From assembly GCA_021817785.1 (NCBI GenBank), contig JAKAFY010000004.1:6826-70825 (forward strand): 64,000 nucleotides of DNA. Direction: 5' to 3'. Within the stretch, counting starts at the first letter, position 1. Each line of letters opens with the position of its first letter. Source of the stretch: a bacterium (GTDB taxonomy: Bacteria > Patescibacteriota > Microgenomatia > UBA10105 > UBA927). The position numbers and the translations under genes were made by a program. Under the pieces are notes generated by a model. The model searched no databases. It saw only the letters and a program-made list of their open reading frames with translations, and was not told the DNA's origin. Positions 1 through 64,000 of the stretch are shown here, in pieces.

Positions 1-1680
1 TGCGCCAAAAACGGAATAAGCGACGCTGGTGCTCCTACGACCTGTCGGGGAACAATATCAACGTATTCAATGTTTGAGGATTCCGTCTCTAAAAATTCTC
101 CTTTATACCGCACTGGTACGCGCTCTCCAACAATATATCCCTCCCCATCTTTGGGAAGATCTGCATGAGTAATATAATGATACATTTCATCGTTGGCATC
201 TAGATACTCAACAGAATCGGTAACACGCACTTTTGTCACCCCGCCGTGCATCGTTTTTTCTACTTTACGATAAGGAGTTTCCAGAAAACCATATCCGTTT
301 ACCCGTGCATATAAGGCCATATAGGTCACCAAACCAATGTTTGGACCTTCCGGCGAACGGACTGCGTCGACGCGGCCATATTGTGATGCATTGATATCAC
401 GGATGGAAAAGCTTGCGCGTTCCCGGGATATACCGCCTACACCCATAACGGTTAATCTTCGCAAATTATCTATTTCTGCAAGGGGATTAGTCTGATCGAG
501 AATCGTGGAAAGTTGTGATGTGCGGAAAAAATCATTGATGGATGCGATAATCGGCCGGGCATTCACCAAATGGCTAGGCGTAAGATCTTCAGCATTCGGA
601 CCGGCTAAACTCATTTTCTCCCGTATGGATCGTTCCAAACGCAACAGTCCAACCCGGAACGCACTTGTCGCGACCAATTCTCCCACTCTTCGAACACGAC
701 GATTTCCCAGATGATCAATATCATCTACATCACCCTTGCCGTTTGCAAGATTAATAAGATACTGAATACCGCCAATAATATCGTCACGAGTAAGTACCCA
801 ATTTTCTTTTGTGTTCGGAACCTTGAGTCCCAATTTCTTATTCATCTTATATCGTCCTACCCGTTCCAATGAGTACCGACGATAGTCGAAAAACATCGTG
901 CGAAGTAATTCCTGCGCGTTATCCAAAACGATCGGCTCTCCCGGCCGGAGTTTGCGATACAGTTCCAATACCGCCTCATTTTGACTGGTGGTCGTATCCT
1001 TTGCCAGGGTAGCTTTCGTAAACTGATGGTCCGGATTGGTATCGACTTCTTTCAAAATCCGTTCAATTTCTTCATTGGTACCAAAACCGATAGCCCGAAG
1101 GAATGTGCTTGCTACAAACTTCCGGCGTCGGTCTATGCGCACCATCAACACGTCATTTCTGGTAATAAAAAATTCCAACCAGCTTCCGTGCATCGGGCGG
1201 ATTTCTGCACTATATAACGTGCGGCCGGTCGTAGGATCTACTTCTCCGGTCATGTAGATACCCGGGGAACGAACCAATTGATTTACGACGCAGCGCTCAA
1301 TTCCGTTGATAACGAATGTGCCACGCTCCGTCATAGCGGGTATGTCTCCCAAGAATACTTCCTGGGACATCTGATGATTCGATTGTTTGTTGGTGAGCGT
1401 TGCTTTCACTTTGAGTGGCATATCAAACGTGAGTCCCTTTTGCATAGCAACTTCCGGGGTTAATCGGGGTCGTCCAAAATAATAATCACCAAGAGCAAGT
1501 TCCCAATTTTTTCCGGTAAAATCGGTCATGGGGGTGACTTCTTCCAAAAGCTCTTTGATTCCTTGTTCGAGAAACCACTGATATGATTCGCGTTGTACCA
1601 ACGTCAAATCCAGTTTGGGCAGATTTTTAAAGTCTGTTCCCCAAAATTCTCGTTTGTGAATAGAAGGTTTCGATGACATT
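1..1680 (-). CDS. rpoB: DNA-directed RNA polymerase subunit beta, N-terminal ~560 aa; the 3' end lies beyond the window start
   Basis: My own minus-strand translation from the ATG at 1678-1680 gives MSSKPSIHKREFWGTDF... with the RpoB hallmarks GTFVINGIERCVVNQLVRSPGIY and RDINASQYGRVDAVRSPEGPNIGL. The reading frame is open to position 1. It is not in the ORF track because it is truncated. Confidence 0.95.
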
Positions 1681-1884
1681 CGATAATTCCTCTAAAAAGC
1701 TAGACCGGTTTATACAAATGGAAAGAACGACAAAAAGAAGCGAACAATGAACGTTCGCCTCTTTGGGCTATTCAATTAAGGACTATTATATAGCACAATC
1801 GCCTATTGTCAAGCAGCGGAAACAACGCTCTCGTTGTATACCGATACTATCTGGTATGATAAAAGTATAGTAGGAGGTATATAT

Positions 1885-2301
1885 ATGTTTTTCTTACCGG
1901 TAAACATTTGGGGGGTGCTCTTTTCTACCATTTCCTCCGTGGTGATAGGATTTTTGTGGTATTCACCCATTCTGTTCGGCACGCAGTGGAAAAAACTTAC
2001 TAACGGAAGTTCCAAAAAAACGACGAAGCCATCTAACTATATTGTGTACAGATATTCCGCGAACTTTCTCGCAACATTTGTCATGATGTATGTGTTTGCT
2101 CAGGTTATCGGCCTTACCCTTATGACTACGACATTCGAAGGGGCTGTGATGGGCGCTATCATATGGCTGGGATTCGTTGCAACCGCCATGGTGAATATGG
2201 TGCTATTCGAAAACAAATCATGGGCACTCTTTTTTATCAACAGCTGTTATTATCTGGCGTGCCTCGTGGTTTCCGGAGTCATCCTTACGATATGGATCTG
2301 A
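1885..2301 (+). CDS. Small polytopic membrane protein (DUF1761-like)
   Basis: AGGAGG lies 8 nt upstream of the ATG at 1885. The 138-aa product has four hydrophobic segments. The motif FLWYSPILFG.QW resembles the DUF1761 family. Confidence 0.55.
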   Translation: MFFLPVNIWGVLFSTISSVVIGFLWYSPILFGTQWKKLTNGSSKKTTKPSNYIVYRYSANFLATFVMMYVFAQVIGLTLMTTTFEGAVMGAIIWLGFVATAMVNMVLFENKSWALFFINSCYYLACLVVSGVILTIWI

Positions 2302-2305
2302 TCCA

Positions 2306-2815
2306 TTATACGTTGAGAAGCCATAGATAATAATTGAGGACCATTGCAAACGATACCCATAAAAGGTACGGGATCATCGCATAGCTAGCCAACCTGTCAA
2401 TATGTTCGAGCTTCACGACGAGGTATAGGATAAGCAGCCACATGACCGCGATATCGATAAATCCTCCGGGTATATTATGCCGGTCAAAAAATATAAAGGA
2501 CCATAAAAAGTTTACTCCCAGCTGGACTAAAAATATTCCCATTGCAATTCTGTGCTCCCGTTTTTTCATTCCCTGTAACCATATGCGATATGCCGCAAAA
2601 CCCATACAGGCATAGAGCAGGGTCCATACCGGTCCGAATACCCAGTTCGGCGGGCTAAAAAAGGGCTTTACTAACGTCGGATACCATGTGGAAATCTGCG
2701 GGATCGTCAACATACTCCCGATCACCCCCACCAGTTCACATAGGACGATCCAGGCGCCAAGTATCAGAATATGATCTCCTGTTTTTGAGCGCACGTGCGG
2801 CTTATGACGTTTCAT
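2306..2815 (-). CDS. tspO: TspO/MBR tryptophan-rich sensory protein
   Basis: The signature WYPTLVKPFFSPPNWVFGPVWTLLYACMGFAAYRIW is typical of TspO. Five TM helices and about 170 aa when started at the internal Met (MKRHKPH). The ORF-track start at 2896 is probably a 5' over-extension. Confidence 0.85.
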   Translation of the reverse strand: MKRHKPHVRSKTGDHILILGAWIVLCELVGVIGSMLTIPQISTWYPTLVKPFFSPPNWVFGPVWTLLYACMGFAAYRIWLQGMKKREHRIAMGIFLVQLGVNFLWSFIFFDRHNIPGGFIDIAVMWLLILYLVVKLEHIDRLASYAMIPYLLWVSFAMVLNYYLWLLNV

Positions 2816-2828
2816 ATTATCTATAGTA

Positions 2829-3587
2829 TCACAGCAATAATTGCCCCATATGATGTTCATGCGGTGCCGCATGGCTTCGGTATGCGCAGTATTCACATGT
2901 CGGATCTGCCTCCGGCGCTTGTGCCGCGTCCAGACAGGTTTTTATCTGCCGCAGCATCGGCTCTACCCAGCTGTCATCTCCGGTATGGGCGTGCAGCGTC
3001 AGTGCAAATTCCAGTTTTCCGTCAAATTTTGGCCGATTCTTTCCTGCATTTGCATACACGATATACGCGGTATCACTGACACGAAAACCGCTCGCGCGGA
3101 AAATCCACTGATATATTTCCAGTTGCCGTTTATATCCCTGTTTCCACTGGTCATCAAGCGATATTTCTTTTTCCGTAGACGTCGATTTATAGTCCACGAC
3201 GATCAGCTCCTGTTTGGAATTTATCCATAAATCATCCACCGCCCCGAAAACCAAAAGATTTGTTTCTTTGTGAAGCACCTGCTTTCCGATAAAGTTTTCG
3301 CGCCAGGTATCCAGATCCTTATGGACAAACGGCAGCGCATCCACACCATACCGCACCATCAGTTCGTGTTTCTGACCCGCTTTCCGCAGCAAATCAAATT
3401 CTTTTTTCAGCAGTGCGTCGACCGCGGAGTTGAGGGAAAATCCCGGCATACTGGGACGCGACACACCCAGCCGCCTGTCGAGATAAAAACACCTGGGGCA
3501 CTCATGATACAAATCGATTTTGCTCCGGCTCAGTTTAAACGGAGCAATCGACGATGGTACATACACCCTGCTTCCCGTCCATGCCAT
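2829..3587 (-). CDS. Cas4-like PD-(D/E)XK nuclease (DUF83-type, four Cys)
   Basis: N-terminal Cys motif LYHECPRCFYL. PD-(D/E)XK core ELIVVDYKSTS. C-terminal Cys cluster CLDAAQAPEADPTCEYC (C..CxxC). The start is taken at an internal Met; the ORF-track start at 3752 is GTG and would overlap the divergent gene. Confidence 0.6.
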   Translation of the reverse strand: MAWTGSRVYVPSSIAPFKLSRSKIDLYHECPRCFYLDRRLGVSRPSMPGFSLNSAVDALLKKEFDLLRKAGQKHELMVRYGVDALPFVHKDLDTWRENFIGKQVLHKETNLLVFGAVDDLWINSKQELIVVDYKSTSTEKEISLDDQWKQGYKRQLEIYQWIFRASGFRVSDTAYIVYANAGKNRPKFDGKLEFALTLHAHTGDDSWVEPMLRQIKTCLDAAQAPEADPTCEYCAYRSHAAPHEHHMGQLLL

Positions 3588-3689
3588 ATACAGAGTATAG
3601 CAATCTGCGCCGCACGCCGACAGGTCAAAAAAAATAAAAACGGTGTCTCCTTGACTTCGCGCTCCCGGTACGGAGATACTAAATCCATC

Positions 3690-4232
3690 ATGCCCGAAGA
3701 TACTCTCCGGTCCTATATAGCATCCCAGCGTGCACTGCAGATACCGGACCACTCGATCCGATCCGCACTGGGGGCCAGCGGCTGGAGCACTGCCGACATA
3801 GATGCCGCGCTCAATGGATCTTCGGATACAACACCCCCAAGCTCTGCACCCATACCAGTCCCCGGTGCAATCCGCGTGGTTTCCGTATTACTCGGACTTT
3901 TGTCCCTGGGGGAATTCGGGACGGGATTTGCACTTCTTATAACCATGTTTACGATGAACACCGTGCTTTCCAAAAACGGTGCTGCCCCTCCGTACAGCTT
4001 CATTCCCTATGTATACGGCTTACTTATGAAAGCGGTCTCCGCAATCGGTTCGGGTATCGTATATGCCTATCTGGCTATGCGTGTCGGATACATGGATAAA
4101 AAAGCAATCACGCTCATTATCGTTTCTGTCATCATCCTGCTTGTCATCGAGACCATCACCGGCTCATTTGCTGCCATCCAGTTGCGCGCGCTTATGCAGC
4201 AGGTGACGACCCATTCCGGAGGAAGTCTATGA
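3690..4232 (+). CDS. Hypothetical membrane protein (soluble N-terminal domain plus three TM helices)
   Basis: The coding portion begins at the internal Met MPEDTLRSY. The upstream part of the ORF-track ORF is antisense to the nuclease gene. Hydrophobic helices are visible. Its stop overlaps the next gene's start (ATGA). Confidence 0.5.
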   Translation: MPEDTLRSYIASQRALQIPDHSIRSALGASGWSTADIDAALNGSSDTTPPSSAPIPVPGAIRVVSVLLGLLSLGEFGTGFALLITMFTMNTVLSKNGAAPPYSFIPYVYGLLMKAVSAIGSGIVYAYLAMRVGYMDKKAITLIIVSVIILLVIETITGSFAAIQLRALMQQVTTHSGGSL

Positions 4233-4882
4233 CAAACATCGTCTATATTCTTACGATCTTCAGTATCATCGCACTGCTGCTCGGGGGCAAAAAACAATTC
4301 ACCGAATCATATACCGGACTGACGCGCAAACAAAACATATGGCTCGGCATCATTGCGGCATGTACGGTCACACCGGTGATTATATTCATTGCCTACGTTT
4401 TGTACATTGCCTATGTCCTGAATCCGTCGGATCATTGGTACCGGCAAACCCAGGAGCATACGGCGTACCACATCTATCGCTCATCGTTCCCCCCGTCGGG
4501 AAAAATACAAACCAGCCTCTATATGCCTACGACAATTGCGGGGTATTCCAATGGTATTCGGATTATTTACGATCAAAACATATATCGCCCACGTCCGCAG
4601 GGAGCCACAGGAGCCATCATCGTCAATGAAGTAGGGGTCCCCCCGACGTTTGATATGGCATCATTTATCAGGACAACCTCAGGCATGTTTACGCGTCGGC
4701 GTGTTGATGTCACGACGTCATTCGATCTACAGGGAACGTTACTGGAACAAGAAGCATCCGGTGCGGCTCGCATGGGACTCAAACAATTGATATTCCGCAC
4801 GCCGGACAACGTACTCATCCACATATCCGGTATGGATACGACGGACGCCAATCTCATTCAGGTAGCAAATACCTTAAAATAA
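4229..4882 (+). CDS. Hypothetical protein with two N-terminal TM helices
   Basis: Translationally coupled to the upstream gene by a 4-nt overlap. Two N-terminal hydrophobic helices. No recognisable domain. Confidence 0.5.
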   Translation: MTNIVYILTIFSIIALLLGGKKQFTESYTGLTRKQNIWLGIIAACTVTPVIIFIAYVLYIAYVLNPSDHWYRQTQEHTAYHIYRSSFPPSGKIQTSLYMPTTIAGYSNGIRIIYDQNIYRPRPQGATGAIIVNEVGVPPTFDMASFIRTTSGMFTRRRVDVTTSFDLQGTLLEQEASGAARMGLKQLIFRTPDNVLIHISGMDTTDANLIQVANTLK

Positions 4883-4903
4883 CCAGCGTGTATATCGGCC
4901 GGT

Positions 4904-5149
4904 TTATTTCCCGAACCATCCGTATACCCAGGTAAAGATATAGACGCCCACATATACGTCAAAAAATCCGTATACCAGCCCGACGACGACGCCCGGCAGA
5001 GAAATCGAATACCCGGGATATATGCTAGCCATCACATTCAGAAAATCCGTCGCATACCCGGTATAGACGGATAGCAACGTCGTCACCCCCATAAGCAAAG
5101 CCCACACGGCCCCTCCGGTCAACGCGACTCGCCGCACATTTTTTTTCAT
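4904..5149 (-). CDS. Small membrane protein, 81 aa
   Basis: MKK start. Two hydrophobic helices. Convergent with the upstream plus-strand gene. No known motif. Confidence 0.4.
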   Translation of the reverse strand: MKKNVRRVALTGGAVWALLMGVTTLLSVYTGYATDFLNVMASIYPGYSISLPGVVVGLVYGFFDVYVGVYIFTWVYGWFGK

Positions 5150-5317
5150 AAAAATACCTCCTATGACCAGTATTTACCCCGTCAGGAGAAAATGCAAACA
5201 CACACCCAAGCACAATGATTGACGGTATTTGGTACAATGGTACTTCGTATGGATACATCTATACCATCTCAAACAGTACGTCCGGACAAGACAAACACCC
5301 AATCCGTACTCAACAGG

Positions 5318-5902
5318 ATGAAATCCTGGTATCGCGGCCTGCCGGACAAAAAACGGTATCTTGAATTCATCACCGCATTGCTTACCATACCTGTCCTTCT
5401 GACCGTTCTGTTGAGTAACGTCAACAACCTTCAGAACCAAAAACGGTCCGCTCCGGCCACGGTCATCACCGTACAGCCTACCCCTTCCGCATATCCTTCT
5501 CCGACTCCGGAAACTACAGCGCTGTCCGTCACCCCTTCCGCTACGCCTCCCATCACAGCCACCCCCGGACCACAATGCAACGCAAATATCCCGCCGATCA
5601 CGATCGCCTCCCCTCAGGAAAATGATATCGTCTCCGGAGATCCTGTCTGCCTCGAAATCACCGGACAGGGAGGAAAATATTGCTCCGTCGTCTGGTCCTA
5701 CCGCATCAACGGAGGAGCCTGGAGCAATTATACGAGCGACGGCGTGTGTATGTATGGTCTGGCTCCCGGCAATAAGACGCTGGATCTTCGGGTCCAGAGC
5801 GTCGTCACCGGCGATCAAACGACCCTCACGCGGCATTTTACGGTAGACGGTGTATTGTCTCCTACCCCCACACCGGCCACAGCATCTGCCACCACGCACT
5901 GA
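5318..5902 (+). CDS. Surface or secreted protein: signal-anchor, Pro/Thr-rich linker, small Cys-containing beta domain
   Basis: Internal Met MKSWYRGLPDKKRY is followed by a TM helix. The PT-rich linker reads TPSAYPSPTPETTALSVTPSATPPITATPGP. The C-terminal domain carries four Cys. Paralogous in architecture to 27692-28297 and 42781-43581. Confidence 0.55.
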   Translation: MKSWYRGLPDKKRYLEFITALLTIPVLLTVLLSNVNNLQNQKRSAPATVITVQPTPSAYPSPTPETTALSVTPSATPPITATPGPQCNANIPPITIASPQENDIVSGDPVCLEITGQGGKYCSVVWSYRINGGAWSNYTSDGVCMYGLAPGNKTLDLRVQSVVTGDQTTLTRHFTVDGVLSPTPTPATASATTH

Positions 5903-5930
5903 TACGGTGCACGGTATACTTATTATATAT

Positions 5931-6296
5931 ATGACTGTCCCAGAATTTGAGTCATTGGTAGCAAACGCACTCGATACGCTCCCCGAGCAGTTTGCCGCTA
6001 TTGTCGACAACGTCGAAGTCGTCGTAGAGGTATGGCCAACTCCGGAAGAATTGGCAGAAGGAAACGTGCCGCCGGGTATGACGCTTTTTGGTTTGTACCA
6101 CGGTCTACCCCAAACGCTGCGCTCCAACTACACGGGTGTGCTGCCGGACAAAATCATCATATTTATGGGTCCCATTCTGGAAGCTTGCGGGCACCATCCC
6201 GACGCAATCAAAATCCAGGTCCGCAATACCCTGCTTCACGAACTCGGCCACCACTTCGGCATGAATGATGCGCAAATCCGCAACACCGGAAAATAA
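5931..6296 (+). CDS. Zincin-like metallopeptidase family protein (Zincin_1/DUF1025-like)
   Basis: HExxH motif LLHELGHHFGM near the C-terminus in a roughly 120-aa protein. ATG at 5931. Confidence 0.75.
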   Translation: MTVPEFESLVANALDTLPEQFAAIVDNVEVVVEVWPTPEELAEGNVPPGMTLFGLYHGLPQTLRSNYTGVLPDKIIIFMGPILEACGHHPDAIKIQVRNTLLHELGHHFGMNDAQIRNTGK

Positions 6297-6355
6297 AAGT
6301 ACGGGCAGCGAGCGTTCTGCCGGCATCTCACACACTCACTGCTTTATCGCGCGGA

Positions 6356-6946
6356 TTATGATACCGGTTGGCCGGTCTGCCAATCTAAAAATATCGGCTT
6401 ATGCACATGATACAGCGCCGCGTACTTTGCCGTCTGCAATACCGGCCAGTTGGTATGCAGCATAAACTGCTCGATTACGGCGTCCGGCGTCTGCCGCAGA
6501 AGTGCCGTGGCAGCGCGCAATATCCATTTTCGCTTGAGTATTCCGGACGGCGTTACCAGCACATCATAGGCTTCCGGAAATTTGCTTATTTTTGCAAACT
6601 GGCTCACACGCGATGCTGGCGAGTATTCCACATCCGGCGATTCCCAAAATTCCCGGCGCAGCGGATACGTGCGGTCAAACACGAGCGGAAATACGCTCAT
6701 GGTCCGCATGGCGGCATATTCAGGATTCCCCGCTTCGAGTTTGGGTATGACATCCTGCGCATACGAGCACGCGGATTCCAGCGTTTCGTCTATAGATTCC
6801 AACGGATATATAGCGGTAAGTTCCTGCGACTTCCTGTCCGCAAACAGAACGACCGTCACATATGCTTCTTTTGGAAACACCGGCGTTTTACTGCACCAGG
6901 CGATTTCCTTGCGTTCGCTGATTTTTTTCCGGCGTTTCATACCCAA
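6356..6946 (-). CDS. Hypothetical protein
   Basis: Same strand and immediately downstream of the Rsm22-like gene, so likely an operon. No recognisable motif. Confidence 0.45.
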   Translation of the reverse strand: MGMKRRKKISERKEIAWCSKTPVFPKEAYVTVVLFADRKSQELTAIYPLESIDETLESACSYAQDVIPKLEAGNPEYAAMRTMSVFPLVFDRTYPLRREFWESPDVEYSPASRVSQFAKISKFPEAYDVLVTPSGILKRKWILRAATALLRQTPDAVIEQFMLHTNWPVLQTAKYAALYHVHKPIFLDWQTGQPVS

Positions 6947-6980
6947 AGTATACTATACGTTCCCCGGGAGCATATAAACG

Positions 6981-8003
6981 CTACGATACTTCCATTGACG
7001 TTTCTATGAGCTCTCCCCACCGGATACGTTTTGCAGCAGCGTACTCGACTTTATGCCGCTTCATCACGCGGGCAGTATGTACGCCGTCGGCAGTAAGCAC
7101 CGGCAGAGTCAGGTACCCACGGTATTTTTGTACGCTGCCGATTGCCTGCCCCCAATATGTTGTGGTCATGGGCACACTCCCACACGCGACATAACTATAT
7201 TTCGTTTCTTCCCAATCCGATGCCATGTCACTACTTTCCCGCATACTCTGCCGGATCTTCCGTAAAAAATCCGGTCGTGTAAACAGCTGCGGAAAGTGGA
7301 TCCAATATGCTTCGCTTGGCACAAATGTATTATGTATATACGGCGCGATAAGCGGTGCTTTCAGCACTATCTTTTCTGCTGCCGACCGGATGATGGCATA
7401 CCCGCGCGGCGTTCCCGGTTCCAGCAAAAGAACAATGCCGGAACTGTGTTGTTGTAACGCGGCAAAAAAGTCATCCTTTATCCCTTTTGGCAATTCATTC
7501 AATACATTTGCCACAATGATCAGGTCATACGTGTTGGTGTCGACAGTCGCAGTCCAGCGAGCGACCGTTTGCTGCACCCAGGTAATTTTGGTCGATATAT
7601 GCGCATCGCTGCCGATTTCTTCGGCCAATGAAAGTAAATGTGTATCCTGATCCACACCGACGGCAGCGGTCATATCCGGCCATACAGACGTTGCCGCCCA
7701 TATCCCCGTTCCCGGTCCGCATCCTATGTCCAACACGGATCGCGGTCGCCAATCCGGTACGCGGTCTTGTATCTGTAATAATGCACCGGCAATCTGCGCA
7801 TATGTTGCCGGAAATCGAAGTCCCAAGTACGCCAACGCATCTCCCGGTCCCTGGATATACGATCGCACTCCCCCTTTATCCTGATCCATATACCGCTCAT
7901 GCAGCGTTCTGGAATTTTTCTGCAGCGCACGGATATCTCCCCTGGAGAGTATGTGTTCTGCGGCAGCAGCTATCGCTGGCGGGAGGTCAATAAATGTTTG
8001 CAC
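6981..8003 (-). CDS. Rsm22-family SAM-dependent methyltransferase
   Basis: SAM motif I VLDIGCGPGTG. IIVANVLNEL and overall length fit the Rsm22 small-subunit methyltransferase family. The ORF-track start is GTG. Confidence 0.7.
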   Translation of the reverse strand: MQTFIDLPPAIAAAAEHILSRGDIRALQKNSRTLHERYMDQDKGGVRSYIQGPGDALAYLGLRFPATYAQIAGALLQIQDRVPDWRPRSVLDIGCGPGTGIWAATSVWPDMTAAVGVDQDTHLLSLAEEIGSDAHISTKITWVQQTVARWTATVDTNTYDLIIVANVLNELPKGIKDDFFAALQQHSSGIVLLLEPGTPRGYAIIRSAAEKIVLKAPLIAPYIHNTFVPSEAYWIHFPQLFTRPDFLRKIRQSMRESSDMASDWEETKYSYVACGSVPMTTTYWGQAIGSVQKYRGYLTLPVLTADGVHTARVMKRHKVEYAAAKRIRWGELIETSMEVS

Positions 8004-8030
8004 TATGGGGCAATTATACTACCTGTCGCG

Positions 8031-9080
8031 TTATTCCGGCTCAGGGAGAGACAATCCCTCGACTTCGGGGAGCGCGTTATTGCCGGCTTTCCCCTGCATG
8101 CTGCCGTAGATGTTGGCGGTCGCTGTAATAATGCGCGACAACTGCGCTTCCCGCGCTTTCCACATTTTGTCGTACGCCGCCCGTTCGCGGCCTATCTGTT
8201 CATGCATGTCGCGATACGCCTCAATGACTGCCGTCACCTGTTGCCGGAACTGCGTGCTGGTCACATATTCATATACCAGGTCCGCTTTCCTGCCCTGGTG
8301 CATCTGCGCCGTTTTTTGGTAGGCAACGTTTATTAAAATTTCCCGAAGCAATCCGGCCAAAGGGATCAGTAATTTCCGTTCCGTCACCCACACGCCGTCA
8401 TTGTTAACGATTGCTTCGGCGGCTTCCTTCGGCATCACCTGGGACACGATTGCCGCCATGTCAGCGCCGCTTCTCCGCTGGTCTTCTTTGAGTTTCGGCA
8501 CCCAGCCGTCCGTCCAGTTTTTGGTGCGTTTGGATTCCCACAGTATTTTGCCGCACACGGTTTTGCCGCTCGGACTTTTGACGACCTGCACGCAGTCGCC
8601 GCCCATATCCCCTTTTTCGACAGGCAGGATATCATCCTGCGGATAGGTTTCCCGCAAAGACCGTTCTATGTCGAGTTCTTGCACTTCTCCCTGCGTCTGC
8701 TGGCTTCCCTGGGTTGCCGCGCGCTTGGCTTCTTCGAGGAGTTTATTCAGGCGCTCGATCTGCAGGTCTTTTTCTTTTATCTTAAAGCCCGATTGCTCGT
8801 CGGCTTCTTTCATCGTCGCTTCGCGGATAGCCTTTTTTGCCGCATCAAGTTGCCGTTGCATCTCGAGATCAAATTTTCGTTCTTTTTCTTCAAGCGCATC
8901 TTTTTGCTTGCGAAGTGTTAGTTCCTGTTCTTCCGCTTTTTTCACTGCATCTTTATACCTGATTAATTCTTCCTCATGCCGTTTATTGAGCTTGTCGATT
9001 TCTTCGGTGCGGATGTGCTCGCGCAACGCGTCGCTTATCTCAAATGATTTGCCGCAATGTATGCAGGTGATGGTATCCAT
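8031..9080 (-). CDS. DUF2130 family protein (N-terminal zinc ribbon plus coiled coil)
   Basis: Begins MDTITCIHCGKSFE (CxxC ribbon). A long charged coiled-coil region follows, then the conserved C-terminal domain typical of DUF2130. Confidence 0.65.
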   Translation of the reverse strand: MDTITCIHCGKSFEISDALREHIRTEEIDKLNKRHEEELIRYKDAVKKAEEQELTLRKQKDALEEKERKFDLEMQRQLDAAKKAIREATMKEADEQSGFKIKEKDLQIERLNKLLEEAKRAATQGSQQTQGEVQELDIERSLRETYPQDDILPVEKGDMGGDCVQVVKSPSGKTVCGKILWESKRTKNWTDGWVPKLKEDQRRSGADMAAIVSQVMPKEAAEAIVNNDGVWVTERKLLIPLAGLLREILINVAYQKTAQMHQGRKADLVYEYVTSTQFRQQVTAVIEAYRDMHEQIGRERAAYDKMWKAREAQLSRIITATANIYGSMQGKAGNNALPEVEGLSLPEPE

Positions 9081-9173
9081 AGTGGATGAAAGTATAGTAC
9101 GCCGCGGGATAAAAACCAACAATCCCCCGGAATAGTCCGGGGGATTGCGTTCGTTCTAACCAAATAATATGGG

Positions 9174-9884
9174 TTACAGGATGTTTCCTGAATTCCCCGT
9201 TACGGCGTTTATCCACGTTCCGTGGCTGCCGCCTCTGTATTGCCATCCCCACCAATCGTCCGTGTAGGATGCACCGCTTACGAAATACTGATTGACCCAA
9301 CTTACCAGTCCGGTACACGTCCCGGATATATTGCACTGATAATTGGTAGTCCCCACACTGCCGTGGGTTTTCCACGTCGGGGTAGCAAGGAGCGTCCCCG
9401 TTATGGTTGCCCGTCTGCCGCCCGTCATGCTTCCATGTACCGGTTCATCGGTAGACGTATTAATGAGCGCGCCGGCCGGTCGGTTTCCAGGTCCTACCTG
9501 TCCCGGTATGGCATAAAAGCTCCCGTCGTAGGTGACGATCGCACAATAGGTGCCGGGAGTTGTCTCCCCGGGTGCCACGGTCTGCCAGACTTTGATATGC
9601 CGGGTGTAATAATCAAACGCCCAGTAATTGCCGGTTTCTCCGGAATCCGCATCGTTTTGCACTTTCTGTGTCACTTCGATCACCGGACTCCCGAGTTTTT
9701 TACCGCACGCGGAGTTGGATAATTCGTTATCCGGATTAAACAACCGTCCGTTTCGGTCTTCCTCATGGCCCCGGTCGCCGTTTGGTTTCTCGTCGGCATA
9801 TGCCTGCGTGGTCACCAATGCGAGGGTAAACACAACCAAGGACGCCAATGTTACTCCTAAAACAATTTTTTTCATGTATGTCAC
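9174..9884 (-). CDS. Secreted hypothetical protein
   Basis: GGGAGGTG RBS. Signal peptide MKKIVLGVTLASLVVFTLALVTTQAYA. Gly, Thr and Trp-rich mature part. Confidence 0.6.
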   Translation of the reverse strand: MTYMKKIVLGVTLASLVVFTLALVTTQAYADEKPNGDRGHEEDRNGRLFNPDNELSNSACGKKLGSPVIEVTQKVQNDADSGETGNYWAFDYYTRHIKVWQTVAPGETTPGTYCAIVTYDGSFYAIPGQVGPGNRPAGALINTSTDEPVHGSMTGGRRATITGTLLATPTWKTHGSVGTTNYQCNISGTCTGLVSWVNQYFVSGASYTDDWWGWQYRGGSHGTWINAVTGNSGNIL

Positions 9885-10040
9885 CTCCCTTCGTTAGAAT
9901 TTCTTGATGAGATGTTATCGAATCCTAGAAATTCTTACGCCCTCCGTAGATTGCTCTTTGTGCCGCCAATCTGCCTCGCCGGCCGGCGGGCAAATAGTAG
10001 GTAAGGCAAAAAGTACATACAGACGGACGACAATATTTTT

Positions 10041-10067
10041 TCCCACAAAAAACCGCCCTTCCGGCGG
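10041..10067 (-). terminator. Intrinsic terminator-like hairpin (CCGCC-GGAAG-GGCGG followed by U6) on the minus strand inside a divergent intergenic region
   Basis: Minus strand reads ccgccggaagggcgg then ttttttgtggg. A minus-strand TTGATT-N16-TATAGT promoter-like element sits at about 10118-10145. See findings. Confidence 0.4.
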
Positions 10068-10198
10068 TCCGATCTATTATGCATTATGTGCCCATACAAC
10101 ATACATATGTGCTATGTACTATACCCCTACCCATGGGAAAATCAATAGTGTAATCCCCCATTTCCAACCGCCGGCAAGTCTGATATAGTCTTTCATAT

Positions 10199-10747
10199 AT
10201 GACAGACTCAGTATGTCCCAAATGTGGCAGTCCGTTAGGAGAAATTCAGGAAACCAAAACCGGCAAAAAGCTGCAGCGCTGCAGTACGGGCCGATGGAAT
10301 CCGGAGACCAAAAAAAACGAAGGGTGTGATTATGTGAAATGGTTTACCCCGGAGCCTCAGGCGCTGGAAGAAAAGTGCCCCAAATGCGGCTCCCCGCTGG
10401 TGTTAGTCGTCACTCGCTTCGGCAAAAAGATGAAAAAGTGTTCGACCAATGTCTGGAACAAAGAAACCAAAAAAGCCGAAGGCTGCGATTATGTCGAGTG
10501 GATCAACGGCACGACGGAGCAGCTGGATGAAATTTGTCCGGAATGCGGCAACAAGCTTGTCCTGTACACAACCGCCAGCGGCAAAAAGATGAAAAAATGT
10601 TCGACCAGCGGCTGGGACCGTGAGAAAAAACAGGCAACCGGCTGCACCTATGTCCAGTGGCTCAAGCCCGGCGAATCAGCGACCAGTGCGCCGAACGGGG
10701 AAGAATTTTTGCCTCCTGAGCCGCCGGATGCAGAAGATGCCAAATAA
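10199..10747 (+). CDS. Triple zinc-ribbon protein (three tandem CPxCG...C...C modules resembling topoisomerase-type zinc fingers)
   Basis: Three repeats of about 50 aa: CPKCGSPLGEIQETKTGKKLQRCSTGRWNPETKKNEGCDYVKW, CPKCGSPLVLVVTRFGKKMKKCSTNVWNKETKKAEGCDYVEW, CPECGNKLVLYTTASGKKMKKCSTSGWDREKKQATGCTYVQW. Acidic C-terminal tail. Confidence 0.7.
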   Translation: MTDSVCPKCGSPLGEIQETKTGKKLQRCSTGRWNPETKKNEGCDYVKWFTPEPQALEEKCPKCGSPLVLVVTRFGKKMKKCSTNVWNKETKKAEGCDYVEWINGTTEQLDEICPECGNKLVLYTTASGKKMKKCSTSGWDREKKQATGCTYVQWLKPGESATSAPNGEEFLPPEPPDAEDAK

Positions 10748-11066
10748 ACCCCGCGCGCGCTCCATACGCGTTACCGCGCTTACCACGTTTATCCAAAAAT
10801 CAATGGGGCTTATCGGAAAACATTCCGTTTCTCCCGTCACTTTTTCCACCCGGTGGGGACTGCACACCTTTGGCATGTGCGTACCCATCGATGTTCTTAT
10901 TTTGGATGATGACGGCCACGTCGTTTCCCTCGCGCAGTATCTGCACCCAAACCGCTTCTTTTTCTGGAACCCGAAATATATTCGCGTGGTAGAGCTTCCG
11001 GCAGGGTATATCCGCCAAAAGCATATTGCTATCGGAGACACGTTATTGCTACGCACGGCGCAATAA
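10737..11066 (+). CDS. DUF192 domain protein
   Basis: TRWGLHTFGMCVPIDVLILDDDGHVV and a length near 110 aa fit DUF192. The start overlaps the stop of the zinc-ribbon gene (10728 or 10737). Confidence 0.6.
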   Translation: MPNKPRARSIRVTALTTFIQKSMGLIGKHSVSPVTFSTRWGLHTFGMCVPIDVLILDDDGHVVSLAQYLHPNRFFFWNPKYIRVVELPAGYIRQKHIAIGDTLLLRTAQ

Positions 11067-11114
11067 AAAGATGCGCCGGGCAGGGGCGCACCTTTTATAT
11101 ATTATTCGATGGTA

Positions 11115-11531
11115 TTACTGCGGCCGCACGATTACGGTTTGGACATTGTTCCAAAATCCTCCCCCGCTGACCATGATGGTTGCTCCGACTTTGAGATCCG
11201 CAGTCGTTCCTTTGACGATCGTTTCCACCACCGTTTTATCGGAAAGCGTCAGGTCCTGGGTGGTGCCGTTTGGCAGGGTCACGGTTACCGTATTTCCTTT
11301 TACCGCTGTGACTTTCCCCTGCATGCCGCGGCCCAACCTTCCGGTAAATGTGCGGGTCGGGTGTCCGCTGATCATTCCCCCGTATCCCAGACGGCGGGAA
11401 AGCATGGGTTGCGTGTTGCCCCACGCTCCGGCAAACCGTCGCGCGGCGACATGGGTTCCGGCAAAAAATCCTATTGCCCCCACGGCCAACGCGATGACCA
11501 CGGTGAGTGCGATACTTGATGTGTCTTTCAT
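11115..11531 (-). CDS. Membrane-anchored small beta-domain protein (DUF5666-like)
   Basis: GGAG RBS. N-terminal TM. GKVTAVKGNTVTVTLPNGTTQDLTLSDKTVV resembles the DUF5666 repeat. Confidence 0.45.
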   Translation of the reverse strand: MKDTSSIALTVVIALAVGAIGFFAGTHVAARRFAGAWGNTQPMLSRRLGYGGMISGHPTRTFTGRLGRGMQGKVTAVKGNTVTVTLPNGTTQDLTLSDKTVVETIVKGTTADLKVGATIMVSGGGFWNNVQTVIVRPQ

Positions 11532-11702
11532 AGACAAAACTCCTTTGTGTACATGCATCCGATACACCGGATAGTAATAAAGTTCCTTGGCTCCGTCTTC
11601 AGTCGTCGTCCTCTCCGGTCCTTCGTATGGATCTGGCGGGAAGTCTGACCCGACGGATGCTCAAGTAGGTGTACTATATCGCCGTCACCTGAAAACAAGC
11701 TG

Positions 11703-12863
11703 ATGATTGGCGTATCGCGTATAATAGACGCTGCTGTGCAGACCATTACCCAACCCAACCGCATCGTACTCATCTACCTTGCCCGTCCCCGTATCAGCCG
11801 TTCCGAAATGGAAAAAGACGTTACGGAGGTTTGGCAGCTTGTGAGTACGCTGGGAAACGCCAGAATCATCGATATCATCACTCAGCACGGCAGCTCCACG
11901 CAGTCGACGTATATCGGTTCCGGCAAAGCCGCCGAAATTGCGGAGTATCTTCGCACGCATTCGGTGGATACCGTGCTCGTCAGCGGCAATCTGAAACCAA
12001 ACCAGAAGTTCAATCTCGTCAAACTTTTTTGGGGCATACATCCGACTATCCGGGTATGGGACAGGATAGACCTTATTCTCGCCATTTTTTCCCGCCACGC
12101 CCATACCACGGAAGCTTCTCTCCAGATAGATCTTGCCCGTATGCGGCATATGGGGCCGCGTATATACGGCATGGGCCACGAGCTGTCGCAGCAGGGCGGC
12201 GGCATCGGTACCCGCGGCATTGGGGAAACGAATACGGAACTCATGGAACGCCACTGGAAACGCGAAATCAAAAAAGTCCGTGATCAGCTGGACGCACTCG
12301 TCGCAAACCGTACGCGCCAGATGGAAAACCGCAAAAACCTTGGTATACAAACCATTTCAATAGTGGGTTACACCAACGCAGGCAAAACCTCGCTGTTTAA
12401 TGTATTGACGCACAAAAAGCGTCTCGTAGAAAACGCACTGTTTGCCACGCTGGATAGCACGGTTGGGGAAATATATATGCCGGCTCTTGGGAAAAAAGTG
12501 GTTGTCTCCGATACCATCGGATTTATCAGCAATCTTCCGCCGGACCTTATCGAAGCATTTACCTCTACATTACTGGAATCCGTGCATGCGGATGTTGTCC
12601 TCCACGTCATCGACGCGTCGGATCCGGATATCCGGGAAAAAATAGATGTGGTCAGCCACATACTGGATCAGCTCCATATTCCGCCGGAAAAAGAAGTATT
12701 GGTGTTTAATAAAATCGATGCGGCACCATCTCTTGACCGAAGCAAGCTACATAGCTACGCCCGCGGTACGCCGTACGCTATCGTTTCCGCCAAAACAGGA
12801 GAGGGGGTCGAAGAGCTGCTCTCTACAGCGCTTCCTAAATTTTTCCAGTCAACCAAAAAATAG
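11703..12863 (+). CDS. hflX: GTPase HflX
   Basis: HflX N-domain (GNARIIDIITQ...TYIGSGK). GTPase motifs GYTNAGKTSLFN (G1), DTIGF (G3), NKID (G4). Confidence 0.9.
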   Translation: MIGVSRIIDAAVQTITQPNRIVLIYLARPRISRSEMEKDVTEVWQLVSTLGNARIIDIITQHGSSTQSTYIGSGKAAEIAEYLRTHSVDTVLVSGNLKPNQKFNLVKLFWGIHPTIRVWDRIDLILAIFSRHAHTTEASLQIDLARMRHMGPRIYGMGHELSQQGGGIGTRGIGETNTELMERHWKREIKKVRDQLDALVANRTRQMENRKNLGIQTISIVGYTNAGKTSLFNVLTHKKRLVENALFATLDSTVGEIYMPALGKKVVVSDTIGFISNLPPDLIEAFTSTLLESVHADVVLHVIDASDPDIREKIDVVSHILDQLHIPPEKEVLVFNKIDAAPSLDRSKLHSYARGTPYAIVSAKTGEGVEELLSTALPKFFQSTKK

Positions 12864-12924
12864 CCGATGATACTGAAAGTAAACCAAAAAAACATTACGC
12901 GAGTTTTATTTTATGAGGGTGGGA

Positions 12925-13386
12925 TCAACGTCTTCGAGGCCATCGAATCGCTGCTAAACACATATCAGGTGGTAACTTTGTTCCGCTGACTTGAAACGTC
13001 GCGTTTATTCCAGAAATTCGGTTCTTAGGAGTAGAATGAAGACGAGACGAAGTATTGCTATCGAGTATAGTTTGTAACCCAAGAAGTGCCAATGGTCGTA
13101 ACAATCCGAGATCATTTGCTTTATCTACAACGTCCATATGATGATAATCACGACGTCCATCATTTCTACTCTTTACGGCGCTTAATAAATTTCGCACCGT
13201 TCCTTCGCCGGAACACAACTTCTGTCCAATTTCTATTGACGAATAGCCTTGCGCATGTAGGCGAAGCGCTTCCAACTCTCTTAATGATGCAAGAAATCCT
13301 TTGTAATAAATCCAAATATCGTCATTCCGTGAGAATGCTACTGTCGCAACCCTCCCACCGCCCAACTCAATATCTCGCATAAACAT
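12925..13386 (-). CDS. LuxR/GerE-type HTH protein; C-terminal half unrecognisable
   Basis: LRELEALRLHAQGYSSIEIGQKLCSGEGTVRNLLSAVKSR is a LuxR-type HTH. It sits in a low-GC patch. The downstream half of the ORF has no recognisable domain and may be a degraded extension. Confidence 0.45.
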   Translation of the reverse strand: MFMRDIELGGGRVATVAFSRNDDIWIYYKGFLASLRELEALRLHAQGYSSIEIGQKLCSGEGTVRNLLSAVKSRNDGRRDYHHMDVVDKANDLGLLRPLALLGLQTILDSNTSSRLHSTPKNRISGINATFQVSGTKLPPDMCLAAIRWPRRR

Positions 13387-13439
13387 AGGGCCATATTATA
13401 CTATGGGGCTATATAACAGTCAAAATGACCGTCTGGGGG

Positions 13440-13889
13440 CTATTGGAGAACATCTGTGTCATGTACTATTTCCGCGGCATGTACCAGCGGATTTACGCCG
13501 ATATAGCTTTTTACGATTTCCCCGTTGGGATGTATGAGATAGGTATTGCGTAAGACGCCCGTAAACTCCCTGCCCATAAACTTTTTTACTCCCCACGCGC
13601 CATACGCTTCGGCCACGGCATGGTCCTCGTCGGACAGTATCGGAAACGTCAAATGATATTTATCTGCAAACTTTTTATGGCTTGCCACACTGTCTTTGGA
13701 TATCCCCAGTACGACGATTCCCCGCTTCGTATACTCCGCGCCGCGATCGCGGAATCCGCATGCTTCCTTGGTGCACCCCGGCGTATTATCTTTGGGATAA
13801 AAATACACGACCACCCATGATCCTGTATACGCTGCCAGCGCATGATGCTTGCCGTTTTGGTCCAGGAGTGAAAAGAGCGGCGCGTTCAT
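13440..13889 (-). CDS. bcp: Peroxiredoxin Bcp (thiol peroxidase)
   Basis: FYPKDNTPGCTKEACGFRD peroxidatic Cys motif. About 149 aa. Confidence 0.9.
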   Translation of the reverse strand: MNAPLFSLLDQNGKHHALAAYTGSWVVVYFYPKDNTPGCTKEACGFRDRGAEYTKRGIVVLGISKDSVASHKKFADKYHLTFPILSDEDHAVAEAYGAWGVKKFMGREFTGVLRNTYLIHPNGEIVKSYIGVNPLVHAAEIVHDTDVLQ

Positions 13890-13891
13890 AG

Positions 13892-15241
13892 TTACACCTG
13901 TGCCGTATCATGCAGATGCGGCAATACGATATCCGAAATTCCCAGTTCAGTGCTCACGCGTTTGGCCAGTATGTTGCGCTGGCCGTCTTCCCCATGTGTC
14001 AGAAATACTTTCTTTACCCCCTGTATAGGCTGCAACCAATCCATCAGCTGCTGCTGGTCGGCGTGCGAGCTCATGGCCTGCGTATCATGCACCACGCCCG
14101 CCACTTTTACGGTTCTGCCGTCTATGTGTACGGTGCGTTTTCCTTCCAGCAGTTCGCGCCCCAGCGTTTCCTCCCCCTGGTATCCCACGATGAGCAATCT
14201 GGTGGACGCAATCGGCAGGTAGCGCATGGCGTGTTCCCGGATTCTTCCCCCGGTCATCATGCCGCTTCCGGCGATGATCACCTTTGCTCCGGGTTGTGTA
14301 TCCAGCGCGATGCTTTCCTTGCGTTTCCCGATGACGATCAGGCCGGGAAATCCGTACGGCCCCTCCCCGCCGGACTCGTAGCGCACATGCGTATTGCAGT
14401 CTTCGGGATACCGGCTATAGATATGGGTTGCGGTGTTCCCCATCGGGCTGTCGGCATACACGGGCGTTTCGCTGCGTACCTTTCCGTCTTTTTTCAAATG
14501 CATGATCATATGCAAAAGTTCCTGCGTCCGCTGCAGGGAAAATGCGGGGATGAGCAGTGTCCCGCCGCTCCCCTCCACCGCATTGATTTCATTTTGGACG
14601 GTCTCCTTGGGGTCAGTAGTAGGATGCAGCCGGTCTCCGTAGGTAGACTCCATCACCACGGCATCGGCGGATTCGATGGTTTCGGTTTCTAAAAGCAAAT
14701 CATCCGGCGAATTTCCCAGGTCGCCGCTAAATACGATGCGTTGTATGTCGGAATCCGCTTTCGTGTCTTTGATCTCGATCATGGCCGACCCCATGATATG
14801 CCCGGCATCGCGAAGCGTTACCATAAAGTCCCCTATTGGAAACGGCGTGCGATAATACACGCGCTGAAACCGCTGGATGGTCTGTAGCACCCTTTCTTCA
14901 TCATACAGCTCGGGCTTTTCGTCTTCTTTGGCTATCTTTGCGCTGTCTATAAGAGACAATTCCGTCAGATCCGCTGTCGCTGGCGTCATCCATATGGGTG
15001 CGGTATATCCGTTTTTTAAAAGTATCGGCAGTCTGCCGCAGTGGTCCAGATGTGCGTGCGTAAGTATTGCGCCGGACAGCGTGCTGCAGTCATACGCGTA
15101 CGGCTGGTAATTTAGCTGTTCTATCTCTGCCGGTCCCTGAAACATCCCGAGGTCTATAAGGATCGATTGTCCGGAGCCGGAAGTTACGACATAGCTCGAG
15201 CCGGTTACGGTGCCGGCAGCTCCCAAAAAGGTTATCTTCAC
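13892..15241 (-). CDS. MBL-fold beta-CASP RNA-metabolising hydrolase (CPSF73/YSH1-like)
   Basis: N-terminal MKITFLGAAGTVTGS. HxHxDH motif ILTHAHLDHCGRLP. Beta-CASP length of about 450 aa. Confidence 0.85.
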   Translation of the reverse strand: MKITFLGAAGTVTGSSYVVTSGSGQSILIDLGMFQGPAEIEQLNYQPYAYDCSTLSGAILTHAHLDHCGRLPILLKNGYTAPIWMTPATADLTELSLIDSAKIAKEDEKPELYDEERVLQTIQRFQRVYYRTPFPIGDFMVTLRDAGHIMGSAMIEIKDTKADSDIQRIVFSGDLGNSPDDLLLETETIESADAVVMESTYGDRLHPTTDPKETVQNEINAVEGSGGTLLIPAFSLQRTQELLHMIMHLKKDGKVRSETPVYADSPMGNTATHIYSRYPEDCNTHVRYESGGEGPYGFPGLIVIGKRKESIALDTQPGAKVIIAGSGMMTGGRIREHAMRYLPIASTRLLIVGYQGEETLGRELLEGKRTVHIDGRTVKVAGVVHDTQAMSSHADQQQLMDWLQPIQGVKKVFLTHGEDGQRNILAKRVSTELGISDIVLPHLHDTAQV

Positions 15242-15285
15242 CTTACCACTATACTATATTTCACTGTGCCAAACGTATATATATT

Positions 15286-15609
15286 TCAGGACCAACGTAA
15301 CGTTGAATTATATCGAAGCGTTTGGCGAGCTTCAGAAGTAGAACCTACGCCACCGCCGTCTGGCACTGTTATCATCACATTAACATCATTTGTCAGTAAA
15401 TGTGACAATACATCATGGCCAAATCCTCTACCACCAAAGGAGTACATAATTTCCGGCCCGTCAGGAAGTGACACTGTTATGCAACCGCCTCGCAAGACTG
15501 CGCCCGTTACCACCCATCCAAGCTCTCTTGCCCTACGATTATTTCGTAACAAACCGATGGCTTTCACCACATCCGAGCCATATTTGCTTTCGATAATTTT
15601 TTGTAACAT
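15286..15609 (-). pseudogene. Remnant of a YvcK/CofD-family (gluconeogenesis factor) gene; only the N-terminal about 50 aa is recognisable
   Basis: FGGRGFGHDVLSHLL...VMITVPDGGGVGSTSEAR aligns to the YvcK N-terminus (GGGTG...IVTVADDGGSSGRLR) but with an insertion and an early stop. Sits in an AT-rich gap. Confidence 0.35.
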
Positions 15610-15716
15610 ATCTTACACGGAAAAATATATTCTATAGCAGAAAATAACTATAAGTCAATATTTGAGGCTATCTATTTACGAATCCATATAATTCAAGGTT
15701 ATATTATACTGATTCT

Positions 15717-16304
15717 ATGCGCGCAACATATGCTATCCGCCTCCTCGTTCTTGGTGCCGTCATCGCCATCCTTGTTTTCCAAACCATGCAAAAGCCGGCG
15801 CTCCTGCAGCATCCGGCACTTCCCTCGGAGCACACCGGTATAGCCACAGGCAGCGCGGTATTGGGAGTCGTCACCAAATCCGCTGACTGCGTCACCGACG
15901 GCACATTGCCGGACAGCAGTTGTACTCCGGGAGCGATCGACCCCAATGTCACCCAGGACAATATCGGTAGCACCATCTGCGTATCGGGATATACGAAAAG
16001 TGTCCGGCCGGATGTTTCCGTCACCAACACCATCAAAACGAACGTGATGATAGCCTACCGCGACACAGGGACCAAAGCAGACTACGAGCTCGACCACCTT
16101 ATCTCCCTCGAACTCGGCGGGTGTCCGGATTGTGTGGCCAATCTCTGGCCCGAGCCGTATGGCATAGCCTTGGGCGCCCGCGAAAAAGACAAAGTGGAAA
16201 ACTACCTGCGCAAACAGGTGTGCAGCGGCGCCATCAGCTTATCCCAGGCCCAGTCCCAGATCGCCCGCGACTGGGTAAGCGTCTACAGACAACTACCGCA
16301 ATAA
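15717..16304 (+). CDS. Secreted or membrane-anchored HNH-like endonuclease
   Basis: N-terminal TM/signal. Cys-rich. YELDHLISLELGGCPDCVANLWPEP is an HNH-type motif (DH...GG...NLWP). Confidence 0.55.
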   Translation: MRATYAIRLLVLGAVIAILVFQTMQKPALLQHPALPSEHTGIATGSAVLGVVTKSADCVTDGTLPDSSCTPGAIDPNVTQDNIGSTICVSGYTKSVRPDVSVTNTIKTNVMIAYRDTGTKADYELDHLISLELGGCPDCVANLWPEPYGIALGAREKDKVENYLRKQVCSGAISLSQAQSQIARDWVSVYRQLPQ

Positions 16305-17270
16305 TTGAGTTATAAGATTCACAACATGATCTTTCTTTTCAGCCTTACTCTCAGCGACAAGCAACGCCAATGCAGTTAACCCTGCCGGATTGATGCGTCC
16401 GCCTCCCCGCACGCCCGTCTTCCGTAAAAACCAAACGAATGCAAAAGCGCCGGACCTTTTGTTTCCGTCGATAAATGGATGATTTTTTATGATGAAATAC
16501 AGAAGATGCGCGGCTTTTTCTTCAATAGATGCATATAGGTCAGCTCCATTAAATGACTGCATCACATTACCCACTATTCCCTCTATACTCTTCGTTTGTT
16601 TCTCTTTGGCAAATAACTCAGATGCTCCATTTCTTTTTATGAGTTCACGGCGTAAATGAGAGATAGCACGGGTTAATTCGCTCCCCGTCAACTGCACTGC
16701 CTTTTTTGTAAAACCAAGAGGATGTACGGTTCCCTTATCGTATGCTTCAAGCGATACCCACGTCGTAGCAAATTCTTTTATAAGATCCAAAATATTTTTT
16801 GGATCCAACTGGGCGTGTTCAGGCAATAGAGCCTGAATATCTGTTACGGACTTCATAAACGACGTGTAATTTTTGGCGATTCTCTTACGATTTATTGTGT
16901 AGCCGCGCGTTATATGAAGATGCAGTATTTTTGTCGCCCATATCCGAAACTGAGTCGCTCGTTTTGAGCTCACTCGATACCCAATAGACAAAATCATATC
17001 CAAGTTATAGTGCAGGACTTCACGGGAAATACTTCGTATGCCTTCTTGTTGAACTATCCGGATTTTCCGGATAGTTGAAGAATCTCTTAATTCCTCAGAT
17101 GAATAAATATGTTGTATGTGCTCATTCACCGTACGGACATCTACTTCAAACGCGGCCGCGATTTGCGACTGAGTCGCCCAAATAGTTTCATGTGCATAAT
17201 CTCCACGCAACTCTATAGCACCACTTGAGGCTTGGAAGATTACCGACGTAGTTTTTTGTTGCGTTGACAT
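16293..17270 (-). CDS. RhuM-family virulence protein fused to a Doc/Fic (death-on-curing) domain
   Basis: N-terminal RhuM-like region. C-terminal Doc motif HPFIDGNKRSGAFAFVWFLRK (HxFx(D/N)GNKR). Confidence 0.8.
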   Translation of the reverse strand: MSTQQKTTSVIFQASSGAIELRGDYAHETIWATQSQIAAAFEVDVRTVNEHIQHIYSSEELRDSSTIRKIRIVQQEGIRSISREVLHYNLDMILSIGYRVSSKRATQFRIWATKILHLHITRGYTINRKRIAKNYTSFMKSVTDIQALLPEHAQLDPKNILDLIKEFATTWVSLEAYDKGTVHPLGFTKKAVQLTGSELTRAISHLRRELIKRNGASELFAKEKQTKSIEGIVGNVMQSFNGADLYASIEEKAAHLLYFIIKNHPFIDGNKRSGAFAFVWFLRKTGVRGGGRINPAGLTALALLVAESKAEKKDHVVNLITQLLR

Positions 17271-17275
17271 ATACA

Positions 17276-17941
17276 TCACTTCCCGCACGTCTCCGCCTTC
17301 GTATATCCTGCCTTTCTCGCCTCGCGTTCGTCACAAAAATAGTCCTCTCCCCGATTTTTTTCGATCACGGTAAATTTGTACTGCGCGCAGGTGGGCAAAA
17401 AATACGTCTTTACCCCGTTGTCGTCTATGTTTCCCTTTATCGTGCATGTCGAGTTGTCCTTGTTTTCCGTCGACCAGCACGCACCGTATATCCCGCGGTT
17501 AGCCGCACGAGCTTCCGCAGCCGCCGCCTTTAGCGCGTCTTCTTTGGTGGATGTGTCATGGTGGTACGTCGCCCATCCGCTTTTGAGCATCGCTTCGTTT
17601 ACGAGTACGCGCCCGGTATACAGGAGTGCCATCCCCCGTCCCATCTGGTCCGGTATATGTTCGGCTATCACCACCTGTTTTCCCTGGACCAGTGTTTCCA
17701 ATTCTTTTTTGGCTTCTTTCCCGCCGCACGACCCCAATTCAGGGGCATCGATCTGCCGCAATCTCACCCGGTCTTTATTGCCGACTACGATCGTATCCCC
17801 GTCTATGACGCCGATCACCGGCACGCCAATCTCGGGCCGATCGTATTGCCGGGCCAGAAGAACTATATTGAGAAGTATAGACGGGACGAGCAGAACAAGC
17901 CAGACAATTGTTCGCGGGACTATTGATTTTTTATCTATCAT
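17276..17941 (-). CDS. Thermonuclease (SNase-like), membrane-anchored, with Cys-rich C-terminal extension
   Basis: N-terminal TM. VIDGDTIVVGNKDRVRLRQIDAPE is the staphylococcal-nuclease signature. The C-terminal tail has six Cys. Confidence 0.85.
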   Translation of the reverse strand: MIDKKSIVPRTIVWLVLLVPSILLNIVLLARQYDRPEIGVPVIGVIDGDTIVVGNKDRVRLRQIDAPELGSCGGKEAKKELETLVQGKQVVIAEHIPDQMGRGMALLYTGRVLVNEAMLKSGWATYHHDTSTKEDALKAAAAEARAANRGIYGACWSTENKDNSTCTIKGNIDDNGVKTYFLPTCAQYKFTVIEKNRGEDYFCDEREARKAGYTKAETCGK

Positions 17942-17990
17942 ACGTGCCTGAAAATATCATCTTGGCGCGATACATCAACCCGTATTTAGC

Positions 17991-18019
17991 TTGACAAATC
18001 AACCTAAATTACCTATACT
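17991..18019 (+). promoter_or_regulatory. Consensus sigma70-type promoter, TTGACA-N17-TATACT, with no downstream ORF
   Basis: ttgacaaatcaacctaaattacctatact matches the -35 and -10 consensus with 17-nt spacing. Confidence 0.4.
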
Positions 18020-18043
18020 TCTATACAGAATTACCACGAAAAG

Positions 18044-18083
18044 CGCCCCATAAGGCTCGTCCTTACGGGGTTCTTTTCTTTTT
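18044..18083 (+). terminator. Intrinsic terminator: 10-bp stem with one mismatch, then UUCUUUUCUUUUU
   Basis: gccccataagg-ctcgt-ccttacgggg followed by ttcttttcttttt, about 25 nt downstream of the promoter above. On the minus strand it may also terminate the NYN gene. Confidence 0.5.
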
Positions 18084-18140
18084 ATACGCCACTTTCTTTT
18101 TAAGGTCGCTAAGAAACGCAATGCACCCTGATGGAAACCG

Positions 18141-18563
18141 CTATAACAACGCAGAATATTTGCGCTGATCCGGGATAAGCAGCTTCTGTAATTTATTCCG
18201 TTGTAAAAGATAATTTACTAAACAGTGGAAATCACCGTCACCGGTCACGATGACTGCCTGGTGATATTCAGATATATCCACCATCGCCTGCAACACAAGC
18301 TCTGCATCACAATTTCCTTTCACCGTCCCGTCTTTGTATCGCAATGTTGGTTTAAAGATGAGGACATAGCCTTTTTCCTGTAGCGAGCGGTATAGATCAG
18401 CATTTGATTCAAAATATCCTATAAATAGGTACGCTTTCGTGACATGATATTTGTCGGATAAATACACACGGAACCGATGGTAATCTAGTTGCCAGCCCAT
18501 CTCTTTAAAAGACATTACCAGATTCTGGCTATCGATAAACGCATAATTATTTTGTTTCGCCAT
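18141..18563 (-). CDS. NYN-domain (LabA-like) protein
   Basis: MAKQNNYAFIDSQNL...VIVTGDGDF are NYN/PIN-like motifs. Start taken at the internal Met with a GAGGGT RBS. Confidence 0.75.
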   Translation of the reverse strand: MAKQNNYAFIDSQNLVMSFKEMGWQLDYHRFRVYLSDKYHVTKAYLFIGYFESNADLYRSLQEKGYVLIFKPTLRYKDGTVKGNCDAELVLQAMVDISEYHQAVIVTGDGDFHCLVNYLLQRNKLQKLLIPDQRKYSALL

Positions 18564-18625
18564 ACCCTCACTATATGCGAAATATCGGAAATCTCCTGTA
18601 TGGAAGTTCACAATATGCCATGCCG

Positions 18626-18646
18626 CCCACACACCGGGTGTGTGGG
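18626..18646. repeat. GC-rich palindrome CCCACACACCGGGTGTGTGGG followed by TATTTTTT (copy 1)
   Basis: 10-bp arms. Second copy at 20200-20218. Confidence 0.7.
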
Positions 18647-18696
18647 TATTTTTTGCGTTCTTTCGCTACTCTGTGTACTATGGGGTGTATATCCCT

Positions 18697-19227
18697 ATGA
18701 TGCTCCGCGGACTCCATACACTCTTTGTCCTGGCATTTCCCAACCTATACATGCAACTTCTGTATATCCTCACGCTGTCTGCAATTCTTACCTGGCTGTT
18801 CCTCAATCAGAAGCTCAATGCGTTTATCAACGCGGTGTTTTCCATTGTGGGAACCGCCCTCGCCGTCATCATCGGATCGTGTATATCCTTAGTCAGCCGT
18901 ACGCTGAACGTTCTCTTTGGCCCTACGCCGATATTCCCTCCCCTTCGTATTCCCATCTTCGTCAAAGCGCTCATCTGTTTTTTGCTCGGTATCGCCGTGT
19001 TGTATATCGATCACGTCTACGGCGCTCGCTGGTTTTCCGCCGATGAAACCATCCCGTTTTACAAAATGGATGTGGCAGATCATGTATTTTGGGTATCGGC
19101 CTATGCACTCTCTATCGGAGGGTTTTGTATCGGACTGGGGAGCTTCTATCTTGTCACACCTCCGGTACGTGCGATCAATGCGCTACTCAGCCGCCCGTTC
19201 CAGATATCTATTAGATTTTATGTATAA
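18697..19227 (+). CDS. Polytopic membrane protein (hypothetical)
   Basis: Start at ATG (MMLRGLH) with GGGGTG upstream. Five or six hydrophobic helices. The ORF-track start at 18640 is GTG and lies inside the palindrome. Confidence 0.5.
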   Translation: MMLRGLHTLFVLAFPNLYMQLLYILTLSAILTWLFLNQKLNAFINAVFSIVGTALAVIIGSCISLVSRTLNVLFGPTPIFPPLRIPIFVKALICFLLGIAVLYIDHVYGARWFSADETIPFYKMDVADHVFWVSAYALSIGGFCIGLGSFYLVTPPVRAINALLSRPFQISIRFYV

Positions 19228-19275
19228 ATTATTTTTTGTATATATACATAGCATGGTGCTACCATAATAGACAGT

Positions 19276-19593
19276 ATGCCTAAAATAATAGACATTGATC
19301 ATCTTCTGCAGGTATTTCATAAATTCGGAACAAGGGATGTTGTGCTTCCAGACCCCGACGTCCACCTAACCAATGGCCAAATCAAATCGCTCATCACTCA
19401 TGAGCTGGCAACCCCCAGGGCAAAAGGAAGTGGATTTATTTTTCAGAGTGGTCCGATGCAGGAACTAGAAATGAGGGTACAAGGAGCTAAAGATGAACAG
19501 ACATCGCTTTTAGATGATCCGCTCGCAGACATGAAGCGCGGCATCTGGCCAAGAGGAACAAAAAAGGTTCCAAAACATCCGAGATGTAAGTAG
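19276..19593 (+). CDS. Hypothetical protein (low-GC region)
   Basis: 105-aa ORF with no strong RBS and no known domain. Confidence 0.25.
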   Translation: MPKIIDIDHLLQVFHKFGTRDVVLPDPDVHLTNGQIKSLITHELATPRAKGSGFIFQSGPMQELEMRVQGAKDEQTSLLDDPLADMKRGIWPRGTKKVPKHPRCK

Positions 19594-19754
19594 GGGGCCC
19601 AAAAATAATGCGATTCACCATCGAAAGACGTATTGCCTATTTAGCGATGGCCCGGAATCGGAATATATCCAAAGACATCGCGAATATCTTCGTCAGGAAA
19701 TTGCACATCATCATGGCACACTACGGGAATTTCCGGACGGAATTGAAGAATAAA

Positions 19755-20195
19755 TTACAGTATCCGGTGCAGATTCGCCTCACTCGGCGGCGACGCTTTC
19801 AGTAGGGCGATTACCTCGGCAGCCAGTGCATCGGCAAACGTATCCAGATCCCGGTAATCTTTTGCCACAATCCGCGTCACTCCCCGCTTCCTGGCTTCTT
19901 CGTTATATTTGGGCACCGAAGATATGGCAATCACTTTTTGTGGCCCCAACCGCTCGATATCCAGTACGTGAAACGAGCCTCCCAGTTTACAATCGCGGTC
20001 CAGCAGTATCATGTCAAAAACAGCCGAGGGATTATTATTGATGTATGCTTCCACCTGCAGATAGTTGGTGAGGATCACCATGGAAAACTCATACGGTTGG
20101 TCTTCTTCCACCACTGCCAACTTCTCAAGAATTTTTGACAGCGTCCTTAAATCGTCTTCTAGGATAAGGATGGTTTTGTGGAGGATCATAGCCAC
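19755..20195 (-). CDS. Stand-alone receiver (REC/CheY-like) domain protein
   Basis: ILILEDD acidic pocket. ILLDRD putative phospho-acceptor. About 146 aa with no output domain. Confidence 0.55.
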   Translation of the reverse strand: MAMILHKTILILEDDLRTLSKILEKLAVVEEDQPYEFSMVILTNYLQVEAYINNNPSAVFDMILLDRDCKLGGSFHVLDIERLGPQKVIAISSVPKYNEEARKRGVTRIVAKDYRDLDTFADALAAEVIALLKASPPSEANLHRIL

Positions 20196-20199
20196 CTAC

Positions 20200-20218
20200 C
20201 CACACACCGGGTGTGCGT
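20200..20218. repeat. GC-rich palindrome CCCACACACCGGGTGTGCG (copy 2, imperfect)
   Basis: Shares the 17-nt core CCCACACACCGGGTGTG with copy 1. Sits in the 32-nt gap between the DUF2075 stop and the REC start. Confidence 0.7.
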
Positions 20219-20227
20219 AATGTTTAA

Positions 20228-22114
20228 TTAGACTTTGCCCATATCAATTCTACTTCTCACAAACTTCTCCGTTTCCTTGTCAACGAAATACACATAGCAG
20301 CCGCGGAGGGAGCGGCTGAGGAGTACACGGTAGGTGTTTTTCACCAGATCGAGGAATTTGTCTTTACTGCGACGGACCGTGGAGTCGCAGGAGTTTTCCG
20401 GGTGACCTTCCCACGCTCCGGTTTCAAAATTATAGATCATATCGGCACCGACAATCACGCCGACGTAATTAAATTCAAATCCCTGAATGGTGTAAATGCT
20501 GCCGATTTGATTTATGGCGCGTGGGTCGTATGGCCAAAGTGATGCCGGTGGCACATCAGGCGCTAACCGTCGGCCGTTGATCTCTTTCCCTTCCCACGTC
20601 ATTGCGAACTCGCCGATATGCACGTCTTTCACCAGTGTTCCGTCCGAATTCGGCTCGCTCCATGGCCAACAAAAACCGGCAACCATGCGTGCGGAATTAG
20701 GTTCGTCATCATTTTTCGCTTTAATCTTTTCATATAGCTCCTGCGGGGATTTTACGATCTGAAAATCAAATTCCTCACGCTTCGGATGCCATATTGCTTG
20801 CTCCGTGTCATGTATGCCAAACGTATTATTTACCCATTGGACAAATTTATCCGATCCCTGGCAACGGAATTGAATCGCCAAATTATATTCATGTACGTCG
20901 CACCCCAGACGCTGCGCATTCTCACGTATATAGTTTGTCGAACCGATCTCGCCAGGTCGTACATTTTGTCGATCGTCGATAAAAAATACCGGCACCTTTG
21001 CCACACCGATTAATTCTTCGATCTGCGGCACTTCCGAACGGTACTCTTTTTTCGTAAACCGGTTATTGCTGTTTACACGAATCCGGTGCGATTCATCGGC
21101 GATAAGTACATCAATAGAGTTCGGTTCGGCGCGCACATAACTATTGAAGTATTTCACCTGGGACCTCGCAACGGATCCTAATGATTTCCGAAGTGACTCG
21201 GTAAACGCTTTCGAGCCTGTGGCATATTGTGCATTTTTACCTTGCCGCGATAATTCTGCCAAGAGATTAATTGCTATCACTGACTTACCGGTGCCCGGGC
21301 CGCCATTGACGATGACCACAGATTTTCTTTTGCTTGTCCCCCCGTACTTTACGAGGTTCATCACCCGATCAAACGCAGATAATTGATCATCCAACAGGAT
21401 GTACCGTTTATTTTCTTTTACCACCTTCACGACTTCATCAAGCAAGCGTTTACTGGGCCCATACTTACTCTCTAATACGCGCTCCATGACAGGAACGCCG
21501 TTTCCGTTTATGAGTTTCTGTTTCAAAAAATCACTGAGTTTTGTTACATCCCGCTCACAAAATACCGGGTACTCTTTTACATAATCTGCGTATTGCTCCG
21601 CAAACAACGCATCATGCTCGACCGGAACGTAATTGTGCACATAGGCGCACGCATGCAAACGTACCGGATCCGATTCAAAAAAAGCGGAGTGATTATCTTC
21701 TAAATATAATTTATATTGCCCCACCTGCACCGAAGGATGCAGTACATCCCGGTTCGCACCCCCCACCCATGTCACCACACGCTCGCTCACCTCACTGACT
21801 TCTGCTTTTTCCCATTGTTTAAGCTCTATGATGACAGAATGATCTTTCCCGTTTTCATCTCGACCGCAGATCATGCAGTCAATACGTCTAGAATTAAGGG
21901 GAAGCTGGTATTCCAAAATAACTCCATGATCGTGGAATTCGGAAACTTCAAAAACATCTTTTATCGCCCGGAGCGATGTTCGCCATGACCGGACTTCTGC
22001 GTCAGAAGGGTGGTAGCCAAAATAGTCAATAAACGCCGTCTCCAGCTTTGTTGCTATCGTATTCTGCAACGTGTCTAAGACGAACTCACTTATTGAGCCG
22101 GCGTATAATCTCAT
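20228..22114 (-). CDS. DUF2075-family (Schlafen-like) ATPase/helicase with N-terminal nuclease-like domain
   Basis: Walker A VIVNGGPGTGKSV. Walker B VLIADESHRI. Overall DUF2075 architecture with an N-terminal domain (HSVIIELKQW). ATG 2 nt after the mazG-like stop. Confidence 0.8.
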   Translation of the reverse strand: MRLYAGSISEFVLDTLQNTIATKLETAFIDYFGYHPSDAEVRSWRTSLRAIKDVFEVSEFHDHGVILEYQLPLNSRRIDCMICGRDENGKDHSVIIELKQWEKAEVSEVSERVVTWVGGANRDVLHPSVQVGQYKLYLEDNHSAFFESDPVRLHACAYVHNYVPVEHDALFAEQYADYVKEYPVFCERDVTKLSDFLKQKLINGNGVPVMERVLESKYGPSKRLLDEVVKVVKENKRYILLDDQLSAFDRVMNLVKYGGTSKRKSVVIVNGGPGTGKSVIAINLLAELSRQGKNAQYATGSKAFTESLRKSLGSVARSQVKYFNSYVRAEPNSIDVLIADESHRIRVNSNNRFTKKEYRSEVPQIEELIGVAKVPVFFIDDRQNVRPGEIGSTNYIRENAQRLGCDVHEYNLAIQFRCQGSDKFVQWVNNTFGIHDTEQAIWHPKREEFDFQIVKSPQELYEKIKAKNDDEPNSARMVAGFCWPWSEPNSDGTLVKDVHIGEFAMTWEGKEINGRRLAPDVPPASLWPYDPRAINQIGSIYTIQGFEFNYVGVIVGADMIYNFETGAWEGHPENSCDSTVRRSKDKFLDLVKNTYRVLLSRSLRGCYVYFVDKETEKFVRSRIDMGKV

Positions 22115-22116
22115 GG

Positions 22117-22506
22117 TTATAATTCCGTATACTTTTTATGATTTCCTTTTGCTTTATTCACTGGGTATTTTTTACTACTTACTGCCATTTTATTTTTAAA
22201 CGCCTGTACAATATCTATATCTAAATCGTGACTCATGAGTAATACCCAGTACAATACATCAGAAAGTTCCTCGCCTAATTCTATTTTATGTGTTTTAAGA
22301 TACACCTGTATTTCTTTTTCGTTTTTCCATTGAAAATGCTCCATTACCTCTGTGGCTTCTAATACGAGGGATAGCGAGGTATCTTTGGGATTATGAAATT
22401 TTTTCCAATCCCGTGCATTGCGGAATTTAATGATGAGATTCGTTAATTCTTGTATGTCTGACATAAAGTACCGGTTTATAGTACTGCTTTTGGCGCTTAT
22501 TCGCAA
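22117..22506 (-). CDS. MazG-like nucleotide pyrophosphohydrolase (NTP-PPase)
   Basis: HNPKDTSLSLVLEATEVMEHFQWK...ELGEELSDVLYWVLL is the MazG/YpjD-type EExxE/D pattern. Tightly coupled to both neighbours. Confidence 0.75.
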   Translation of the reverse strand: MRISAKSSTINRYFMSDIQELTNLIIKFRNARDWKKFHNPKDTSLSLVLEATEVMEHFQWKNEKEIQVYLKTHKIELGEELSDVLYWVLLMSHDLDIDIVQAFKNKMAVSSKKYPVNKAKGNHKKYTEL

Positions 22507-22511
22507 TCTGT

Positions 22512-23198
22512 TTATAACAAATTTTTCTGTTTCAAACTTATATATCCTTCCGAAGAAATAATAATGTGGTCAATGACATGCACACCCGTCAATTCCCCGA
22601 CGGAAACCAATCTCTGAGTGAGATTCAAATCTTCATCTGAGGGTGTTAAGTCCCCAGATGGATGATTATGTGCTAATACAATACGAGCAGCTAATTGTTT
22701 TATCGCAGGTTCAAACACCTCTCTAGGATGCACGAGCGAAGAATTGAGAATTCCGACAGAAATATCACGTATGTCAATCAAATTATTTTGTGCATCGAGA
22801 AGCAATATTACAAAGTGCTCTTTTTTCTCACGACCCAACCGTTTCTGTAAATAGTCAGCTACCTTATTGGGGGATGTTAACGATATCTTCGTTGGCAGCG
22901 TTTCTTTGGCATACCGCTCAGCGATTGCCTGAAATAGTTTTATGCCAAACGCATTTGACGGGCCGATACCCTGTATCATTTGTACGTCTTCGTCAGATGC
23001 GTCCAGCACCCCGCGCAATCCGTTAAAGTGTTTTATCGCTTCTTTCGCAATCGCCTTACAGTCTTTGCGTGGAGTTCCCAATGTGAGGAGGAGTTCTACG
23101 ATTTCATAATCCAAAAATCCATCAAGTCCCGACCGGAGAAACCGCTCTCGCAATCGCTTCCGGTGTCCGGCGTGCGGGTATGTACCTCTTTGCTTCAC
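22512..23198 (-). CDS. radC: RadC-family JAB-domain protein
   Basis: N-terminal HhH region. JAMM motif HNHPSGDLTPSDED. Confidence 0.9.
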   Translation of the reverse strand: MKQRGTYPHAGHRKRLRERFLRSGLDGFLDYEIVELLLTLGTPRKDCKAIAKEAIKHFNGLRGVLDASDEDVQMIQGIGPSNAFGIKLFQAIAERYAKETLPTKISLTSPNKVADYLQKRLGREKKEHFVILLLDAQNNLIDIRDISVGILNSSLVHPREVFEPAIKQLAARIVLAHNHPSGDLTPSDEDLNLTQRLVSVGELTGVHVIDHIIISSEGYISLKQKNLL

Positions 23199-23289
23199 AT
23201 AAATAATGGTACACCAGAACCCTTCGTTATCGCCATTTGATCTATATGTAATGGTTCTATGAACAATTTGACATCAAACGGAGCGTATT

Positions 23290-23535
23290 CTATTTCGGAC
23301 CATTTTTTTGTGCCGCAACTCGCCAACTAAATATACCTTTTCCCCCACCCCTCCTCGACCTCGCATATCCTCTGTTGAGATGTTTCCCTTGAGGGCCATC
23401 GTGTAATTCTCGAAGTAAATCAAGCTCCCGATCACTTAGCGTAGATGGATCGATTTGCAGCTTATGCGCCAAATCATTTCTAGCTGCTATCGCCCAGATT
23501 GCTGCTAATTTTTCTTCTGAAATGTTATCAAACAT
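23290..23535 (-). CDS. Hypothetical protein
   Basis: 81-aa ORF with no motif. Confidence 0.25.
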   Translation of the reverse strand: MFDNISEEKLAAIWAIAARNDLAHKLQIDPSTLSDRELDLLRELHDGPQGKHLNRGYARSRRGGGKGIFSWRVAAQKNGPK

Positions 23536-23595
23536 ACAGACACCTATGATCTTACTATACGCTCATCATTCAAATACATGATTCGCCAAAACATC

Positions 23596-23889
23596 TTAAC
23601 CACAAGTTTTCTCAGGATGCTCGAAATGAAAATATGTAAGATGATCGAGAATTTCCTGAGCGGTCCAATCCCATACGGAGTTTGTACGTATCATCTCGCG
23701 GTACTCATCTCTATGATTCCTCGCGACACCAAGATAATACGCAAATTTTGGGTGTTCCGGCCCGTCTTTCAATGCATCCAGCATGTTCGAAAAAAAGAAC
23801 GATTCGATCCCAAAATCCGACATTTCCCGATACTCACGTATTTCCGCTCTCATGATATATATTATAGGATATTTTATGCCTTCCATCAA
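23596..23889 (-). CDS. Hypothetical protein
   Basis: 97-aa ORF with acidic and aromatic residues and no motif. Confidence 0.3.
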   Translation of the reverse strand: MMEGIKYPIIYIMRAEIREYREMSDFGIESFFFSNMLDALKDGPEHPKFAYYLGVARNHRDEYREMIRTNSVWDWTAQEILDHLTYFHFEHPEKTCG

Positions 23890-23940
23890 TCCCGCATCCT
23901 ATGGTGCAGGCTCCGCACGCGTATATCGTATACATACATC

Positions 23941-24026
23941 CATACACCTCCGAGGTGTAAAGTTGCCTAAACTTTTTCATTCAAAATTAGCCTCATTTTT
24001 TCCTTACACCTCCGAGGTGTTAGAAA
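23941..24026. repeat. REP doublet (left): two ACACCTCCGAGGTGT hairpins separated by a conserved linker of about 45 nt
   Basis: catACACCTCCGAGGTGTaaag...ttagcctcattttttccttACACCTCCGAGGTGTtaga. Confidence 0.85.
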
Positions 24027-24027
24027 T

Positions 24028-24741
24028 CTACGATAGTTCGTCAGAAAACGCATCTATCGCGACATGAGAAATCGTATGAAGTTCGCGTGCATACAACTCC
24101 TGATCACGCACAAACTCCGCATATTTTTCCTGCGAGCCTGCCAACGAACATATCAGTGCCGTATCCACCATACTAATTGATCGTCCCATATAGCATGAAT
24201 ACGACGTGTAAAGTGATGTGGCGAGAGTCGACAGTGTTTCTATCCCGGAAACAACCGGATTCAGGTGAATATACCGTGACACGTGCAGCAACTGCTCATC
24301 GGATTCTATTCGCACTGCCTGAAAGTTCCCCTGAAACACCGGGCCGACGCGTTTTCGTTTCGTATTAAAATACCGCGCATAGCTATTCATTGCCCGAAAT
24401 AAAAATGTGTGTATCCCCTCGTCCTGCTCCTGTCGTACGAGGAGATGAAAATGATTCGGCATCAATGCATATGCGTATAGAGATACGTGTTTTCCCGACT
24501 CATTCTGTGCCTCCCTGATAATGCGTTGTTTATCTAAAGGGGCGATGGAGTAAAGAGAAAGCTTAGTAGGACAATTGGTGAATCGGTAAAAATCTAATCC
24601 GAGTAAAAAATGTCTATAATCCGATACATTCCGGAACACGGAGCTTCTATCCACACCGCGGTTATAGATGTGATAGTACTCACCCGTCACCAATGGAACG
24701 TGCCGCATCGGCATACATGTACCATACCCGATTGGCAACAA
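24028..24741 (-). CDS. REP-associated tyrosine transposase (RAYT; IS200/IS605-family Y1 HuH transposase)
   Basis: HuH motif YALMPNHFHLLV. Catalytic Tyr region SRYIHLNPV. N-terminal YHIYNRG. Flanked by REP hairpins. Confidence 0.85.
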   Translation of the reverse strand: MLPIGYGTCMPMRHVPLVTGEYYHIYNRGVDRSSVFRNVSDYRHFLLGLDFYRFTNCPTKLSLYSIAPLDKQRIIREAQNESGKHVSLYAYALMPNHFHLLVRQEQDEGIHTFLFRAMNSYARYFNTKRKRVGPVFQGNFQAVRIESDEQLLHVSRYIHLNPVVSGIETLSTLATSLYTSYSCYMGRSISMVDTALICSLAGSQEKYAEFVRDQELYARELHTISHVAIDAFSDELS

Positions 24742-24776
24742 TACTTCAGTTATATTTCATACACCTCCGAGGTGTT

Positions 24777-24860
24777 AAATTTTCATCACAAACTCTTCAA
24801 ATTTAGCCTCATTTTTTCCATACACCTCCGAGGTGTTAGAAAATTCTTTATTCGCGGGCA
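24777..24860. repeat. REP doublet (right): two ACACCTCCGAGGTGT hairpins with a conserved linker
   Basis: catACACCTCCGAGGTGTtaaattttcatcacaaactcttcaaatttagcctcattttttccatACACCTCCGAGGTGTtagaaaa. Confidence 0.85.
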
Positions 24861-24894
24861 GGGGCGTACGATTTGTACTATACTACCCGGAAGA

Positions 24895-25764
24895 ATGAAA
24901 TTATTTTCCAAGATGAGCAAAGGCCTCCTGTTTGGTCTGGCCACGGCCATATTATGGGCGTGTTCATTAGTAAACACGCGATTTCTTCTGTTGCACGGCG
25001 AACAACCGCTCAACCTGACAATCTGGATCGGATTGGGTATGGCGGCCCCCTGGCTTTTTCTGTTTTACAGACATCACCGGGAATACCGCGCGCTTCCCAA
25101 AAAATATAAATGGTATTTGTTGGGCATCGGCATAGCGTCTTCCGTAGGACTCAATTTACTGCAGTCGGTGACGCTTGCCCATACGCCTGCCGTCAATTTT
25201 TCGTTCCTCTACCGCACCATTGTGGTGTTTACCATCATCCTTGCGTATATCTTTTTCAAAGAAGCCATCACGGTGAAAAAATGGATACTCGCCGGACTTA
25301 TCCTGTTCGGTTCATATTTGTTCACGACCAGCGGGAAAGGCATTACCCTTTCTACCGGAGATGTTTATACACTGGTGTATGCGCTCTCCGCCGCGTTTAT
25401 CGCTAATATTCTTATCAAACACACGGTTGCCAAAATGCATCCGGATTTAAGCGGCGCTGCCATTTCTATCGTGGCCACCACGTCCCTTTGTGTCTATGGC
25501 ATAGCAAGCGGCACCCTGCACGTCTCCGGACACATGCCGTTTATTCTCCTGGGGGCGGCATTTTCGTTTCTTATGACGATGGCCAGAAACCGCGCATATA
25601 AAGTCGCCTCCGCTTCATTTGTCACCATGATCGTGTCGCTTACTCCCGTTTTTGTCGGCATTCTCTCCTATCCGCTCCTCCACGAACGCCTCACTCCGGT
25701 CGAGCTTCTCGGCGGCACGATTATCGTGGGATCCATGTTCTTCGTCGAAAAATTTCACATCTGA
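24895..25764 (+). CDS. EamA/DMT-family transporter (10 TM)
   Basis: Two EamA-like halves. Start taken at MKLFSKMSKGLL. The upstream part of the ORF-track ORF is antisense to the RAYT and REPs. Confidence 0.75.
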   Translation: MKLFSKMSKGLLFGLATAILWACSLVNTRFLLLHGEQPLNLTIWIGLGMAAPWLFLFYRHHREYRALPKKYKWYLLGIGIASSVGLNLLQSVTLAHTPAVNFSFLYRTIVVFTIILAYIFFKEAITVKKWILAGLILFGSYLFTTSGKGITLSTGDVYTLVYALSAAFIANILIKHTVAKMHPDLSGAAISIVATTSLCVYGIASGTLHVSGHMPFILLGAAFSFLMTMARNRAYKVASASFVTMIVSLTPVFVGILSYPLLHERLTPVELLGGTIIVGSMFFVEKFHI

Positions 25765-25779
25765 CCAGATACTATCCCG

Positions 25780-26448
25780 CTATTTATATCCTTTTATCGC
25801 GTCCCCTATATTCGCCGCCCAGGCCAAAAACGTGTTGTTTGGTATGGTCTTCTTTGAACTCGGGCGCAGCGACAAAAATTTCTGCGGTCCAAGCACGAGG
25901 TAAATCACATTGATCGCCCCATCTTCCTGGTAGACCACCAGATTATCCATCGGAATTTTGGCATCTTTTTCCACTCTGCGTCCCATCGCTTCGTTTCCCT
26001 TCTGCTGGTTTGCGATAGCAAGATATTCCAAATTTACCATGACATATTCTTTATCCGTCAGATAGTACGTACAGGTATGCTGGCCCGCGACCGTCGGAGG
26101 CTCGGTTTTGACGATGGTCCCACCAAGTGTATTGGCCATGAAATCCCGGGTAAACTGCCCGCAGATATCTTCGACGATGTAGTAGCTTTTGTCCTGCCGT
26201 GACGGTTCACCCGGGTACTGCACAAAGCAATTTTTTAGTCGTTTTCCCGGATCGCCGTAGTTTGGTAGTGGCACGTTTTCCGGCGTACATACCCCATTGG
26301 GTTTTGTCTGTTCCGTGTGCTGCACGGACGGCGTCGGCATCCCCTGCGGCCGATACTTGGTTGGCACCCGGGTAAGTTCCATGACGGCCAGCACTCCCCC
26401 GACTGCCGTCAGCAGTATTACGATGACGACAAGGATTGGTTTATACAT
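25780..26448 (-). CDS. Membrane-anchored secreted hypothetical protein
   Basis: Strong RBS GGGAGGGGAGGTGA. N-terminal TM helix. Six Cys. Confidence 0.6.
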   Translation of the reverse strand: MYKPILVVIVILLTAVGGVLAVMELTRVPTKYRPQGMPTPSVQHTEQTKPNGVCTPENVPLPNYGDPGKRLKNCFVQYPGEPSRQDKSYYIVEDICGQFTRDFMANTLGGTIVKTEPPTVAGQHTCTYYLTDKEYVMVNLEYLAIANQQKGNEAMGRRVEKDAKIPMDNLVVYQEDGAINVIYLVLGPQKFLSLRPSSKKTIPNNTFLAWAANIGDAIKGYK

Positions 26449-26547
26449 ACGATATCACCTCCCCTCCCGCGTAGAGCGCTGTCACCGCTATACTGATGCA
26501 CGGGCATTATTTTGTCGATGAGATATATTACAAAAGCGGAAAGTGCA

Positions 26548-26886
26548 TTACTGTCCCAGGGGAAAGTGTTTGGCCTGCCAGCCGAGGAGTCCGCCTTCCA
26601 TATTTACGACCTGTGTATATCCCATCCGCATCATGTAGGATGCCGCCCGATAGCTTCTTGCACCGCTTCGGCAAAATACGTATATACAGGCAGACCGGTC
26701 CGGAATCTTCTCCGTGACACGCGTTGCTATATCGTCCACGGGTAGGTTTATGCTCCCGGCAATCGTGCCCTGGGCGTATTCCCCGGGTGTCCGCACATCC
26801 AAAAGTACACACGGCTCATGCGCATCCATGGCTTTTTTTACCGCATCCGGCGACGCGGAAACGACGACACTGTGGTGTAAATCCAT
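26548..26886 (-). CDS. Rhodanese-domain sulfurtransferase
   Basis: VLLDVRTPGEYAQGTIAGSINLP and the catalytic loop CRSGARS. Confidence 0.8.
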   Translation of the reverse strand: MDLHHSVVVSASPDAVKKAMDAHEPCVLLDVRTPGEYAQGTIAGSINLPVDDIATRVTEKIPDRSACIYVFCRSGARSYRAASYMMRMGYTQVVNMEGGLLGWQAKHFPLGQ

Positions 26887-26955
26887 ACAAAGAGTATAAC
26901 GTCTGCATAGACGTGGGGAAACCCCGGGAAACAGTGTGCTATAGTAGACATATAC

Positions 26956-27615
26956 ATGAAAGTTTCCAAACGTACACACACCCACCCTCCGAATCATCCG
27001 TATCACTATCCGTTTTTATTTGTCCTTATCATCATCCTTGGCTTGTCTGCCCTTGCGCTCATACAACGGTACACGGAAAAACGCGAGCATGATACACGCC
27101 CTGCCCAAAAGGATTTCTCCATAGCAGGAGATCGGTTTGTATTTACCAAAATCGGCCTTTCCTTTGTGCTTCCCGATCCGGCCAAACCTCCCGCCGTCGG
27201 CGGCGCAGACGACAGAAATGCACTTATCCCGTTGCCCGACGATTTTCCGCCTACGAGCAAATTTACGGTGGAAACAGCAGTAAATTCCGACAATCTCCCG
27301 CTGGAAAAACTGGACGAACTGCCATACGGATATGAACATCTCACCCCCGAACGCTTCACCGAAGAAAATGAAACGGTCATAGAAAAACGCGCGGAGCAAA
27401 CCGGCCAGCACCCCATGCTTACCCTCAAAACGACGACATCGGACACGACCAAATATTATGCCTTTCTTCCGCGTCCCGCAGGATCTGCCGAGCCCCTCGT
27501 CTATGTCTTTATCCTCTCGGTGCCGAGTAGTTCAGTCAGCACTCTTTCCCCCAGGATTACCTCTATCATGTCGACGCTCCTTGGGTCCGTACAGTTTTTT
27601 CCCGCTGCGCCGTGA
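26956..27615 (+). CDS. Hypothetical membrane-anchored protein
   Basis: N-terminal TM (YPFLFVLIIILGLSALALI). No domain recognised. Confidence 0.45.
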   Translation: MKVSKRTHTHPPNHPYHYPFLFVLIIILGLSALALIQRYTEKREHDTRPAQKDFSIAGDRFVFTKIGLSFVLPDPAKPPAVGGADDRNALIPLPDDFPPTSKFTVETAVNSDNLPLEKLDELPYGYEHLTPERFTEENETVIEKRAEQTGQHPMLTLKTTTSDTTKYYAFLPRPAGSAEPLVYVFILSVPSSSVSTLSPRITSIMSTLLGSVQFFPAAP

Positions 27616-27691
27616 CGCTCGTATCTGTCACGCCAACGTGCCACACCGTTGCATCTTCGCCGGCCGCGCGGTATAGTGTCAGAAAGCATGG

Positions 27692-28297
27692 ATGTGTATG
27701 AAACATAAAACGCTTCTTCGCTCACTTGGCATCATTCTGGTTTTTCTTGCCGTTATCGGCGGCGCATATTGGTTTGGATCATCCCGTCGCACAAACGTAC
27801 CGGCCCCGGCGGCTGCCACCCCCACGCCTGCGGCAACCCCCGATATGTCAGGCAGTACTCCGGACCTTTCTCCCACCGATACGATAGCGCCTTCGCCTAC
27901 GACAAAACTTCTTCCCACCTGGACACCCGCGCCGTCTCCCACGTCTACCCCGGCGCCGTCTGCGACTCCTACGACTGCTCCGGGCGTGGTGAATATAGAA
28001 ACAAGCGTCTCACCATCCGGTACGGTCCACAGTTGTTCGGCCACCACATTTAATTTTTCTGCAAAAATCTATACCAATGCCGCAACGACGATTACATATA
28101 CCTGGGTGAGAAGCGACGGCGCCACCGGGTCCTCCCAGACGCTGACGTTCAGCGGCGCAGGTATGCAGACGGTCACGACGAGCTGGACATTGACGAGAAC
28201 CAGCGGTACGCAGTTTACCGGATGGGAACGAATTCACGTCACCGCTCCCAACGATGCGCTTAGCAATACGGGAGACTTCACCCTCGCGTGTCCGTAA
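27692..28297 (+). CDS. Surface protein: signal-anchor, Pro/Thr-rich linker, Cys-containing beta domain (paralogue of 5318-5902)
   Basis: LLRSLGIILVFLAVIGGAYWF TM. Linker of about 75 aa reads PAPAAATPTPAATP...TPAPSPTSTPAPSATPTTAP. Ends in ...FTLACP. Confidence 0.55.
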   Translation: MCMKHKTLLRSLGIILVFLAVIGGAYWFGSSRRTNVPAPAAATPTPAATPDMSGSTPDLSPTDTIAPSPTTKLLPTWTPAPSPTSTPAPSATPTTAPGVVNIETSVSPSGTVHSCSATTFNFSAKIYTNAATTITYTWVRSDGATGSSQTLTFSGAGMQTVTTSWTLTRTSGTQFTGWERIHVTAPNDALSNTGDFTLACP

Positions 28298-28339
28298 TAT
28301 TTTTTTCGGTTTGCCGCCGTGTGATATACTCCTAGCTGC

Positions 28340-28588
28340 GTGAAAGATATCATCACCGTCGAAGAAGCTGCCCGGTTTCTCCACAAGCATCCGGATACGA
28401 TCCGTCGATGGATCGAACGCAATGTATTGAAAGCCCGTCATCTTTCGGCCGGCGGCCACGGCATTTACGCCATTTTACGAAGCGATCTGTTGGAACTTGC
28501 CATATCGGAATCGATCGAAGAAAAAGAAAAAATCAAAACGATGCCGCATCCCAAAGTGTCCGCTACCCAACGCACGCTTCCCCTGTAG
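28340..28588 (+). CDS. Excisionase-family HTH (HTH_17) DNA-binding protein
   Basis: ITVEEAARFLHKHPDTIRRWIERNVLKARHL...GGHGIYAI is the classic excisionase/MerR-like HTH_17. Confidence 0.7.
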   Translation: MKDIITVEEAARFLHKHPDTIRRWIERNVLKARHLSAGGHGIYAILRSDLLELAISESIEEKEKIKTMPHPKVSATQRTLPL

Positions 28589-28589
28589 A

Positions 28590-29201
28590 TTAGTGTTTCG
28601 TATAGGAGCCGGTCAGTGTTGTTTTGGTCATGGTGTGCCGGGCGATCGCCGTAGAAAATTCCGAAAATGTCGCTCCCTCCGGTAGTGTGAGTACATTGTC
28701 CAATGCATACAGGGTAAACACATACCGGTGCGTGCCGCTCGGCGGACACGGCGCTGCGTATCCTGCTAGTCCCGCGCTGTTATTTCCCACAGAGGCATCT
28801 TTCGGCATTTCATTTTCAGCTATCGAGCGGGTATCGGGACGGATATTCCATATGATCAGGTGGTGAAACGTGCCGTCCACAGCATCCGGATCATCCAGGG
28901 TGAGAGCGAGGGATTGTGCCGTAGGCGGGACATCTGCGATCGTAAACGGCGGGCTCGCATTCGCGCCATGGCAGGTATATGTTTCGGACAGCTCACCGGC
29001 TGCCGACACTGCCGTACTCATAAGCTTCATGCCGGTGCGTTTTATGGGACATGGAACAGTGGGCTTTCCGGCACGCGGATGCCCGTGCATGACCCATACC
29101 CCTTCTGTACAGATCCATGTATCTTCGCTTCCCCGAAGCAGCAGCAGTCCGAACCCGGATAACACGATGCCAAACAGGATAAATATGAACGATCGTCCCA
29201 C
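28590..29201 (-). CDS. YbhB/YbcL-family PEBP (Raf-kinase-inhibitor-like) protein with signal peptide; start uncertain (probable GTG)
   Basis: LTLDDPDAVDGTFHHLIIWNI and PCPPSGTHRYVFTLYALD are PEBP signatures. The in-frame upstream hydrophobic segment GRSFIFILFGIVLSGFGLLLL suggests a signal peptide beginning at GTG at about 29201. The long ORF-track N-terminus is probably not translated. Confidence 0.6.
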   Translation of the reverse strand: MGRSFIFILFGIVLSGFGLLLLRGSEDTWICTEGVWVMHGHPRAGKPTVPCPIKRTGMKLMSTAVSAAGELSETYTCHGANASPPFTIADVPPTAQSLALTLDDPDAVDGTFHHLIIWNIRPDTRSIAENEMPKDASVGNNSAGLAGYAAPCPPSGTHRYVFTLYALDNVLTLPEGATFSEFSTAIARHTMTKTTLTGSYTKH

Positions 29202-29250
29202 ACTGGTAGTATACCAAAGCAGCCGGTGGTATACCGGCGCAGGGGTGGAT

Positions 29251-29475
29251 TTAGTTTCCCGACAAAGGAGTGGCAGCACCCGGCGTTTCGGTCGGAGCCG
29301 CGTACGCATGCTGCGTGTTGCTGTCTTTGGAAGAGGCGCTGTCGTTTTTCCCCAACACAACATACGATATGAAGCCGTATACCAGTCCACCCACGAGTAT
29401 GTATACAAATACCCACTGCCATAGCGGGCGCCGGGCGTATTCGTTCGGGGGATCAACGAGTGTGGAGTCTTTCAC
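29251..29475 (-). CDS. Small membrane protein, 74 aa (tentative)
   Basis: TM helix WQWVFVYILVGGLVYGFISYVVLG. A different frame from the PEBP ORF. Confidence 0.3.
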   Translation of the reverse strand: MKDSTLVDPPNEYARRPLWQWVFVYILVGGLVYGFISYVVLGKNDSASSKDSNTQHAYAAPTETPGAATPLSGN

Positions 29476-29526
29476 AAATAGTACTATATATCACAAATAC
29501 GGAAAGTCAATATAACGTATCGCTTG

Positions 29527-31224
29527 CTACCAGCTTCCTCCGCCGCCTCCCCCTCCGCCGCCGCCGGAAAATCCGCCGCCGGACGAAAACCCGGAAGAAA
29601 ATCCCGATGACGATTTGTAGGTTGCCGAATACGTAAACGATTTGCTATACCCCGTGCCGATACTCCGAGCAAATGCCGTGCTCGTATACCCGCCCGTCGA
29701 TGATTCGTACCACGTCGGTTTGTTCATGGCCAGATCTTTAAATCGTGCTGCCCATATGTCTTCCACGCCAAAGGCGACCGCATACGGCAGCAGTTTTTCG
29801 AACATCATCTGATTTTTGGCCTGAAACGCAAGCTGTTTGTCCTGGCTCACCAGAAAATTTTTCAACGACCGCGCCACCGCTGCCTGCTCTGCTCCCCACA
29901 ATGTTTTTCGCGGCATATGCAGCCCAAAAGTGAGCGACACGACGAGCAGTATCGGGTTAAAGGTTATGGCAGAACATATTGCCAATACGGTATACAATAC
30001 GCGGATAGTCTGTGGATTTTTTGGGAAAAAGCCGTCTGTTACCAGAGACGTATACAGCATCCCCGTCACTTTTTGCGTCGTCGCGGTAAGGTCGATATCT
30101 TTGAGTTTTGCCGTATCGTGGTCCGCAAATATCCCTTCCAGAAGCGTCTGTTCAAACGGCTGCACCATACGTGCGTCCCACTGCCGGACTTTCGTTAGGG
30201 TAAATATTCCTTTGGATACTTCCGTAATTTTTATAAACCCGCGACGGGCGAGGTCAATTATGCTTGCATAAATATCACGCATGTGTACCGTTTCATCGAT
30301 CAGCCCGCCGGTTTCTGCGGGGGTAAGTTCCCGGCCGCCTTGCGTTTTCGGCGGACTAAACCAGGCGCGTACCTCTCCCATGGGCGGCTTGGGATCCCGT
30401 CCGCCGGTCCACCATTTCCGGACGACGATGACAGGAGCCACGATATACCAGAACAATGCAGCGATAGCGATCAGCACTATGACGATTTTTCCGAGTACGG
30501 TCGAAAAAAACGGTACGACCTCAGTAGGTTCCAGCACCGCAACCACGTGTTTCGGGAATCCGACCACGGTCGTCAATCCTTCTCCCGCAGCCAGTGCATG
30601 CGTCGTCTGGACCACAGCCGTATGATTGTGTACCGACGCAGTGCAATTTTTCCCCCGTACGCCCAATGCGCCGGTAAAGCATGCTATAGCGATATCGGCA
30701 TCCGGCACATTCGCGGGCAACGTTATGGTAGCGCGGCCAAACGTTATCCCCGCAGGCCACTCGGTGCCGATATCATTCCAGTACCATTCATCGTGATCCG
30801 GAAAATACGTCAATGCCCCCCGCACCGTATACGAAATCGCATACCGCTGTATGCCGGTTATCTTTACATTAGGGTCTCCTATTTTCAGCGTGAGGGACTG
30901 TCCGTTATCCGAGGTGGCATACGGCAGGGAAAAATCTTTGTCGTCCCGCACGGAGATATCCCCGATGGTCATCCGGTATGTTTTTCCGTTGCTGTTGGTC
31001 TTACGATACGGGATCACCCGCAGTATCCCGTGTTTCGGTTCGGAAAACACGTATTCCAGACGCTCCGCCACCCGCACCGATCCGTCGGATGCGATTGTGG
31101 AAGATACGTCATATGCCTGTATATGCTCTGTTGCCGCATAGGGAGACGCATCGTTCTGCGCCCACACCCGCGACGGGACAAAAAACAAACAAATGGTGAT
31201 GCACCACAACGCGATATGTTTCAT
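29527..31224 (-). CDS. DUF2207 domain membrane protein with Gly-rich C-terminal tail
   Basis: Signal peptide. DUF2207-like N-terminal ectodomain. TM helices. C-terminal GFSSGFSSGGGFSGGGGGGGGGGSW. Confidence 0.7.
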   Translation of the reverse strand: MKHIALWCITICLFFVPSRVWAQNDASPYAATEHIQAYDVSSTIASDGSVRVAERLEYVFSEPKHGILRVIPYRKTNSNGKTYRMTIGDISVRDDKDFSLPYATSDNGQSLTLKIGDPNVKITGIQRYAISYTVRGALTYFPDHDEWYWNDIGTEWPAGITFGRATITLPANVPDADIAIACFTGALGVRGKNCTASVHNHTAVVQTTHALAAGEGLTTVVGFPKHVVAVLEPTEVVPFFSTVLGKIVIVLIAIAALFWYIVAPVIVVRKWWTGGRDPKPPMGEVRAWFSPPKTQGGRELTPAETGGLIDETVHMRDIYASIIDLARRGFIKITEVSKGIFTLTKVRQWDARMVQPFEQTLLEGIFADHDTAKLKDIDLTATTQKVTGMLYTSLVTDGFFPKNPQTIRVLYTVLAICSAITFNPILLVVSLTFGLHMPRKTLWGAEQAAVARSLKNFLVSQDKQLAFQAKNQMMFEKLLPYAVAFGVEDIWAARFKDLAMNKPTWYESSTGGYTSTAFARSIGTGYSKSFTYSATYKSSSGFSSGFSSGGGFSGGGGGGGGGGSW

Positions 31225-32210
31225 TACTGGAGGTATTTGGCGATATTGGCGTTATGTTCTTCTATCGTCTTGGCATAGTGTACGCCGCCCGCGGGATCGT
31301 GGAGGTAATACCAGTAGTCGGATGCTTTGGGAAAAAGCACGGCATTGATGGAAGAAATGCCCGGATTACATATGGGCCCCGGCGGCAATCCGGGATTTGT
31401 GTACGTGTTATACGGAGACTTCACCGCCCGGTCATCTGCCGACAACACTTTTTTCCACCAGGTTTTTTCCGCCGGTTGGTAGCCTAACGCATACTGGAGC
31501 GTGGCATCTACCTGCAGCGGCCAGTTCGCTTTCCATCGTTTGATCAGTATGCCCGCGATCACCGGTTTATCCGTATCCGTCAGTCCCTCGCGTTCAACAA
31601 GCGAGGCCAGTGTTATCACCTGGTCCATCGTCATCCCGTCCTGAGCTGCTTTTTGTCGCATCTCGTCGGTCACTTTGGTATCAAATGTCGAGCGGAACAT
31701 GTTGACGATCGCACCGGCAGTTGCGTCCCGCGGGATACGGTAGGTGTCCGGAAACATATATCCCACATGGGCGATCTTTAAAAATTCGCTTTCCGGTATG
31801 TCCATATGTTTGGAAAGGATCGCGGCTATTTCTTCATCGCGCCAGCCTTCCAGCGTCGTCACCCATACGTCCTGGAATCCGTGGGTCAGCTGTTCCGCTA
31901 CCGTACGGCTATCCATGGATCGGTTCAGCCGGAAATCCCCCGCCTGGAGTTTCTTTTCTATCCCCATGAGTTTTACCAGGATAAAAAATGCGGTCGGACT
32001 GCGGATCAAATGCTCAGCTTCGAGATTTGTGGCTATTGCCCGTGCGCCGTCTCCCGGATGTATGGTAAACGCTATCGGCGTCTGATCGGCGGGGTTCACC
32101 GACTGCATACTGTCCATCCACCAGGCAAATACGCCGCCGACGCAGACGAGGGTCACGAGGAAAAATACGATGACCCGGGTGAGTACTGCAGTAGTGTTAT
32201 TTGATTTCAT
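31224..32210 (-). CDS. mltG: Endolytic murein transglycosylase MltG (YceG-like)
   Basis: N-terminal TM. YceG-like domain (FTIHPGDGARAIATNLE...YNTYTNPGLPPGPICNPG). Confidence 0.85.
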   Translation of the reverse strand: MKSNNTTAVLTRVIVFFLVTLVCVGGVFAWWMDSMQSVNPADQTPIAFTIHPGDGARAIATNLEAEHLIRSPTAFFILVKLMGIEKKLQAGDFRLNRSMDSRTVAEQLTHGFQDVWVTTLEGWRDEEIAAILSKHMDIPESEFLKIAHVGYMFPDTYRIPRDATAGAIVNMFRSTFDTKVTDEMRQKAAQDGMTMDQVITLASLVEREGLTDTDKPVIAGILIKRWKANWPLQVDATLQYALGYQPAEKTWWKKVLSADDRAVKSPYNTYTNPGLPPGPICNPGISSINAVLFPKASDYWYYLHDPAGGVHYAKTIEEHNANIAKYLQ

Positions 32211-32388
32211 CGATCAGTGCACGGCGGTATTTATGCGCCGCGGCATCATACATATAAATCCGTCCGCATTCGCAATCTACGCGCTGCATTCCTTTGCCCT
32301 GTTTGGTCGGCAACAGCTTGCCGCATCCCACGCATTTTCCCTGGGAAAGCAACCATGCCTGCATCGGGCCGATGATGTTTTTAAACAT
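32197..32388 (-). CDS. Small zinc-ribbon protein, 63 aa
   Basis: CVGCG...C.CG has four Cys. Overlaps the mltG start by 14 nt. Confidence 0.4.
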   Translation of the reverse strand: MFKNIIGPMQAWLLSQGKCVGCGKLLPTKQGKGMQRVDCECGRIYMYDAAAHKYRRALIDEIK

Positions 32389-32395
32389 ACGATCG

Positions 32396-33655
32396 TCAGT
32401 CTACCTGATAAATCGGCATCGTTTTCGCGGTTTCCACCGCTTCTTTCAGGCGCCATTTATCAGAACTGTAAAACGTCCCTAGTATATCACCTTTATCCAC
32501 TGTCTCTTCAAGTTTCCGGTTCATATAGATGCCGGCCAGCTTGTCCGTCGGGTTGCCGAGTATGCGGCAGATCACGGAAATCTGCTGGTTATTGATATGC
32601 GACACGATTCCGTGCCGCGGAGCTTTCAGTTCAAATTTTTCCTTCCCGGGCGTCAGCTTGCTGCTCACCACATTGGGGTCGCCGCCCTGTGCTTTGATGA
32701 TCTCCCGCATTTTTTTGAGCGCCTTGCCCGACGTCAGCATTTCCCGCGCCACTTCCTCGCCGTTTAACGATTTTTTGGACGGTATATCGGCAAAACACAG
32801 TGTCAGAAGTTTCCCCGCCAGCCGGAGTGCTTTCGCTTCCAGCGCAAGCGGCCGTTCCGGTGCCTGCTCCAGCACCTGGAACACATCGCGCGCTTCCAGC
32901 ACGGGCCCGATGCCGCGCCCTGCATTTTGGCGCATTTCGTTTATGTCAAAAATCATTTTGAGCCCGAACCGCTTTGCCAGTCCGGCAAACTTTTTGGCGA
33001 TGACTTCCGCATCCTTAAAGTGCTGTATTTTCATCGTGGGACCGACGGGCAGATCGATGACGACGTGATTGGCTCCCGATGCGACTTTTTTGGCCATCAC
33101 GGACACGATGACCTTGTCATAGGATTCAAATCCCAACGGCCGTTCCACCTGGATTAATATATCGTCCGCGGGAGCCAGCCCCACGTGCCCGCCCCAGACG
33201 ATGCATCCGCCCACGGTGTTGACGATGTGCGTTATCTGCGACGTGGTAAATGTTACCGGGGCGATGACTTCCATCGTATCCGCGGTTCCGGACGGAGATG
33301 TTATCGCCCGTGTGGAGGTTTTGGGAATTTTGAGTCCTGCTGCCGCGACGATCGGCACCAATATCATCGTCGTTCTGGTGCCTGCGACTCCCCCGGTGGA
33401 ATGTTTGTCCGCGACCACCCCGGAAAAATGAAGTCTCGGGCCGGTGTTGATCATGGCTTTCGTCAAAAAATACAGTTCCTCATCCGAAAATCCTTCCTTA
33501 AATCCCGCGGCCGCAAAATACGTCGTCAGCACGGGACTTAAGTCCTTATTGGATATCTGGTCCATGATCGCAAAAATCTCCCGGTACGAGAGTTCCTTGC
33601 CGACCAGTTTCTTTTTAATCGCTTCGATAGCAAATTGTTTATCGTCTTTGTGCAT
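32396..33655 (-). CDS. Thymidine-phosphorylase-family nucleoside/AMP phosphorylase
   Basis: DKHSTGGVAGTRTTM is the family signature. Glycosyltransferase family 3 N-domain. About 419 aa. Confidence 0.8.
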   Translation of the reverse strand: MHKDDKQFAIEAIKKKLVGKELSYREIFAIMDQISNKDLSPVLTTYFAAAGFKEGFSDEELYFLTKAMINTGPRLHFSGVVADKHSTGGVAGTRTTMILVPIVAAAGLKIPKTSTRAITSPSGTADTMEVIAPVTFTTSQITHIVNTVGGCIVWGGHVGLAPADDILIQVERPLGFESYDKVIVSVMAKKVASGANHVVIDLPVGPTMKIQHFKDAEVIAKKFAGLAKRFGLKMIFDINEMRQNAGRGIGPVLEARDVFQVLEQAPERPLALEAKALRLAGKLLTLCFADIPSKKSLNGEEVAREMLTSGKALKKMREIIKAQGGDPNVVSSKLTPGKEKFELKAPRHGIVSHINNQQISVICRILGNPTDKLAGIYMNRKLEETVDKGDILGTFYSSDKWRLKEAVETAKTMPIYQVD

Positions 33656-33769
33656 AGGGGAAATATGGTCTCACGGGACACACGCTATCACATAGCTCTC
33701 TATACAGTATAAGCCATGCCCGGCCAAATCCATAGAGCACCTGCGGATGCCCGGCTCCGGCTTCGGACA

Positions 33770-34474
33770 TTATATTCTCACCAGTTTTGCCTTGACGTTC
33801 AGGCGGTACCAGAACGTACCCGGGGGCACACAGGTAACAAGCGTCAGGTATGAGTCGTCAAACCGCTGTTCGAGCGGCGTCAAGTCAGTGGGTTCTACTA
33901 CCACCTTATCGTATACTTTGTACTGATACGTCACGCCGTCGTACGTCACCAGGATATCGCTGCCTTCTTTTATCGTCGGCAGCGTCGCAAACACCGTGTG
34001 ATAATCCTGGGTCCCCCGGTATAGCTGCGGCAGGGTGGAGTGCCCGAATATCACAGTGTTGCCGTATTCTCCGGGCAGTCCCGTGCCGCCGTAGTGGATC
34101 AGGCTTTTGCCCAGATCGTCTCCGGCGATCACAACCGTCGCATCTTTAAGTCCCAAAGACGGGATGGATAGCGTATAGCTATTGACGGGGGCGACGACTT
34201 TTTTCTGCGGCGACGTCGGAAACCAGGTGTTGGGATCCGTGGATGCCGTTCCGGAAGCGGCATACGCCACCGGCGCGGTGACCCGGACTCCCCCTTCGTC
34301 TACGGGACTTACGGTCTTGGCAAACATGATCTGATCATAGGTAAAAAACGACATGATGGGCCACAGGGTCCATGCCAGGATACCGATACCCAACGTCATC
34401 AGGAGGTAAGACACGATCACCGGTTTACGGAACGGTTTCTTGGGATATGTTTTAACGTACCGATACATCGCCAT
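33770..34474 (-). CDS. Sortase
   Basis: N-terminal TM. Catalytic His (VIFGHS). TLVTCVP Cys motif. Confidence 0.8.
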   Translation of the reverse strand: MAMYRYVKTYPKKPFRKPVIVSYLLMTLGIGILAWTLWPIMSFFTYDQIMFAKTVSPVDEGGVRVTAPVAYAASGTASTDPNTWFPTSPQKKVVAPVNSYTLSIPSLGLKDATVVIAGDDLGKSLIHYGGTGLPGEYGNTVIFGHSTLPQLYRGTQDYHTVFATLPTIKEGSDILVTYDGVTYQYKVYDKVVVEPTDLTPLEQRFDDSYLTLVTCVPPGTFWYRLNVKAKLVRI

Positions 34475-34523
34475 AGCAATTTATGTTGTATCCTCCATGA
34501 TAGCACGGTTGAAGAACATCAGA

Positions 34524-35228
34524 CTATGGATGCGTTATAGATAATTGAGCTGTGTGGCGTGCATATATTTCGTTACAATCGATTATTGGAATACTACAGT
34601 CTGATTGTTTTAGGATAAGCGGTAACTCGGTACATGCCAACAAAATAGCGTTTGCTCCCGCCTTCTGCAAATGCGTCACGATACGTTTCATGTTTGTTTT
34701 ATCAATGTCTGTTGATATTCCGCCCATTTCGTTGAGTATCACTTCTGCAATCATTCGTTGATCCGTTTGATTCGGAACTATGGCAGTAATTCCTTTTTCA
34801 TCAAGACGTGCCTGATATACTCTCTTATTAATTGTTGTTTCGGTAGCGAGCATCCCAAGTTGTGTATATCCTTTACTTTGAACATACTGTGCTATGACAG
34901 CGGCCAAACTTATGATCGGAATGTTAACGAGCTTTTGTAATCGTTCATTCAGATATTGAAGCGAGTTACATACAATGACGATAAAGTCCGCGCCATCCCG
35001 TTCCAGTTTTATGATAGCCTCCGAAACCATAGAGAATGTCTTTTCCTCATCTTCGATGCGTTCGACTAAATCTGGCGTGGGGACACTGTAAATGATCATC
35101 GGTGGGTAGTCACGAACATATGTCGCGTTAAAATGATCCTGATAATACTGTATGAGATGAAGGTAAAAGTCAGCGGTTGAATTCGGTCCCTGTCCTCCAA
35201 TAATACCTATCGTCTTATAGGTATTCAT
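34524..35228 (-). CDS. Asp/Glu/hydantoin-racemase-family protein (aspartate racemase-like)
   Basis: IGIIGGQGPNSTADFY and two Cys-containing catalytic regions (VIVCNS, LACTELP). Low-GC region. Confidence 0.75.
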   Translation of the reverse strand: MNTYKTIGIIGGQGPNSTADFYLHLIQYYQDHFNATYVRDYPPMIIYSVPTPDLVERIEDEEKTFSMVSEAIIKLERDGADFIVIVCNSLQYLNERLQKLVNIPIISLAAVIAQYVQSKGYTQLGMLATETTINKRVYQARLDEKGITAIVPNQTDQRMIAEVILNEMGGISTDIDKTNMKRIVTHLQKAGANAILLACTELPLILKQSDCSIPIIDCNEIYARHTAQLSITHP

Positions 35229-35278
35229 GAAACCGTTATCCTTCAGCCAAACAGGTGGAATAATTTCGCACCTATTTC

Positions 35279-35860
35279 TTACATATATTGCTCTAAGTCC
35301 ATCGTATCAAGTTGATTTAAATACTTCGTAACCTTCAGTTTGTCCGCCCATAATTTCATATATTTTTTATCCAATCGATCTCCCTGAATCTGGTATACAC
35401 ATGCCGCATCCACAATGTGTTTTTCTATAGTTGCGTCCTTATACCATCGAAGCTTTTGTAGTATCGTATCTTCCGCTGAAGATATGACAATGTGTGTATC
35501 CAATATCATCACTGTTTTTTTTCTTTGAAATCTGGACTGATCAAACGCATCGTCAGTAAGCAACCACACATCCACCTTTAATAGAGTCGGTTGATGAATA
35601 ATTTGGAACAAGCCCTTTTTTCGAATTCCTTCCGACACCATATCTTTTTGGATCAGAAATTCTGACGGAAGTTTCTCGATCGCGCGTACTGCCCAATCAA
35701 CATCTTGTGGATGCAAATCTACGACAAAATCTATGTCGTGCGATGCCCGAGGCCTCCCATAAAAAATAACGCTCCATGCGCCTGTAATCATATATGGGAT
35801 GGCATTCTGCTGAAAAAATTTCGATAAAGAAACCAGGAGTGATGACTGATCTGCTTCCAT
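35279..35860 (-). CDS. Nucleotidyltransferase-fold protein (Abi/toxin-antitoxin-type NTase-like)
   Basis: ITGAWSVIFYGRPRASHDIDFVVDL is the GS...DxD nucleotidyltransferase motif. Low-GC region. Confidence 0.5.
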   Translation of the reverse strand: MEADQSSLLVSLSKFFQQNAIPYMITGAWSVIFYGRPRASHDIDFVVDLHPQDVDWAVRAIEKLPSEFLIQKDMVSEGIRKKGLFQIIHQPTLLKVDVWLLTDDAFDQSRFQRKKTVMILDTHIVISSAEDTILQKLRWYKDATIEKHIVDAACVYQIQGDRLDKKYMKLWADKLKVTKYLNQLDTMDLEQYM

Positions 35861-35868
35861 GCAATCTA

Positions 35869-36003
35869 TTATACGCCGGTCGCCCGAACGCCTGCCTGCC
35901 GAACAATCCGGACAAGTTGGGATAACTTCATAGCAATACGGACTTTTTTATCTCCGGACATATGTTTGTATTGTTTTAATAAATATGGAGTTATTTTTTT
36001 CAT
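35869..36003 (-). CDS. Unannotated 44-aa Lys-rich ORF immediately upstream of the NTase gene (tentative)
   Basis: My translation is MKKITPYLLKQYKHMSGDKKVRIAMKLSQLVRIVRQAGVRATGV. Its stop lies 8 nt before the NTase ATG. Too short for the ORF track. Confidence 0.3.
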   Translation of the reverse strand: MKKITPYLLKQYKHMSGDKKVRIAMKLSQLVRIVRQAGVRATGV

Positions 36004-36035
36004 ATGCCTGCCCCGCAAAACGTTAATAACGTGGG

Positions 36036-38483
36036 TCATTGCTGCACCATCGTCGTGATGGTGATGTTGTTTTTATTCATCGGGAGACGGGATGACGTCG
36101 GCGAGAAACTGAATTTGTATTCCGCGCCGGCGACGCCGTTGGTTTGTTTGAGTATGGCAAGCGCTGCCGAAACATCTTTTCCGACCAGCTGTCCTTTGAG
36201 TCCCGCAGTATCGATCTGCGGTAACGCGACGGCGGTTAGCTTTGCGGTCAGGGTGATCGACCCGTCTTTTTTCACCGTGACATCGGCAACCGACACATTG
36301 GTCTGGTCCGGCGCCAGTGTGTAGCCGGAAGGAACCTTGCTGCCGACGAGCGACGTCAGTATCCCTTTTACATCATCGTCAGAAATGCTTATTCCGGTGA
36401 CCGTGATGGTTATCTTACCGTGCAGCTGACTCGTCTGCTGGTCTATTTCCTGGTCAAACGATTTGTCCGATACGCTCGTTTTTATCGTCTGGTCGATCAA
36501 TCGTTCCCCGCCCGTTGCGCCGGCAAGCAATTGGGACTTCGCCTGTCCGACCAGATCCGCGGTAAGCGCCGTCACGAGTCCGTCCTGGTCCGCGCGGGAC
36601 ACGACGGTTACCTGTTTGCTGGTGCCGCCGGCAAACGATGAATCATTTCTTGCCGATGCGTTGGAAGCGCTTATCCCGGCAAAGGTGAAGTCCGTACCAG
36701 CCGGCAGATTCCCATTGGGTCCGATATCCTTGGCCGTCACGGTCGCGGTCGCTTTTCCGAACGTGATAGAACCTATGTCTTCGCTGGCCGACGCCACCGA
36801 TACGTCTCCGTCCAGCGTAAATGACATGCCGTTCCCCGAAAGCACGGTCCCTTTGGAAAATGTCTGCGCGTTCGTTACCTTGTTATAGATCGTTACCGTT
36901 CCCTTTGCCGGATCCCCGATGCTTTTTTTACCGGTCACGGCGACCGTTTTCTCACCGCTTACTGATTTGGTTTGAGTGTGTCCCGGAATCATTTTTTTGG
37001 AAGGATCAGCGACGGTTGCCGTAGGATCCACCGTAAGCACCGTCGATTCGTCAATCGACTGCGGGGATACGAGCACCGTCACCGTCACCCGTGGCAAGAA
37101 ATAAAAGAGTACGCCCAAAAGCAGGATCAGTCCGACGCCGCCTGCTATGAGTGCCATGCTTCCGGACTTCGGTGCCCGCAGACGGGACGCCATGCGCAGC
37201 ACCGGTTTAAATAGGTCCCTGGACAGCGTGGGCAACGCCATCGGAAACGCAAATTTCTTTTTCTGCGGCTCTTCCGTTTCGTCTTCTTCCGCATCGAGCG
37301 CCTCTTCCAGTTCTTCCCTGCCGACCGCTTTCATAGGTTTTCCCGCTCCCAATCCCGGATGCGGAGAAACGGCCGGAGATTTCTCCAGCACGTCTTCCGT
37401 CCGGAATCCCAAAGACTCCGGGGTTACCAGTTTTACATTTGCTATCTCATCCTGACTTTCTTCTTTTTCTATGGCTTCTCCGATCGTTTCCGCTTCATCT
37501 TCCGTGTCATCGGATGCGACGGGTGAAGCATCTGCCGTGGCTTCTTCCGTTTCATCTTCGTCATCCGGAGATTCTTCATCGTCCGCGGATGCGTCTTCCT
37601 CCGTCTCATCCTCTTCACCGTCATCCGACGCAAGGGGCTCTTCCGGTGTTTTATACGTGGGACGCGGCTGGGCGACGACCGTTGAAACCATTCCCGCCGC
37701 TGTTTCTTCCACCTCTCCCACATCCGCCGCAAGCTCCGCGGCCCCGGCAAGCGATACGGCGGTAAGGAGAGCTTCCACCGATACGACGTCTATCTTGGGA
37801 AAGTGCATGAAATTCGTGCGTGTGGGCCATGGGTGCTTCAGCAGTTTTGCGCGAATCTCTTCCAGCCCCGCCGGATCCCCGCCATACAAAAGCATGCGCG
37901 ATGGCAATACGTCACCGTCCTGGTGCTTTTTTAACACCGCTTCCACAACCGGCGAGGGATCCGTTCCCAGTTCCACTGCATCATCCGTCATCATTTTTCC
38001 GACCCGGAACACGGTTATATGGGCGACAGATTTCGAACATCCGATCAGGATGATACTTGGCGGCACGCCTTCTTCCGTCCGCAACTGATTGGCAAGCGCC
38101 TGGGAAAGCGGGACAAACCCCACCGGAGTAAGTTCCAGTACTTTCGACATTTTCTTAAGCTCCGGTTTTATCGCATCGGAAATATTGGCTTCAGGCGTCA
38201 GATACACGCCCGGCATGCCATAGACGGTTTTGGTAATCGGCTGTGTGGCGCCCACTTTGTCCTCTGCCGCAGACAACAGGCGGTCGATGACTTTCACCCG
38301 CGCATCCCAGGTATCCTGCCCGACCAGCCCGTGGGCAAAGCTGGCTATGGTCGGTTTTTTCGGCGTATCCATGCTCCATACGGCCACAGCTGCCGCTCCC
38401 GTATCCATATAGAGGGAAAAATAATATTCCTTCCCGTCATCTTTCTTTTTTATGAGGCTCGTTATCGCGTCAGTAAATTTCAT
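36036..38483 (-). CDS. Large membrane protein: possible actin-like ATPase N-domain, acidic linker, TM, Ser/Thr/Gly-rich extracellular domain
   Basis: Start at the internal Met MKFTDAITS. YYFSLYMDTGAAAVAVW and IILIGCSKSVAHITVF resemble FtsA/PilM-type phosphate motifs. An Asp/Glu-rich linker of about 120 aa. One TM (LIAGGVGLILLLGVLFYFL). A C-terminal region of about 400 aa rich in T, S, G and V. Confidence 0.5.
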   Translation of the reverse strand: MKFTDAITSLIKKKDDGKEYYFSLYMDTGAAAVAVWSMDTPKKPTIASFAHGLVGQDTWDARVKVIDRLLSAAEDKVGATQPITKTVYGMPGVYLTPEANISDAIKPELKKMSKVLELTPVGFVPLSQALANQLRTEEGVPPSIILIGCSKSVAHITVFRVGKMMTDDAVELGTDPSPVVEAVLKKHQDGDVLPSRMLLYGGDPAGLEEIRAKLLKHPWPTRTNFMHFPKIDVVSVEALLTAVSLAGAAELAADVGEVEETAAGMVSTVVAQPRPTYKTPEEPLASDDGEEDETEEDASADDEESPDDEDETEEATADASPVASDDTEDEAETIGEAIEKEESQDEIANVKLVTPESLGFRTEDVLEKSPAVSPHPGLGAGKPMKAVGREELEEALDAEEDETEEPQKKKFAFPMALPTLSRDLFKPVLRMASRLRAPKSGSMALIAGGVGLILLLGVLFYFLPRVTVTVLVSPQSIDESTVLTVDPTATVADPSKKMIPGHTQTKSVSGEKTVAVTGKKSIGDPAKGTVTIYNKVTNAQTFSKGTVLSGNGMSFTLDGDVSVASASEDIGSITFGKATATVTAKDIGPNGNLPAGTDFTFAGISASNASARNDSSFAGGTSKQVTVVSRADQDGLVTALTADLVGQAKSQLLAGATGGERLIDQTIKTSVSDKSFDQEIDQQTSQLHGKITITVTGISISDDDVKGILTSLVGSKVPSGYTLAPDQTNVSVADVTVKKDGSITLTAKLTAVALPQIDTAGLKGQLVGKDVSAALAILKQTNGVAGAEYKFSFSPTSSRLPMNKNNITITTMVQQ

Positions 38484-38515
38484 GTGGTGGTACCCTACAA
38501 AAGGGCGGGCAACGG

Positions 38516-40411
38516 CTATGTTGTCGAAAGCAGGCCGTATATGCGACGGATGCCGGCACCTGCCGACTCCTCTTTTCGTATTGTAAAGTGGCCCAGTGTT
38601 CCTGTAAAGCCAACGTGCGGCCCGCCGCAAAATTCCGCGGAGAAATAATCATCGGGGGTAGCCTGTTCCGGGTCTATCCCGTCCCGCAAGCCGACAAAAT
38701 ATACGCCCACCCGGTCCGGATACTTTTGTCCGAATTCCCGCTGTGCGCCGATCGTCTCGGCGATTTCCCGCGGCATTTCGATGCGGGTGACTTTCAGATT
38801 TTCCTTAATTTTTTGGTTGACGAGGTCGGCTACTTTTTCCAATTCCTCAGGGGTGAGTTTGCGCATGAAATTAAAGTCTATGCGCAGCCGCTCCGCGGTG
38901 ATATTGCTCCCCCGTTGCTTGATAGAAGGATCAACGCACTTCTGCAAACTTGCCAACAATAAATGGTGCGCCGTATGGAGCTTCGTCGTATCTTCTCCGT
39001 GATCCGCCAGTCCGCCTTTAAACATGCCGGCTGCGGCAGTCCGCGAAAGAGCCTTATGTTTGTTGAACTCTTCCTCAAACTGAGCTCTATCCACCGTCTG
39101 CCCGGTTTCGGAGGCGATTTCGACCGTCATTTCCCACGGGAACCCGTAGGTCTCATAGAGCGTAAATGCGATTTTTCCGTCCAGAACGGCGATCTTTTTT
39201 ATTTCAGAAAGTCCCTGTTCCAATGTTTTTCCGAACCGCAACGCCTCTTCCTGCAGGAGTAAAGTGATTTCGGCAATTTTTTCGGTCACGTCCGGGTAGC
39301 TTCCCGCATATATTTCCGCCACCGGGGCCGCAAGCTTTCCGATATAGGTGAGATCCTTGGTAAGTCCCAGCTTGCGTCCATAGAGAAGCGACCGCCGTAC
39401 CAGGCGCCGCAGGATGTATCCCTGTCCTTTGTTGGACGGCAGGACGCCGTCTACCATCATCATGACCGCGGCTTTTATGTGGTCTGCCAGTATACGCATG
39501 GCCCTCGTCGTCTCGGTTTCTTCGCCATAGGTCTTGCCGGACGCGTGTTCTATGACACGGATCAGCGGAGAAAACAAATCAGAGGTAAATACGTCACGGT
39601 TATCGTTGGCGGCCGCTACCATTCGTTCCAGCCCGCCGCCGAAGTCGACATTTTTCTGGGAAAGTTCCTTTAGGCTTCCGTCCGCCTGTTTCTGGTACTG
39701 CATAAACACGGAATTGGCTATCTCCATAAACCTGCCGCAATCACAGTTGGGGTGACACGGCTCATTGCTCCATTGGGATTGCTCGTGGAGTCCTAATGCT
39801 TTGCCAAAATCAAAAAACACTTCACTGTCGGGGCCTCCCGGTTCTCCCGGCGGCATCTTTTCCGGCTCGCCGGAACGCGACCACCAGTTTTTCCGCGCAT
39901 CATATAAAAATATCCGCGCGTCCTTTGAAGCTGCGGCGGAGCGGGATTCCGCGACGTCTGCGGTGATACCGACTTCTTTATATATTTTTTTCCAGATTTC
40001 GATGGAATCGGTATCTTTTGAGACGGACTCATTCCCTTGGAAAACGCTTACATACAGCCGTTTGGGGTCCAGTCCCAGCTCACCCGTCAGAAATGCAAAT
40101 ATCCACGGCAGCTGCTCGTTCTTGAAATAATCCCCGAGCGACCAGTTTCCCAGCATTTCAAAAAACGTCGTATGCCGGTTATCTCCCACTTCATCGATAT
40201 CCTGGGAACGGAACGACTTCTGGCTGTCTACCAACCGGGTTCCCGACGGATGTTTTTGCCCCAATAAATATGGGATCAGAGGCTGCATGCCGGAAGACGT
40301 AAACAGCGTGGTCGGATCGTTTTCCGGAACCAGCGACGCAGACGGGATTACCGTATGCCCGCGCGCTTTGTAATACGCAAGAAATTTTGTGCGAACTTCA
40401 GATGACGTCAT
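38516..40411 (-). CDS. alaS: Alanine--tRNA ligase (short form lacking a C-Ala domain)
   Basis: Class II motifs (FTSSGMQP, HTTFFEMLGNWSLGDYFK). Editing-domain HxxxH (HTAHHLL) and CGGPHV. 631 aa, ending right after the editing domain. Confidence 0.9.
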   Translation of the reverse strand: MTSSEVRTKFLAYYKARGHTVIPSASLVPENDPTTLFTSSGMQPLIPYLLGQKHPSGTRLVDSQKSFRSQDIDEVGDNRHTTFFEMLGNWSLGDYFKNEQLPWIFAFLTGELGLDPKRLYVSVFQGNESVSKDTDSIEIWKKIYKEVGITADVAESRSAAASKDARIFLYDARKNWWSRSGEPEKMPPGEPGGPDSEVFFDFGKALGLHEQSQWSNEPCHPNCDCGRFMEIANSVFMQYQKQADGSLKELSQKNVDFGGGLERMVAAANDNRDVFTSDLFSPLIRVIEHASGKTYGEETETTRAMRILADHIKAAVMMMVDGVLPSNKGQGYILRRLVRRSLLYGRKLGLTKDLTYIGKLAAPVAEIYAGSYPDVTEKIAEITLLLQEEALRFGKTLEQGLSEIKKIAVLDGKIAFTLYETYGFPWEMTVEIASETGQTVDRAQFEEEFNKHKALSRTAAAGMFKGGLADHGEDTTKLHTAHHLLLASLQKCVDPSIKQRGSNITAERLRIDFNFMRKLTPEELEKVADLVNQKIKENLKVTRIEMPREIAETIGAQREFGQKYPDRVGVYFVGLRDGIDPEQATPDDYFSAEFCGGPHVGFTGTLGHFTIRKEESAGAGIRRIYGLLSTT

Positions 40412-40485
40412 ACCGGGTTGTGAAATTTCGATCTATTATTACGCGCTCGTTTCTCGAGATTCTTTTCCTGCAATATATATCCGAA

Positions 40486-40522
40486 TAAAAAAATCCGATA
40501 CGAGAATGTATGCGCGTATCGA
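40486..40522 (-). terminator. Intrinsic terminator downstream of the 40575-42671 gene
   Basis: Minus strand reads tcgatacg-cgcatacattctc-gtatcgga then tttttttatt. Confidence 0.5.
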
Positions 40523-40574
40523 AATTCTACTACCCGGCATGTGAGAAATTATATCACGGACTGCAGCGCATGGC

Positions 40575-42671
40575 TTACGGCTGTTTCAGCCCTCCCCACT
40601 CGACGAGCGTGAATCCGTTCCGTACGAGTCTGTCCAGTGATTGCGGGGATAACGGGTGCGCAGGCTTTGCCATAAGCGGCGTATAATCCAAAAATATCCG
40701 GAAAACCGTATCGGGGACCGGCGACACCGTCATCGGAAAAAGCGTATTTACGTCATGCGTCTGCAAAAAGCTCACGCGGTAATACGGCGCATGTTTCGAC
40801 AGCATATCCGCCAGCCAATAGTCGGCAAAATCCCTCTTTTCCGTAGCATTGAGCCCCATATCCGTTAACGTGGTATCCAAAAATCCGCCCAACGCGCTCC
40901 GGTCGACGATCCATCCGCCGGAGATCGCAGGATACGCGGACGAAACCGACCCAGCCCAGAAAAGATACGGGTAGGTATTTGTCGCGCATGCGTGTGCTGC
41001 ATATTCCGATCCCCTTTTGGACGCATCGATCGCCGCGCAGTCGGTCAGAGACGGCAGAAGATTCGTGAGTGTCCCGTCCGGATGAGCCAATACCTGCCAG
41101 GAGCCGGCATACGTTGGGATATCCGTCGTCATCCGGATCGGTGTCCGAAACGTTACCGTAACGGGCGTCGGTGTTGTGGGATAGAGGTAGATCACGGGCT
41201 TACCGCACCCGCCCGGCAGTTTTATATCGTATTCGCCGAGAGCCACCCACCGCCCCCAATAATCTTTGAGAAACAAAAGCGGCGTTTTTTGTACGTATTC
41301 ATCCAGCGTGGGCTTTGGTATGCCCTTGTTCGCATCATCCCACCCCATGCCCTGGGCACCGAAGTAATCGAGTTTATTGTTGTACGCCAGGGTGAGTAAC
41401 GGATGCTTCGTATCTTTGAGCCGGTACAACGGTATGGCACCGACAGTTCCGATTTGTTCCAAGTCGGTGTCGCTTACGTTGACGATAGTTGTCGTCAGAG
41501 ACATCGCGCACGCCCCGGGGATCGCGGTCTGATAATCGGTATACAACGCGACGGATGTTGGCGTTGTTATCTCTTTGCCCAATACGCCGAGACTCGGCGG
41601 GTACACATAGTCAGGGCTTTTCGGATATGTGGAAATTTCCTTGTTCTGATATTTTTTGACGTCCTCCTGATATTGTTTTTCGGCCGCGGTATATACACGC
41701 TGACTGGCAGTATACGTGCGGATATGTTCTTTTGTAGTCATCGCGTACCGCATGGGCAGCCCTGCGGAATCTACGGCAACCACCTCGGATGTCGCCAACA
41801 GATAGCGTTGCCGCAATTGTGCTTTTGTCTTTTCTTCGGGAGTGAGTTTGCTTACGTCTGCGTTATTTGCCGCGATAGGTTGTGCGTATAGACTAACATT
41901 CGGTATGGGAGAGGTAAGTTTCGTATCAGCGGAGCCGGGAGATTCCAGTACCAGGTCATATACATCGTTTCCCTGGGCATCTTTTGCATTCGTGCGTACG
42001 GTGTTGATCGGATACGACTCCTGGTACAGTGCAAAATGTGCATCCAGATCCAGTTCTTTTGGTTGTTCCGTATCAAACACGGCAGTCGATGTCACTTTGG
42101 CCTTGTCCAGATACATATACGGATTTTGCCAGTCGGTTACCGGATAGTTCGTCGTATTCCCGTCCGGATCATCCAATACAAACTGCAGAAAATTTTTGGT
42201 GGCCAACGTAAATGAAAGCGGCCCGCCGGGTCCGAACGCGGGGCGGATAGCGATGATTCTCGTGTATCCGGTCAGCGCGCCGCGCGTAAATGTGCCGGCA
42301 CTGTAGTATGAAAAATCATTCTGTACGTGATTTAACTCGTCGTCTTGCGTCAGGGTAAAGAGCTGCAGGTTCTGATGCAAACGCGTGAGTGTACCGGAAA
42401 ATAACGGAGCAACGGCAGTGGTAGCAGAAGTCACGGAAGACGTGCCGGGCAACGGACGTGACCCGGGCAGAACCGATGATATGCCGCGCACCCCGAGGAC
42501 ATACGCACCCATGCCGCATGCTGCCAACAACGCGATGACCCCGATCACGGCAAATATGCGCTCTGCTCTCAATGAGTTCGGAAGAGGAGCTGGAGCAGGC
42601 GGTTTTGCAGTCTCATCCGATGGTGTCTTCGATGTGTTCTGTGAGGGTATGTTTTTTGCATTGGCATCCAT
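40575..42671 (-). CDS. Large membrane-anchored extracellular hypothetical protein
   Basis: 698 aa. N-terminal low-complexity region then a TM helix (IFAVIGVIALLAACGMGAYVLGV). No recognisable domain. Confidence 0.55.
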   Translation of the reverse strand: MDANAKNIPSQNTSKTPSDETAKPPAPAPLPNSLRAERIFAVIGVIALLAACGMGAYVLGVRGISSVLPGSRPLPGTSSVTSATTAVAPLFSGTLTRLHQNLQLFTLTQDDELNHVQNDFSYYSAGTFTRGALTGYTRIIAIRPAFGPGGPLSFTLATKNFLQFVLDDPDGNTTNYPVTDWQNPYMYLDKAKVTSTAVFDTEQPKELDLDAHFALYQESYPINTVRTNAKDAQGNDVYDLVLESPGSADTKLTSPIPNVSLYAQPIAANNADVSKLTPEEKTKAQLRQRYLLATSEVVAVDSAGLPMRYAMTTKEHIRTYTASQRVYTAAEKQYQEDVKKYQNKEISTYPKSPDYVYPPSLGVLGKEITTPTSVALYTDYQTAIPGACAMSLTTTIVNVSDTDLEQIGTVGAIPLYRLKDTKHPLLTLAYNNKLDYFGAQGMGWDDANKGIPKPTLDEYVQKTPLLFLKDYWGRWVALGEYDIKLPGGCGKPVIYLYPTTPTPVTVTFRTPIRMTTDIPTYAGSWQVLAHPDGTLTNLLPSLTDCAAIDASKRGSEYAAHACATNTYPYLFWAGSVSSAYPAISGGWIVDRSALGGFLDTTLTDMGLNATEKRDFADYWLADMLSKHAPYYRVSFLQTHDVNTLFPMTVSPVPDTVFRIFLDYTPLMAKPAHPLSPQSLDRLVRNGFTLVEWGGLKQP

Positions 42672-42780
42672 ACGTTCTTAGTATACGTCATACACCAACA
42701 TTATTTTATGTACGATACAATACAATATCATCACCTTCATTGACCGCGAGATATTTTTGCCCCTATACTGAAACTACTTC

Positions 42781-43581
42781 ATGAAATCATCTGCCGCCAA
42801 ATTACTGCTTCTTATCGCACTCATCATATTCCCGCTTCTTGTATGGGCCATTCTGTCCGGCCCGTCGCAGGATACGCGAAGCCGGGCCACGGACACGACG
42901 GTGACGGAAACGCCGTCCAGTACTGCCACCCCCACGTCCACTCCGTCTGCGACGCTTACACCCACCGTTACTCCCTCAGTCACCCCTACTCCGACCAACA
43001 GCCCGCCGCTGTGTCTGGGACTTTCGGCCAATCCGGGAGCAGGACCCAAACCGCTTACGGTCCATTTTGCGTGCGCGGGATATGATGCCAATAACGACAT
43101 TACCGCCGCTGAATTCGGATTCGGTGCCGGCCAAAAACAACTCGTGGAAAGCACCTCGGTCGGGCAATATGGCTCTGTCACCACGTCATATACCTATACC
43201 ACTCCGGGCACCTACAACGTGACCTGTCACGTGCGGGACAACAACAACACATGGTCCGATTATCCGTCGTATTGTACCTATTCTGTTGTCGTGTCAGACA
43301 ACGCGCTTACGCCGACGCCGTTTCGGACGCCGATGCCGACACGGGTGATGGCGGTGGCACCCGACAACGGTCCCATTATCTATAGCGGGACCATTCCCAC
43401 CGTTAGAGAGACGCCGTCCGTGACCCCTACTCCGGTGGAAAAAATTACACTTCCCACGCCGACTCCCGCGCCGTCCCTGTGGACCAACGACAAAATCAGA
43501 CAGCTCTTTATCATGCTGGTCGTCAGCGGCATCACCATCATCGTGGCCCTTTCGCTCCACGCTTTCTTCGACAGGCGATGA
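42781..43581 (+). CDS. Surface protein with PT-rich linkers, a PKD domain and a C-terminal TM anchor
   Basis: Signal anchor. PLTVHFACAGYDANNDI...YTYTTPGTYNVTCHVRDNNNTWSD is a PKD-domain pattern. C-terminal TM LFIMLVVSGITIIVALSL. Confidence 0.7.
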   Translation: MKSSAAKLLLLIALIIFPLLVWAILSGPSQDTRSRATDTTVTETPSSTATPTSTPSATLTPTVTPSVTPTPTNSPPLCLGLSANPGAGPKPLTVHFACAGYDANNDITAAEFGFGAGQKQLVESTSVGQYGSVTTSYTYTTPGTYNVTCHVRDNNNTWSDYPSYCTYSVVVSDNALTPTPFRTPMPTRVMAVAPDNGPIIYSGTIPTVRETPSVTPTPVEKITLPTPTPAPSLWTNDKIRQLFIMLVVSGITIIVALSLHAFFDRR

Positions 43582-43607
43582 ATTACGCTGTACAATAGAG
43601 AGTATAG

Positions 43608-43952
43608 ATGCAGATTGTTAAACAAAAGCAAACCCACTGGGTCGAGACTGCCCCAACTGCGACCGTCGAGGAGTACCTCATGCGAGAGCGCACGATCGGC
43701 GGAGCGACGTCTATTATCTCCGGCCGGTACCCGGTCAAAGGCTATGCCGTCAATACGGTTTCCAGGGAATTGGTTCTGGTTCTAAGCGGCGACGGATACA
43801 TAGGGACACCGCGGAAAAAAACGCCGATTGTTATCGGCGACTGCATCCTCATCAAACCCAAAGAAAAATATTATTGGGACGGACACATGGCGCTTTTTAT
43901 GGTTTGCACCCCCGTATGGAAATCCTCGCAGCACACCATTGTTCCGAAATAA
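43608..43952 (+). CDS. Cupin-domain protein
   Basis: Small beta-barrel pattern (GYAVNTVSRELVLVLSGDGYIG...GDCILIKPKEKYYW). Confidence 0.55.
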   Translation: MQIVKQKQTHWVETAPTATVEEYLMRERTIGGATSIISGRYPVKGYAVNTVSRELVLVLSGDGYIGTPRKKTPIVIGDCILIKPKEKYYWDGHMALFMVCTPVWKSSQHTIVPK

Positions 43953-43956
43953 TCTT

Positions 43957-44928
43957 ATGGATACGCTTCTTACCCGCATCGACAGTGCCATGACCCTTTC
44001 CAGCGTATTGGAATCGGCAGCAGGTTCATTCGGTCTCGGGAACATCCAGTCGTCCGCGACGATACTCACCGGATATCAGGATTACAATGTAGAGCTTACG
44101 ACGTCGACCGGCCGCTACGTGGTCAAAATATTTGCAAAGGATAAAACAATCCGGCGGATAGACGACGTGTTATGGGCATACGAAGCGTTTGCCAAAAAGC
44201 ACGTTCCCGTGCCAACTCTGCGGCACACGACCGACGGACAAACCCGTATGGAACTTGCCGGAGTCGAACACCCGTCGTATCTTTGCGTGTTTGACTTTTT
44301 CCCCGGAAAACCGCTGACGCGCGTTCCCGTCACCGATACTGATTTGGTCACCCTGACCAACGCCATGTCCGCTATCCACAAAACCCAGCACACCATCCAG
44401 CCGTACTACGATACTCTGGCGATTGCCAACGTACAGAAAGAATTCCAGCTGAAAAAAGACGCGCTGTCCGCGGATGAACTGTCGCTTATTACGCCGGTGA
44501 TTGCGAAATTCAGCCGCATCAAACTTCCTGCGTTTCCCCAAAGCATTATCCACGGCACATTTGAAAAAGAAAACGTGCTGAAAAATCCCGCAGGCGACCT
44601 GTGCCTTCTGGATTTCGGATGCATGGACTACAACGCATCGGTTCTGGATATCGCAACGTGTATTGCCAACGTTACCCTGTATCTGGACAAAGTGCGGCGC
44701 GACCAGGTCATCCGCGTCATGCTGGATACGTACCACGCATCGCGTCCGCTTACACCCGAGGAACGCGCAGCCCTTCCGACGCTTATCCGCTGCCAGTACG
44801 CCGCCTATGCGATCGGTATGAGCCACCACATGCGCATAGACCATGACATGAGCAAGCAAACCCAGACATGGCTGGATCGCGGATGGGACGGACTCAAGGC
44901 GTATGCCAAGGTAACCCGGATTGTGTAA
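43957..44928 (+). CDS. Phosphotransferase (APH/choline-kinase-like) family protein
   Basis: Brenner-like motif IIHGTFEKENVL and DLCLLDFG. Start at the internal Met MDTLL; the upstream part of the ORF-track ORF overlaps the cupin gene. Confidence 0.6.
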   Translation: MDTLLTRIDSAMTLSSVLESAAGSFGLGNIQSSATILTGYQDYNVELTTSTGRYVVKIFAKDKTIRRIDDVLWAYEAFAKKHVPVPTLRHTTDGQTRMELAGVEHPSYLCVFDFFPGKPLTRVPVTDTDLVTLTNAMSAIHKTQHTIQPYYDTLAIANVQKEFQLKKDALSADELSLITPVIAKFSRIKLPAFPQSIIHGTFEKENVLKNPAGDLCLLDFGCMDYNASVLDIATCIANVTLYLDKVRRDQVIRVMLDTYHASRPLTPEERAALPTLIRCQYAAYAIGMSHHMRIDHDMSKQTQTWLDRGWDGLKAYAKVTRIV

Positions 44929-44943
44929 CACACAAACGACGCT

Positions 44944-45795
44944 ATGTTGCCGTATCTTTTCGGAATTATCACATATATAGGGTGGGGGTCGGGCGACGTG
45001 TTCGGCACGTTTGCCACACGGAAAATCGGCCCATATGTCACTACATTTTGGGCATTTGCGTTTGCGGCACTCCTGGGATTACTCTATGTTCCGTTTGCGT
45101 TCGCCGATCTTTCCAGGATCACCCCGATATTCCTCGCATGCAACATACTATTAGGCATCATCTATATAGCAGGCAACCTTACATTCAACGAAGCGCTCCG
45201 TTTATCCAGCGCGCCGATCGTGGGGACGATCGGAGGGTCATTTGCAGCCCTTACCGTACTCCTGTCATTTCTCTTTCTCGGAGAGCATATTTCGCTTATC
45301 CGTACGCTGCTTATTCTTTTTGTATTCCTCGGCGTGTTTATTACCAGCACCGCACACAATCAGACGAAAGAAAAAGGATTTACCCGGGGAATACTCTTGG
45401 CACTGGTCAGTTTCTTCGTATGGGGCATCTATTTTACGTTCAATAAAGTACTGATGAGCAGGATGGGCTGGTTCTGGCCAAACTACATTCCCATTCTGTT
45501 ATTTCCGATTATTGCAATATATATGAAATGGAAACGCATTCCGTTTATCCTGCCCGACCACACCATAACTCCGTTTCTATTTCTCAATGCGCTCGCGCTC
45601 CGGGGCGGGGATTTTGCATTCAATATCGGCGCAAGTTTGGGTCTTACGGCAACTATTGCTCCTATGGGCGGCGCATATCCCACACTATTTGCCGTACTTT
45701 CCCACTTCATCTTTCACGATCCGCTGAACAAAAAACAGGTTGCGGGCATTGCCATTGCATTGACGGGGTTAGTTGCGTTAGGATTTGTAGCGTAG
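44944..45795 (+). CDS. EamA/DMT-family transporter
   Basis: 10 TM helices. EamA-like halves. Confidence 0.75.
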   Translation: MLPYLFGIITYIGWGSGDVFGTFATRKIGPYVTTFWAFAFAALLGLLYVPFAFADLSRITPIFLACNILLGIIYIAGNLTFNEALRLSSAPIVGTIGGSFAALTVLLSFLFLGEHISLIRTLLILFVFLGVFITSTAHNQTKEKGFTRGILLALVSFFVWGIYFTFNKVLMSRMGWFWPNYIPILLFPIIAIYMKWKRIPFILPDHTITPFLFLNALALRGGDFAFNIGASLGLTATIAPMGGAYPTLFAVLSHFIFHDPLNKKQVAGIAIALTGLVALGFVA

Positions 45796-45799
45796 ACCT

Positions 45800-46126
45800 A
45801 TGACCACGATGTTACTCGGCATTATCTCCTGTCAGGACCGCACAGAGGCGGATATGATCGGCCGGCATGTCTTAAAGCACAAACTGGCCGCCTGCATGCA
45901 GATTATCGACAACGTCGAGTCATCTTTTCTCTGGCCGCCCGGCACGTCGACCATCGATTATGCCAACGAAGCGCTGCTTTTGGTCAAAACCCTGGAATCC
46001 AAATGGGCAGCACTGGAAAAAGAAGTCATCAAAAAGCATTCTTACAAAAACCCCGAAATCGTCGCCCTGCCCGTGTCCCACGTAAGCCGCACATACCTCG
46101 ACTGGCTCACAAACGAATTAGCCTGA
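45800..46126 (+). CDS. cutA: Divalent-cation tolerance protein CutA
   Basis: CutA1 pattern (SSFLWPPGTSTIDYANEALLLVKT...KHSYKNPEIVALPV...YLDWL). Confidence 0.8.
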   Translation: MTTMLLGIISCQDRTEADMIGRHVLKHKLAACMQIIDNVESSFLWPPGTSTIDYANEALLLVKTLESKWAALEKEVIKKHSYKNPEIVALPVSHVSRTYLDWLTNELA

Positions 46127-46146
46127 TGTAGGGTATACTTACCCCC

Positions 46147-46995
46147 ATGCCGTGGTATATCTTTGCGCTTGCCAGTGCCATCTTTTTTGCATCCCAGGAA
46201 CTCCTCATGCGCGTGCTGGCCATAAAAACAAACTCGCCGAGGATTTTTTCCGTTATGTTTAACCTCTGGGGCGCGTTGTTTGCGCTTATCGCATTCGTCC
46301 TCCAGGGCGGATCATTTATGGGTTTGCGCGCGTTACCGTTATCCCAATATATGCTTATTGCGACATCGGGTGTTGCGTACGGACTGTACGAGCGGTACCA
46401 GTTTTCCGCACGCAAAGATATCGACGCATCCTCTTTTTCCGTCATTTCCAGTATGACCACCGTCATGGCGTTTATCGGCGCTATTTTCTTTTTACGCGAA
46501 TCGCTTACGATAGCCAAGGCGTTGGGTACAGCGCTCATCGTGTGTGCCTCTCTTCTTTTGGTGTACAAAAATCCCAAACTCAAACTCAATCGCGGGATGT
46601 GGTATGCGTTCCTGTGTGTGATATTTCTAGGAATTACCGGAGTGGTCGATAAACCCGCATCCGTGCATCTTCAACCGGCGCTTTTTAGCTTCCTCGTATG
46701 GTTTTTTCCCATCGTCATTATCGCGTTTCCCGGCGTTACCGCATCAGACGTTCGGAAGGAACTGCATATCGGCGGATGGAAAGCCGTACTCGCAGCCATA
46801 CTCAATGTTGTGGGTTACATCCTTTATATCCGGGCGTTTGCGTTAGCCGATGCATCGCGCGTTATTCCCGTCAGCGCGACGAGCGGTATACTTGTGGTCC
46901 TCGGTGGCATACTGCTTCTGGGAGAGCATGACCATATGAAACGAAAACTCATCGCTGGCGCCCTCGCCTTTGCCGGAGTATATTTTTTGAAATAA
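46147..46995 (+). CDS. EamA/DMT-family transporter
   Basis: 10 TM helices. EamA-like halves. Confidence 0.75.
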   Translation: MPWYIFALASAIFFASQELLMRVLAIKTNSPRIFSVMFNLWGALFALIAFVLQGGSFMGLRALPLSQYMLIATSGVAYGLYERYQFSARKDIDASSFSVISSMTTVMAFIGAIFFLRESLTIAKALGTALIVCASLLLVYKNPKLKLNRGMWYAFLCVIFLGITGVVDKPASVHLQPALFSFLVWFFPIVIIAFPGVTASDVRKELHIGGWKAVLAAILNVVGYILYIRAFALADASRVIPVSATSGILVVLGGILLLGEHDHMKRKLIAGALAFAGVYFLK

Positions 46996-47020
46996 CGGTA
47001 ATTTCATCTATAATCAACGT

Positions 47021-47557
47021 ATGCAAAAACAGGCGCTTATCCTCCACGCATGGCAAAACGGCCCGGACGCGCACTGGTACCCATGGCTGAAAAAGGAACT
47101 GGAATCGCGGGGGTATACCGTATATCTGCCGGAAATTCCGACGATGAATTCCAACGCTCCGGATCTTGATACGCAACTGCGTTTTATCGAAACATCCGTT
47201 CCCCTTACCGGCGACTGTGTCATTATCGGCCACAGTCTTGGCGCACTCCTCGCCATGCGGCTTGCGGAAAAACATACATGTACAAAAATGTTTCTTGTCG
47301 CCGGCTGGGACTTTAACGATCTTACCGTCGAACATCGGTCGTTTTGGCAAACTCCCATGGATCATGAAGCAATACAAAAGAACGTCAAAGATATATACGT
47401 CATCTCCTCAGACAACGACCCGTATATCACCGCTGTCACCGCAGAAGACATGAGCAAGCGCCTGAACGGGAAATTCATTCTTATCAAACACGCCGGCCAC
47501 TTCACGGACAAATTCGGGGTTACAAAAATTCCGGAATTACTTATGCATCTCGAATAG
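47021..47557 (+). CDS. Alpha/beta serine hydrolase (YdeN/RBBP9-like)
   Basis: LILHAWQNGPDAHWYPWL and the nucleophile elbow IIGHSLGA. About 178 aa. Confidence 0.7.
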   Translation: MQKQALILHAWQNGPDAHWYPWLKKELESRGYTVYLPEIPTMNSNAPDLDTQLRFIETSVPLTGDCVIIGHSLGALLAMRLAEKHTCTKMFLVAGWDFNDLTVEHRSFWQTPMDHEAIQKNVKDIYVISSDNDPYITAVTAEDMSKRLNGKFILIKHAGHFTDKFGVTKIPELLMHLE

Positions 47558-48725
47558 TGTTGTAAAGGTATAACGCGGCAGGAATGACGGTTACAAGTCC
47601 AATCCAGAAAAATAACCCCAGCGTTTTTCCGGAACCAATCGTATCCTGCAATCTACCGACAAAAAGTCCGGCAATACTCACGAGGAGATTGTAAAACAAC
47701 GCAATAGCCGAAAGGGCTGTGGCCCGATATCGAGAATCAATCTGGTCATTCTGCAATCGGGCCAAAATCGGCTTACGGAACCCATCTGAAAATTTCCGCA
47801 TATACACAGACGTAATCGCGCCCGCCCGACCCTCTAGGTATGATAATCCAGATCCTACAGTTTGCATGACTGCCAAAAATATGGGCATCTGTCGTTCTGA
47901 CAGTTTATTTGTCACAACCGGTATAAGTCTGGTTCCGACCGCGCGTATGAGATATGTTCCCGCTACTAAAAATCCCATACTTGCTGCGCCAAATCCGCCC
48001 TCTACCAGTCGTGGCTCGTACAAATACCAAAGTCCCACATACCCGATAAACTCCACTAAAATACTGAAAAGCGATATTGCGCCGATAAGCTGGTTACGGA
48101 ATATATGGATTGTGCCCTCGACATTCAATCGCATGTACCGTGCAAGCGTAACCTTCGTTGAAGTAACTGTGGGTTCATCAAAATAAAATACACCGATCAA
48201 TGCCCCCACAGAGGCAACCGCGGACGCCAGATATGGCAAATGAATATTAAACCGGTATAGGTATCCCCCGATAATACTTGCAATCGCCATACCTATAGTA
48301 CACCAAAAAAATGTGTTCGCCTCGGTCTTTTGATACCACTCCTTCTCTTTCCCGTTCTCTTTCAGGGAGTCGTAAAGAAGCGCGGAAAGCGCGCCGGACT
48401 CAAATGACCAGTTCGCCTGATACAGAATATTTGCGGCCAAAAACAACCAAAAATTATTGGCTACGCTATACAGCAAAAATCCCATAACCCCCAGCACGCG
48501 ACCGATAAGAATAGTGCGTTTTCGCCCGATCAGATCAGCGAGTGCTCCTGTCGGAAGCTGAAGGAGTATCCCCACCGCAAAACCGATTCCCATGATGAGC
48601 GTTATCTCGGTAAACGACAGATATGTTCTCCAAATAAACACCCAAACGCCTATGGCGACATAAAACCATTGAAAAACGGAATCTATGGTAAACACGCGGA
48701 TATTTCTTCTCCAGTTAGTTTTCAT
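47541..48725 (-). CDS. MFS transporter
   Basis: 12 predicted TM helices. MFS-type DLIGRKRTILIG motif. Confidence 0.8.
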   Translation of the reverse strand: MKTNWRRNIRVFTIDSVFQWFYVAIGVWVFIWRTYLSFTEITLIMGIGFAVGILLQLPTGALADLIGRKRTILIGRVLGVMGFLLYSVANNFWLFLAANILYQANWSFESGALSALLYDSLKENGKEKEWYQKTEANTFFWCTIGMAIASIIGGYLYRFNIHLPYLASAVASVGALIGVFYFDEPTVTSTKVTLARYMRLNVEGTIHIFRNQLIGAISLFSILVEFIGYVGLWYLYEPRLVEGGFGAASMGFLVAGTYLIRAVGTRLIPVVTNKLSERQMPIFLAVMQTVGSGLSYLEGRAGAITSVYMRKFSDGFRKPILARLQNDQIDSRYRATALSAIALFYNLLVSIAGLFVGRLQDTIGSGKTLGLFFWIGLVTVIPAALYLYNTIRDA

Positions 48726-48728
48726 ACG

Positions 48729-49439
48729 TTATTTTTTTGTACCGACTAATAGTACCATCCCGGTATACCCATCCCGCAAAGGTTCTTTTGCCCTTGGAAT
48801 ATGATACATCGTTACTGAATCACAGTGCGGCGTAAAAACACACTCAAGTAATTTCTTATGTACCGGATATGCGGGGAAATGAATTGGTCCGACGGAATAT
48901 CCGCAAGAATTTTCCATGAACGCTGCCACGAACATTCCTTTCGGCTTTGCAGAACGGATAAAATTATCACACGCAACCTCAAATTCAAGCGCGCTTGACG
49001 TGATAGATTCGGCACAAAAAAACATCATCACTACGTCATACGCTTTGTCCGGTCGTTTCAGTATTGATCCTTTTCGGATAACTACGTTCTGCCTTAGCCT
49101 TGCTATTGAACGTTTCTTATATCGGATATTTAATGATGACATATACGCACTAAAGGCATTCCAATACACGCTCGGCTTATGTAATTGACGGGTTAAGAAA
49201 TCAATATTTCTGGAACTTATTTCCAGGCAATCTATTGTCGATGCATATGGAGATATTGCCATCAACGGATAAAGGTTCGGTCCGGTACCTATATCCAACA
49301 CACGACATCCTCCGGATAATTTTTTTTCAAAATACGGCACTAATATATCTATAATCCGGCGATCTTCATCGTGTAAGTCAACATAATTGTCTCGCACATA
49401 AATTTCCGGATCAAATAGTTCCCACAAATGGTTCGTCAT
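48729..49439 (-). CDS. NNMT/PNMT/TEMT-family SAM-dependent methyltransferase
   Basis: FDPEIYVRDNY and the SAM motif VLDIGTGPNLYPLMAIS. Start taken at the internal Met; the 5' part of the ORF-track ORF overlaps the divergent TrmB gene. Confidence 0.65.
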   Translation of the reverse strand: MTNHLWELFDPEIYVRDNYVDLHDEDRRIIDILVPYFEKKLSGGCRVLDIGTGPNLYPLMAISPYASTIDCLEISSRNIDFLTRQLHKPSVYWNAFSAYMSSLNIRYKKRSIARLRQNVVIRKGSILKRPDKAYDVVMMFFCAESITSSALEFEVACDNFIRSAKPKGMFVAAFMENSCGYSVGPIHFPAYPVHKKLLECVFTPHCDSVTMYHIPRAKEPLRDGYTGMVLLVGTKK

Positions 49440-49515
49440 AATGAGGCAAAGTGTACAAAACAACGTGTCCGTAGTATACTTGTCGTCGCTTTCGTCCGAC
49501 AAAAGCGACATTATT

Positions 49516-50304
49516 ATGAATACTACATCACTGGAAGAACATTTGGCGCAATTTGGCCTTTCCAAAGAAGAGACCGCAATATACCTGGCTCTTTCGGGTA
49601 AACCCGCCCATACCGCCCTTGAGCTATCCAGACTACTCCGGGTTCCCCGTACCACTATCTATGATCATGTGACGAGCCTCATCGAAAAAGGACTCGTTGA
49701 GAGGATTGTGAAGTACAAAAGTCAACAGTTCCAAGCATATCCCATAGACATACTTTCGCATACTATTGATCAGGAAAAATCTCATCTCGACAGACTTACC
49801 ATATCTTTCGAATATCTCAAGAACCATATCCATGAAAGCAGCGCTATACTATCAACATCAACTCAGGTTCGATATTACCATGGTGCCACTGGTGTCCGGC
49901 AGATGATGTGGAATACGCTTTCCGCCGTGAAAGAAAATATCGGGTATTCCGTCATGGGCCGACGGGAAATCGTAGGAAAAACGTTTCTCAAACGGTACCT
50001 CGAAGAAATGGACCGCCGACACATTCTGGATCGCGTCATTATTAATCCGAAAAAAGAAACGCTGCTCTACGCCACGGACGGCATACTATCAGTGCGGACA
50101 AAAAAGGTGGCACTGGAAAAAATTCGTGTGATACCGGCGGCTCAGTTGCACATAACCGGGGATACGACGATATATAACAATATATTTGCCGTCATGTATT
50201 GGCAGCACGATGAAATCGTCGGTGTCGAAATCGAGAATCCGGAACTTGTTGCCATGCAGAAATCTATCTTTGAAATGCTCTGGAAGCTTTCGAAACCGTT
50301 TTAA
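49516..50304 (+). CDS. TrmB-family transcriptional regulator
   Basis: N-terminal winged HTH FGLSKEETAIYLALSGKPAHTALELSRLLRVPRTTIYDHVTSLIEKGLV. C-terminal TrmB-like domain. Confidence 0.75.
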   Translation: MNTTSLEEHLAQFGLSKEETAIYLALSGKPAHTALELSRLLRVPRTTIYDHVTSLIEKGLVERIVKYKSQQFQAYPIDILSHTIDQEKSHLDRLTISFEYLKNHIHESSAILSTSTQVRYYHGATGVRQMMWNTLSAVKENIGYSVMGRREIVGKTFLKRYLEEMDRRHILDRVIINPKKETLLYATDGILSVRTKKVALEKIRVIPAAQLHITGDTTIYNNIFAVMYWQHDEIVGVEIENPELVAMQKSIFEMLWKLSKPF

Positions 50305-50361
50305 ATACCGTAATATACTGTTGTAGATATCAGGTGCGGGGCATACTATGTTTACACATTC

Positions 50362-51249
50362 ATGAATTCCAAAACGCTCGCCATTACCGCACTTATCATC
50401 ACTGCCGCCGGATACGCATTGCTCTCCGTCGGCTCCCGGTTGCTCGCCGAAGGGTTTTTACCGATGACCCAGGTGTATATGAGGGTGACACTTGCGACCA
50501 TCGCGCTTATCATATTATTTCGTAAAAATCTGCGATGGAGAAAGCTCATATCCATGCCGCCACGTGATGCATGGGTACTTCTTTCTATGGGTACCATTGG
50601 CTTTTCCGTCGCCGTGTACTTTGTGACATTAGGCGCGCTGAATGCAAAACTGGTAAATGTATCTATTATTTTCGCATCGGTTCCGTTCTTTTCATACCTT
50701 TACGCGTTCCTGTTCCTCCACAAACCGTTAAACGCCAAACTTATCGGCCTTCTTATATTGTCTCTCGTGGGGATAGCCATTGTTGCGACCAAATCGTTCA
50801 TTCCTCATATTGCAACGTTTGGTACCGGAGAATTTTTTACTCTTGTCGCCACAGCCACTATGGCATGGTTTTACGTGGGCCGTAAACTACTAACAAAACA
50901 CCTCAACAACAATGAAATTACCGTCGTCGTTATGGCCATTGCATCCGTTTCCGCATTCGGATTCTCACTTGTTCGCGGTGAAACATTTTCGCCCTCTGCG
51001 TTTTCCAATATACATGTACTTGTAGGACTTATGATAGGCATCGCCATGAACGCGCTCGTTAACCCCATAGAAATATTCGCATTCGATCATTTGGACGCAG
51101 TCACCGGCAGTCAGATTTTACTTTTGGAAACCGTGTTCTCGCTTCTTCTCGGGTTCCTCCTGTATCATGAATATATATCCTTCCCCGAATTTGTCGGGGG
51201 GGTCATTGTCATCGGAAGCGTCTATCTGGCAAACAAAATGCCTGGCTAA
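50362..51249 (+). CDS. EamA/DMT-family transporter
   Basis: 10 TM helices. EamA-like halves. Confidence 0.75.
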   Translation: MNSKTLAITALIITAAGYALLSVGSRLLAEGFLPMTQVYMRVTLATIALIILFRKNLRWRKLISMPPRDAWVLLSMGTIGFSVAVYFVTLGALNAKLVNVSIIFASVPFFSYLYAFLFLHKPLNAKLIGLLILSLVGIAIVATKSFIPHIATFGTGEFFTLVATATMAWFYVGRKLLTKHLNNNEITVVVMAIASVSAFGFSLVRGETFSPSAFSNIHVLVGLMIGIAMNALVNPIEIFAFDHLDAVTGSQILLLETVFSLLLGFLLYHEYISFPEFVGGVIVIGSVYLANKMPG

Positions 51250-51269
51250 AAAAACGCTGCTTCTCCTCA

Positions 51270-51620
51270 ACTCCTCTATTCCCCTGTTCTTCAATTGCTC
51301 AATTCATCTATTCCTCTGTTCATCATTTTCTTATGTTCTCAATGTCCCAATTTCTCGATACCCCAATTTCTCAATTTATCGATTGCTCGATTTACCAAAT
51401 TCTTGATTTCTAGATTACTCAACTTCCCGATTTCTCAAGTTCTCAACTTCTCGAGTTTCCATTTCCCCAATTTCTCAAGCCCCCGATGTTTCAAGTTCCC
51501 CATTTCTTCAGTTCACAAGTTTTAAGTTTTCAATTTCTTCAGTTCTCAATTTTTAAGTTCCCAATTTCTTCAGTTCTCATTTTTTTCAGTTCCCAATTTC
51601 CCGATTTCTCAACATCCTTC
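51270..51620. repeat. Degenerate AT-rich tandem-repeat array built on cccaatttctcaa / gttctcaa units
   Basis: About 15 imperfect copies with a sub-period near 10 nt and clearer 30-31 nt units near the 3' end, e.g. caatttcttcagttctcaatttttaagttcc repeated twice. Confidence 0.8.
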
Positions 51621-51664
51621 ACCACGCATCCATTAATGTTATTCACTTAGTATTCCCATACCTT

Positions 51665-51698
51665 CTTTGTTACCATGTTTTGAAACATAGTAACAAAG
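51665..51698. repeat. Palindrome ctttgttaccatgttttgaaacatagtaacaaag (15 of 17 arm matches) 5 nt after the yerC-like stop
   Basis: Near-copy of the perfect palindrome at 52157-52182. The flanking about 10 nt is also similar. Confidence 0.8.
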
Positions 51699-51702
51699 AA
51701 TA

Positions 51703-52146
51703 TTAGAACGCTTTCTGACTTGCCATCTTTGCTTCCCAACGGCGCTTTCTCCAGCTTCTCCAGTCCCGTCCCACAGGAGGAAACATATCTGCAAGCGCAT
51801 CATCAATTTTTTGGATAAATGCTTTTAATTCCTCTTTACGGAGCAGTGACCCGACCACCGCCAAATAGCCGCCCTTGCCCGACTGCAGCATTACACTCAC
51901 TTTGCTCACCGTTCCCAGGCTTACTTTCAGCCAGCGCGATATCGTGCGTTGGTCGTAATGTTTCAGGAGAAGCAGAGCGATAGAAAGTCGCTTTGCGATC
52001 ATCAGCCGCTCCGTCGGGGAAAGTAGATCTCCTAATAACCGGCTCACCGTATCCCGGCTCTTTGCCGCAGCGATGCTTTCCATGAGGACTTCATATACAC
52101 GCATTTCCACTTCCTTACGGAGAGGAATCCTAGACACCTGCGTCAT
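51703..52146 (-). CDS. TrpR-related YerC/YecD-family DNA-binding protein
   Basis: LLSPTERLMIAKRLSIALLLLKHYDQRTISRWLKVSLGTVSKVSVML matches the Trp-repressor-like YerC/YecD fold. Confidence 0.7.
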   Translation of the reverse strand: MTQVSRIPLRKEVEMRVYEVLMESIAAAKSRDTVSRLLGDLLSPTERLMIAKRLSIALLLLKHYDQRTISRWLKVSLGTVSKVSVMLQSGKGGYLAVVGSLLRKEELKAFIQKIDDALADMFPPVGRDWRSWRKRRWEAKMASQKAF

Positions 52147-52156
52147 ACATTCCTAC

Positions 52157-52182
52157 GTTACCATGTTTTAAAACATGGTAAC
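52157..52182. promoter_or_regulatory. Perfect 26-bp palindrome GTTACCATGTTTTAAAACATGGTAAC 11 nt upstream of the yerC-like start; putative operator
   Basis: The 13-nt arms are exact reverse complements. Lies in the divergent intergenic region with the downstream EamA gene. Confidence 0.6.
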
Positions 52183-52254
52183 AAGAGATGTGGATATCCA
52201 ATGCAGTCATTTTCATATAAAATAAACGTGCAGGCGGCATCATTCATTTGCATC

Positions 52255-53112
52255 ATGAAATTATCCAAAGGATTTATCTATACGTTTCTGACATCCCTTT
52301 GCTGGGCTATCAGCATCGTGCTGGCACGCATCGTACTAAGCCACGGCGAAAACCCGTATAACCTGGCGTTCTGGACGTCCATTCTTGCCGCTCCGTACTG
52401 GCTATATCTTTTTTCCACGGAGCGCAAAAACGTACAACGGCTTACGGCCAAAGACATCGCGATCCTTTTCGGCATGGCGGCCATCAGTTCCGTCGGAGTT
52501 ACGTTCGTGGAAGCGTTCGCCCTCACCTACAGTCCTGCGGTAAATTATTCATTTCTCATACGCATGGTTTCCGTTTTCGTTATCATCTTTGCCGCAATAT
52601 TTCTGCATGAAAAAATCACGAGAAAAAAAGTTATTCTTTTAGCGACCATCCTTGCCGGTGCCTATTTGCTGACGACCAACGGACGTGAGCTGCACCTGAC
52701 CACCGGCGACATGTTCACGCTTCTGGAGGCCATGCTTCTGGCCATCGGAAACGGCGTCCTCATCAAACTTGCTACCAACAGGATGACGCCGAATCTCGGC
52801 TCATCTGCCAGAGTGCTTATCGCGCTTATCCCGATGATACTTATCGCCATGACACATACCTCGCTTCATGTACCCCGGGAATTTTTGCTGGTTCTCGGCA
52901 TCACCGTATGCGATTTTGCGCTCACCTATTTTCAGTTCCGTGCGTTTAGACATGCGACCGCGTCGTTTGTGACGATGATCATGTCGTTTACTCCGGTACT
53001 TGTCGCCATCATGGCCGTACCGGTGCTCAGGGAGACATTAAGTCCCATCCAGCTTGCCGGGGGCGTTCTCATTATTTCAGCAGGCGTTCTTGTGGAAAAA
53101 CTGAAAGTGTAG
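52255..53112 (+). CDS. EamA/DMT-family transporter
   Basis: Start at MKLSKGF. 10 TM helices. Confidence 0.75.
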   Translation: MKLSKGFIYTFLTSLCWAISIVLARIVLSHGENPYNLAFWTSILAAPYWLYLFSTERKNVQRLTAKDIAILFGMAAISSVGVTFVEAFALTYSPAVNYSFLIRMVSVFVIIFAAIFLHEKITRKKVILLATILAGAYLLTTNGRELHLTTGDMFTLLEAMLLAIGNGVLIKLATNRMTPNLGSSARVLIALIPMILIAMTHTSLHVPREFLLVLGITVCDFALTYFQFRAFRHATASFVTMIMSFTPVLVAIMAVPVLRETLSPIQLAGGVLIISAGVLVEKLKV

Positions 53113-53121
53113 CATATACCT

Positions 53122-54510
53122 ATGAAGCGTCGTTTCATCGATTATCTTGCCTACGCCTTTATCGCCCTCTACACCCTGGCCGCCATACTCGTTTCCGTGA
53201 ACCGCTTCTGGCAATACGAGGTGTTTTACTATGACTTCGGCATATTTGATTCTGCGATATGGAGTGTCGCGCACTTCCGACCACCTGTCATTGATCACTT
53301 CGTCATCGGCGGCAAATGGATATTTGCCGATCATTTCAGCCCCAGTATGTTTTTGCTTTCCCCCATCTACTGGTTTACTGCTCGTCCGGAAGCGCTCCTT
53401 ATCGCACAGGCGGTAGCCGTTGGACTTAGTGCGCTCGTGTTGTATTTGTTAGCTAAACACGTTCTTAAATCGTCATTTATCTCTCTTGCTATCTTGCTTT
53501 CTTACTTATTATTTATCGGCACCCAAAACGCGCTGATTGCTGATATCCACGAAGTCACGTTTATGATGCTGCCGCTCTCTCTCGTTTTCTATGCGATCGT
53601 CACCAAACGGCCGAAACTTTTTTGGGTCATGTTTTTCATCACGTTGGGATTCAAGGAAAGTGCCGCGCTGCTCGGCGTGGGAATCGCGTTCCTTATCGTG
53701 TTGTATAACAGACGCTGGTGGAAAACAGCTGTTCTGGTCGGGGTCATATCGGTTGTCTGGGGTATACTTACGACCCAGGTTATTATTCCGTATTTTTTCG
53801 GGAACAGATATTTCTACACCCCCACCTTCGATCATAATCCATGGGTAGTCTTCTGGTCGTTGTTTGACGATCCGGTCAAACGGAAGACGTTACTTCTTTC
53901 GTTTACCAGTTTCGGATTTCTGCCCGCACTCTATCTCCCAGCCTGGCCGCTTATGCTGCAGGATATCGCCGCACGCTTTATGCAGAAAGACTTCACGCTC
54001 CGATGGGGACTGGGTCTGCATTACAGTGCGCAACTTTCCGTCATCATGGCTTTTTCCTCTATTATGGCGGCTGATTTTCTGAAGAAACATATACCCCGGC
54101 TCGGCATCATTGCGGGAGCGACACTCCTTACCCTGCTATCCGTGTACCTGCACCAGTTCAAACTGCACGGGCCGTTGGGTCTTTCATACAACCGCGCATT
54201 TTACGCGAATACAAAAAATTTTGCGTTCTTAAACACCCTCATCGCGCGTATTCCGAAGGGCACTACCGTCATGACGCAAAACGACATCGCGCCGCACATG
54301 ATCCACACCCACAAGGTATATCTTCTTCGTGCGGTATACGATTCGTTCTTACCGGAGTACTTTGTGCTGGATCTTAGAGCCGGACAAAATTTCAATGACT
54401 TCTTTGGCGCGGATATAGAAGCGCTCAAACTTACGCTGCCGCATGACACGCGCTACCGGCTTATTTACAGCACGAAAGAACAGTTTATCTACCAGCGGAA
54501 ATCCGATTAA
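53122..54510 (+). CDS. DUF2079-family integral membrane protein
   Basis: YDFGIFDSAIWS near the N-terminus. About 12 TM helices plus a C-terminal soluble domain. About 462 aa. Confidence 0.6.
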   Translation: MKRRFIDYLAYAFIALYTLAAILVSVNRFWQYEVFYYDFGIFDSAIWSVAHFRPPVIDHFVIGGKWIFADHFSPSMFLLSPIYWFTARPEALLIAQAVAVGLSALVLYLLAKHVLKSSFISLAILLSYLLFIGTQNALIADIHEVTFMMLPLSLVFYAIVTKRPKLFWVMFFITLGFKESAALLGVGIAFLIVLYNRRWWKTAVLVGVISVVWGILTTQVIIPYFFGNRYFYTPTFDHNPWVVFWSLFDDPVKRKTLLLSFTSFGFLPALYLPAWPLMLQDIAARFMQKDFTLRWGLGLHYSAQLSVIMAFSSIMAADFLKKHIPRLGIIAGATLLTLLSVYLHQFKLHGPLGLSYNRAFYANTKNFAFLNTLIARIPKGTTVMTQNDIAPHMIHTHKVYLLRAVYDSFLPEYFVLDLRAGQNFNDFFGADIEALKLTLPHDTRYRLIYSTKEQFIYQRKSD

Positions 54511-55691
54511 AGAAGGTTATATGTTTTGGCAAATATCTCCAAGCGGTCAAATGCACTGTGGATGACGGATGCATCTGCAGCAAACGACATCCGCACACAC
54601 CCGGCTCCCGATGGCCCCATACCGCTCCCGGGTATCAGGATTACCCTTGCTTCGTCCACGACTTTTTTTGCAAATTCCATGGCCGGCATATCAAATCCGT
54701 GGTATGTGGCGAATATATAATACGCGCCGTCCGGTTTATGATAGGAAAACAACTTCGGCAACCGGTCCAGACGTTCACATATGGCCTGCTTGCTTTCCGT
54801 AATTTTTTTCTTTAGCTCTTCCGAATACATCTTCCCGCGGGGGTCGGAAAGGGCGGCGGTAGCTGCCACGATCGACGGCGTCGGCGGGCACACGCTCGTA
54901 TATATACCGACCGCATGAATTTTCTGTATCAATTCCGGCGTCGCATACGCATACCCCACCCGCCATCCGGTCATGGCATACTCTTTGGAAAAACTCCGGC
55001 AAAGAATGACGTTATTTCGTATCTCCGGCAAACGCAGTGGACTGAATAATTTCTTGTCATATGTCAGAAAAAAATATGCCTCATCCAAAAGGAGCATCAC
55101 GTCATATTCCAATACGATCGACACAAGCTCCCGCACGTCCTTCTCAGACAGCACGGTCCCCGTGGGATTATTTGGGTTGGTTAAAATAATAAGCTTCGTT
55201 TTTTTGGTCATCGCCTTCCGAAGTTTTTCGATGCTGAATCCCCATCCGGAGGCTTCATCATACGGGACAAATACGGGAGTAGCTTCCGCCAAATGCAGTT
55301 GTGACAGATGCAGTGCATAGCCCGGCTCAAAGTAAATTACTTCATCCCCTTTTTCCACTAACGACAATATAGACGCAAACAATGCTCCTACGCCGCCGAC
55401 CGTTATATCCAGCCGTTCTGCTTCGGGCGTAAAGCCATACTCTTCCTCCATCTGCTTGGCGATAAGGGATTTCAGCGTATCTTCTATATCTGCCTTCGTA
55501 TCGGAATACATCCCGACGAGCGGGTTCTTTTTGGCCTCACGTATGAGATAGTCGTAAATAAAAGGTGGGGTGGGAAACAATGGCGTGCCCTGTCCCAGGG
55601 ATACGGCATCCGGATATTTTGACGCATAGCGCATCATATATCCGATACCGGAATTCGGCAGATCGGTAACCCGTGCGGTGAATCTATTCAT
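54507..55691 (-). CDS. PLP-dependent aminotransferase (class I/II)
   Basis: NPNNPTG. PLP-lysine region SFSKEYAMTGWRVGY. Confidence 0.85.
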   Translation of the reverse strand: MNRFTARVTDLPNSGIGYMMRYASKYPDAVSLGQGTPLFPTPPFIYDYLIREAKKNPLVGMYSDTKADIEDTLKSLIAKQMEEEYGFTPEAERLDITVGGVGALFASILSLVEKGDEVIYFEPGYALHLSQLHLAEATPVFVPYDEASGWGFSIEKLRKAMTKKTKLIILTNPNNPTGTVLSEKDVRELVSIVLEYDVMLLLDEAYFFLTYDKKLFSPLRLPEIRNNVILCRSFSKEYAMTGWRVGYAYATPELIQKIHAVGIYTSVCPPTPSIVAATAALSDPRGKMYSEELKKKITESKQAICERLDRLPKLFSYHKPDGAYYIFATYHGFDMPAMEFAKKVVDEARVILIPGSGMGPSGAGCVRMSFAADASVIHSAFDRLEIFAKTYNLL

Positions 55692-55705
55692 GCCAGGAGA
55701 TTATA

Positions 55706-56086
55706 CTACTTTTTCTTCGGAAGATTCGTAAATTTCTGTCGGATGTTTTTGGTCGTCTCCACGCCCTTATGCTGGATCGCCTCGATGTGGGCCAATGCCG
55801 TATCTATTTTTTCGACGGTCGCATCGGTCATTTCATCCCGTTTATCTTCCAGGGTGTCCATCACCCGTGCTTTCATCGCTTCACCTTTTTTCACTAACTC
55901 TTTCCCGCTTTGCTCAAGTTCTTCCAGTTTCTCATCCAGATCATCCAGGACATCTTTTCCTTTGTGCTCCAGAAGTTTTTCCATCTTCTTGCCTTCTTTG
56001 GTTCCCAGGAAAAATACGATGAGTGCCCCAATGAGTCCCCCGAGGAAAAATCCGAACATAAATTTACCTTCATGATGTTCACTCAT
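55706..56086 (-). CDS. YtxH-domain protein
   Basis: GFFLGGLIGALIVFFLGTKEGKK followed by charged coiled-coil segments. Confidence 0.65.
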   Translation of the reverse strand: MSEHHEGKFMFGFFLGGLIGALIVFFLGTKEGKKMEKLLEHKGKDVLDDLDEKLEELEQSGKELVKKGEAMKARVMDTLEDKRDEMTDATVEKIDTALAHIEAIQHKGVETTKNIRQKFTNLPKKK

Positions 56087-56168
56087 AGTTTTCCTTTCTT
56101 AGAAACTGGTCCGATTCATATCGGCTTCCTGTTTCTTAGATCCTCCGTAGCGTTATGCGAAGGAAAGC

Positions 56169-56435
56169 TTATTCGTATTCTTCGTCTTTCTCTTTTTTTC
56201 GAAATACCTTAAATACGGAAAGCGCCGCGCGTATACCGCTTGCCACTCCCGCCATGCCGCTTACCGAATCTCCGACGGTCAGCGTCACCTTTTTGGCGTC
56301 ATCGAGCATGCTGTTCATTTTGACGAGAGACGTGCGGATTTCTTTGAAGATATACCATACCTGAACTCCCAAAACGACGAGAAGCAATGTGAGGATAAAA
56401 CTGATGATGATGATTGTTAACTGTACAGGATCCAT
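56169..56435 (-). CDS. DUF948-family membrane protein
   Basis: N-terminal TM then a short charged domain. 88 aa. Confidence 0.5.
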   Translation of the reverse strand: MDPVQLTIIIISFILTLLLVVLGVQVWYIFKEIRTSLVKMNSMLDDAKKVTLTVGDSVSGMAGVASGIRAALSVFKVFRKKEKDEEYE

Positions 56436-56474
56436 AGGCAGGTCTATTTAGTATTACCGAAAATACGCTCCGCG

Positions 56475-57113
56475 TCAAGGTTGGTATCCGACTTCCCTGG
56501 TTATCGTGGTCACTTTTCCGAATCTGCTGGTTGCGGTGATGACTATTTTATTGACCCCCGGGTCTATAGCCACTTGGTCATAAAACCGCCCGTCATCCCG
56601 CACGACGGTAGAAACTCCGTTGATCATCACCGTCGCATCCGAGTCCGTTTTTCCCTCTACCACGACATGCTGTTCGGATACGATTGCCTGGTTTACCGGA
56701 GCCGAAACCGAAAGCGGCGGCGACTGGCCGATGCGCACGTATTGGCTGCCAAGATACACGAAAAATACGACCAGAAGCAGCGTCACGAGAAATCCGATGA
56801 ACCGGCCCGGTGTAAGCTTCACAAACGGTGCGTTCAGCGGATCAGACACTCCTTTGGGAAGCAGTGTCGCTTTGGGCGCTTCGGTCATCTGCCGTCGGAA
56901 AAAAGCCATCACGGAGTCTGTCGGTAAGCCTAAATATTCCGCATAGTTGCGCACAAATCCTTTGGCATACGATGGCGACGGCAAATCCCGGAAATTATCC
57001 GCTTCTATGGCCAGGATAAATTTTTCGCGGATTTTTATCGCGTGCTCTATGTCCTGCGGGGTCAATCCTTTCGCAAGACGCTTTTCCTTCAACATGATGC
57101 CGACGGTTTTCAT
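56475..57113 (-). CDS. rodZ: RodZ-like protein (XRE HTH, TM, DUF4115-like C-terminal domain)
   Basis: LKEKRLAKGLTPQDIEHAIKIREKFILAIEADNFRDLPSPSYAKGFVRNYAEYLGL is the RodZ N-terminal HTH. A single TM follows. Confidence 0.7.
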   Translation of the reverse strand: MKTVGIMLKEKRLAKGLTPQDIEHAIKIREKFILAIEADNFRDLPSPSYAKGFVRNYAEYLGLPTDSVMAFFRRQMTEAPKATLLPKGVSDPLNAPFVKLTPGRFIGFLVTLLLVVFFVYLGSQYVRIGQSPPLSVSAPVNQAIVSEQHVVVEGKTDSDATVMINGVSTVVRDDGRFYDQVAIDPGVNKIVITATSRFGKVTTITREVGYQP

Positions 57114-57191
57114 AAATAGTAGAAGCTTGGTATGCTTAGCAGCTTAGGAGCTTAGATGATCAATGTTTCTAAACTTCTATGAACTAAACTT

Positions 57192-59372
57192 CTATGTTTC
57201 TTGCGAAGCTTGTTGCTGTGCCAAAAATTCGTTGGGGTCTTTGATCAACACATCCCGCGGCTTGCTTCCTTCGCCGGCGCCGATTACTCCCGCCATTTCC
57301 AATTGATCCAATATACGCGCCGCCCGTGCGTATCCCACCGACAATCTGCGCTGGAGTAGTGATGCAGACGCTTTGTCATACTGGCAAACCAGGCGCAGCG
57401 CATCTTCAAACAGCTGGTCATGCCCGTCTCCGCCGCTGCCTCCCGCACTTCCTTTCTTCATTGCGGATGCCGGCTGGTTTAACACTTCATCCCGGTATTC
57501 CACCTGTACGGGATTATTTTTGAAAAACTCGACGATTTTGTTTACTTCTTTCTCGGACACGAACGTTCCCTGTATGCGCATCGGTTTTGCCTGATCCGGC
57601 GGGACATAGAGCATGTCTCCGCGTCCGAGCAGGCGCTCGGCCCCCGGCAGATCGATGATGACACGGGAATCCATCATGGATGACACGTTGAATGCGATGC
57701 GCGCCGGAATATTGGCTTTAATCAGTCCGGTGATGACGTCCACGCTCGGCCGCTGGGTAGCGACAACCAAGTGGATGCCCGTGGCACGCGCCATTTGCGC
57801 GATCCGGCAGATCGTGTCTTCTACTTCTACCGGCGCATAACTCATAAGGTCCGCAAGCTCATCGATAAAGATAACGATATACGGCAGCGCCTGGAATCCG
57901 GACAACTCGTTAAAGCTGTCGATATTCCGTACCCCCACTTCGGCAAATTGTTTATACCGGCGTTCCATTTCGGCAGTTGCCCACCGCAGCGCGGACAATA
58001 TTTTATCCGACTCGACAATCACCGGAGTCAGCAGATGGGGGATGCCGTTATACCCCACGAGTTCTACCCGTTTGGGGTCGACGAGAATAAGCTTTACTTC
58101 CGCAGGGGTTGTCCGGTACAGGATGCTGCATATCCAGGAATTTAAAAGGACCGATTTTCCGGAACCCGTGGTGCCGGCCACCAGTACGTGCGGCATTTTG
58201 CCGATATCGGCTATCAATGGGTTACCGGATACATCCAATCCCAATGCTACCGCAAGTTTGCTTTTGGCTTTCCGCATGACATCCGAGGTAATCATTTTTT
58301 TAAGCGTCACAAATTCAAGTCCGCGGTTGGGGATTTCTATACTCACCAAATCCCGCCCGGGAATAGGCGCTTCGAGCCGCACCTGGCCGGTTGGCGCGGC
58401 TAGTGCCAGCGCCAAATCGCTTGCCAGCGACGTAATCTTGGATACTTTGGTGCCCAGCGCTATCTTCATGGCATATTGGGTGACGGCAGGCCCGGGATTT
58501 ACTTCCACAACCTGCGCCTGTATACCGAAGCTATCCAGCGTTTTTTCTATCGTATCCGCGTTTTTCCGCACGTCGCCCCGGTCCGCCTTGTCTCCCGGCC
58601 CGTCGGACAACAGACTCACATCCGGATATTCCCATAATTTCATGTCCTGTGGCTGTGCAAGCGGTGTGTTTATTTTCAGTTCCCGCTGTTCACCTGGCTT
58701 TTCTTTGACGACGGGCGCTGCCGATTTTGCCGGTACCGGCGGGGGAGTCATGGGAGATTTGATCAGCGGTTCGCGGTCTTCTGTCGTCCGGATTTTTAAC
58801 ACGTCTTTCCGCGGGAACAGCCCGTTGGATTTTCCCGCCGCCGACCGGTTCCCAAGGGACGCCACCCAGTCAAAAATTGTTTGCAGTCCGCTCAACAGGA
58901 AATTCATAAACGTATCAAGCGACGTGTTAAACAGGATGATCAGGCCGATAAGCAGTACTCCCAAAAACAACAGCGTCGCCCCTTCGGGTGCGATCGCGTT
59001 TGAAACAATCATCCATAACGAGTTCCCTATGTCTCCCGCCTGGGTAAGGCCCATCAGGCCAAACAACATGATCCCGATGCCCAGCGGGACATTCTGGTTT
59101 CCCAAATCGGACTTCACTTTAAAAAACAGCGTGCTTGCGGAAATCAGAAATATCGGAAGCAGAAACATGATCCAGCCGAAATGGTTGGTGAGTGCGGAGC
59201 GCAGTGACGACAGCATCTGGCCTTCCCCGAAAAACGAAAGGCATATGGCTGCGGCAAACAGCCAGAACCATATCGCGGCTACGGTATAAATGGTTTGTTT
59301 CTTGAGCTTCAGCCCCAGGCCTCGCCGTTTATGGTATTTCCGTTTAGACTTTGATTTAAATTTAAAGGCCAT
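57192..59372 (-). CDS. ftsK: DNA translocase FtsK/SpoIIIE
   Basis: N-terminal TM helices. Walker A GTTGSGKSV. FtsK gamma-like C-terminus. Confidence 0.9.
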   Translation of the reverse strand: MAFKFKSKSKRKYHKRRGLGLKLKKQTIYTVAAIWFWLFAAAICLSFFGEGQMLSSLRSALTNHFGWIMFLLPIFLISASTLFFKVKSDLGNQNVPLGIGIMLFGLMGLTQAGDIGNSLWMIVSNAIAPEGATLLFLGVLLIGLIILFNTSLDTFMNFLLSGLQTIFDWVASLGNRSAAGKSNGLFPRKDVLKIRTTEDREPLIKSPMTPPPVPAKSAAPVVKEKPGEQRELKINTPLAQPQDMKLWEYPDVSLLSDGPGDKADRGDVRKNADTIEKTLDSFGIQAQVVEVNPGPAVTQYAMKIALGTKVSKITSLASDLALALAAPTGQVRLEAPIPGRDLVSIEIPNRGLEFVTLKKMITSDVMRKAKSKLAVALGLDVSGNPLIADIGKMPHVLVAGTTGSGKSVLLNSWICSILYRTTPAEVKLILVDPKRVELVGYNGIPHLLTPVIVESDKILSALRWATAEMERRYKQFAEVGVRNIDSFNELSGFQALPYIVIFIDELADLMSYAPVEVEDTICRIAQMARATGIHLVVATQRPSVDVITGLIKANIPARIAFNVSSMMDSRVIIDLPGAERLLGRGDMLYVPPDQAKPMRIQGTFVSEKEVNKIVEFFKNNPVQVEYRDEVLNQPASAMKKGSAGGSGGDGHDQLFEDALRLVCQYDKASASLLQRRLSVGYARAARILDQLEMAGVIGAGEGSKPRDVLIKDPNEFLAQQQASQET

Positions 59373-59670
59373 ATCCGATTGTATATGTACACGATATCGT
59401 TTGTATCATGCGACCGTGCGTTTCTGTATGCCACGCATCACATATCTATTGTAGATATGTATCCGTCCCGTCGCCTCACTGGTCCGCGGCGCATCTGTTA
59501 CCCGGTTGTGGCGATATAAGTATACGGAACGTCGGCATGCTATTTCAATGAACGGCATTCCCCGCTCCCCTAACTATCCTATAGTAATATAGGTATATTT
59601 GTCAAGTGTGCCGGCCCATGTGTCAAATCCGCCACGACAGCCCGGCGCTCCTTAGCATGCTCGATACACG

Positions 59671-61476
59671 CTACGCTTCCAGAATCACGGGAACGATAAG
59701 CGGACTTCTCCCCGTCTCCTTGAGGAGAAACGCACCGAGGGATTCTTCGATCCGTGTACGCATGACCTGCCAGTCCCGTATTCTCCCCTGCTTTACCCGA
59801 AGCACGTGGGAAATAACCTCTCCTGCGTGTGTCAACAGTCTTCCGGACTCTTTGACGTATACAAATCCTCGGGTAATGATTTCCGGAGCACGTACCAATT
59901 GTCCGGTCCGCTTGGATACCGGAACGACGACCACAACGATCCCCTCGCGCGCGATCGTCTGGCGGTCTTTCAAAACGGCATCTCCCACATCCCCGACGCC
60001 CAGCCCGTCTATCATGATGTCATCCAACACGAGCCGGTCTGCGACCCGCGGCGCCACTCCTTTTTGGAATTCCAGCACCTCCCCGTCATCCGGGATAAGT
60101 ACCGCCCGTTTATCGTACCCCAGCTCCATGGCCAGCCGGCGGTACTGCATAAGGTGCTTGAACGTCCCTCCGATCGGCATCACATATTTGGGTCCGACGG
60201 CGGACAACAGTAGCATCATGTCCCCGCTGCTTCCGTGCCCGGAAACATGGAGATCCGCCATGATGTCGCTATACGACACGCGCGCCCCGTGGCGGTAGAT
60301 GCTGTCGATGAGGTTATCGACATCATGTTCCCGTCCCGGGATAGGATCGGCGGATATGATCACCGTATCGCTGTCCGTAAGCTTTACGAACTGGTGATTA
60401 TCGTTTGCGATCCGATAAAGGTTCGACGTCGTCTGCCCCTGGGCGCCTGCCACTACAAGAAACTGTTTGCTCGGCGGCATGCGCTTTAAGTCCCGGTCCC
60501 GTATGATGACGTCGCGCGGAAATTTCATGTACCCCAGCTTTACCGACTCCTCGACGTTTTTGTCGATGCTTCGCCCCAAAAATGCTATTTTCCGCCCGTG
60601 TTTCATGGCCAGCTCTATGGCAAGCTGTATGCGCGAGATATTGCTCGACTGGGTGGTAAACAACACTTTGCCGGAGCACAGTTTCAGCTCTTTTTCGATC
60701 GTCTCGCCGATGATCTGCTCGGACGGCGTAAATCCCTGCCGTTCGCTCCCCAGACTGTCGGAAAGCATGCACAGCACGCCCTTTTTTCCGATGGCGTTTA
60801 TTTTATGGATCTCTGACGGCTTGTTATCGAGCGGCGTCGGATCAAATTTAAAGTCACTCCCGTGATAAAAAATGCCGACCGGCGTTTCGATTACGATATG
60901 CGACGTATCCGGTACCGAATGGGTGAGCCGTATAAACGACAGATGAAACGGCCCCAGATCCAGATGGTCATGGAAATCCAACGGCGTTACCCGTTCACGG
61001 ATCGCCGTTTCCTTAAGTTTTAAATTCGCAAAACTTGCGGCGAGTTTCGGCGCCCACATGGGGATAGAAATAGGATGCCCCTGTTTGCCGCCATTTCGGT
61101 CCGATCCCGGCGGACGGGTGAGTTTGGGATAGATATACGGCAAACCGCCGATATGATCATCGTGTCCGTGGGTAAACACCATACCCCGGATTTTGTCCCG
61201 TTTGTCCATAAGGTACCGCACGTCCGGTATCACCAGATCTATGCCGAACATTTCGTCATCGGGAAACCCGATGCCGCAGTCGATGATGAGGATATCCGAT
61301 AATTTCCCGTCATACCGGTACTCATACAGGTACATGTTTTTCGTGACGTTGCCGGCTCCTCCCAGGGGGACGATGCGGATGGAATCTTTGCCCGAATGAT
61401 GTTGTGTGCTACTGCCGTAAGTCACATGTGCTCGGGTGGGCAATGTGGCTGGCTTTGATATAAAAAATCGTTTCAT
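59671..61476 (-). CDS. rnj: Ribonuclease J (beta-CASP MBL)
   Basis: IVPLGGAGNVTKNMYLYEY. HxHxDH motif FTHGHDDHIGGLP. Beta-CASP and C-terminal domains. Confidence 0.9.
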   Translation of the reverse strand: MKRFFISKPATLPTRAHVTYGSSTQHHSGKDSIRIVPLGGAGNVTKNMYLYEYRYDGKLSDILIIDCGIGFPDDEMFGIDLVIPDVRYLMDKRDKIRGMVFTHGHDDHIGGLPYIYPKLTRPPGSDRNGGKQGHPISIPMWAPKLAASFANLKLKETAIRERVTPLDFHDHLDLGPFHLSFIRLTHSVPDTSHIVIETPVGIFYHGSDFKFDPTPLDNKPSEIHKINAIGKKGVLCMLSDSLGSERQGFTPSEQIIGETIEKELKLCSGKVLFTTQSSNISRIQLAIELAMKHGRKIAFLGRSIDKNVEESVKLGYMKFPRDVIIRDRDLKRMPPSKQFLVVAGAQGQTTSNLYRIANDNHQFVKLTDSDTVIISADPIPGREHDVDNLIDSIYRHGARVSYSDIMADLHVSGHGSSGDMMLLLSAVGPKYVMPIGGTFKHLMQYRRLAMELGYDKRAVLIPDDGEVLEFQKGVAPRVADRLVLDDIMIDGLGVGDVGDAVLKDRQTIAREGIVVVVVPVSKRTGQLVRAPEIITRGFVYVKESGRLLTHAGEVISHVLRVKQGRIRDWQVMRTRIEESLGAFLLKETGRSPLIVPVILEA

Positions 61477-61481
61477 TTCTT

Positions 61482-62597
61482 CTAATACGCTTCGATGAAT
61501 TCCTTGATAGTGTTTTCATCTATGCGAAATGTATTTCCTTTCCCTTCGATAATACGAAGTGCTACTTTTCTACAAACACTATTGAGCGTTCGCTCAATGC
61601 TCCGTATGCCGCCGTCGTATCCCAATGGGCGTACCAGTTTGGGCCATATGGCGTCATCGACGGTCAGATTTGCTTCCGTCAGGCCGGATTCGTGTAATAA
61701 TTCCGGCAATACATACTCCTTTGCTATTTTTATTTTCTCCTCGTCGGTATAGGAGGGCATTTGGATGGGCTCCAACCGGTCCAATACAGCGGTTGCTATA
61801 TTGGTCGTGTTGTTGCTCGTCGCAATAAACAATACGTCCGACAGATCAAACGGATAGTCGAGGTAATGATCGACAAATGCCGAATTTTGCTCGGGATCCA
61901 GAAGTTCGACCAATACTCCCATGATGTCTCCCCGTGCGTGTTCCGATACGCGGTCGATTTCATCAAGCAATACGACGGGATTTTTCGTTCCGGCATACCG
62001 CAAGCCTTTTAAAATCAGTCCGATTTCCGCATCCGGCCGCACCCGGGATTGACCTCTGAGTTCCAACGCATCGGACATCCCTCCGAACGCGATACGGACA
62101 AACCGCCTGCCCATGACTTCGGCAATAGATTTAGCCAGTGTCGTTTTTCCGGTACCCACCAGGCCTACCAGACACAGGATCGGCGCCCGCCGGGCGAGGA
62201 TAGCGTGGGTTAGCGTCGCCTCGGTAGTCTTTGCCTCTTTTTCCCACCGGTCCTGATTTAATTTCAACACCGCCAGATATTCGAGTATTCGTTCCTTCAC
62301 GGGTTGCAGGCCGTAATGATGTTCTTCAAATATTTTCCGGGCGTTGGTAAGATCCAGATGGTCGCTGCTCCGCTCATTCCAGGGGAGATTGATCACCCAG
62401 TCGATATAGCGCATCATCTGCTCTATGTGCACGCGTGCGGCGATATCCATCTCCAACCGTTCGATTTCTTCCAGGTTTGCCATGACTCTGGTTTCCAGAT
62501 CAGGAGGCACATGGACTTCAGTCAATTTTTTCCGGAGAATACCTACCTCATCCAATAACTTTGACATACTATCATCATAACAAATTCTACCGTGCAA
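61482..62597 (-). CDS. Lon-like AAA+ ATPase: Lon N-terminal helical region plus ATPase module, no protease domain in this ORF
   Basis: DHYGLQPVKERILEYLAV and Walker A CLVGLVGTGKTTLAKSIA as in Lon. Ends ...IKEFIEAY with no S16 protease domain. The next gene (rnj) starts 6 nt later. Confidence 0.7.
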   Translation of the reverse strand: MHGRICYDDSMSKLLDEVGILRKKLTEVHVPPDLETRVMANLEEIERLEMDIAARVHIEQMMRYIDWVINLPWNERSSDHLDLTNARKIFEEHHYGLQPVKERILEYLAVLKLNQDRWEKEAKTTEATLTHAILARRAPILCLVGLVGTGKTTLAKSIAEVMGRRFVRIAFGGMSDALELRGQSRVRPDAEIGLILKGLRYAGTKNPVVLLDEIDRVSEHARGDIMGVLVELLDPEQNSAFVDHYLDYPFDLSDVLFIATSNNTTNIATAVLDRLEPIQMPSYTDEEKIKIAKEYVLPELLHESGLTEANLTVDDAIWPKLVRPLGYDGGIRSIERTLNSVCRKVALRIIEGKGNTFRIDENTIKEFIEAY

Positions 62598-62751
62598 TAC
62601 TTAAAAAGAAAGCTGTGCGACGAAGCAAACGATATTTCTGAGTCTCCCGATTCCAACTCAATACATTCTACGCAAAAAAGGTAGCCATCATTTCACGAGG
62701 AAATCACGAGAGCTTTCCAATGGTTCGACTCCGTGCACGACTCTGTGCGGT

Positions 62752-64000
62752 TTAAAACCGTCGGCGTCCTCCGCCGAAGCCGCCACGACCTCCGCCATGA
62801 CCGCCACGGTCTCCGCCGCGGGATCGGGATTCGGCCGGCTTGGCCTTGGCATCTTCCCCAAATAACATGGAGAGGTTTATGCGGTGCATATCGTCTATTT
62901 CCATCACGCGGACTTTCACTTTCTGCCCGAGCGTGACGATCTTGTTCGGATCATCGACAAATCCGGTCGACATCTGTGACACGTGCACCATGCCTTCTTT
63001 GCCCGGCAGGATTTCGACGAATGCGCCAAACGGCAATATGCGTTTGACTTCGCCTTCAAATTCTTCTCCCGGTTCGACGTCGTGGGTCAGTCCTTCTACC
63101 CATTCGATCGCTTTTTGCACGCCTTCCGCATCCGTGCCGGATATAAATACCGATCCGTCATCGTTGACGTCCACTGTCGCCCCCGTGGTGGCGATGATGT
63201 TGCGGATGATCTTTCCTCCCGGACCGATCACTTCGCCTATGCGTTCCGTCGGGATCTTGATGACTTTCACCTTCGGTGCATACTGGGACACGGTCGTTCG
63301 GGGCGCCGCGATGACTTTCGACATTTTGTCCAAAATCATCATGCGTGCCACTCTCGCCCGCTCCAGCGTTTCCTCACAGATCGCATCACTCAGCCCGCTG
63401 ATTTTTATATCCAGCTGGATGGCGGTAATGCCGTTTTTGGTTCCTGCGACTTTAAAGTCCATGTCACCGGAGAAATCTTCGATGCCCATGATATCGGTAA
63501 GCAACACATATTTGTCGCTCTTGTGATAGATATCGGTCATAAGCCCCACCGAGATACCGGCTACCGGCTCTTTGATCGGGACTCCGGCATCCATAAGCGC
63601 CAGCGTACTGCCGCAGGTCGATGCCATGGAGGTCGAACCGTTACTGGACATGATTTCGGATACCAGTCGGATGGTGTACGGAAATACGTCTTCCGCAGGA
63701 ATTACGGCAAGCAGTGCCCGTTCGGCCAGTGCTCCGTGACCGATTTCCCGTCGGCTTGGTGTTCCCACACGGCCGGTTTCCCCTACGGAATACGGCGGCA
63801 TACTGTAGTGGTGGATATACCGCTTGGATTCTTCTCCTGTCGGGCTTTCGATGAGCTGTTCCAGACTGGGTGTTCCGAGTGTTGCCACGGTGAGCGCCTG
63901 TGTCTGTCCGCGCTTGAACATCGCGCTTCCATGGGTTCTCGAAAGTATGCCGACTTCGATGTCTATCGGGCGTACTTCATCGATTTTTCGTCCGTCAAAA
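62752..64000 (-). CDS. pnp: Polynucleotide phosphorylase, C-terminal about 415 aa (second RNase PH domain, KH, S1, Gly/Arg tail); the N-terminus lies beyond the window end
   Basis: The frame is open to 64000 (...FDGRKIDEVRPIDIEVGILSRTHGSAMFKRGQTQ). KH (IPTERIGEVIGPGGKIIRNI) and S1 (GEVKRILPFGAFVEILPGKEGMVHVS) motifs. RGG-rich tail. Confidence 0.9.
   Translation of the reverse strand, partial: FDGRKIDEVRPIDIEVGILSRTHGSAMFKRGQTQALTVATLGTPSLEQLIESPTGEESKRYIHHYSMPPYSVGETGRVGTPSRREIGHGALAERALLAVIPAEDVFPYTIRLVSEIMSSNGSTSMASTCGSTLALMDAGVPIKEPVAGISVGLMTDIYHKSDKYVLLTDIMGIEDFSGDMDFKVAGTKNGITAIQLDIKISGLSDAICEETLERARVARMMILDKMSKVIAAPRTTVSQYAPKVKVIKIPTERIGEVIGPGGKIIRNIIATTGATVDVNDDGSVFISGTDAEGVQKAIEWVEGLTHDVEPGEEFEGEVKRILPFGAFVEILPGKEGMVHVSQMSTGFVDDPNKIVTLGQKVKVRVMEIDDMHRINLSMLFGEDAKAKPAESRSRGGDRGGHGGGRGGFGGGRRRF

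Follow-up and report, generated by a model that had tools for sequence, protein, structure and literature searches.

The window analyzed here, a stretch of 64,000 nucleotides from a contig of an ultra-small bacterium (Patescibacteriota), contains a short gene on the reverse strand (positions 51,703–52,146, 444 bp), which encodes a TrpR/HisR-like regulator of 147 aa, as assigned from its open reading frame (ORF) and the Pfam family PF01371. On its upstream side, the gene is divergent from an operon of an EamA and a DUF2079 gene (52,201–54,510, forward strand, Pfam assignments). As the preliminary description of this DNA had stated, the divergent EamA gene shares the upstream region with the regulator; its ORF begins at 52,201, and its true start is likely the ATG at 52,255, judging from a 286-aa ortholog at the related locus L009. 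On its downstream side, the regulator converges with a second EamA gene (50,362–51,249), and a tandem array with an 8-bp period occupies the space between them (51,258–51,612). The regulator is the only gene that is inverted relative to both of its neighbors, and it lies exactly between two copies of a palindrome, which are predicted operators without strand assignment.

The upstream copy has a perfect core of 13+13 nt (GTTACCATGTTTTAAAACATGGTAAC, 26 bp, 52,157–52,182), in agreement with the preliminary description, and spans 30 bp (52,155–52,184) when a TT/AA extension is included. It lies in the intergenic region common to the regulator and the divergent EamA–DUF2079 operon, 10 nt rather than the previously given 11 nt from the regulator ATG. 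The downstream copy has the core GTTACCATGTTTTGAAACATAGTAAC (51,669–51,694), which differs from the upstream copy by two mismatches, and sits inside a longer hairpin (51,663–51,700) with 18-nt arms that are 94% complementary. It is located between the convergent ends of the regulator and the EamA gene at 50,362–51,249, and the tandem array begins about 50 nt past it. The earlier count of 15 matches in 17 arm positions was correct; the distance from the regulator stop codon, given as 5 nt, is 4 nt for the interval then noted and 2 nt for the extended hairpin. The centers of the two palindromes are 488 bp apart. Read by halves, the window site is GTTACCATGTTTT followed by AAAACATGGTAAC, and it consists of four pentamers in an 8-bp register, TGTTA-nnn-TGTTT in one arm and AAACA-nnn-TAACA in the other. 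Only these two copies occur in the 64 kb at up to three mismatches (shuffles: 0 in 100), with no further or degenerate sites in the window even at 9 of 26 mismatches. The additional similarity of about 10 nt claimed for the flanks is present but weak: the two flanks share a direct repeat of 28 nt and an inverted match of 45 nt (78%), which is mostly the palindrome itself. Scanning the whole window against Rfam returned zero RNA families. Perfect palindromes of 26–34 bp exceed typical operators in both length and perfection.

The regulator protein belongs to the Pfam family Trp_repressor (PF01371; residues 19–98, 51.2 bits at a cut-off of 27, E 1.3e-13). According to its AF2 monomer model (pLDDT 82), it has the TrpR fold, which is all-helical with a helix–turn–helix, and is nearest to HisR/YerC-type structures. 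The top Foldseek matches of the model were 3G1C, 3KOR, 1TRR, 1TRO, and 3FRW (target-normalized TM-scores 0.70–0.82, probability 1.00), and the best PDB matches by both sequence and structure were 3FRW, 3KOR, 3G1C, and E. coli TrpR. The model contains two predicted C-terminal helices beyond the TrpR fold (residues 105–121 and 129–144), and neither Pfam nor the structure matches indicated a catalytic domain. HisR and TrpR are described as proteins of <100 aa (PMC9413887); at 147 aa, the regulator lies outside the short class of HisR proteins (<~100–105 aa, without C-terminal extension). It also scores below the curated cut-offs of the TrpR equivalog family TIGR01321 (26.1 versus 67.25 bits) and of the YerC/YecD (HisR) family TIGR02531 (23.5 versus 42.2 bits), so that of the earlier label "TrpR-like yerC/yecD" the first part holds and the second is imprecise. 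Similarly, the window site does not match the 20-bp HisR operator cacTTTA-n6-TAAAgtg. A search for related proteins yielded 898 cluster representatives at E ≤ 1e-10, which are mostly 145–150 aa long. The best reading is that the regulator represents a new subfamily of TrpR/HisR-type repressors that are long (~147 aa) and found throughout the Patescibacteria. In the published literature, we found work on HisR (YerC), and no study of the Patescibacteria subfamily or of an operator downstream of the gene.

Comparison across the family revealed that the two-palindrome arrangement is widely conserved. The preliminary description had named conservation of the motif in relatives with the gene as a test, and 57 of 70 long homologs, from many Patescibacteria lineages, carry one palindrome at both gene ends. 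For this comparison, upstream and downstream flanks of 150 nt were compared for a common palindrome-bearing segment, with controls taken 600 nt away; the segments scored 13–32, compared with about 7–11 for the controls. The palindrome sequence varies among clades and the upstream and downstream copies remain matched. In the upstream as well as in the downstream alignment, the palindrome is the sole conserved block, and the flanks are otherwise unalignable. At an orthologous locus (80% protein identity), 20 kb of sequence hold just the two flanking sites. Upstream-specific and downstream-specific flank variants are each conserved between genomes, which suggests long independent descent of the two copies and argues against recent duplication or homogenization. 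Center-to-center distances range from 418 to 573 bp (n = 39 loci); these values and the 488 bp of the window fall within the 100–3,000 bp that separate paired operators in looping systems. The inter-site distance shows no helical phasing (Rayleigh test, p > 0.28 for all periods between 9.5 and 12 bp, n = 39), so the spacing is uninformative for looping and lends it no support. The downstream copy is absent from four of four short homologs (104–108 aa, without the C-terminal extension; p = 0.002), and its presence thus correlates with the extension, with few independent lineages behind this short-versus-long contrast. Past the downstream copy, convergent loci contain no consistent small ORFs or common elements.

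The regulator unit lies in blocks of conserved synteny and is passed on vertically, and the divergence of the protein tracks lineages. Its neighbors across loci encode EamA and MFS exporters, Nudix, cupin, APH, and CutA1 proteins; his or trp genes and recombinase genes were both absent from the neighborhoods examined. The gene order is DUF2079–EamA, regulator, EamA in the window and DUF2079, regulator, EamA–EamA at L009, where the DUF2079 gene also points away from the regulator, and a Nudix gene precedes the regulator at L021 and follows it at L015.

The type of palindrome follows the helix–turn–helix sequence of the protein. A KVSLG-TVSKVS helix–turn–helix pairs with a GTTAYC... palindrome, RVTPP-TIAxVS with ACTTWAATGATAT..., and HVSYG-TVNRVG with TGCTACCATGATTC.... 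Where one genome encodes two paralogs, the palindrome that flanks one paralog gene on both sides differs from the palindrome that flanks the other (L026/L037, L007/L081, L046/L048, L036/L058, L034/L071, and L020/L049). Conservation within the sites is block-wise, as expected for protein contacts: TGTTA and TGTTT are kept in each arm around a variable spacer, and the "variable" inner triplet is identical in all four arms within a genome. Levy-type sites are built of analogous blocks (ACT..AAT.ATA). Symmetric double changes distinguish upstream and downstream copies at some loci (e.g., L026 and L029). The length and perfection of the palindromes and these symmetric double changes would also fit selection for a hairpin or cruciform, or quasi-palindrome correction.

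The two copies differ in their relation to promoter elements. On its 5′ side, the upstream site is preceded at a constant distance by a perfect TTGACA at 13 of 50 loci (17 of 50 at ≥5/6 matches), the ATG follows about 32 nt after this −35 element in relatives, and across the family the upstream site stops 0–25 nt short of the ATG. A promoter and terminator scan of window positions 51,200–52,400 called nothing at either palindrome and no sigma-70-like promoter upstream of the regulator. The upstream copy presumably overlaps the core promoter of a leaderless or near-leaderless mRNA, which for the window clade is based on the relatives and a weak TGnTAACGT-like element. The idea that the downstream copy is itself a promoter was rejected, as a −35 hexamer was found at 0 of 39 downstream copies.

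Since the bracket recurs in most relatives of the gene, the two palindromes are most likely binding sites of the encoded protein and not a mobile element. We consider it likely that the palindromes form an autoregulatory operator pair, bound by the protein encoded between them, with the downstream site as an auxiliary operator. Autoregulation through an operator pair had been one of two suggestions in the preliminary description, and it is strongly supported by comparative sequence evidence, namely the bracket in 57 of 70 homologs, the co-variation with the helix–turn–helix, the differences between paralogs, and the overlap with the predicted promoter. Protein bound to the upstream site would block RNA polymerase at the core promoter, resulting in negative autoregulation, and the same site may also control the divergent EamA–DUF2079 operon. 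For the downstream site, a role as auxiliary operator by looping or roadblocking is probable. One possibility is cooperation with the promoter site across a loop the size of the gene (about 490 bp), for which the extra C-terminal helices, whose presence correlates with that of the downstream copy, might be responsible. Instead of looping or besides it, protein bound to the downstream site might form a roadblock and shield the regulator gene from neighboring transcription. The four pentamers in 8-bp register suggest that each site probably binds two dimers.

Single copies of the palindrome are also present at other places on metagenome contigs; 11 of these sites lie in gaps between convergent genes and a few within genes. 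The metagenome contigs returned include some from Hainich groundwater (Hain-H41/H43/H51). Many of these orphan sites lie 5–30 nt upstream of start codons, and in relatives, EamA, MFS, Nudix, and other genes bear the palindrome. First candidate members of a regulon are EamA/MFS exporters, Nudix, Ham1, a serine hydrolase, and GNAT, and the regulon predicted from the sites consists largely of exporters and housekeeping hydrolases. At L021, four gaps in a row contain the palindrome (S): RmuC–S–EamA–S–Nudix–S–regulator–S–MFS. Units of one or two genes between site pairs are few (L097, L140, L142, and L113), and the notion that a pair of sites encloses every regulated unit was dropped as a general rule, since most orphan sites are single. 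Single sites in convergent gaps and inside genes are not explained by a pure promoter–operator model; some "intragenic" sites are artefacts of run-on ORFs, such as the one at L104, which really lies in the alaS–pheS gap.

Two rival explanations concern the downstream copy. It might be the promoter–operator of the next gene, a neighbor in the regulon, in which case the window copy would be left over from a rearrangement that brought in the convergent EamA gene and the tandem array. The series of sites at L021, the many orphan sites shortly before start codons, and a co-directional downstream gene in about 60% of family loci speak for this explanation. We nevertheless regard it as improbable, as the missing −35 element sets downstream copies apart from upstream ones, and the copy is kept equally in convergent (20 of 25) and co-directional (33 of 41) contexts, 80% each. 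Furthermore, the palindrome stays perfect in the convergent loci L012 and L013 despite flanks that diverge and gain indels, and it hugs the regulator stop (mostly 1–20 nt), while the next start follows at 2–93 nt. Alternatively, the downstream palindrome could function in the transcript, where a 3′ hairpin would terminate transcription or stabilize the mRNA, with the likeness of the palindrome to an operator being secondary. In the window, the sense strand indeed forms a 17-bp stem (−21.4 kcal/mol, z = −7.6), in which the two "mismatches" become G·U pairs in the sense strand only (antisense −15.9), and the place just past the stop codon, often between convergent genes, is that of a terminator. 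Across 52 downstream sites, however, mismatches have no strand bias (11 G·U-compatible, 8 A·C, 20 transversions), so that the G·U pairs of the window hairpin look incidental. The stem is AT-rich, lacks a following U-tract or T-run, and does not have the features of an intrinsic terminator, with none called at 51,663–51,700; conservation follows sequence blocks instead of pairing. As this explanation also leaves the identity with the promoter operator and the joint change with the protein among paralogs unaccounted for, we assign it a low probability, below that of a promoter–operator of the next gene.

Two further explanations view the palindromes as parts of a DNA rearrangement system. They could be recombination sites for inversion, excision, or shuffling, with gene and sites forming a cassette and the helix–turn–helix protein acting as an accessory factor. 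The shuffled gene order around the sites (the window versus L009, the Nudix gene at L021 versus L015), the isolated inversion of the window regulator exactly between them, and the few other one- or two-gene units between site pairs are compatible with such a role. It appears very unlikely given that no recombinase is encoded nearby, the protein has no catalytic domain, orphan sites are mostly single, and the conserved upstream and downstream variants indicate long independent descent. An empty or excised form, defined as an orphan site whose two neighbors both match those of a gene-linked locus, was not found in the comparison of orphan-site neighbors. The second suggestion of the preliminary description, a MITE-like cassette with the palindromes as terminal inverted repeats, is already contradicted, as is an IS-like element, and we give it hardly any credence. 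The only points in its favor are that the palindromes closely enclose a small gene and that the weak 45-nt inverted match contains them. The unit is single-copy (two sites in 64 kb, two in 20 kb of a relative), encodes a regulator and no transposase, lacks target-site duplications in its flanking sequence, and has conserved flank variants, and each "end" forms a whole palindrome by itself, whereas a terminal inverted repeat would place a single arm there. Presence or absence of gene and palindromes as one unit, which had been put forward as a check in related genomes, did not emerge: no empty site was found, synteny is conserved, and the protein diverges along with its lineages. Like MITE, Correia, and REP-type repeats, the sites are short palindromic DNA that is almost always intergenic; unlike these, they are tied to one protein family, paralog-specific, and block-conserved.

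The proposed operator pair resembles DNA-looping repressors in several respects. In phage lambda, OR and OL bracket the cI–rex transcription unit, and LacI, GalR, and DeoR have auxiliary operators. As with lambda CI and LacI-type repressors, a repressor gene would lie between two operator sets for its own product, and an auxiliary operator hundreds of base pairs away would raise local concentration and cooperativity. In contrast to these systems, the putative loop holds just one 444-bp gene, and a full-strength copy would serve as the auxiliary site, which directly follows the stop codon and is conserved family-wide and not in one operon; looping and oligomers are a proposal here. Repressor roadblocks are known for CodY or CcpA in B. 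subtilis and for LacI on engineered sites. A palindrome-bound protein that stops elongating polymerase would suit the sites in convergent gaps and the few intragenic ones, although in the known cases a roadblock site is not systematically combined with the promoter operator of the regulator itself, and termination is likewise proposed.

More speculatively, the extra C-terminal helices could bridge the two four-block operators, so that the closed loop of about 490 bp would act as both an autorepressor and a two-sided insulator, and orphan palindromes would act as protein-dependent roadblocks or terminators. We consider this extended proposal rather doubtful. If true, two-sided insulation would be useful where a genome has almost no intergenic space, and proteins of the TrpR family would have a regulatory role, as roadblocks or terminators, that has not been described for them. 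How transcription is regulated in the Candidate Phyla Radiation is almost entirely unknown, and here a large family comes with a predicted operator, promoter architecture, and first regulon members, which are open to in vitro tests without culturing. A family-wide second operator after the stop codon is unusual among bacterial autoregulators, and would offer a natural system for asking whether compact genomes insulate genes by repressor loops or roadblocks. Furthermore, same-genome paralogs with different palindromes would constitute a ready set of orthogonal repressor–operator pairs.

The closest known relatives of the regulator are the amino-acid-sensing repressors HisR (B. subtilis YerC) and TrpR of PF01371, which share its fold. 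Both recognize palindromic DNA, and autoregulation has been predicted for about half of the hisR genes (PMC9413887); similarly, the regulator described here has a predicted palindromic operator over its own promoter. The outer heptamers of Levy-type relatives, CACTTTA...TAAAGTG, equal the consensus half-sites of Firmicutes HisR, and the 8-bp register of repeated pentamers recalls the tandem binding of TrpR, as named in the entry title of PDB 1TRR. The regulator differs from both relatives (<~105 aa) in its length and its two additional C-terminal helices. Its operators are longer (26–34 bp, four blocks), with a half-site spacing of n14 in the Levy type compared with n6 in HisR, a conserved second copy follows the stop codon, and the neighboring genes encode exporters and other proteins instead of his or trp functions. 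On the metagenome contig L162, one orphan site adjoins hisI/hisF-like ORFs, which were assigned by eye from their translation.

The regulator gene (51703-52146, minus strand, 147 aa) lies between two copies of one palindrome. The upstream copy is a perfect 13+13 palindrome at 52157-52182 (GTTACCATGTTTTAAAACATGGTAAC on the plus strand) that ends 10 nt from the regulator ATG, and the downstream copy at 51669-51694 (GTTACCATGTTTTGAAACATAGTAAC) is nested in a longer hairpin (51663-51700) that begins 2 nt past the stop. A preliminary description, made from the sequence alone, had reported the perfect upstream palindrome and a near-copy past the stop, and both were borne out; the tight hugging of the gene also stood, with its gaps of 11 and 5 nt corrected to these values. 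Searching the 64-kb window with 3 mismatches allowed returned only these two sites, and none in 100 shuffles; no further site appeared in the window even with 9/26 mismatches. As described before, an EamA gene, here in an EamA-DUF2079 pair, starts divergently on the far side of the upstream copy, and an 8-bp-period tandem array (51258-51612) lies beyond the downstream copy, followed by a convergent EamA gene. The regulator, which lies exactly between the palindromes, is the one gene of the window in opposite orientation to the genes on either side.

Two features of these surroundings deserve mention. The divergent EamA ORF is listed with a start at 52201 (303 aa), and its orthologue in the related locus L009 has 286 aa; an alternative ATG at 52255 (MKLSKGF...) gives 285 aa and is probably the true start, which would put EamA ~72 nt from the upstream palindrome. 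The tandem array (~355 nt; units such as TTCTCAAT, TTCCCAAT, and TTCTCGAT; periods of 16, 24, and 31-32 also reported by TRF) fills the gap from the convergent EamA stop (51249) to the downstream palindrome. It has no Rfam match, contains no long ORF in the orientation of the regulator, and is absent from the matching gap in relatives L006-L013.

The regulator is a relative of HisR and TrpR that stands outside both orthologous groups. It passes the Pfam Trp_repressor cut-off (51.2 bits vs 27), which upholds the TrpR-like part of its earlier label, but fails the NCBIfam models for TrpR (26.1 vs 67.25) and for YerC/YecD (23.5 vs 42.2), so that the yerC/yecD part is imprecise. An AlphaFold model (pLDDT 82) contains the TrpR helices and two additional C-terminal helices (residues 105-121 and 129-144), and the closest solved structures are of the HisR/YerC type (3FRW, 3KOR, 3G1C), followed by E. 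coli TrpR. Together with these failed cut-offs, extra helices, and nearest structures, the size and operator of HisR mark the regulator as a relative rather than a member: HisR, the YerC of B. subtilis, is a histidine-dependent TrpR-family repressor of <100 aa with a 20-bp palindromic operator, cacTTTA-n6-TAAAgtg, and predicted autoregulation in about half of genomes (PMC9413887). At E<=1e-10 the family counts 898 cluster representatives (50% identity), mostly of 145-150 aa, with homologues named from Gottesmanbacteria, Microgenomates, Levybacteria, and others. One 74%-identical orthologue (L008:3001-3441) has an in-frame TAA at codon 3 (ATGACATAAGTA; expected ATGACACAAGTA) but its upstream palindrome is still perfect and its downstream copy still good; the stop reflects either recent pseudogene formation or an error of sequencing.

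Comparison of 150 nt upstream with 150 nt downstream of the gene in 80 genomic loci of homologues (30-81% identity) indicates that the palindromic bracket is a property of the family. A palindrome-bearing segment common to both flanks was found in 57/70 long members (score 13-32; control regions 600 nt off, ~7-11), and hence the motif is neither confined to this DNA nor unconserved in relatives, the outcome that would have counted against the preliminary description. The gap from the upstream copy to the ATG is 0-25 nt, and the downstream copy mostly starts 1-20 nt past the stop. Although palindromes differ between clades (e.g. GTTAYCATGTTTY/RAAACATGRTAAC, TGCTACCATGATTC/GAATCATGGTAGCA, CACTTTAATGATAT/ATATCATTAAAGTG, GGTAAAGTGGTTT/GAACCACTTTACC, and TTGTCATAATGTATT/AATACATTATGACAA), the two copies agree within each genome, and palindrome type goes together with helix-turn-helix sequence. 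Same-genome paralogues have their own, differing palindrome at both ends (L026/L037, L007/L081, L046/L048, L036/L058, L034/L071, L020/L049), which removes the lineage confound and excludes a repeat of generic, genome-wide type. In flank alignments of nine loci with Gottesman-type palindromes, the palindrome is the sole conserved block on either side. A copy-specific variant recurs in both L012 and L013 (GCTATC downstream vs GTTATC upstream), and downstream copies also keep a CTTTG left flank between genomes; such conserved differences indicate that the two copies are old and independently maintained, and argue against recent duplication or homogenisation.

Some loci deserve separate mention. 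The two copies in L026, L029, and L046 differ by a symmetric double change (ACTTTAAT...ATTAAAGT vs ACTTAAAT...ATTTAAGT) that leaves each a perfect palindrome, and L032 has mixed, asymmetric forms; the position may tolerate change, a hairpin or cruciform may be under selection, or template switching may have corrected a quasi-palindrome. Two tandem paralogues on one Levyibacteriota contig (L052:2403-2816 and 3001-3444) have, by the flank comparison, a matched palindrome pair at the second only. L010 was left unscored, as a run of N (3457-3556) begins 14 nt past the regulator stop, at the expected downstream copy.

Within 30 Gottesman-type sites, TGTTA (-14 to -10), TGTT(T) (-6 to -2), and their mirror images are invariant, and the three bases between blocks and the central two vary. 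An arm therefore repeats TGTTW directly, in an 8-bp register, and a whole site has four such blocks. The same plan of outer and inner block is seen in Levy-type sites (ACT-nn-AAT-n-ATA), whose outer heptamer is identical to the HisR half-site but is spaced by n14 instead of n6. Protein contacts are indicated by this block-wise conservation and by the 'variable' triplet, which is identical in all four arms of a genome. With four blocks, a site may be bound by two dimers, a stoichiometry that recalls tandem TrpR binding (PDB 1TRR, by entry title).

The upstream copy is a predicted promoter operator. A perfect TTGACA stands at a fixed offset immediately 5' of it in 13/50 loci (17/50 with >=5/6 matches), with the ATG ~32 nt further on, so that the palindrome would span the spacer, -10, and start region of an mRNA with little or no leader; in the Levy type, TATCAT in the right arm is the predicted -10. 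No such hexamer occurs at downstream copies (0/39), which are not predicted to be promoters. The weakest link concerns the window itself: no separate -35 was seen in its clade and a consensus scan of 51200-52400 called no promoter at either palindrome, but the same arrangement would fit the short distance from palindrome to ATG (5-14 nt) and the presence, at the right arm, of a TGnTAAC(A/G)T element. The upstream copy would act in classical autorepression over the promoter.

The downstream copy appears to belong to the regulator gene and not to the next gene, because it is retained about equally before co-directional (33/41 loci) and convergent (20/25) neighbours, remains a perfect palindrome in convergent contexts where its surroundings diverge and gain indels (L012 vs L013), and lies tight to the regulator stop, whereas its distance to the next start varies over 2-93 nt. 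It may possibly act as an RNA hairpin: in the window its sense-strand RNA forms a 17-bp stem (-21.4 kcal/mol) with both mismatches turned into G.U pairs, and the antisense strand folds more weakly (-15.9 kcal/mol). This pattern is not general, however, as mismatches family-wide comprise 11 G.U-type, 8 A.C-type, and 20 transversions in downstream copies (16, 12, and 33 in upstream copies); the stem in the window lacks a following U-tract, no terminator was called in the scan, and a hairpin role would leave the likeness to the promoter operator unexplained. As a conserved auxiliary operator, the downstream copy would act through a loop, a roadblock, or both. Centre-to-centre distances (418-573 bp, n=39) showed no helical phasing, which at such loop sizes speaks neither for nor against looping. 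The four short homologues (104-108 aa), which do not have the C-terminal helices, all carry the palindrome upstream and none carries it downstream (Fisher p=0.002; few independent lineages), the sole hint that the C-terminal extension may be linked to the second site.

The alternative of a MITE-like cassette, raised in the preliminary description, finds no support as a MITE or IS: the unit occurs in one copy, lacks a transposase, and lies in conserved synteny blocks (RmuC then regulator, 8 loci; FtsK-HTH-YtxH then regulator, 5 loci); no target-site duplication was seen at the window unit, and no empty site was found among sites away from a regulator gene. Recombination at the palindromes is kept as a low-probability possibility given the inverted regulator in the window and the shuffled local gene order (DUF2079-EamA, regulator, EamA in the window; DUF2079, regulator, EamA-EamA in L009; Nudix ahead of the regulator in L021 and behind it in L015). 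Taken together, the best explanation is that both palindromes are predicted operators for their own regulator, which would belong to a new subfamily of long TrpR/HisR-like repressors; the bracket in 57/70 long members, the match of palindrome with helix-turn-helix, and the upstream TTGACA favour the operator pair and autoregulation proposed at the outset. Autoregulation is already known from TrpR/HisR, and auxiliary operators from LacI and lambda CI; the new features are the C-terminal extension, sites of four blocks and 26-34 bp, and, throughout the family, a predicted operator at the stop codon. The system is moderately interesting and lends itself to tests in vitro.

Further sites form a predicted small regulon, with puzzles. 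Scanning JGI metagenome contigs with GTTAYYDTGTTTYRAAACAHRRTAAC gave at least 120 stretches in at least 80 loci; among the matches listed, at least ~25 loci have a regulator gene beside the site(s) and at least ~55 sites are orphans. The latter lie between co-directional (at least 30), convergent (at least 11), or divergent genes (at least 4), within called genes (at least 11), or at contig edges (at least 11). Co-directional orphan sites among these matches typically lie a few nt past one stop and 5-30 nt ahead of the next start. The intragenic status of at least the identical L104 and L119 is a run-on-ORF artefact, and four listed matches are truly intragenic (L124:9995-10020, L136:9290-9315, L105:8316-8341, L159:2045-2070), with perfect or near-perfect 26-bp palindromes within GT4 and GT2 glycosyltransferase and MurD-like ligase genes, which would be unexpected of a promoter operator. 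Mainly because these and the convergent-gap sites misfit a pure promoter-operator role, a roadblock or insulator function was considered.

Recurrent neighbours of the listed orphan sites encode serine hydrolase, Ham1, GNAT, cupin, HAD phosphatase, EamA, MFS, CutA1, and Nudix proteins, families that also group near the regulator, both in the window and in L206, the 20-kb locus of an 80%-identical relative. Small accessory genes by the regulator in the window (~38000-50400, = L001:11800-19400) encode four EamA, MFS, CutA1, APH, serine hydrolase, NNMT/PNMT-type methyltransferase, and TrmB proteins, and a cupin-APH-CutA1 operon runs divergently from the regulator in L206 (7484-9918). The only sites in the window (64 kb) and L206 are the two flanking the regulator, and most listed orphan sites are single. 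Site pairs enclose a few units of one or two genes (L097, L140, L142, and a P-loop kinase adjoining the regulator in L018 = L113), and L021 carries the palindrome (S) in four consecutive gaps, RmuC-(S)-EamA-(S)-Nudix-(S)-regulator-(S)-MFS.
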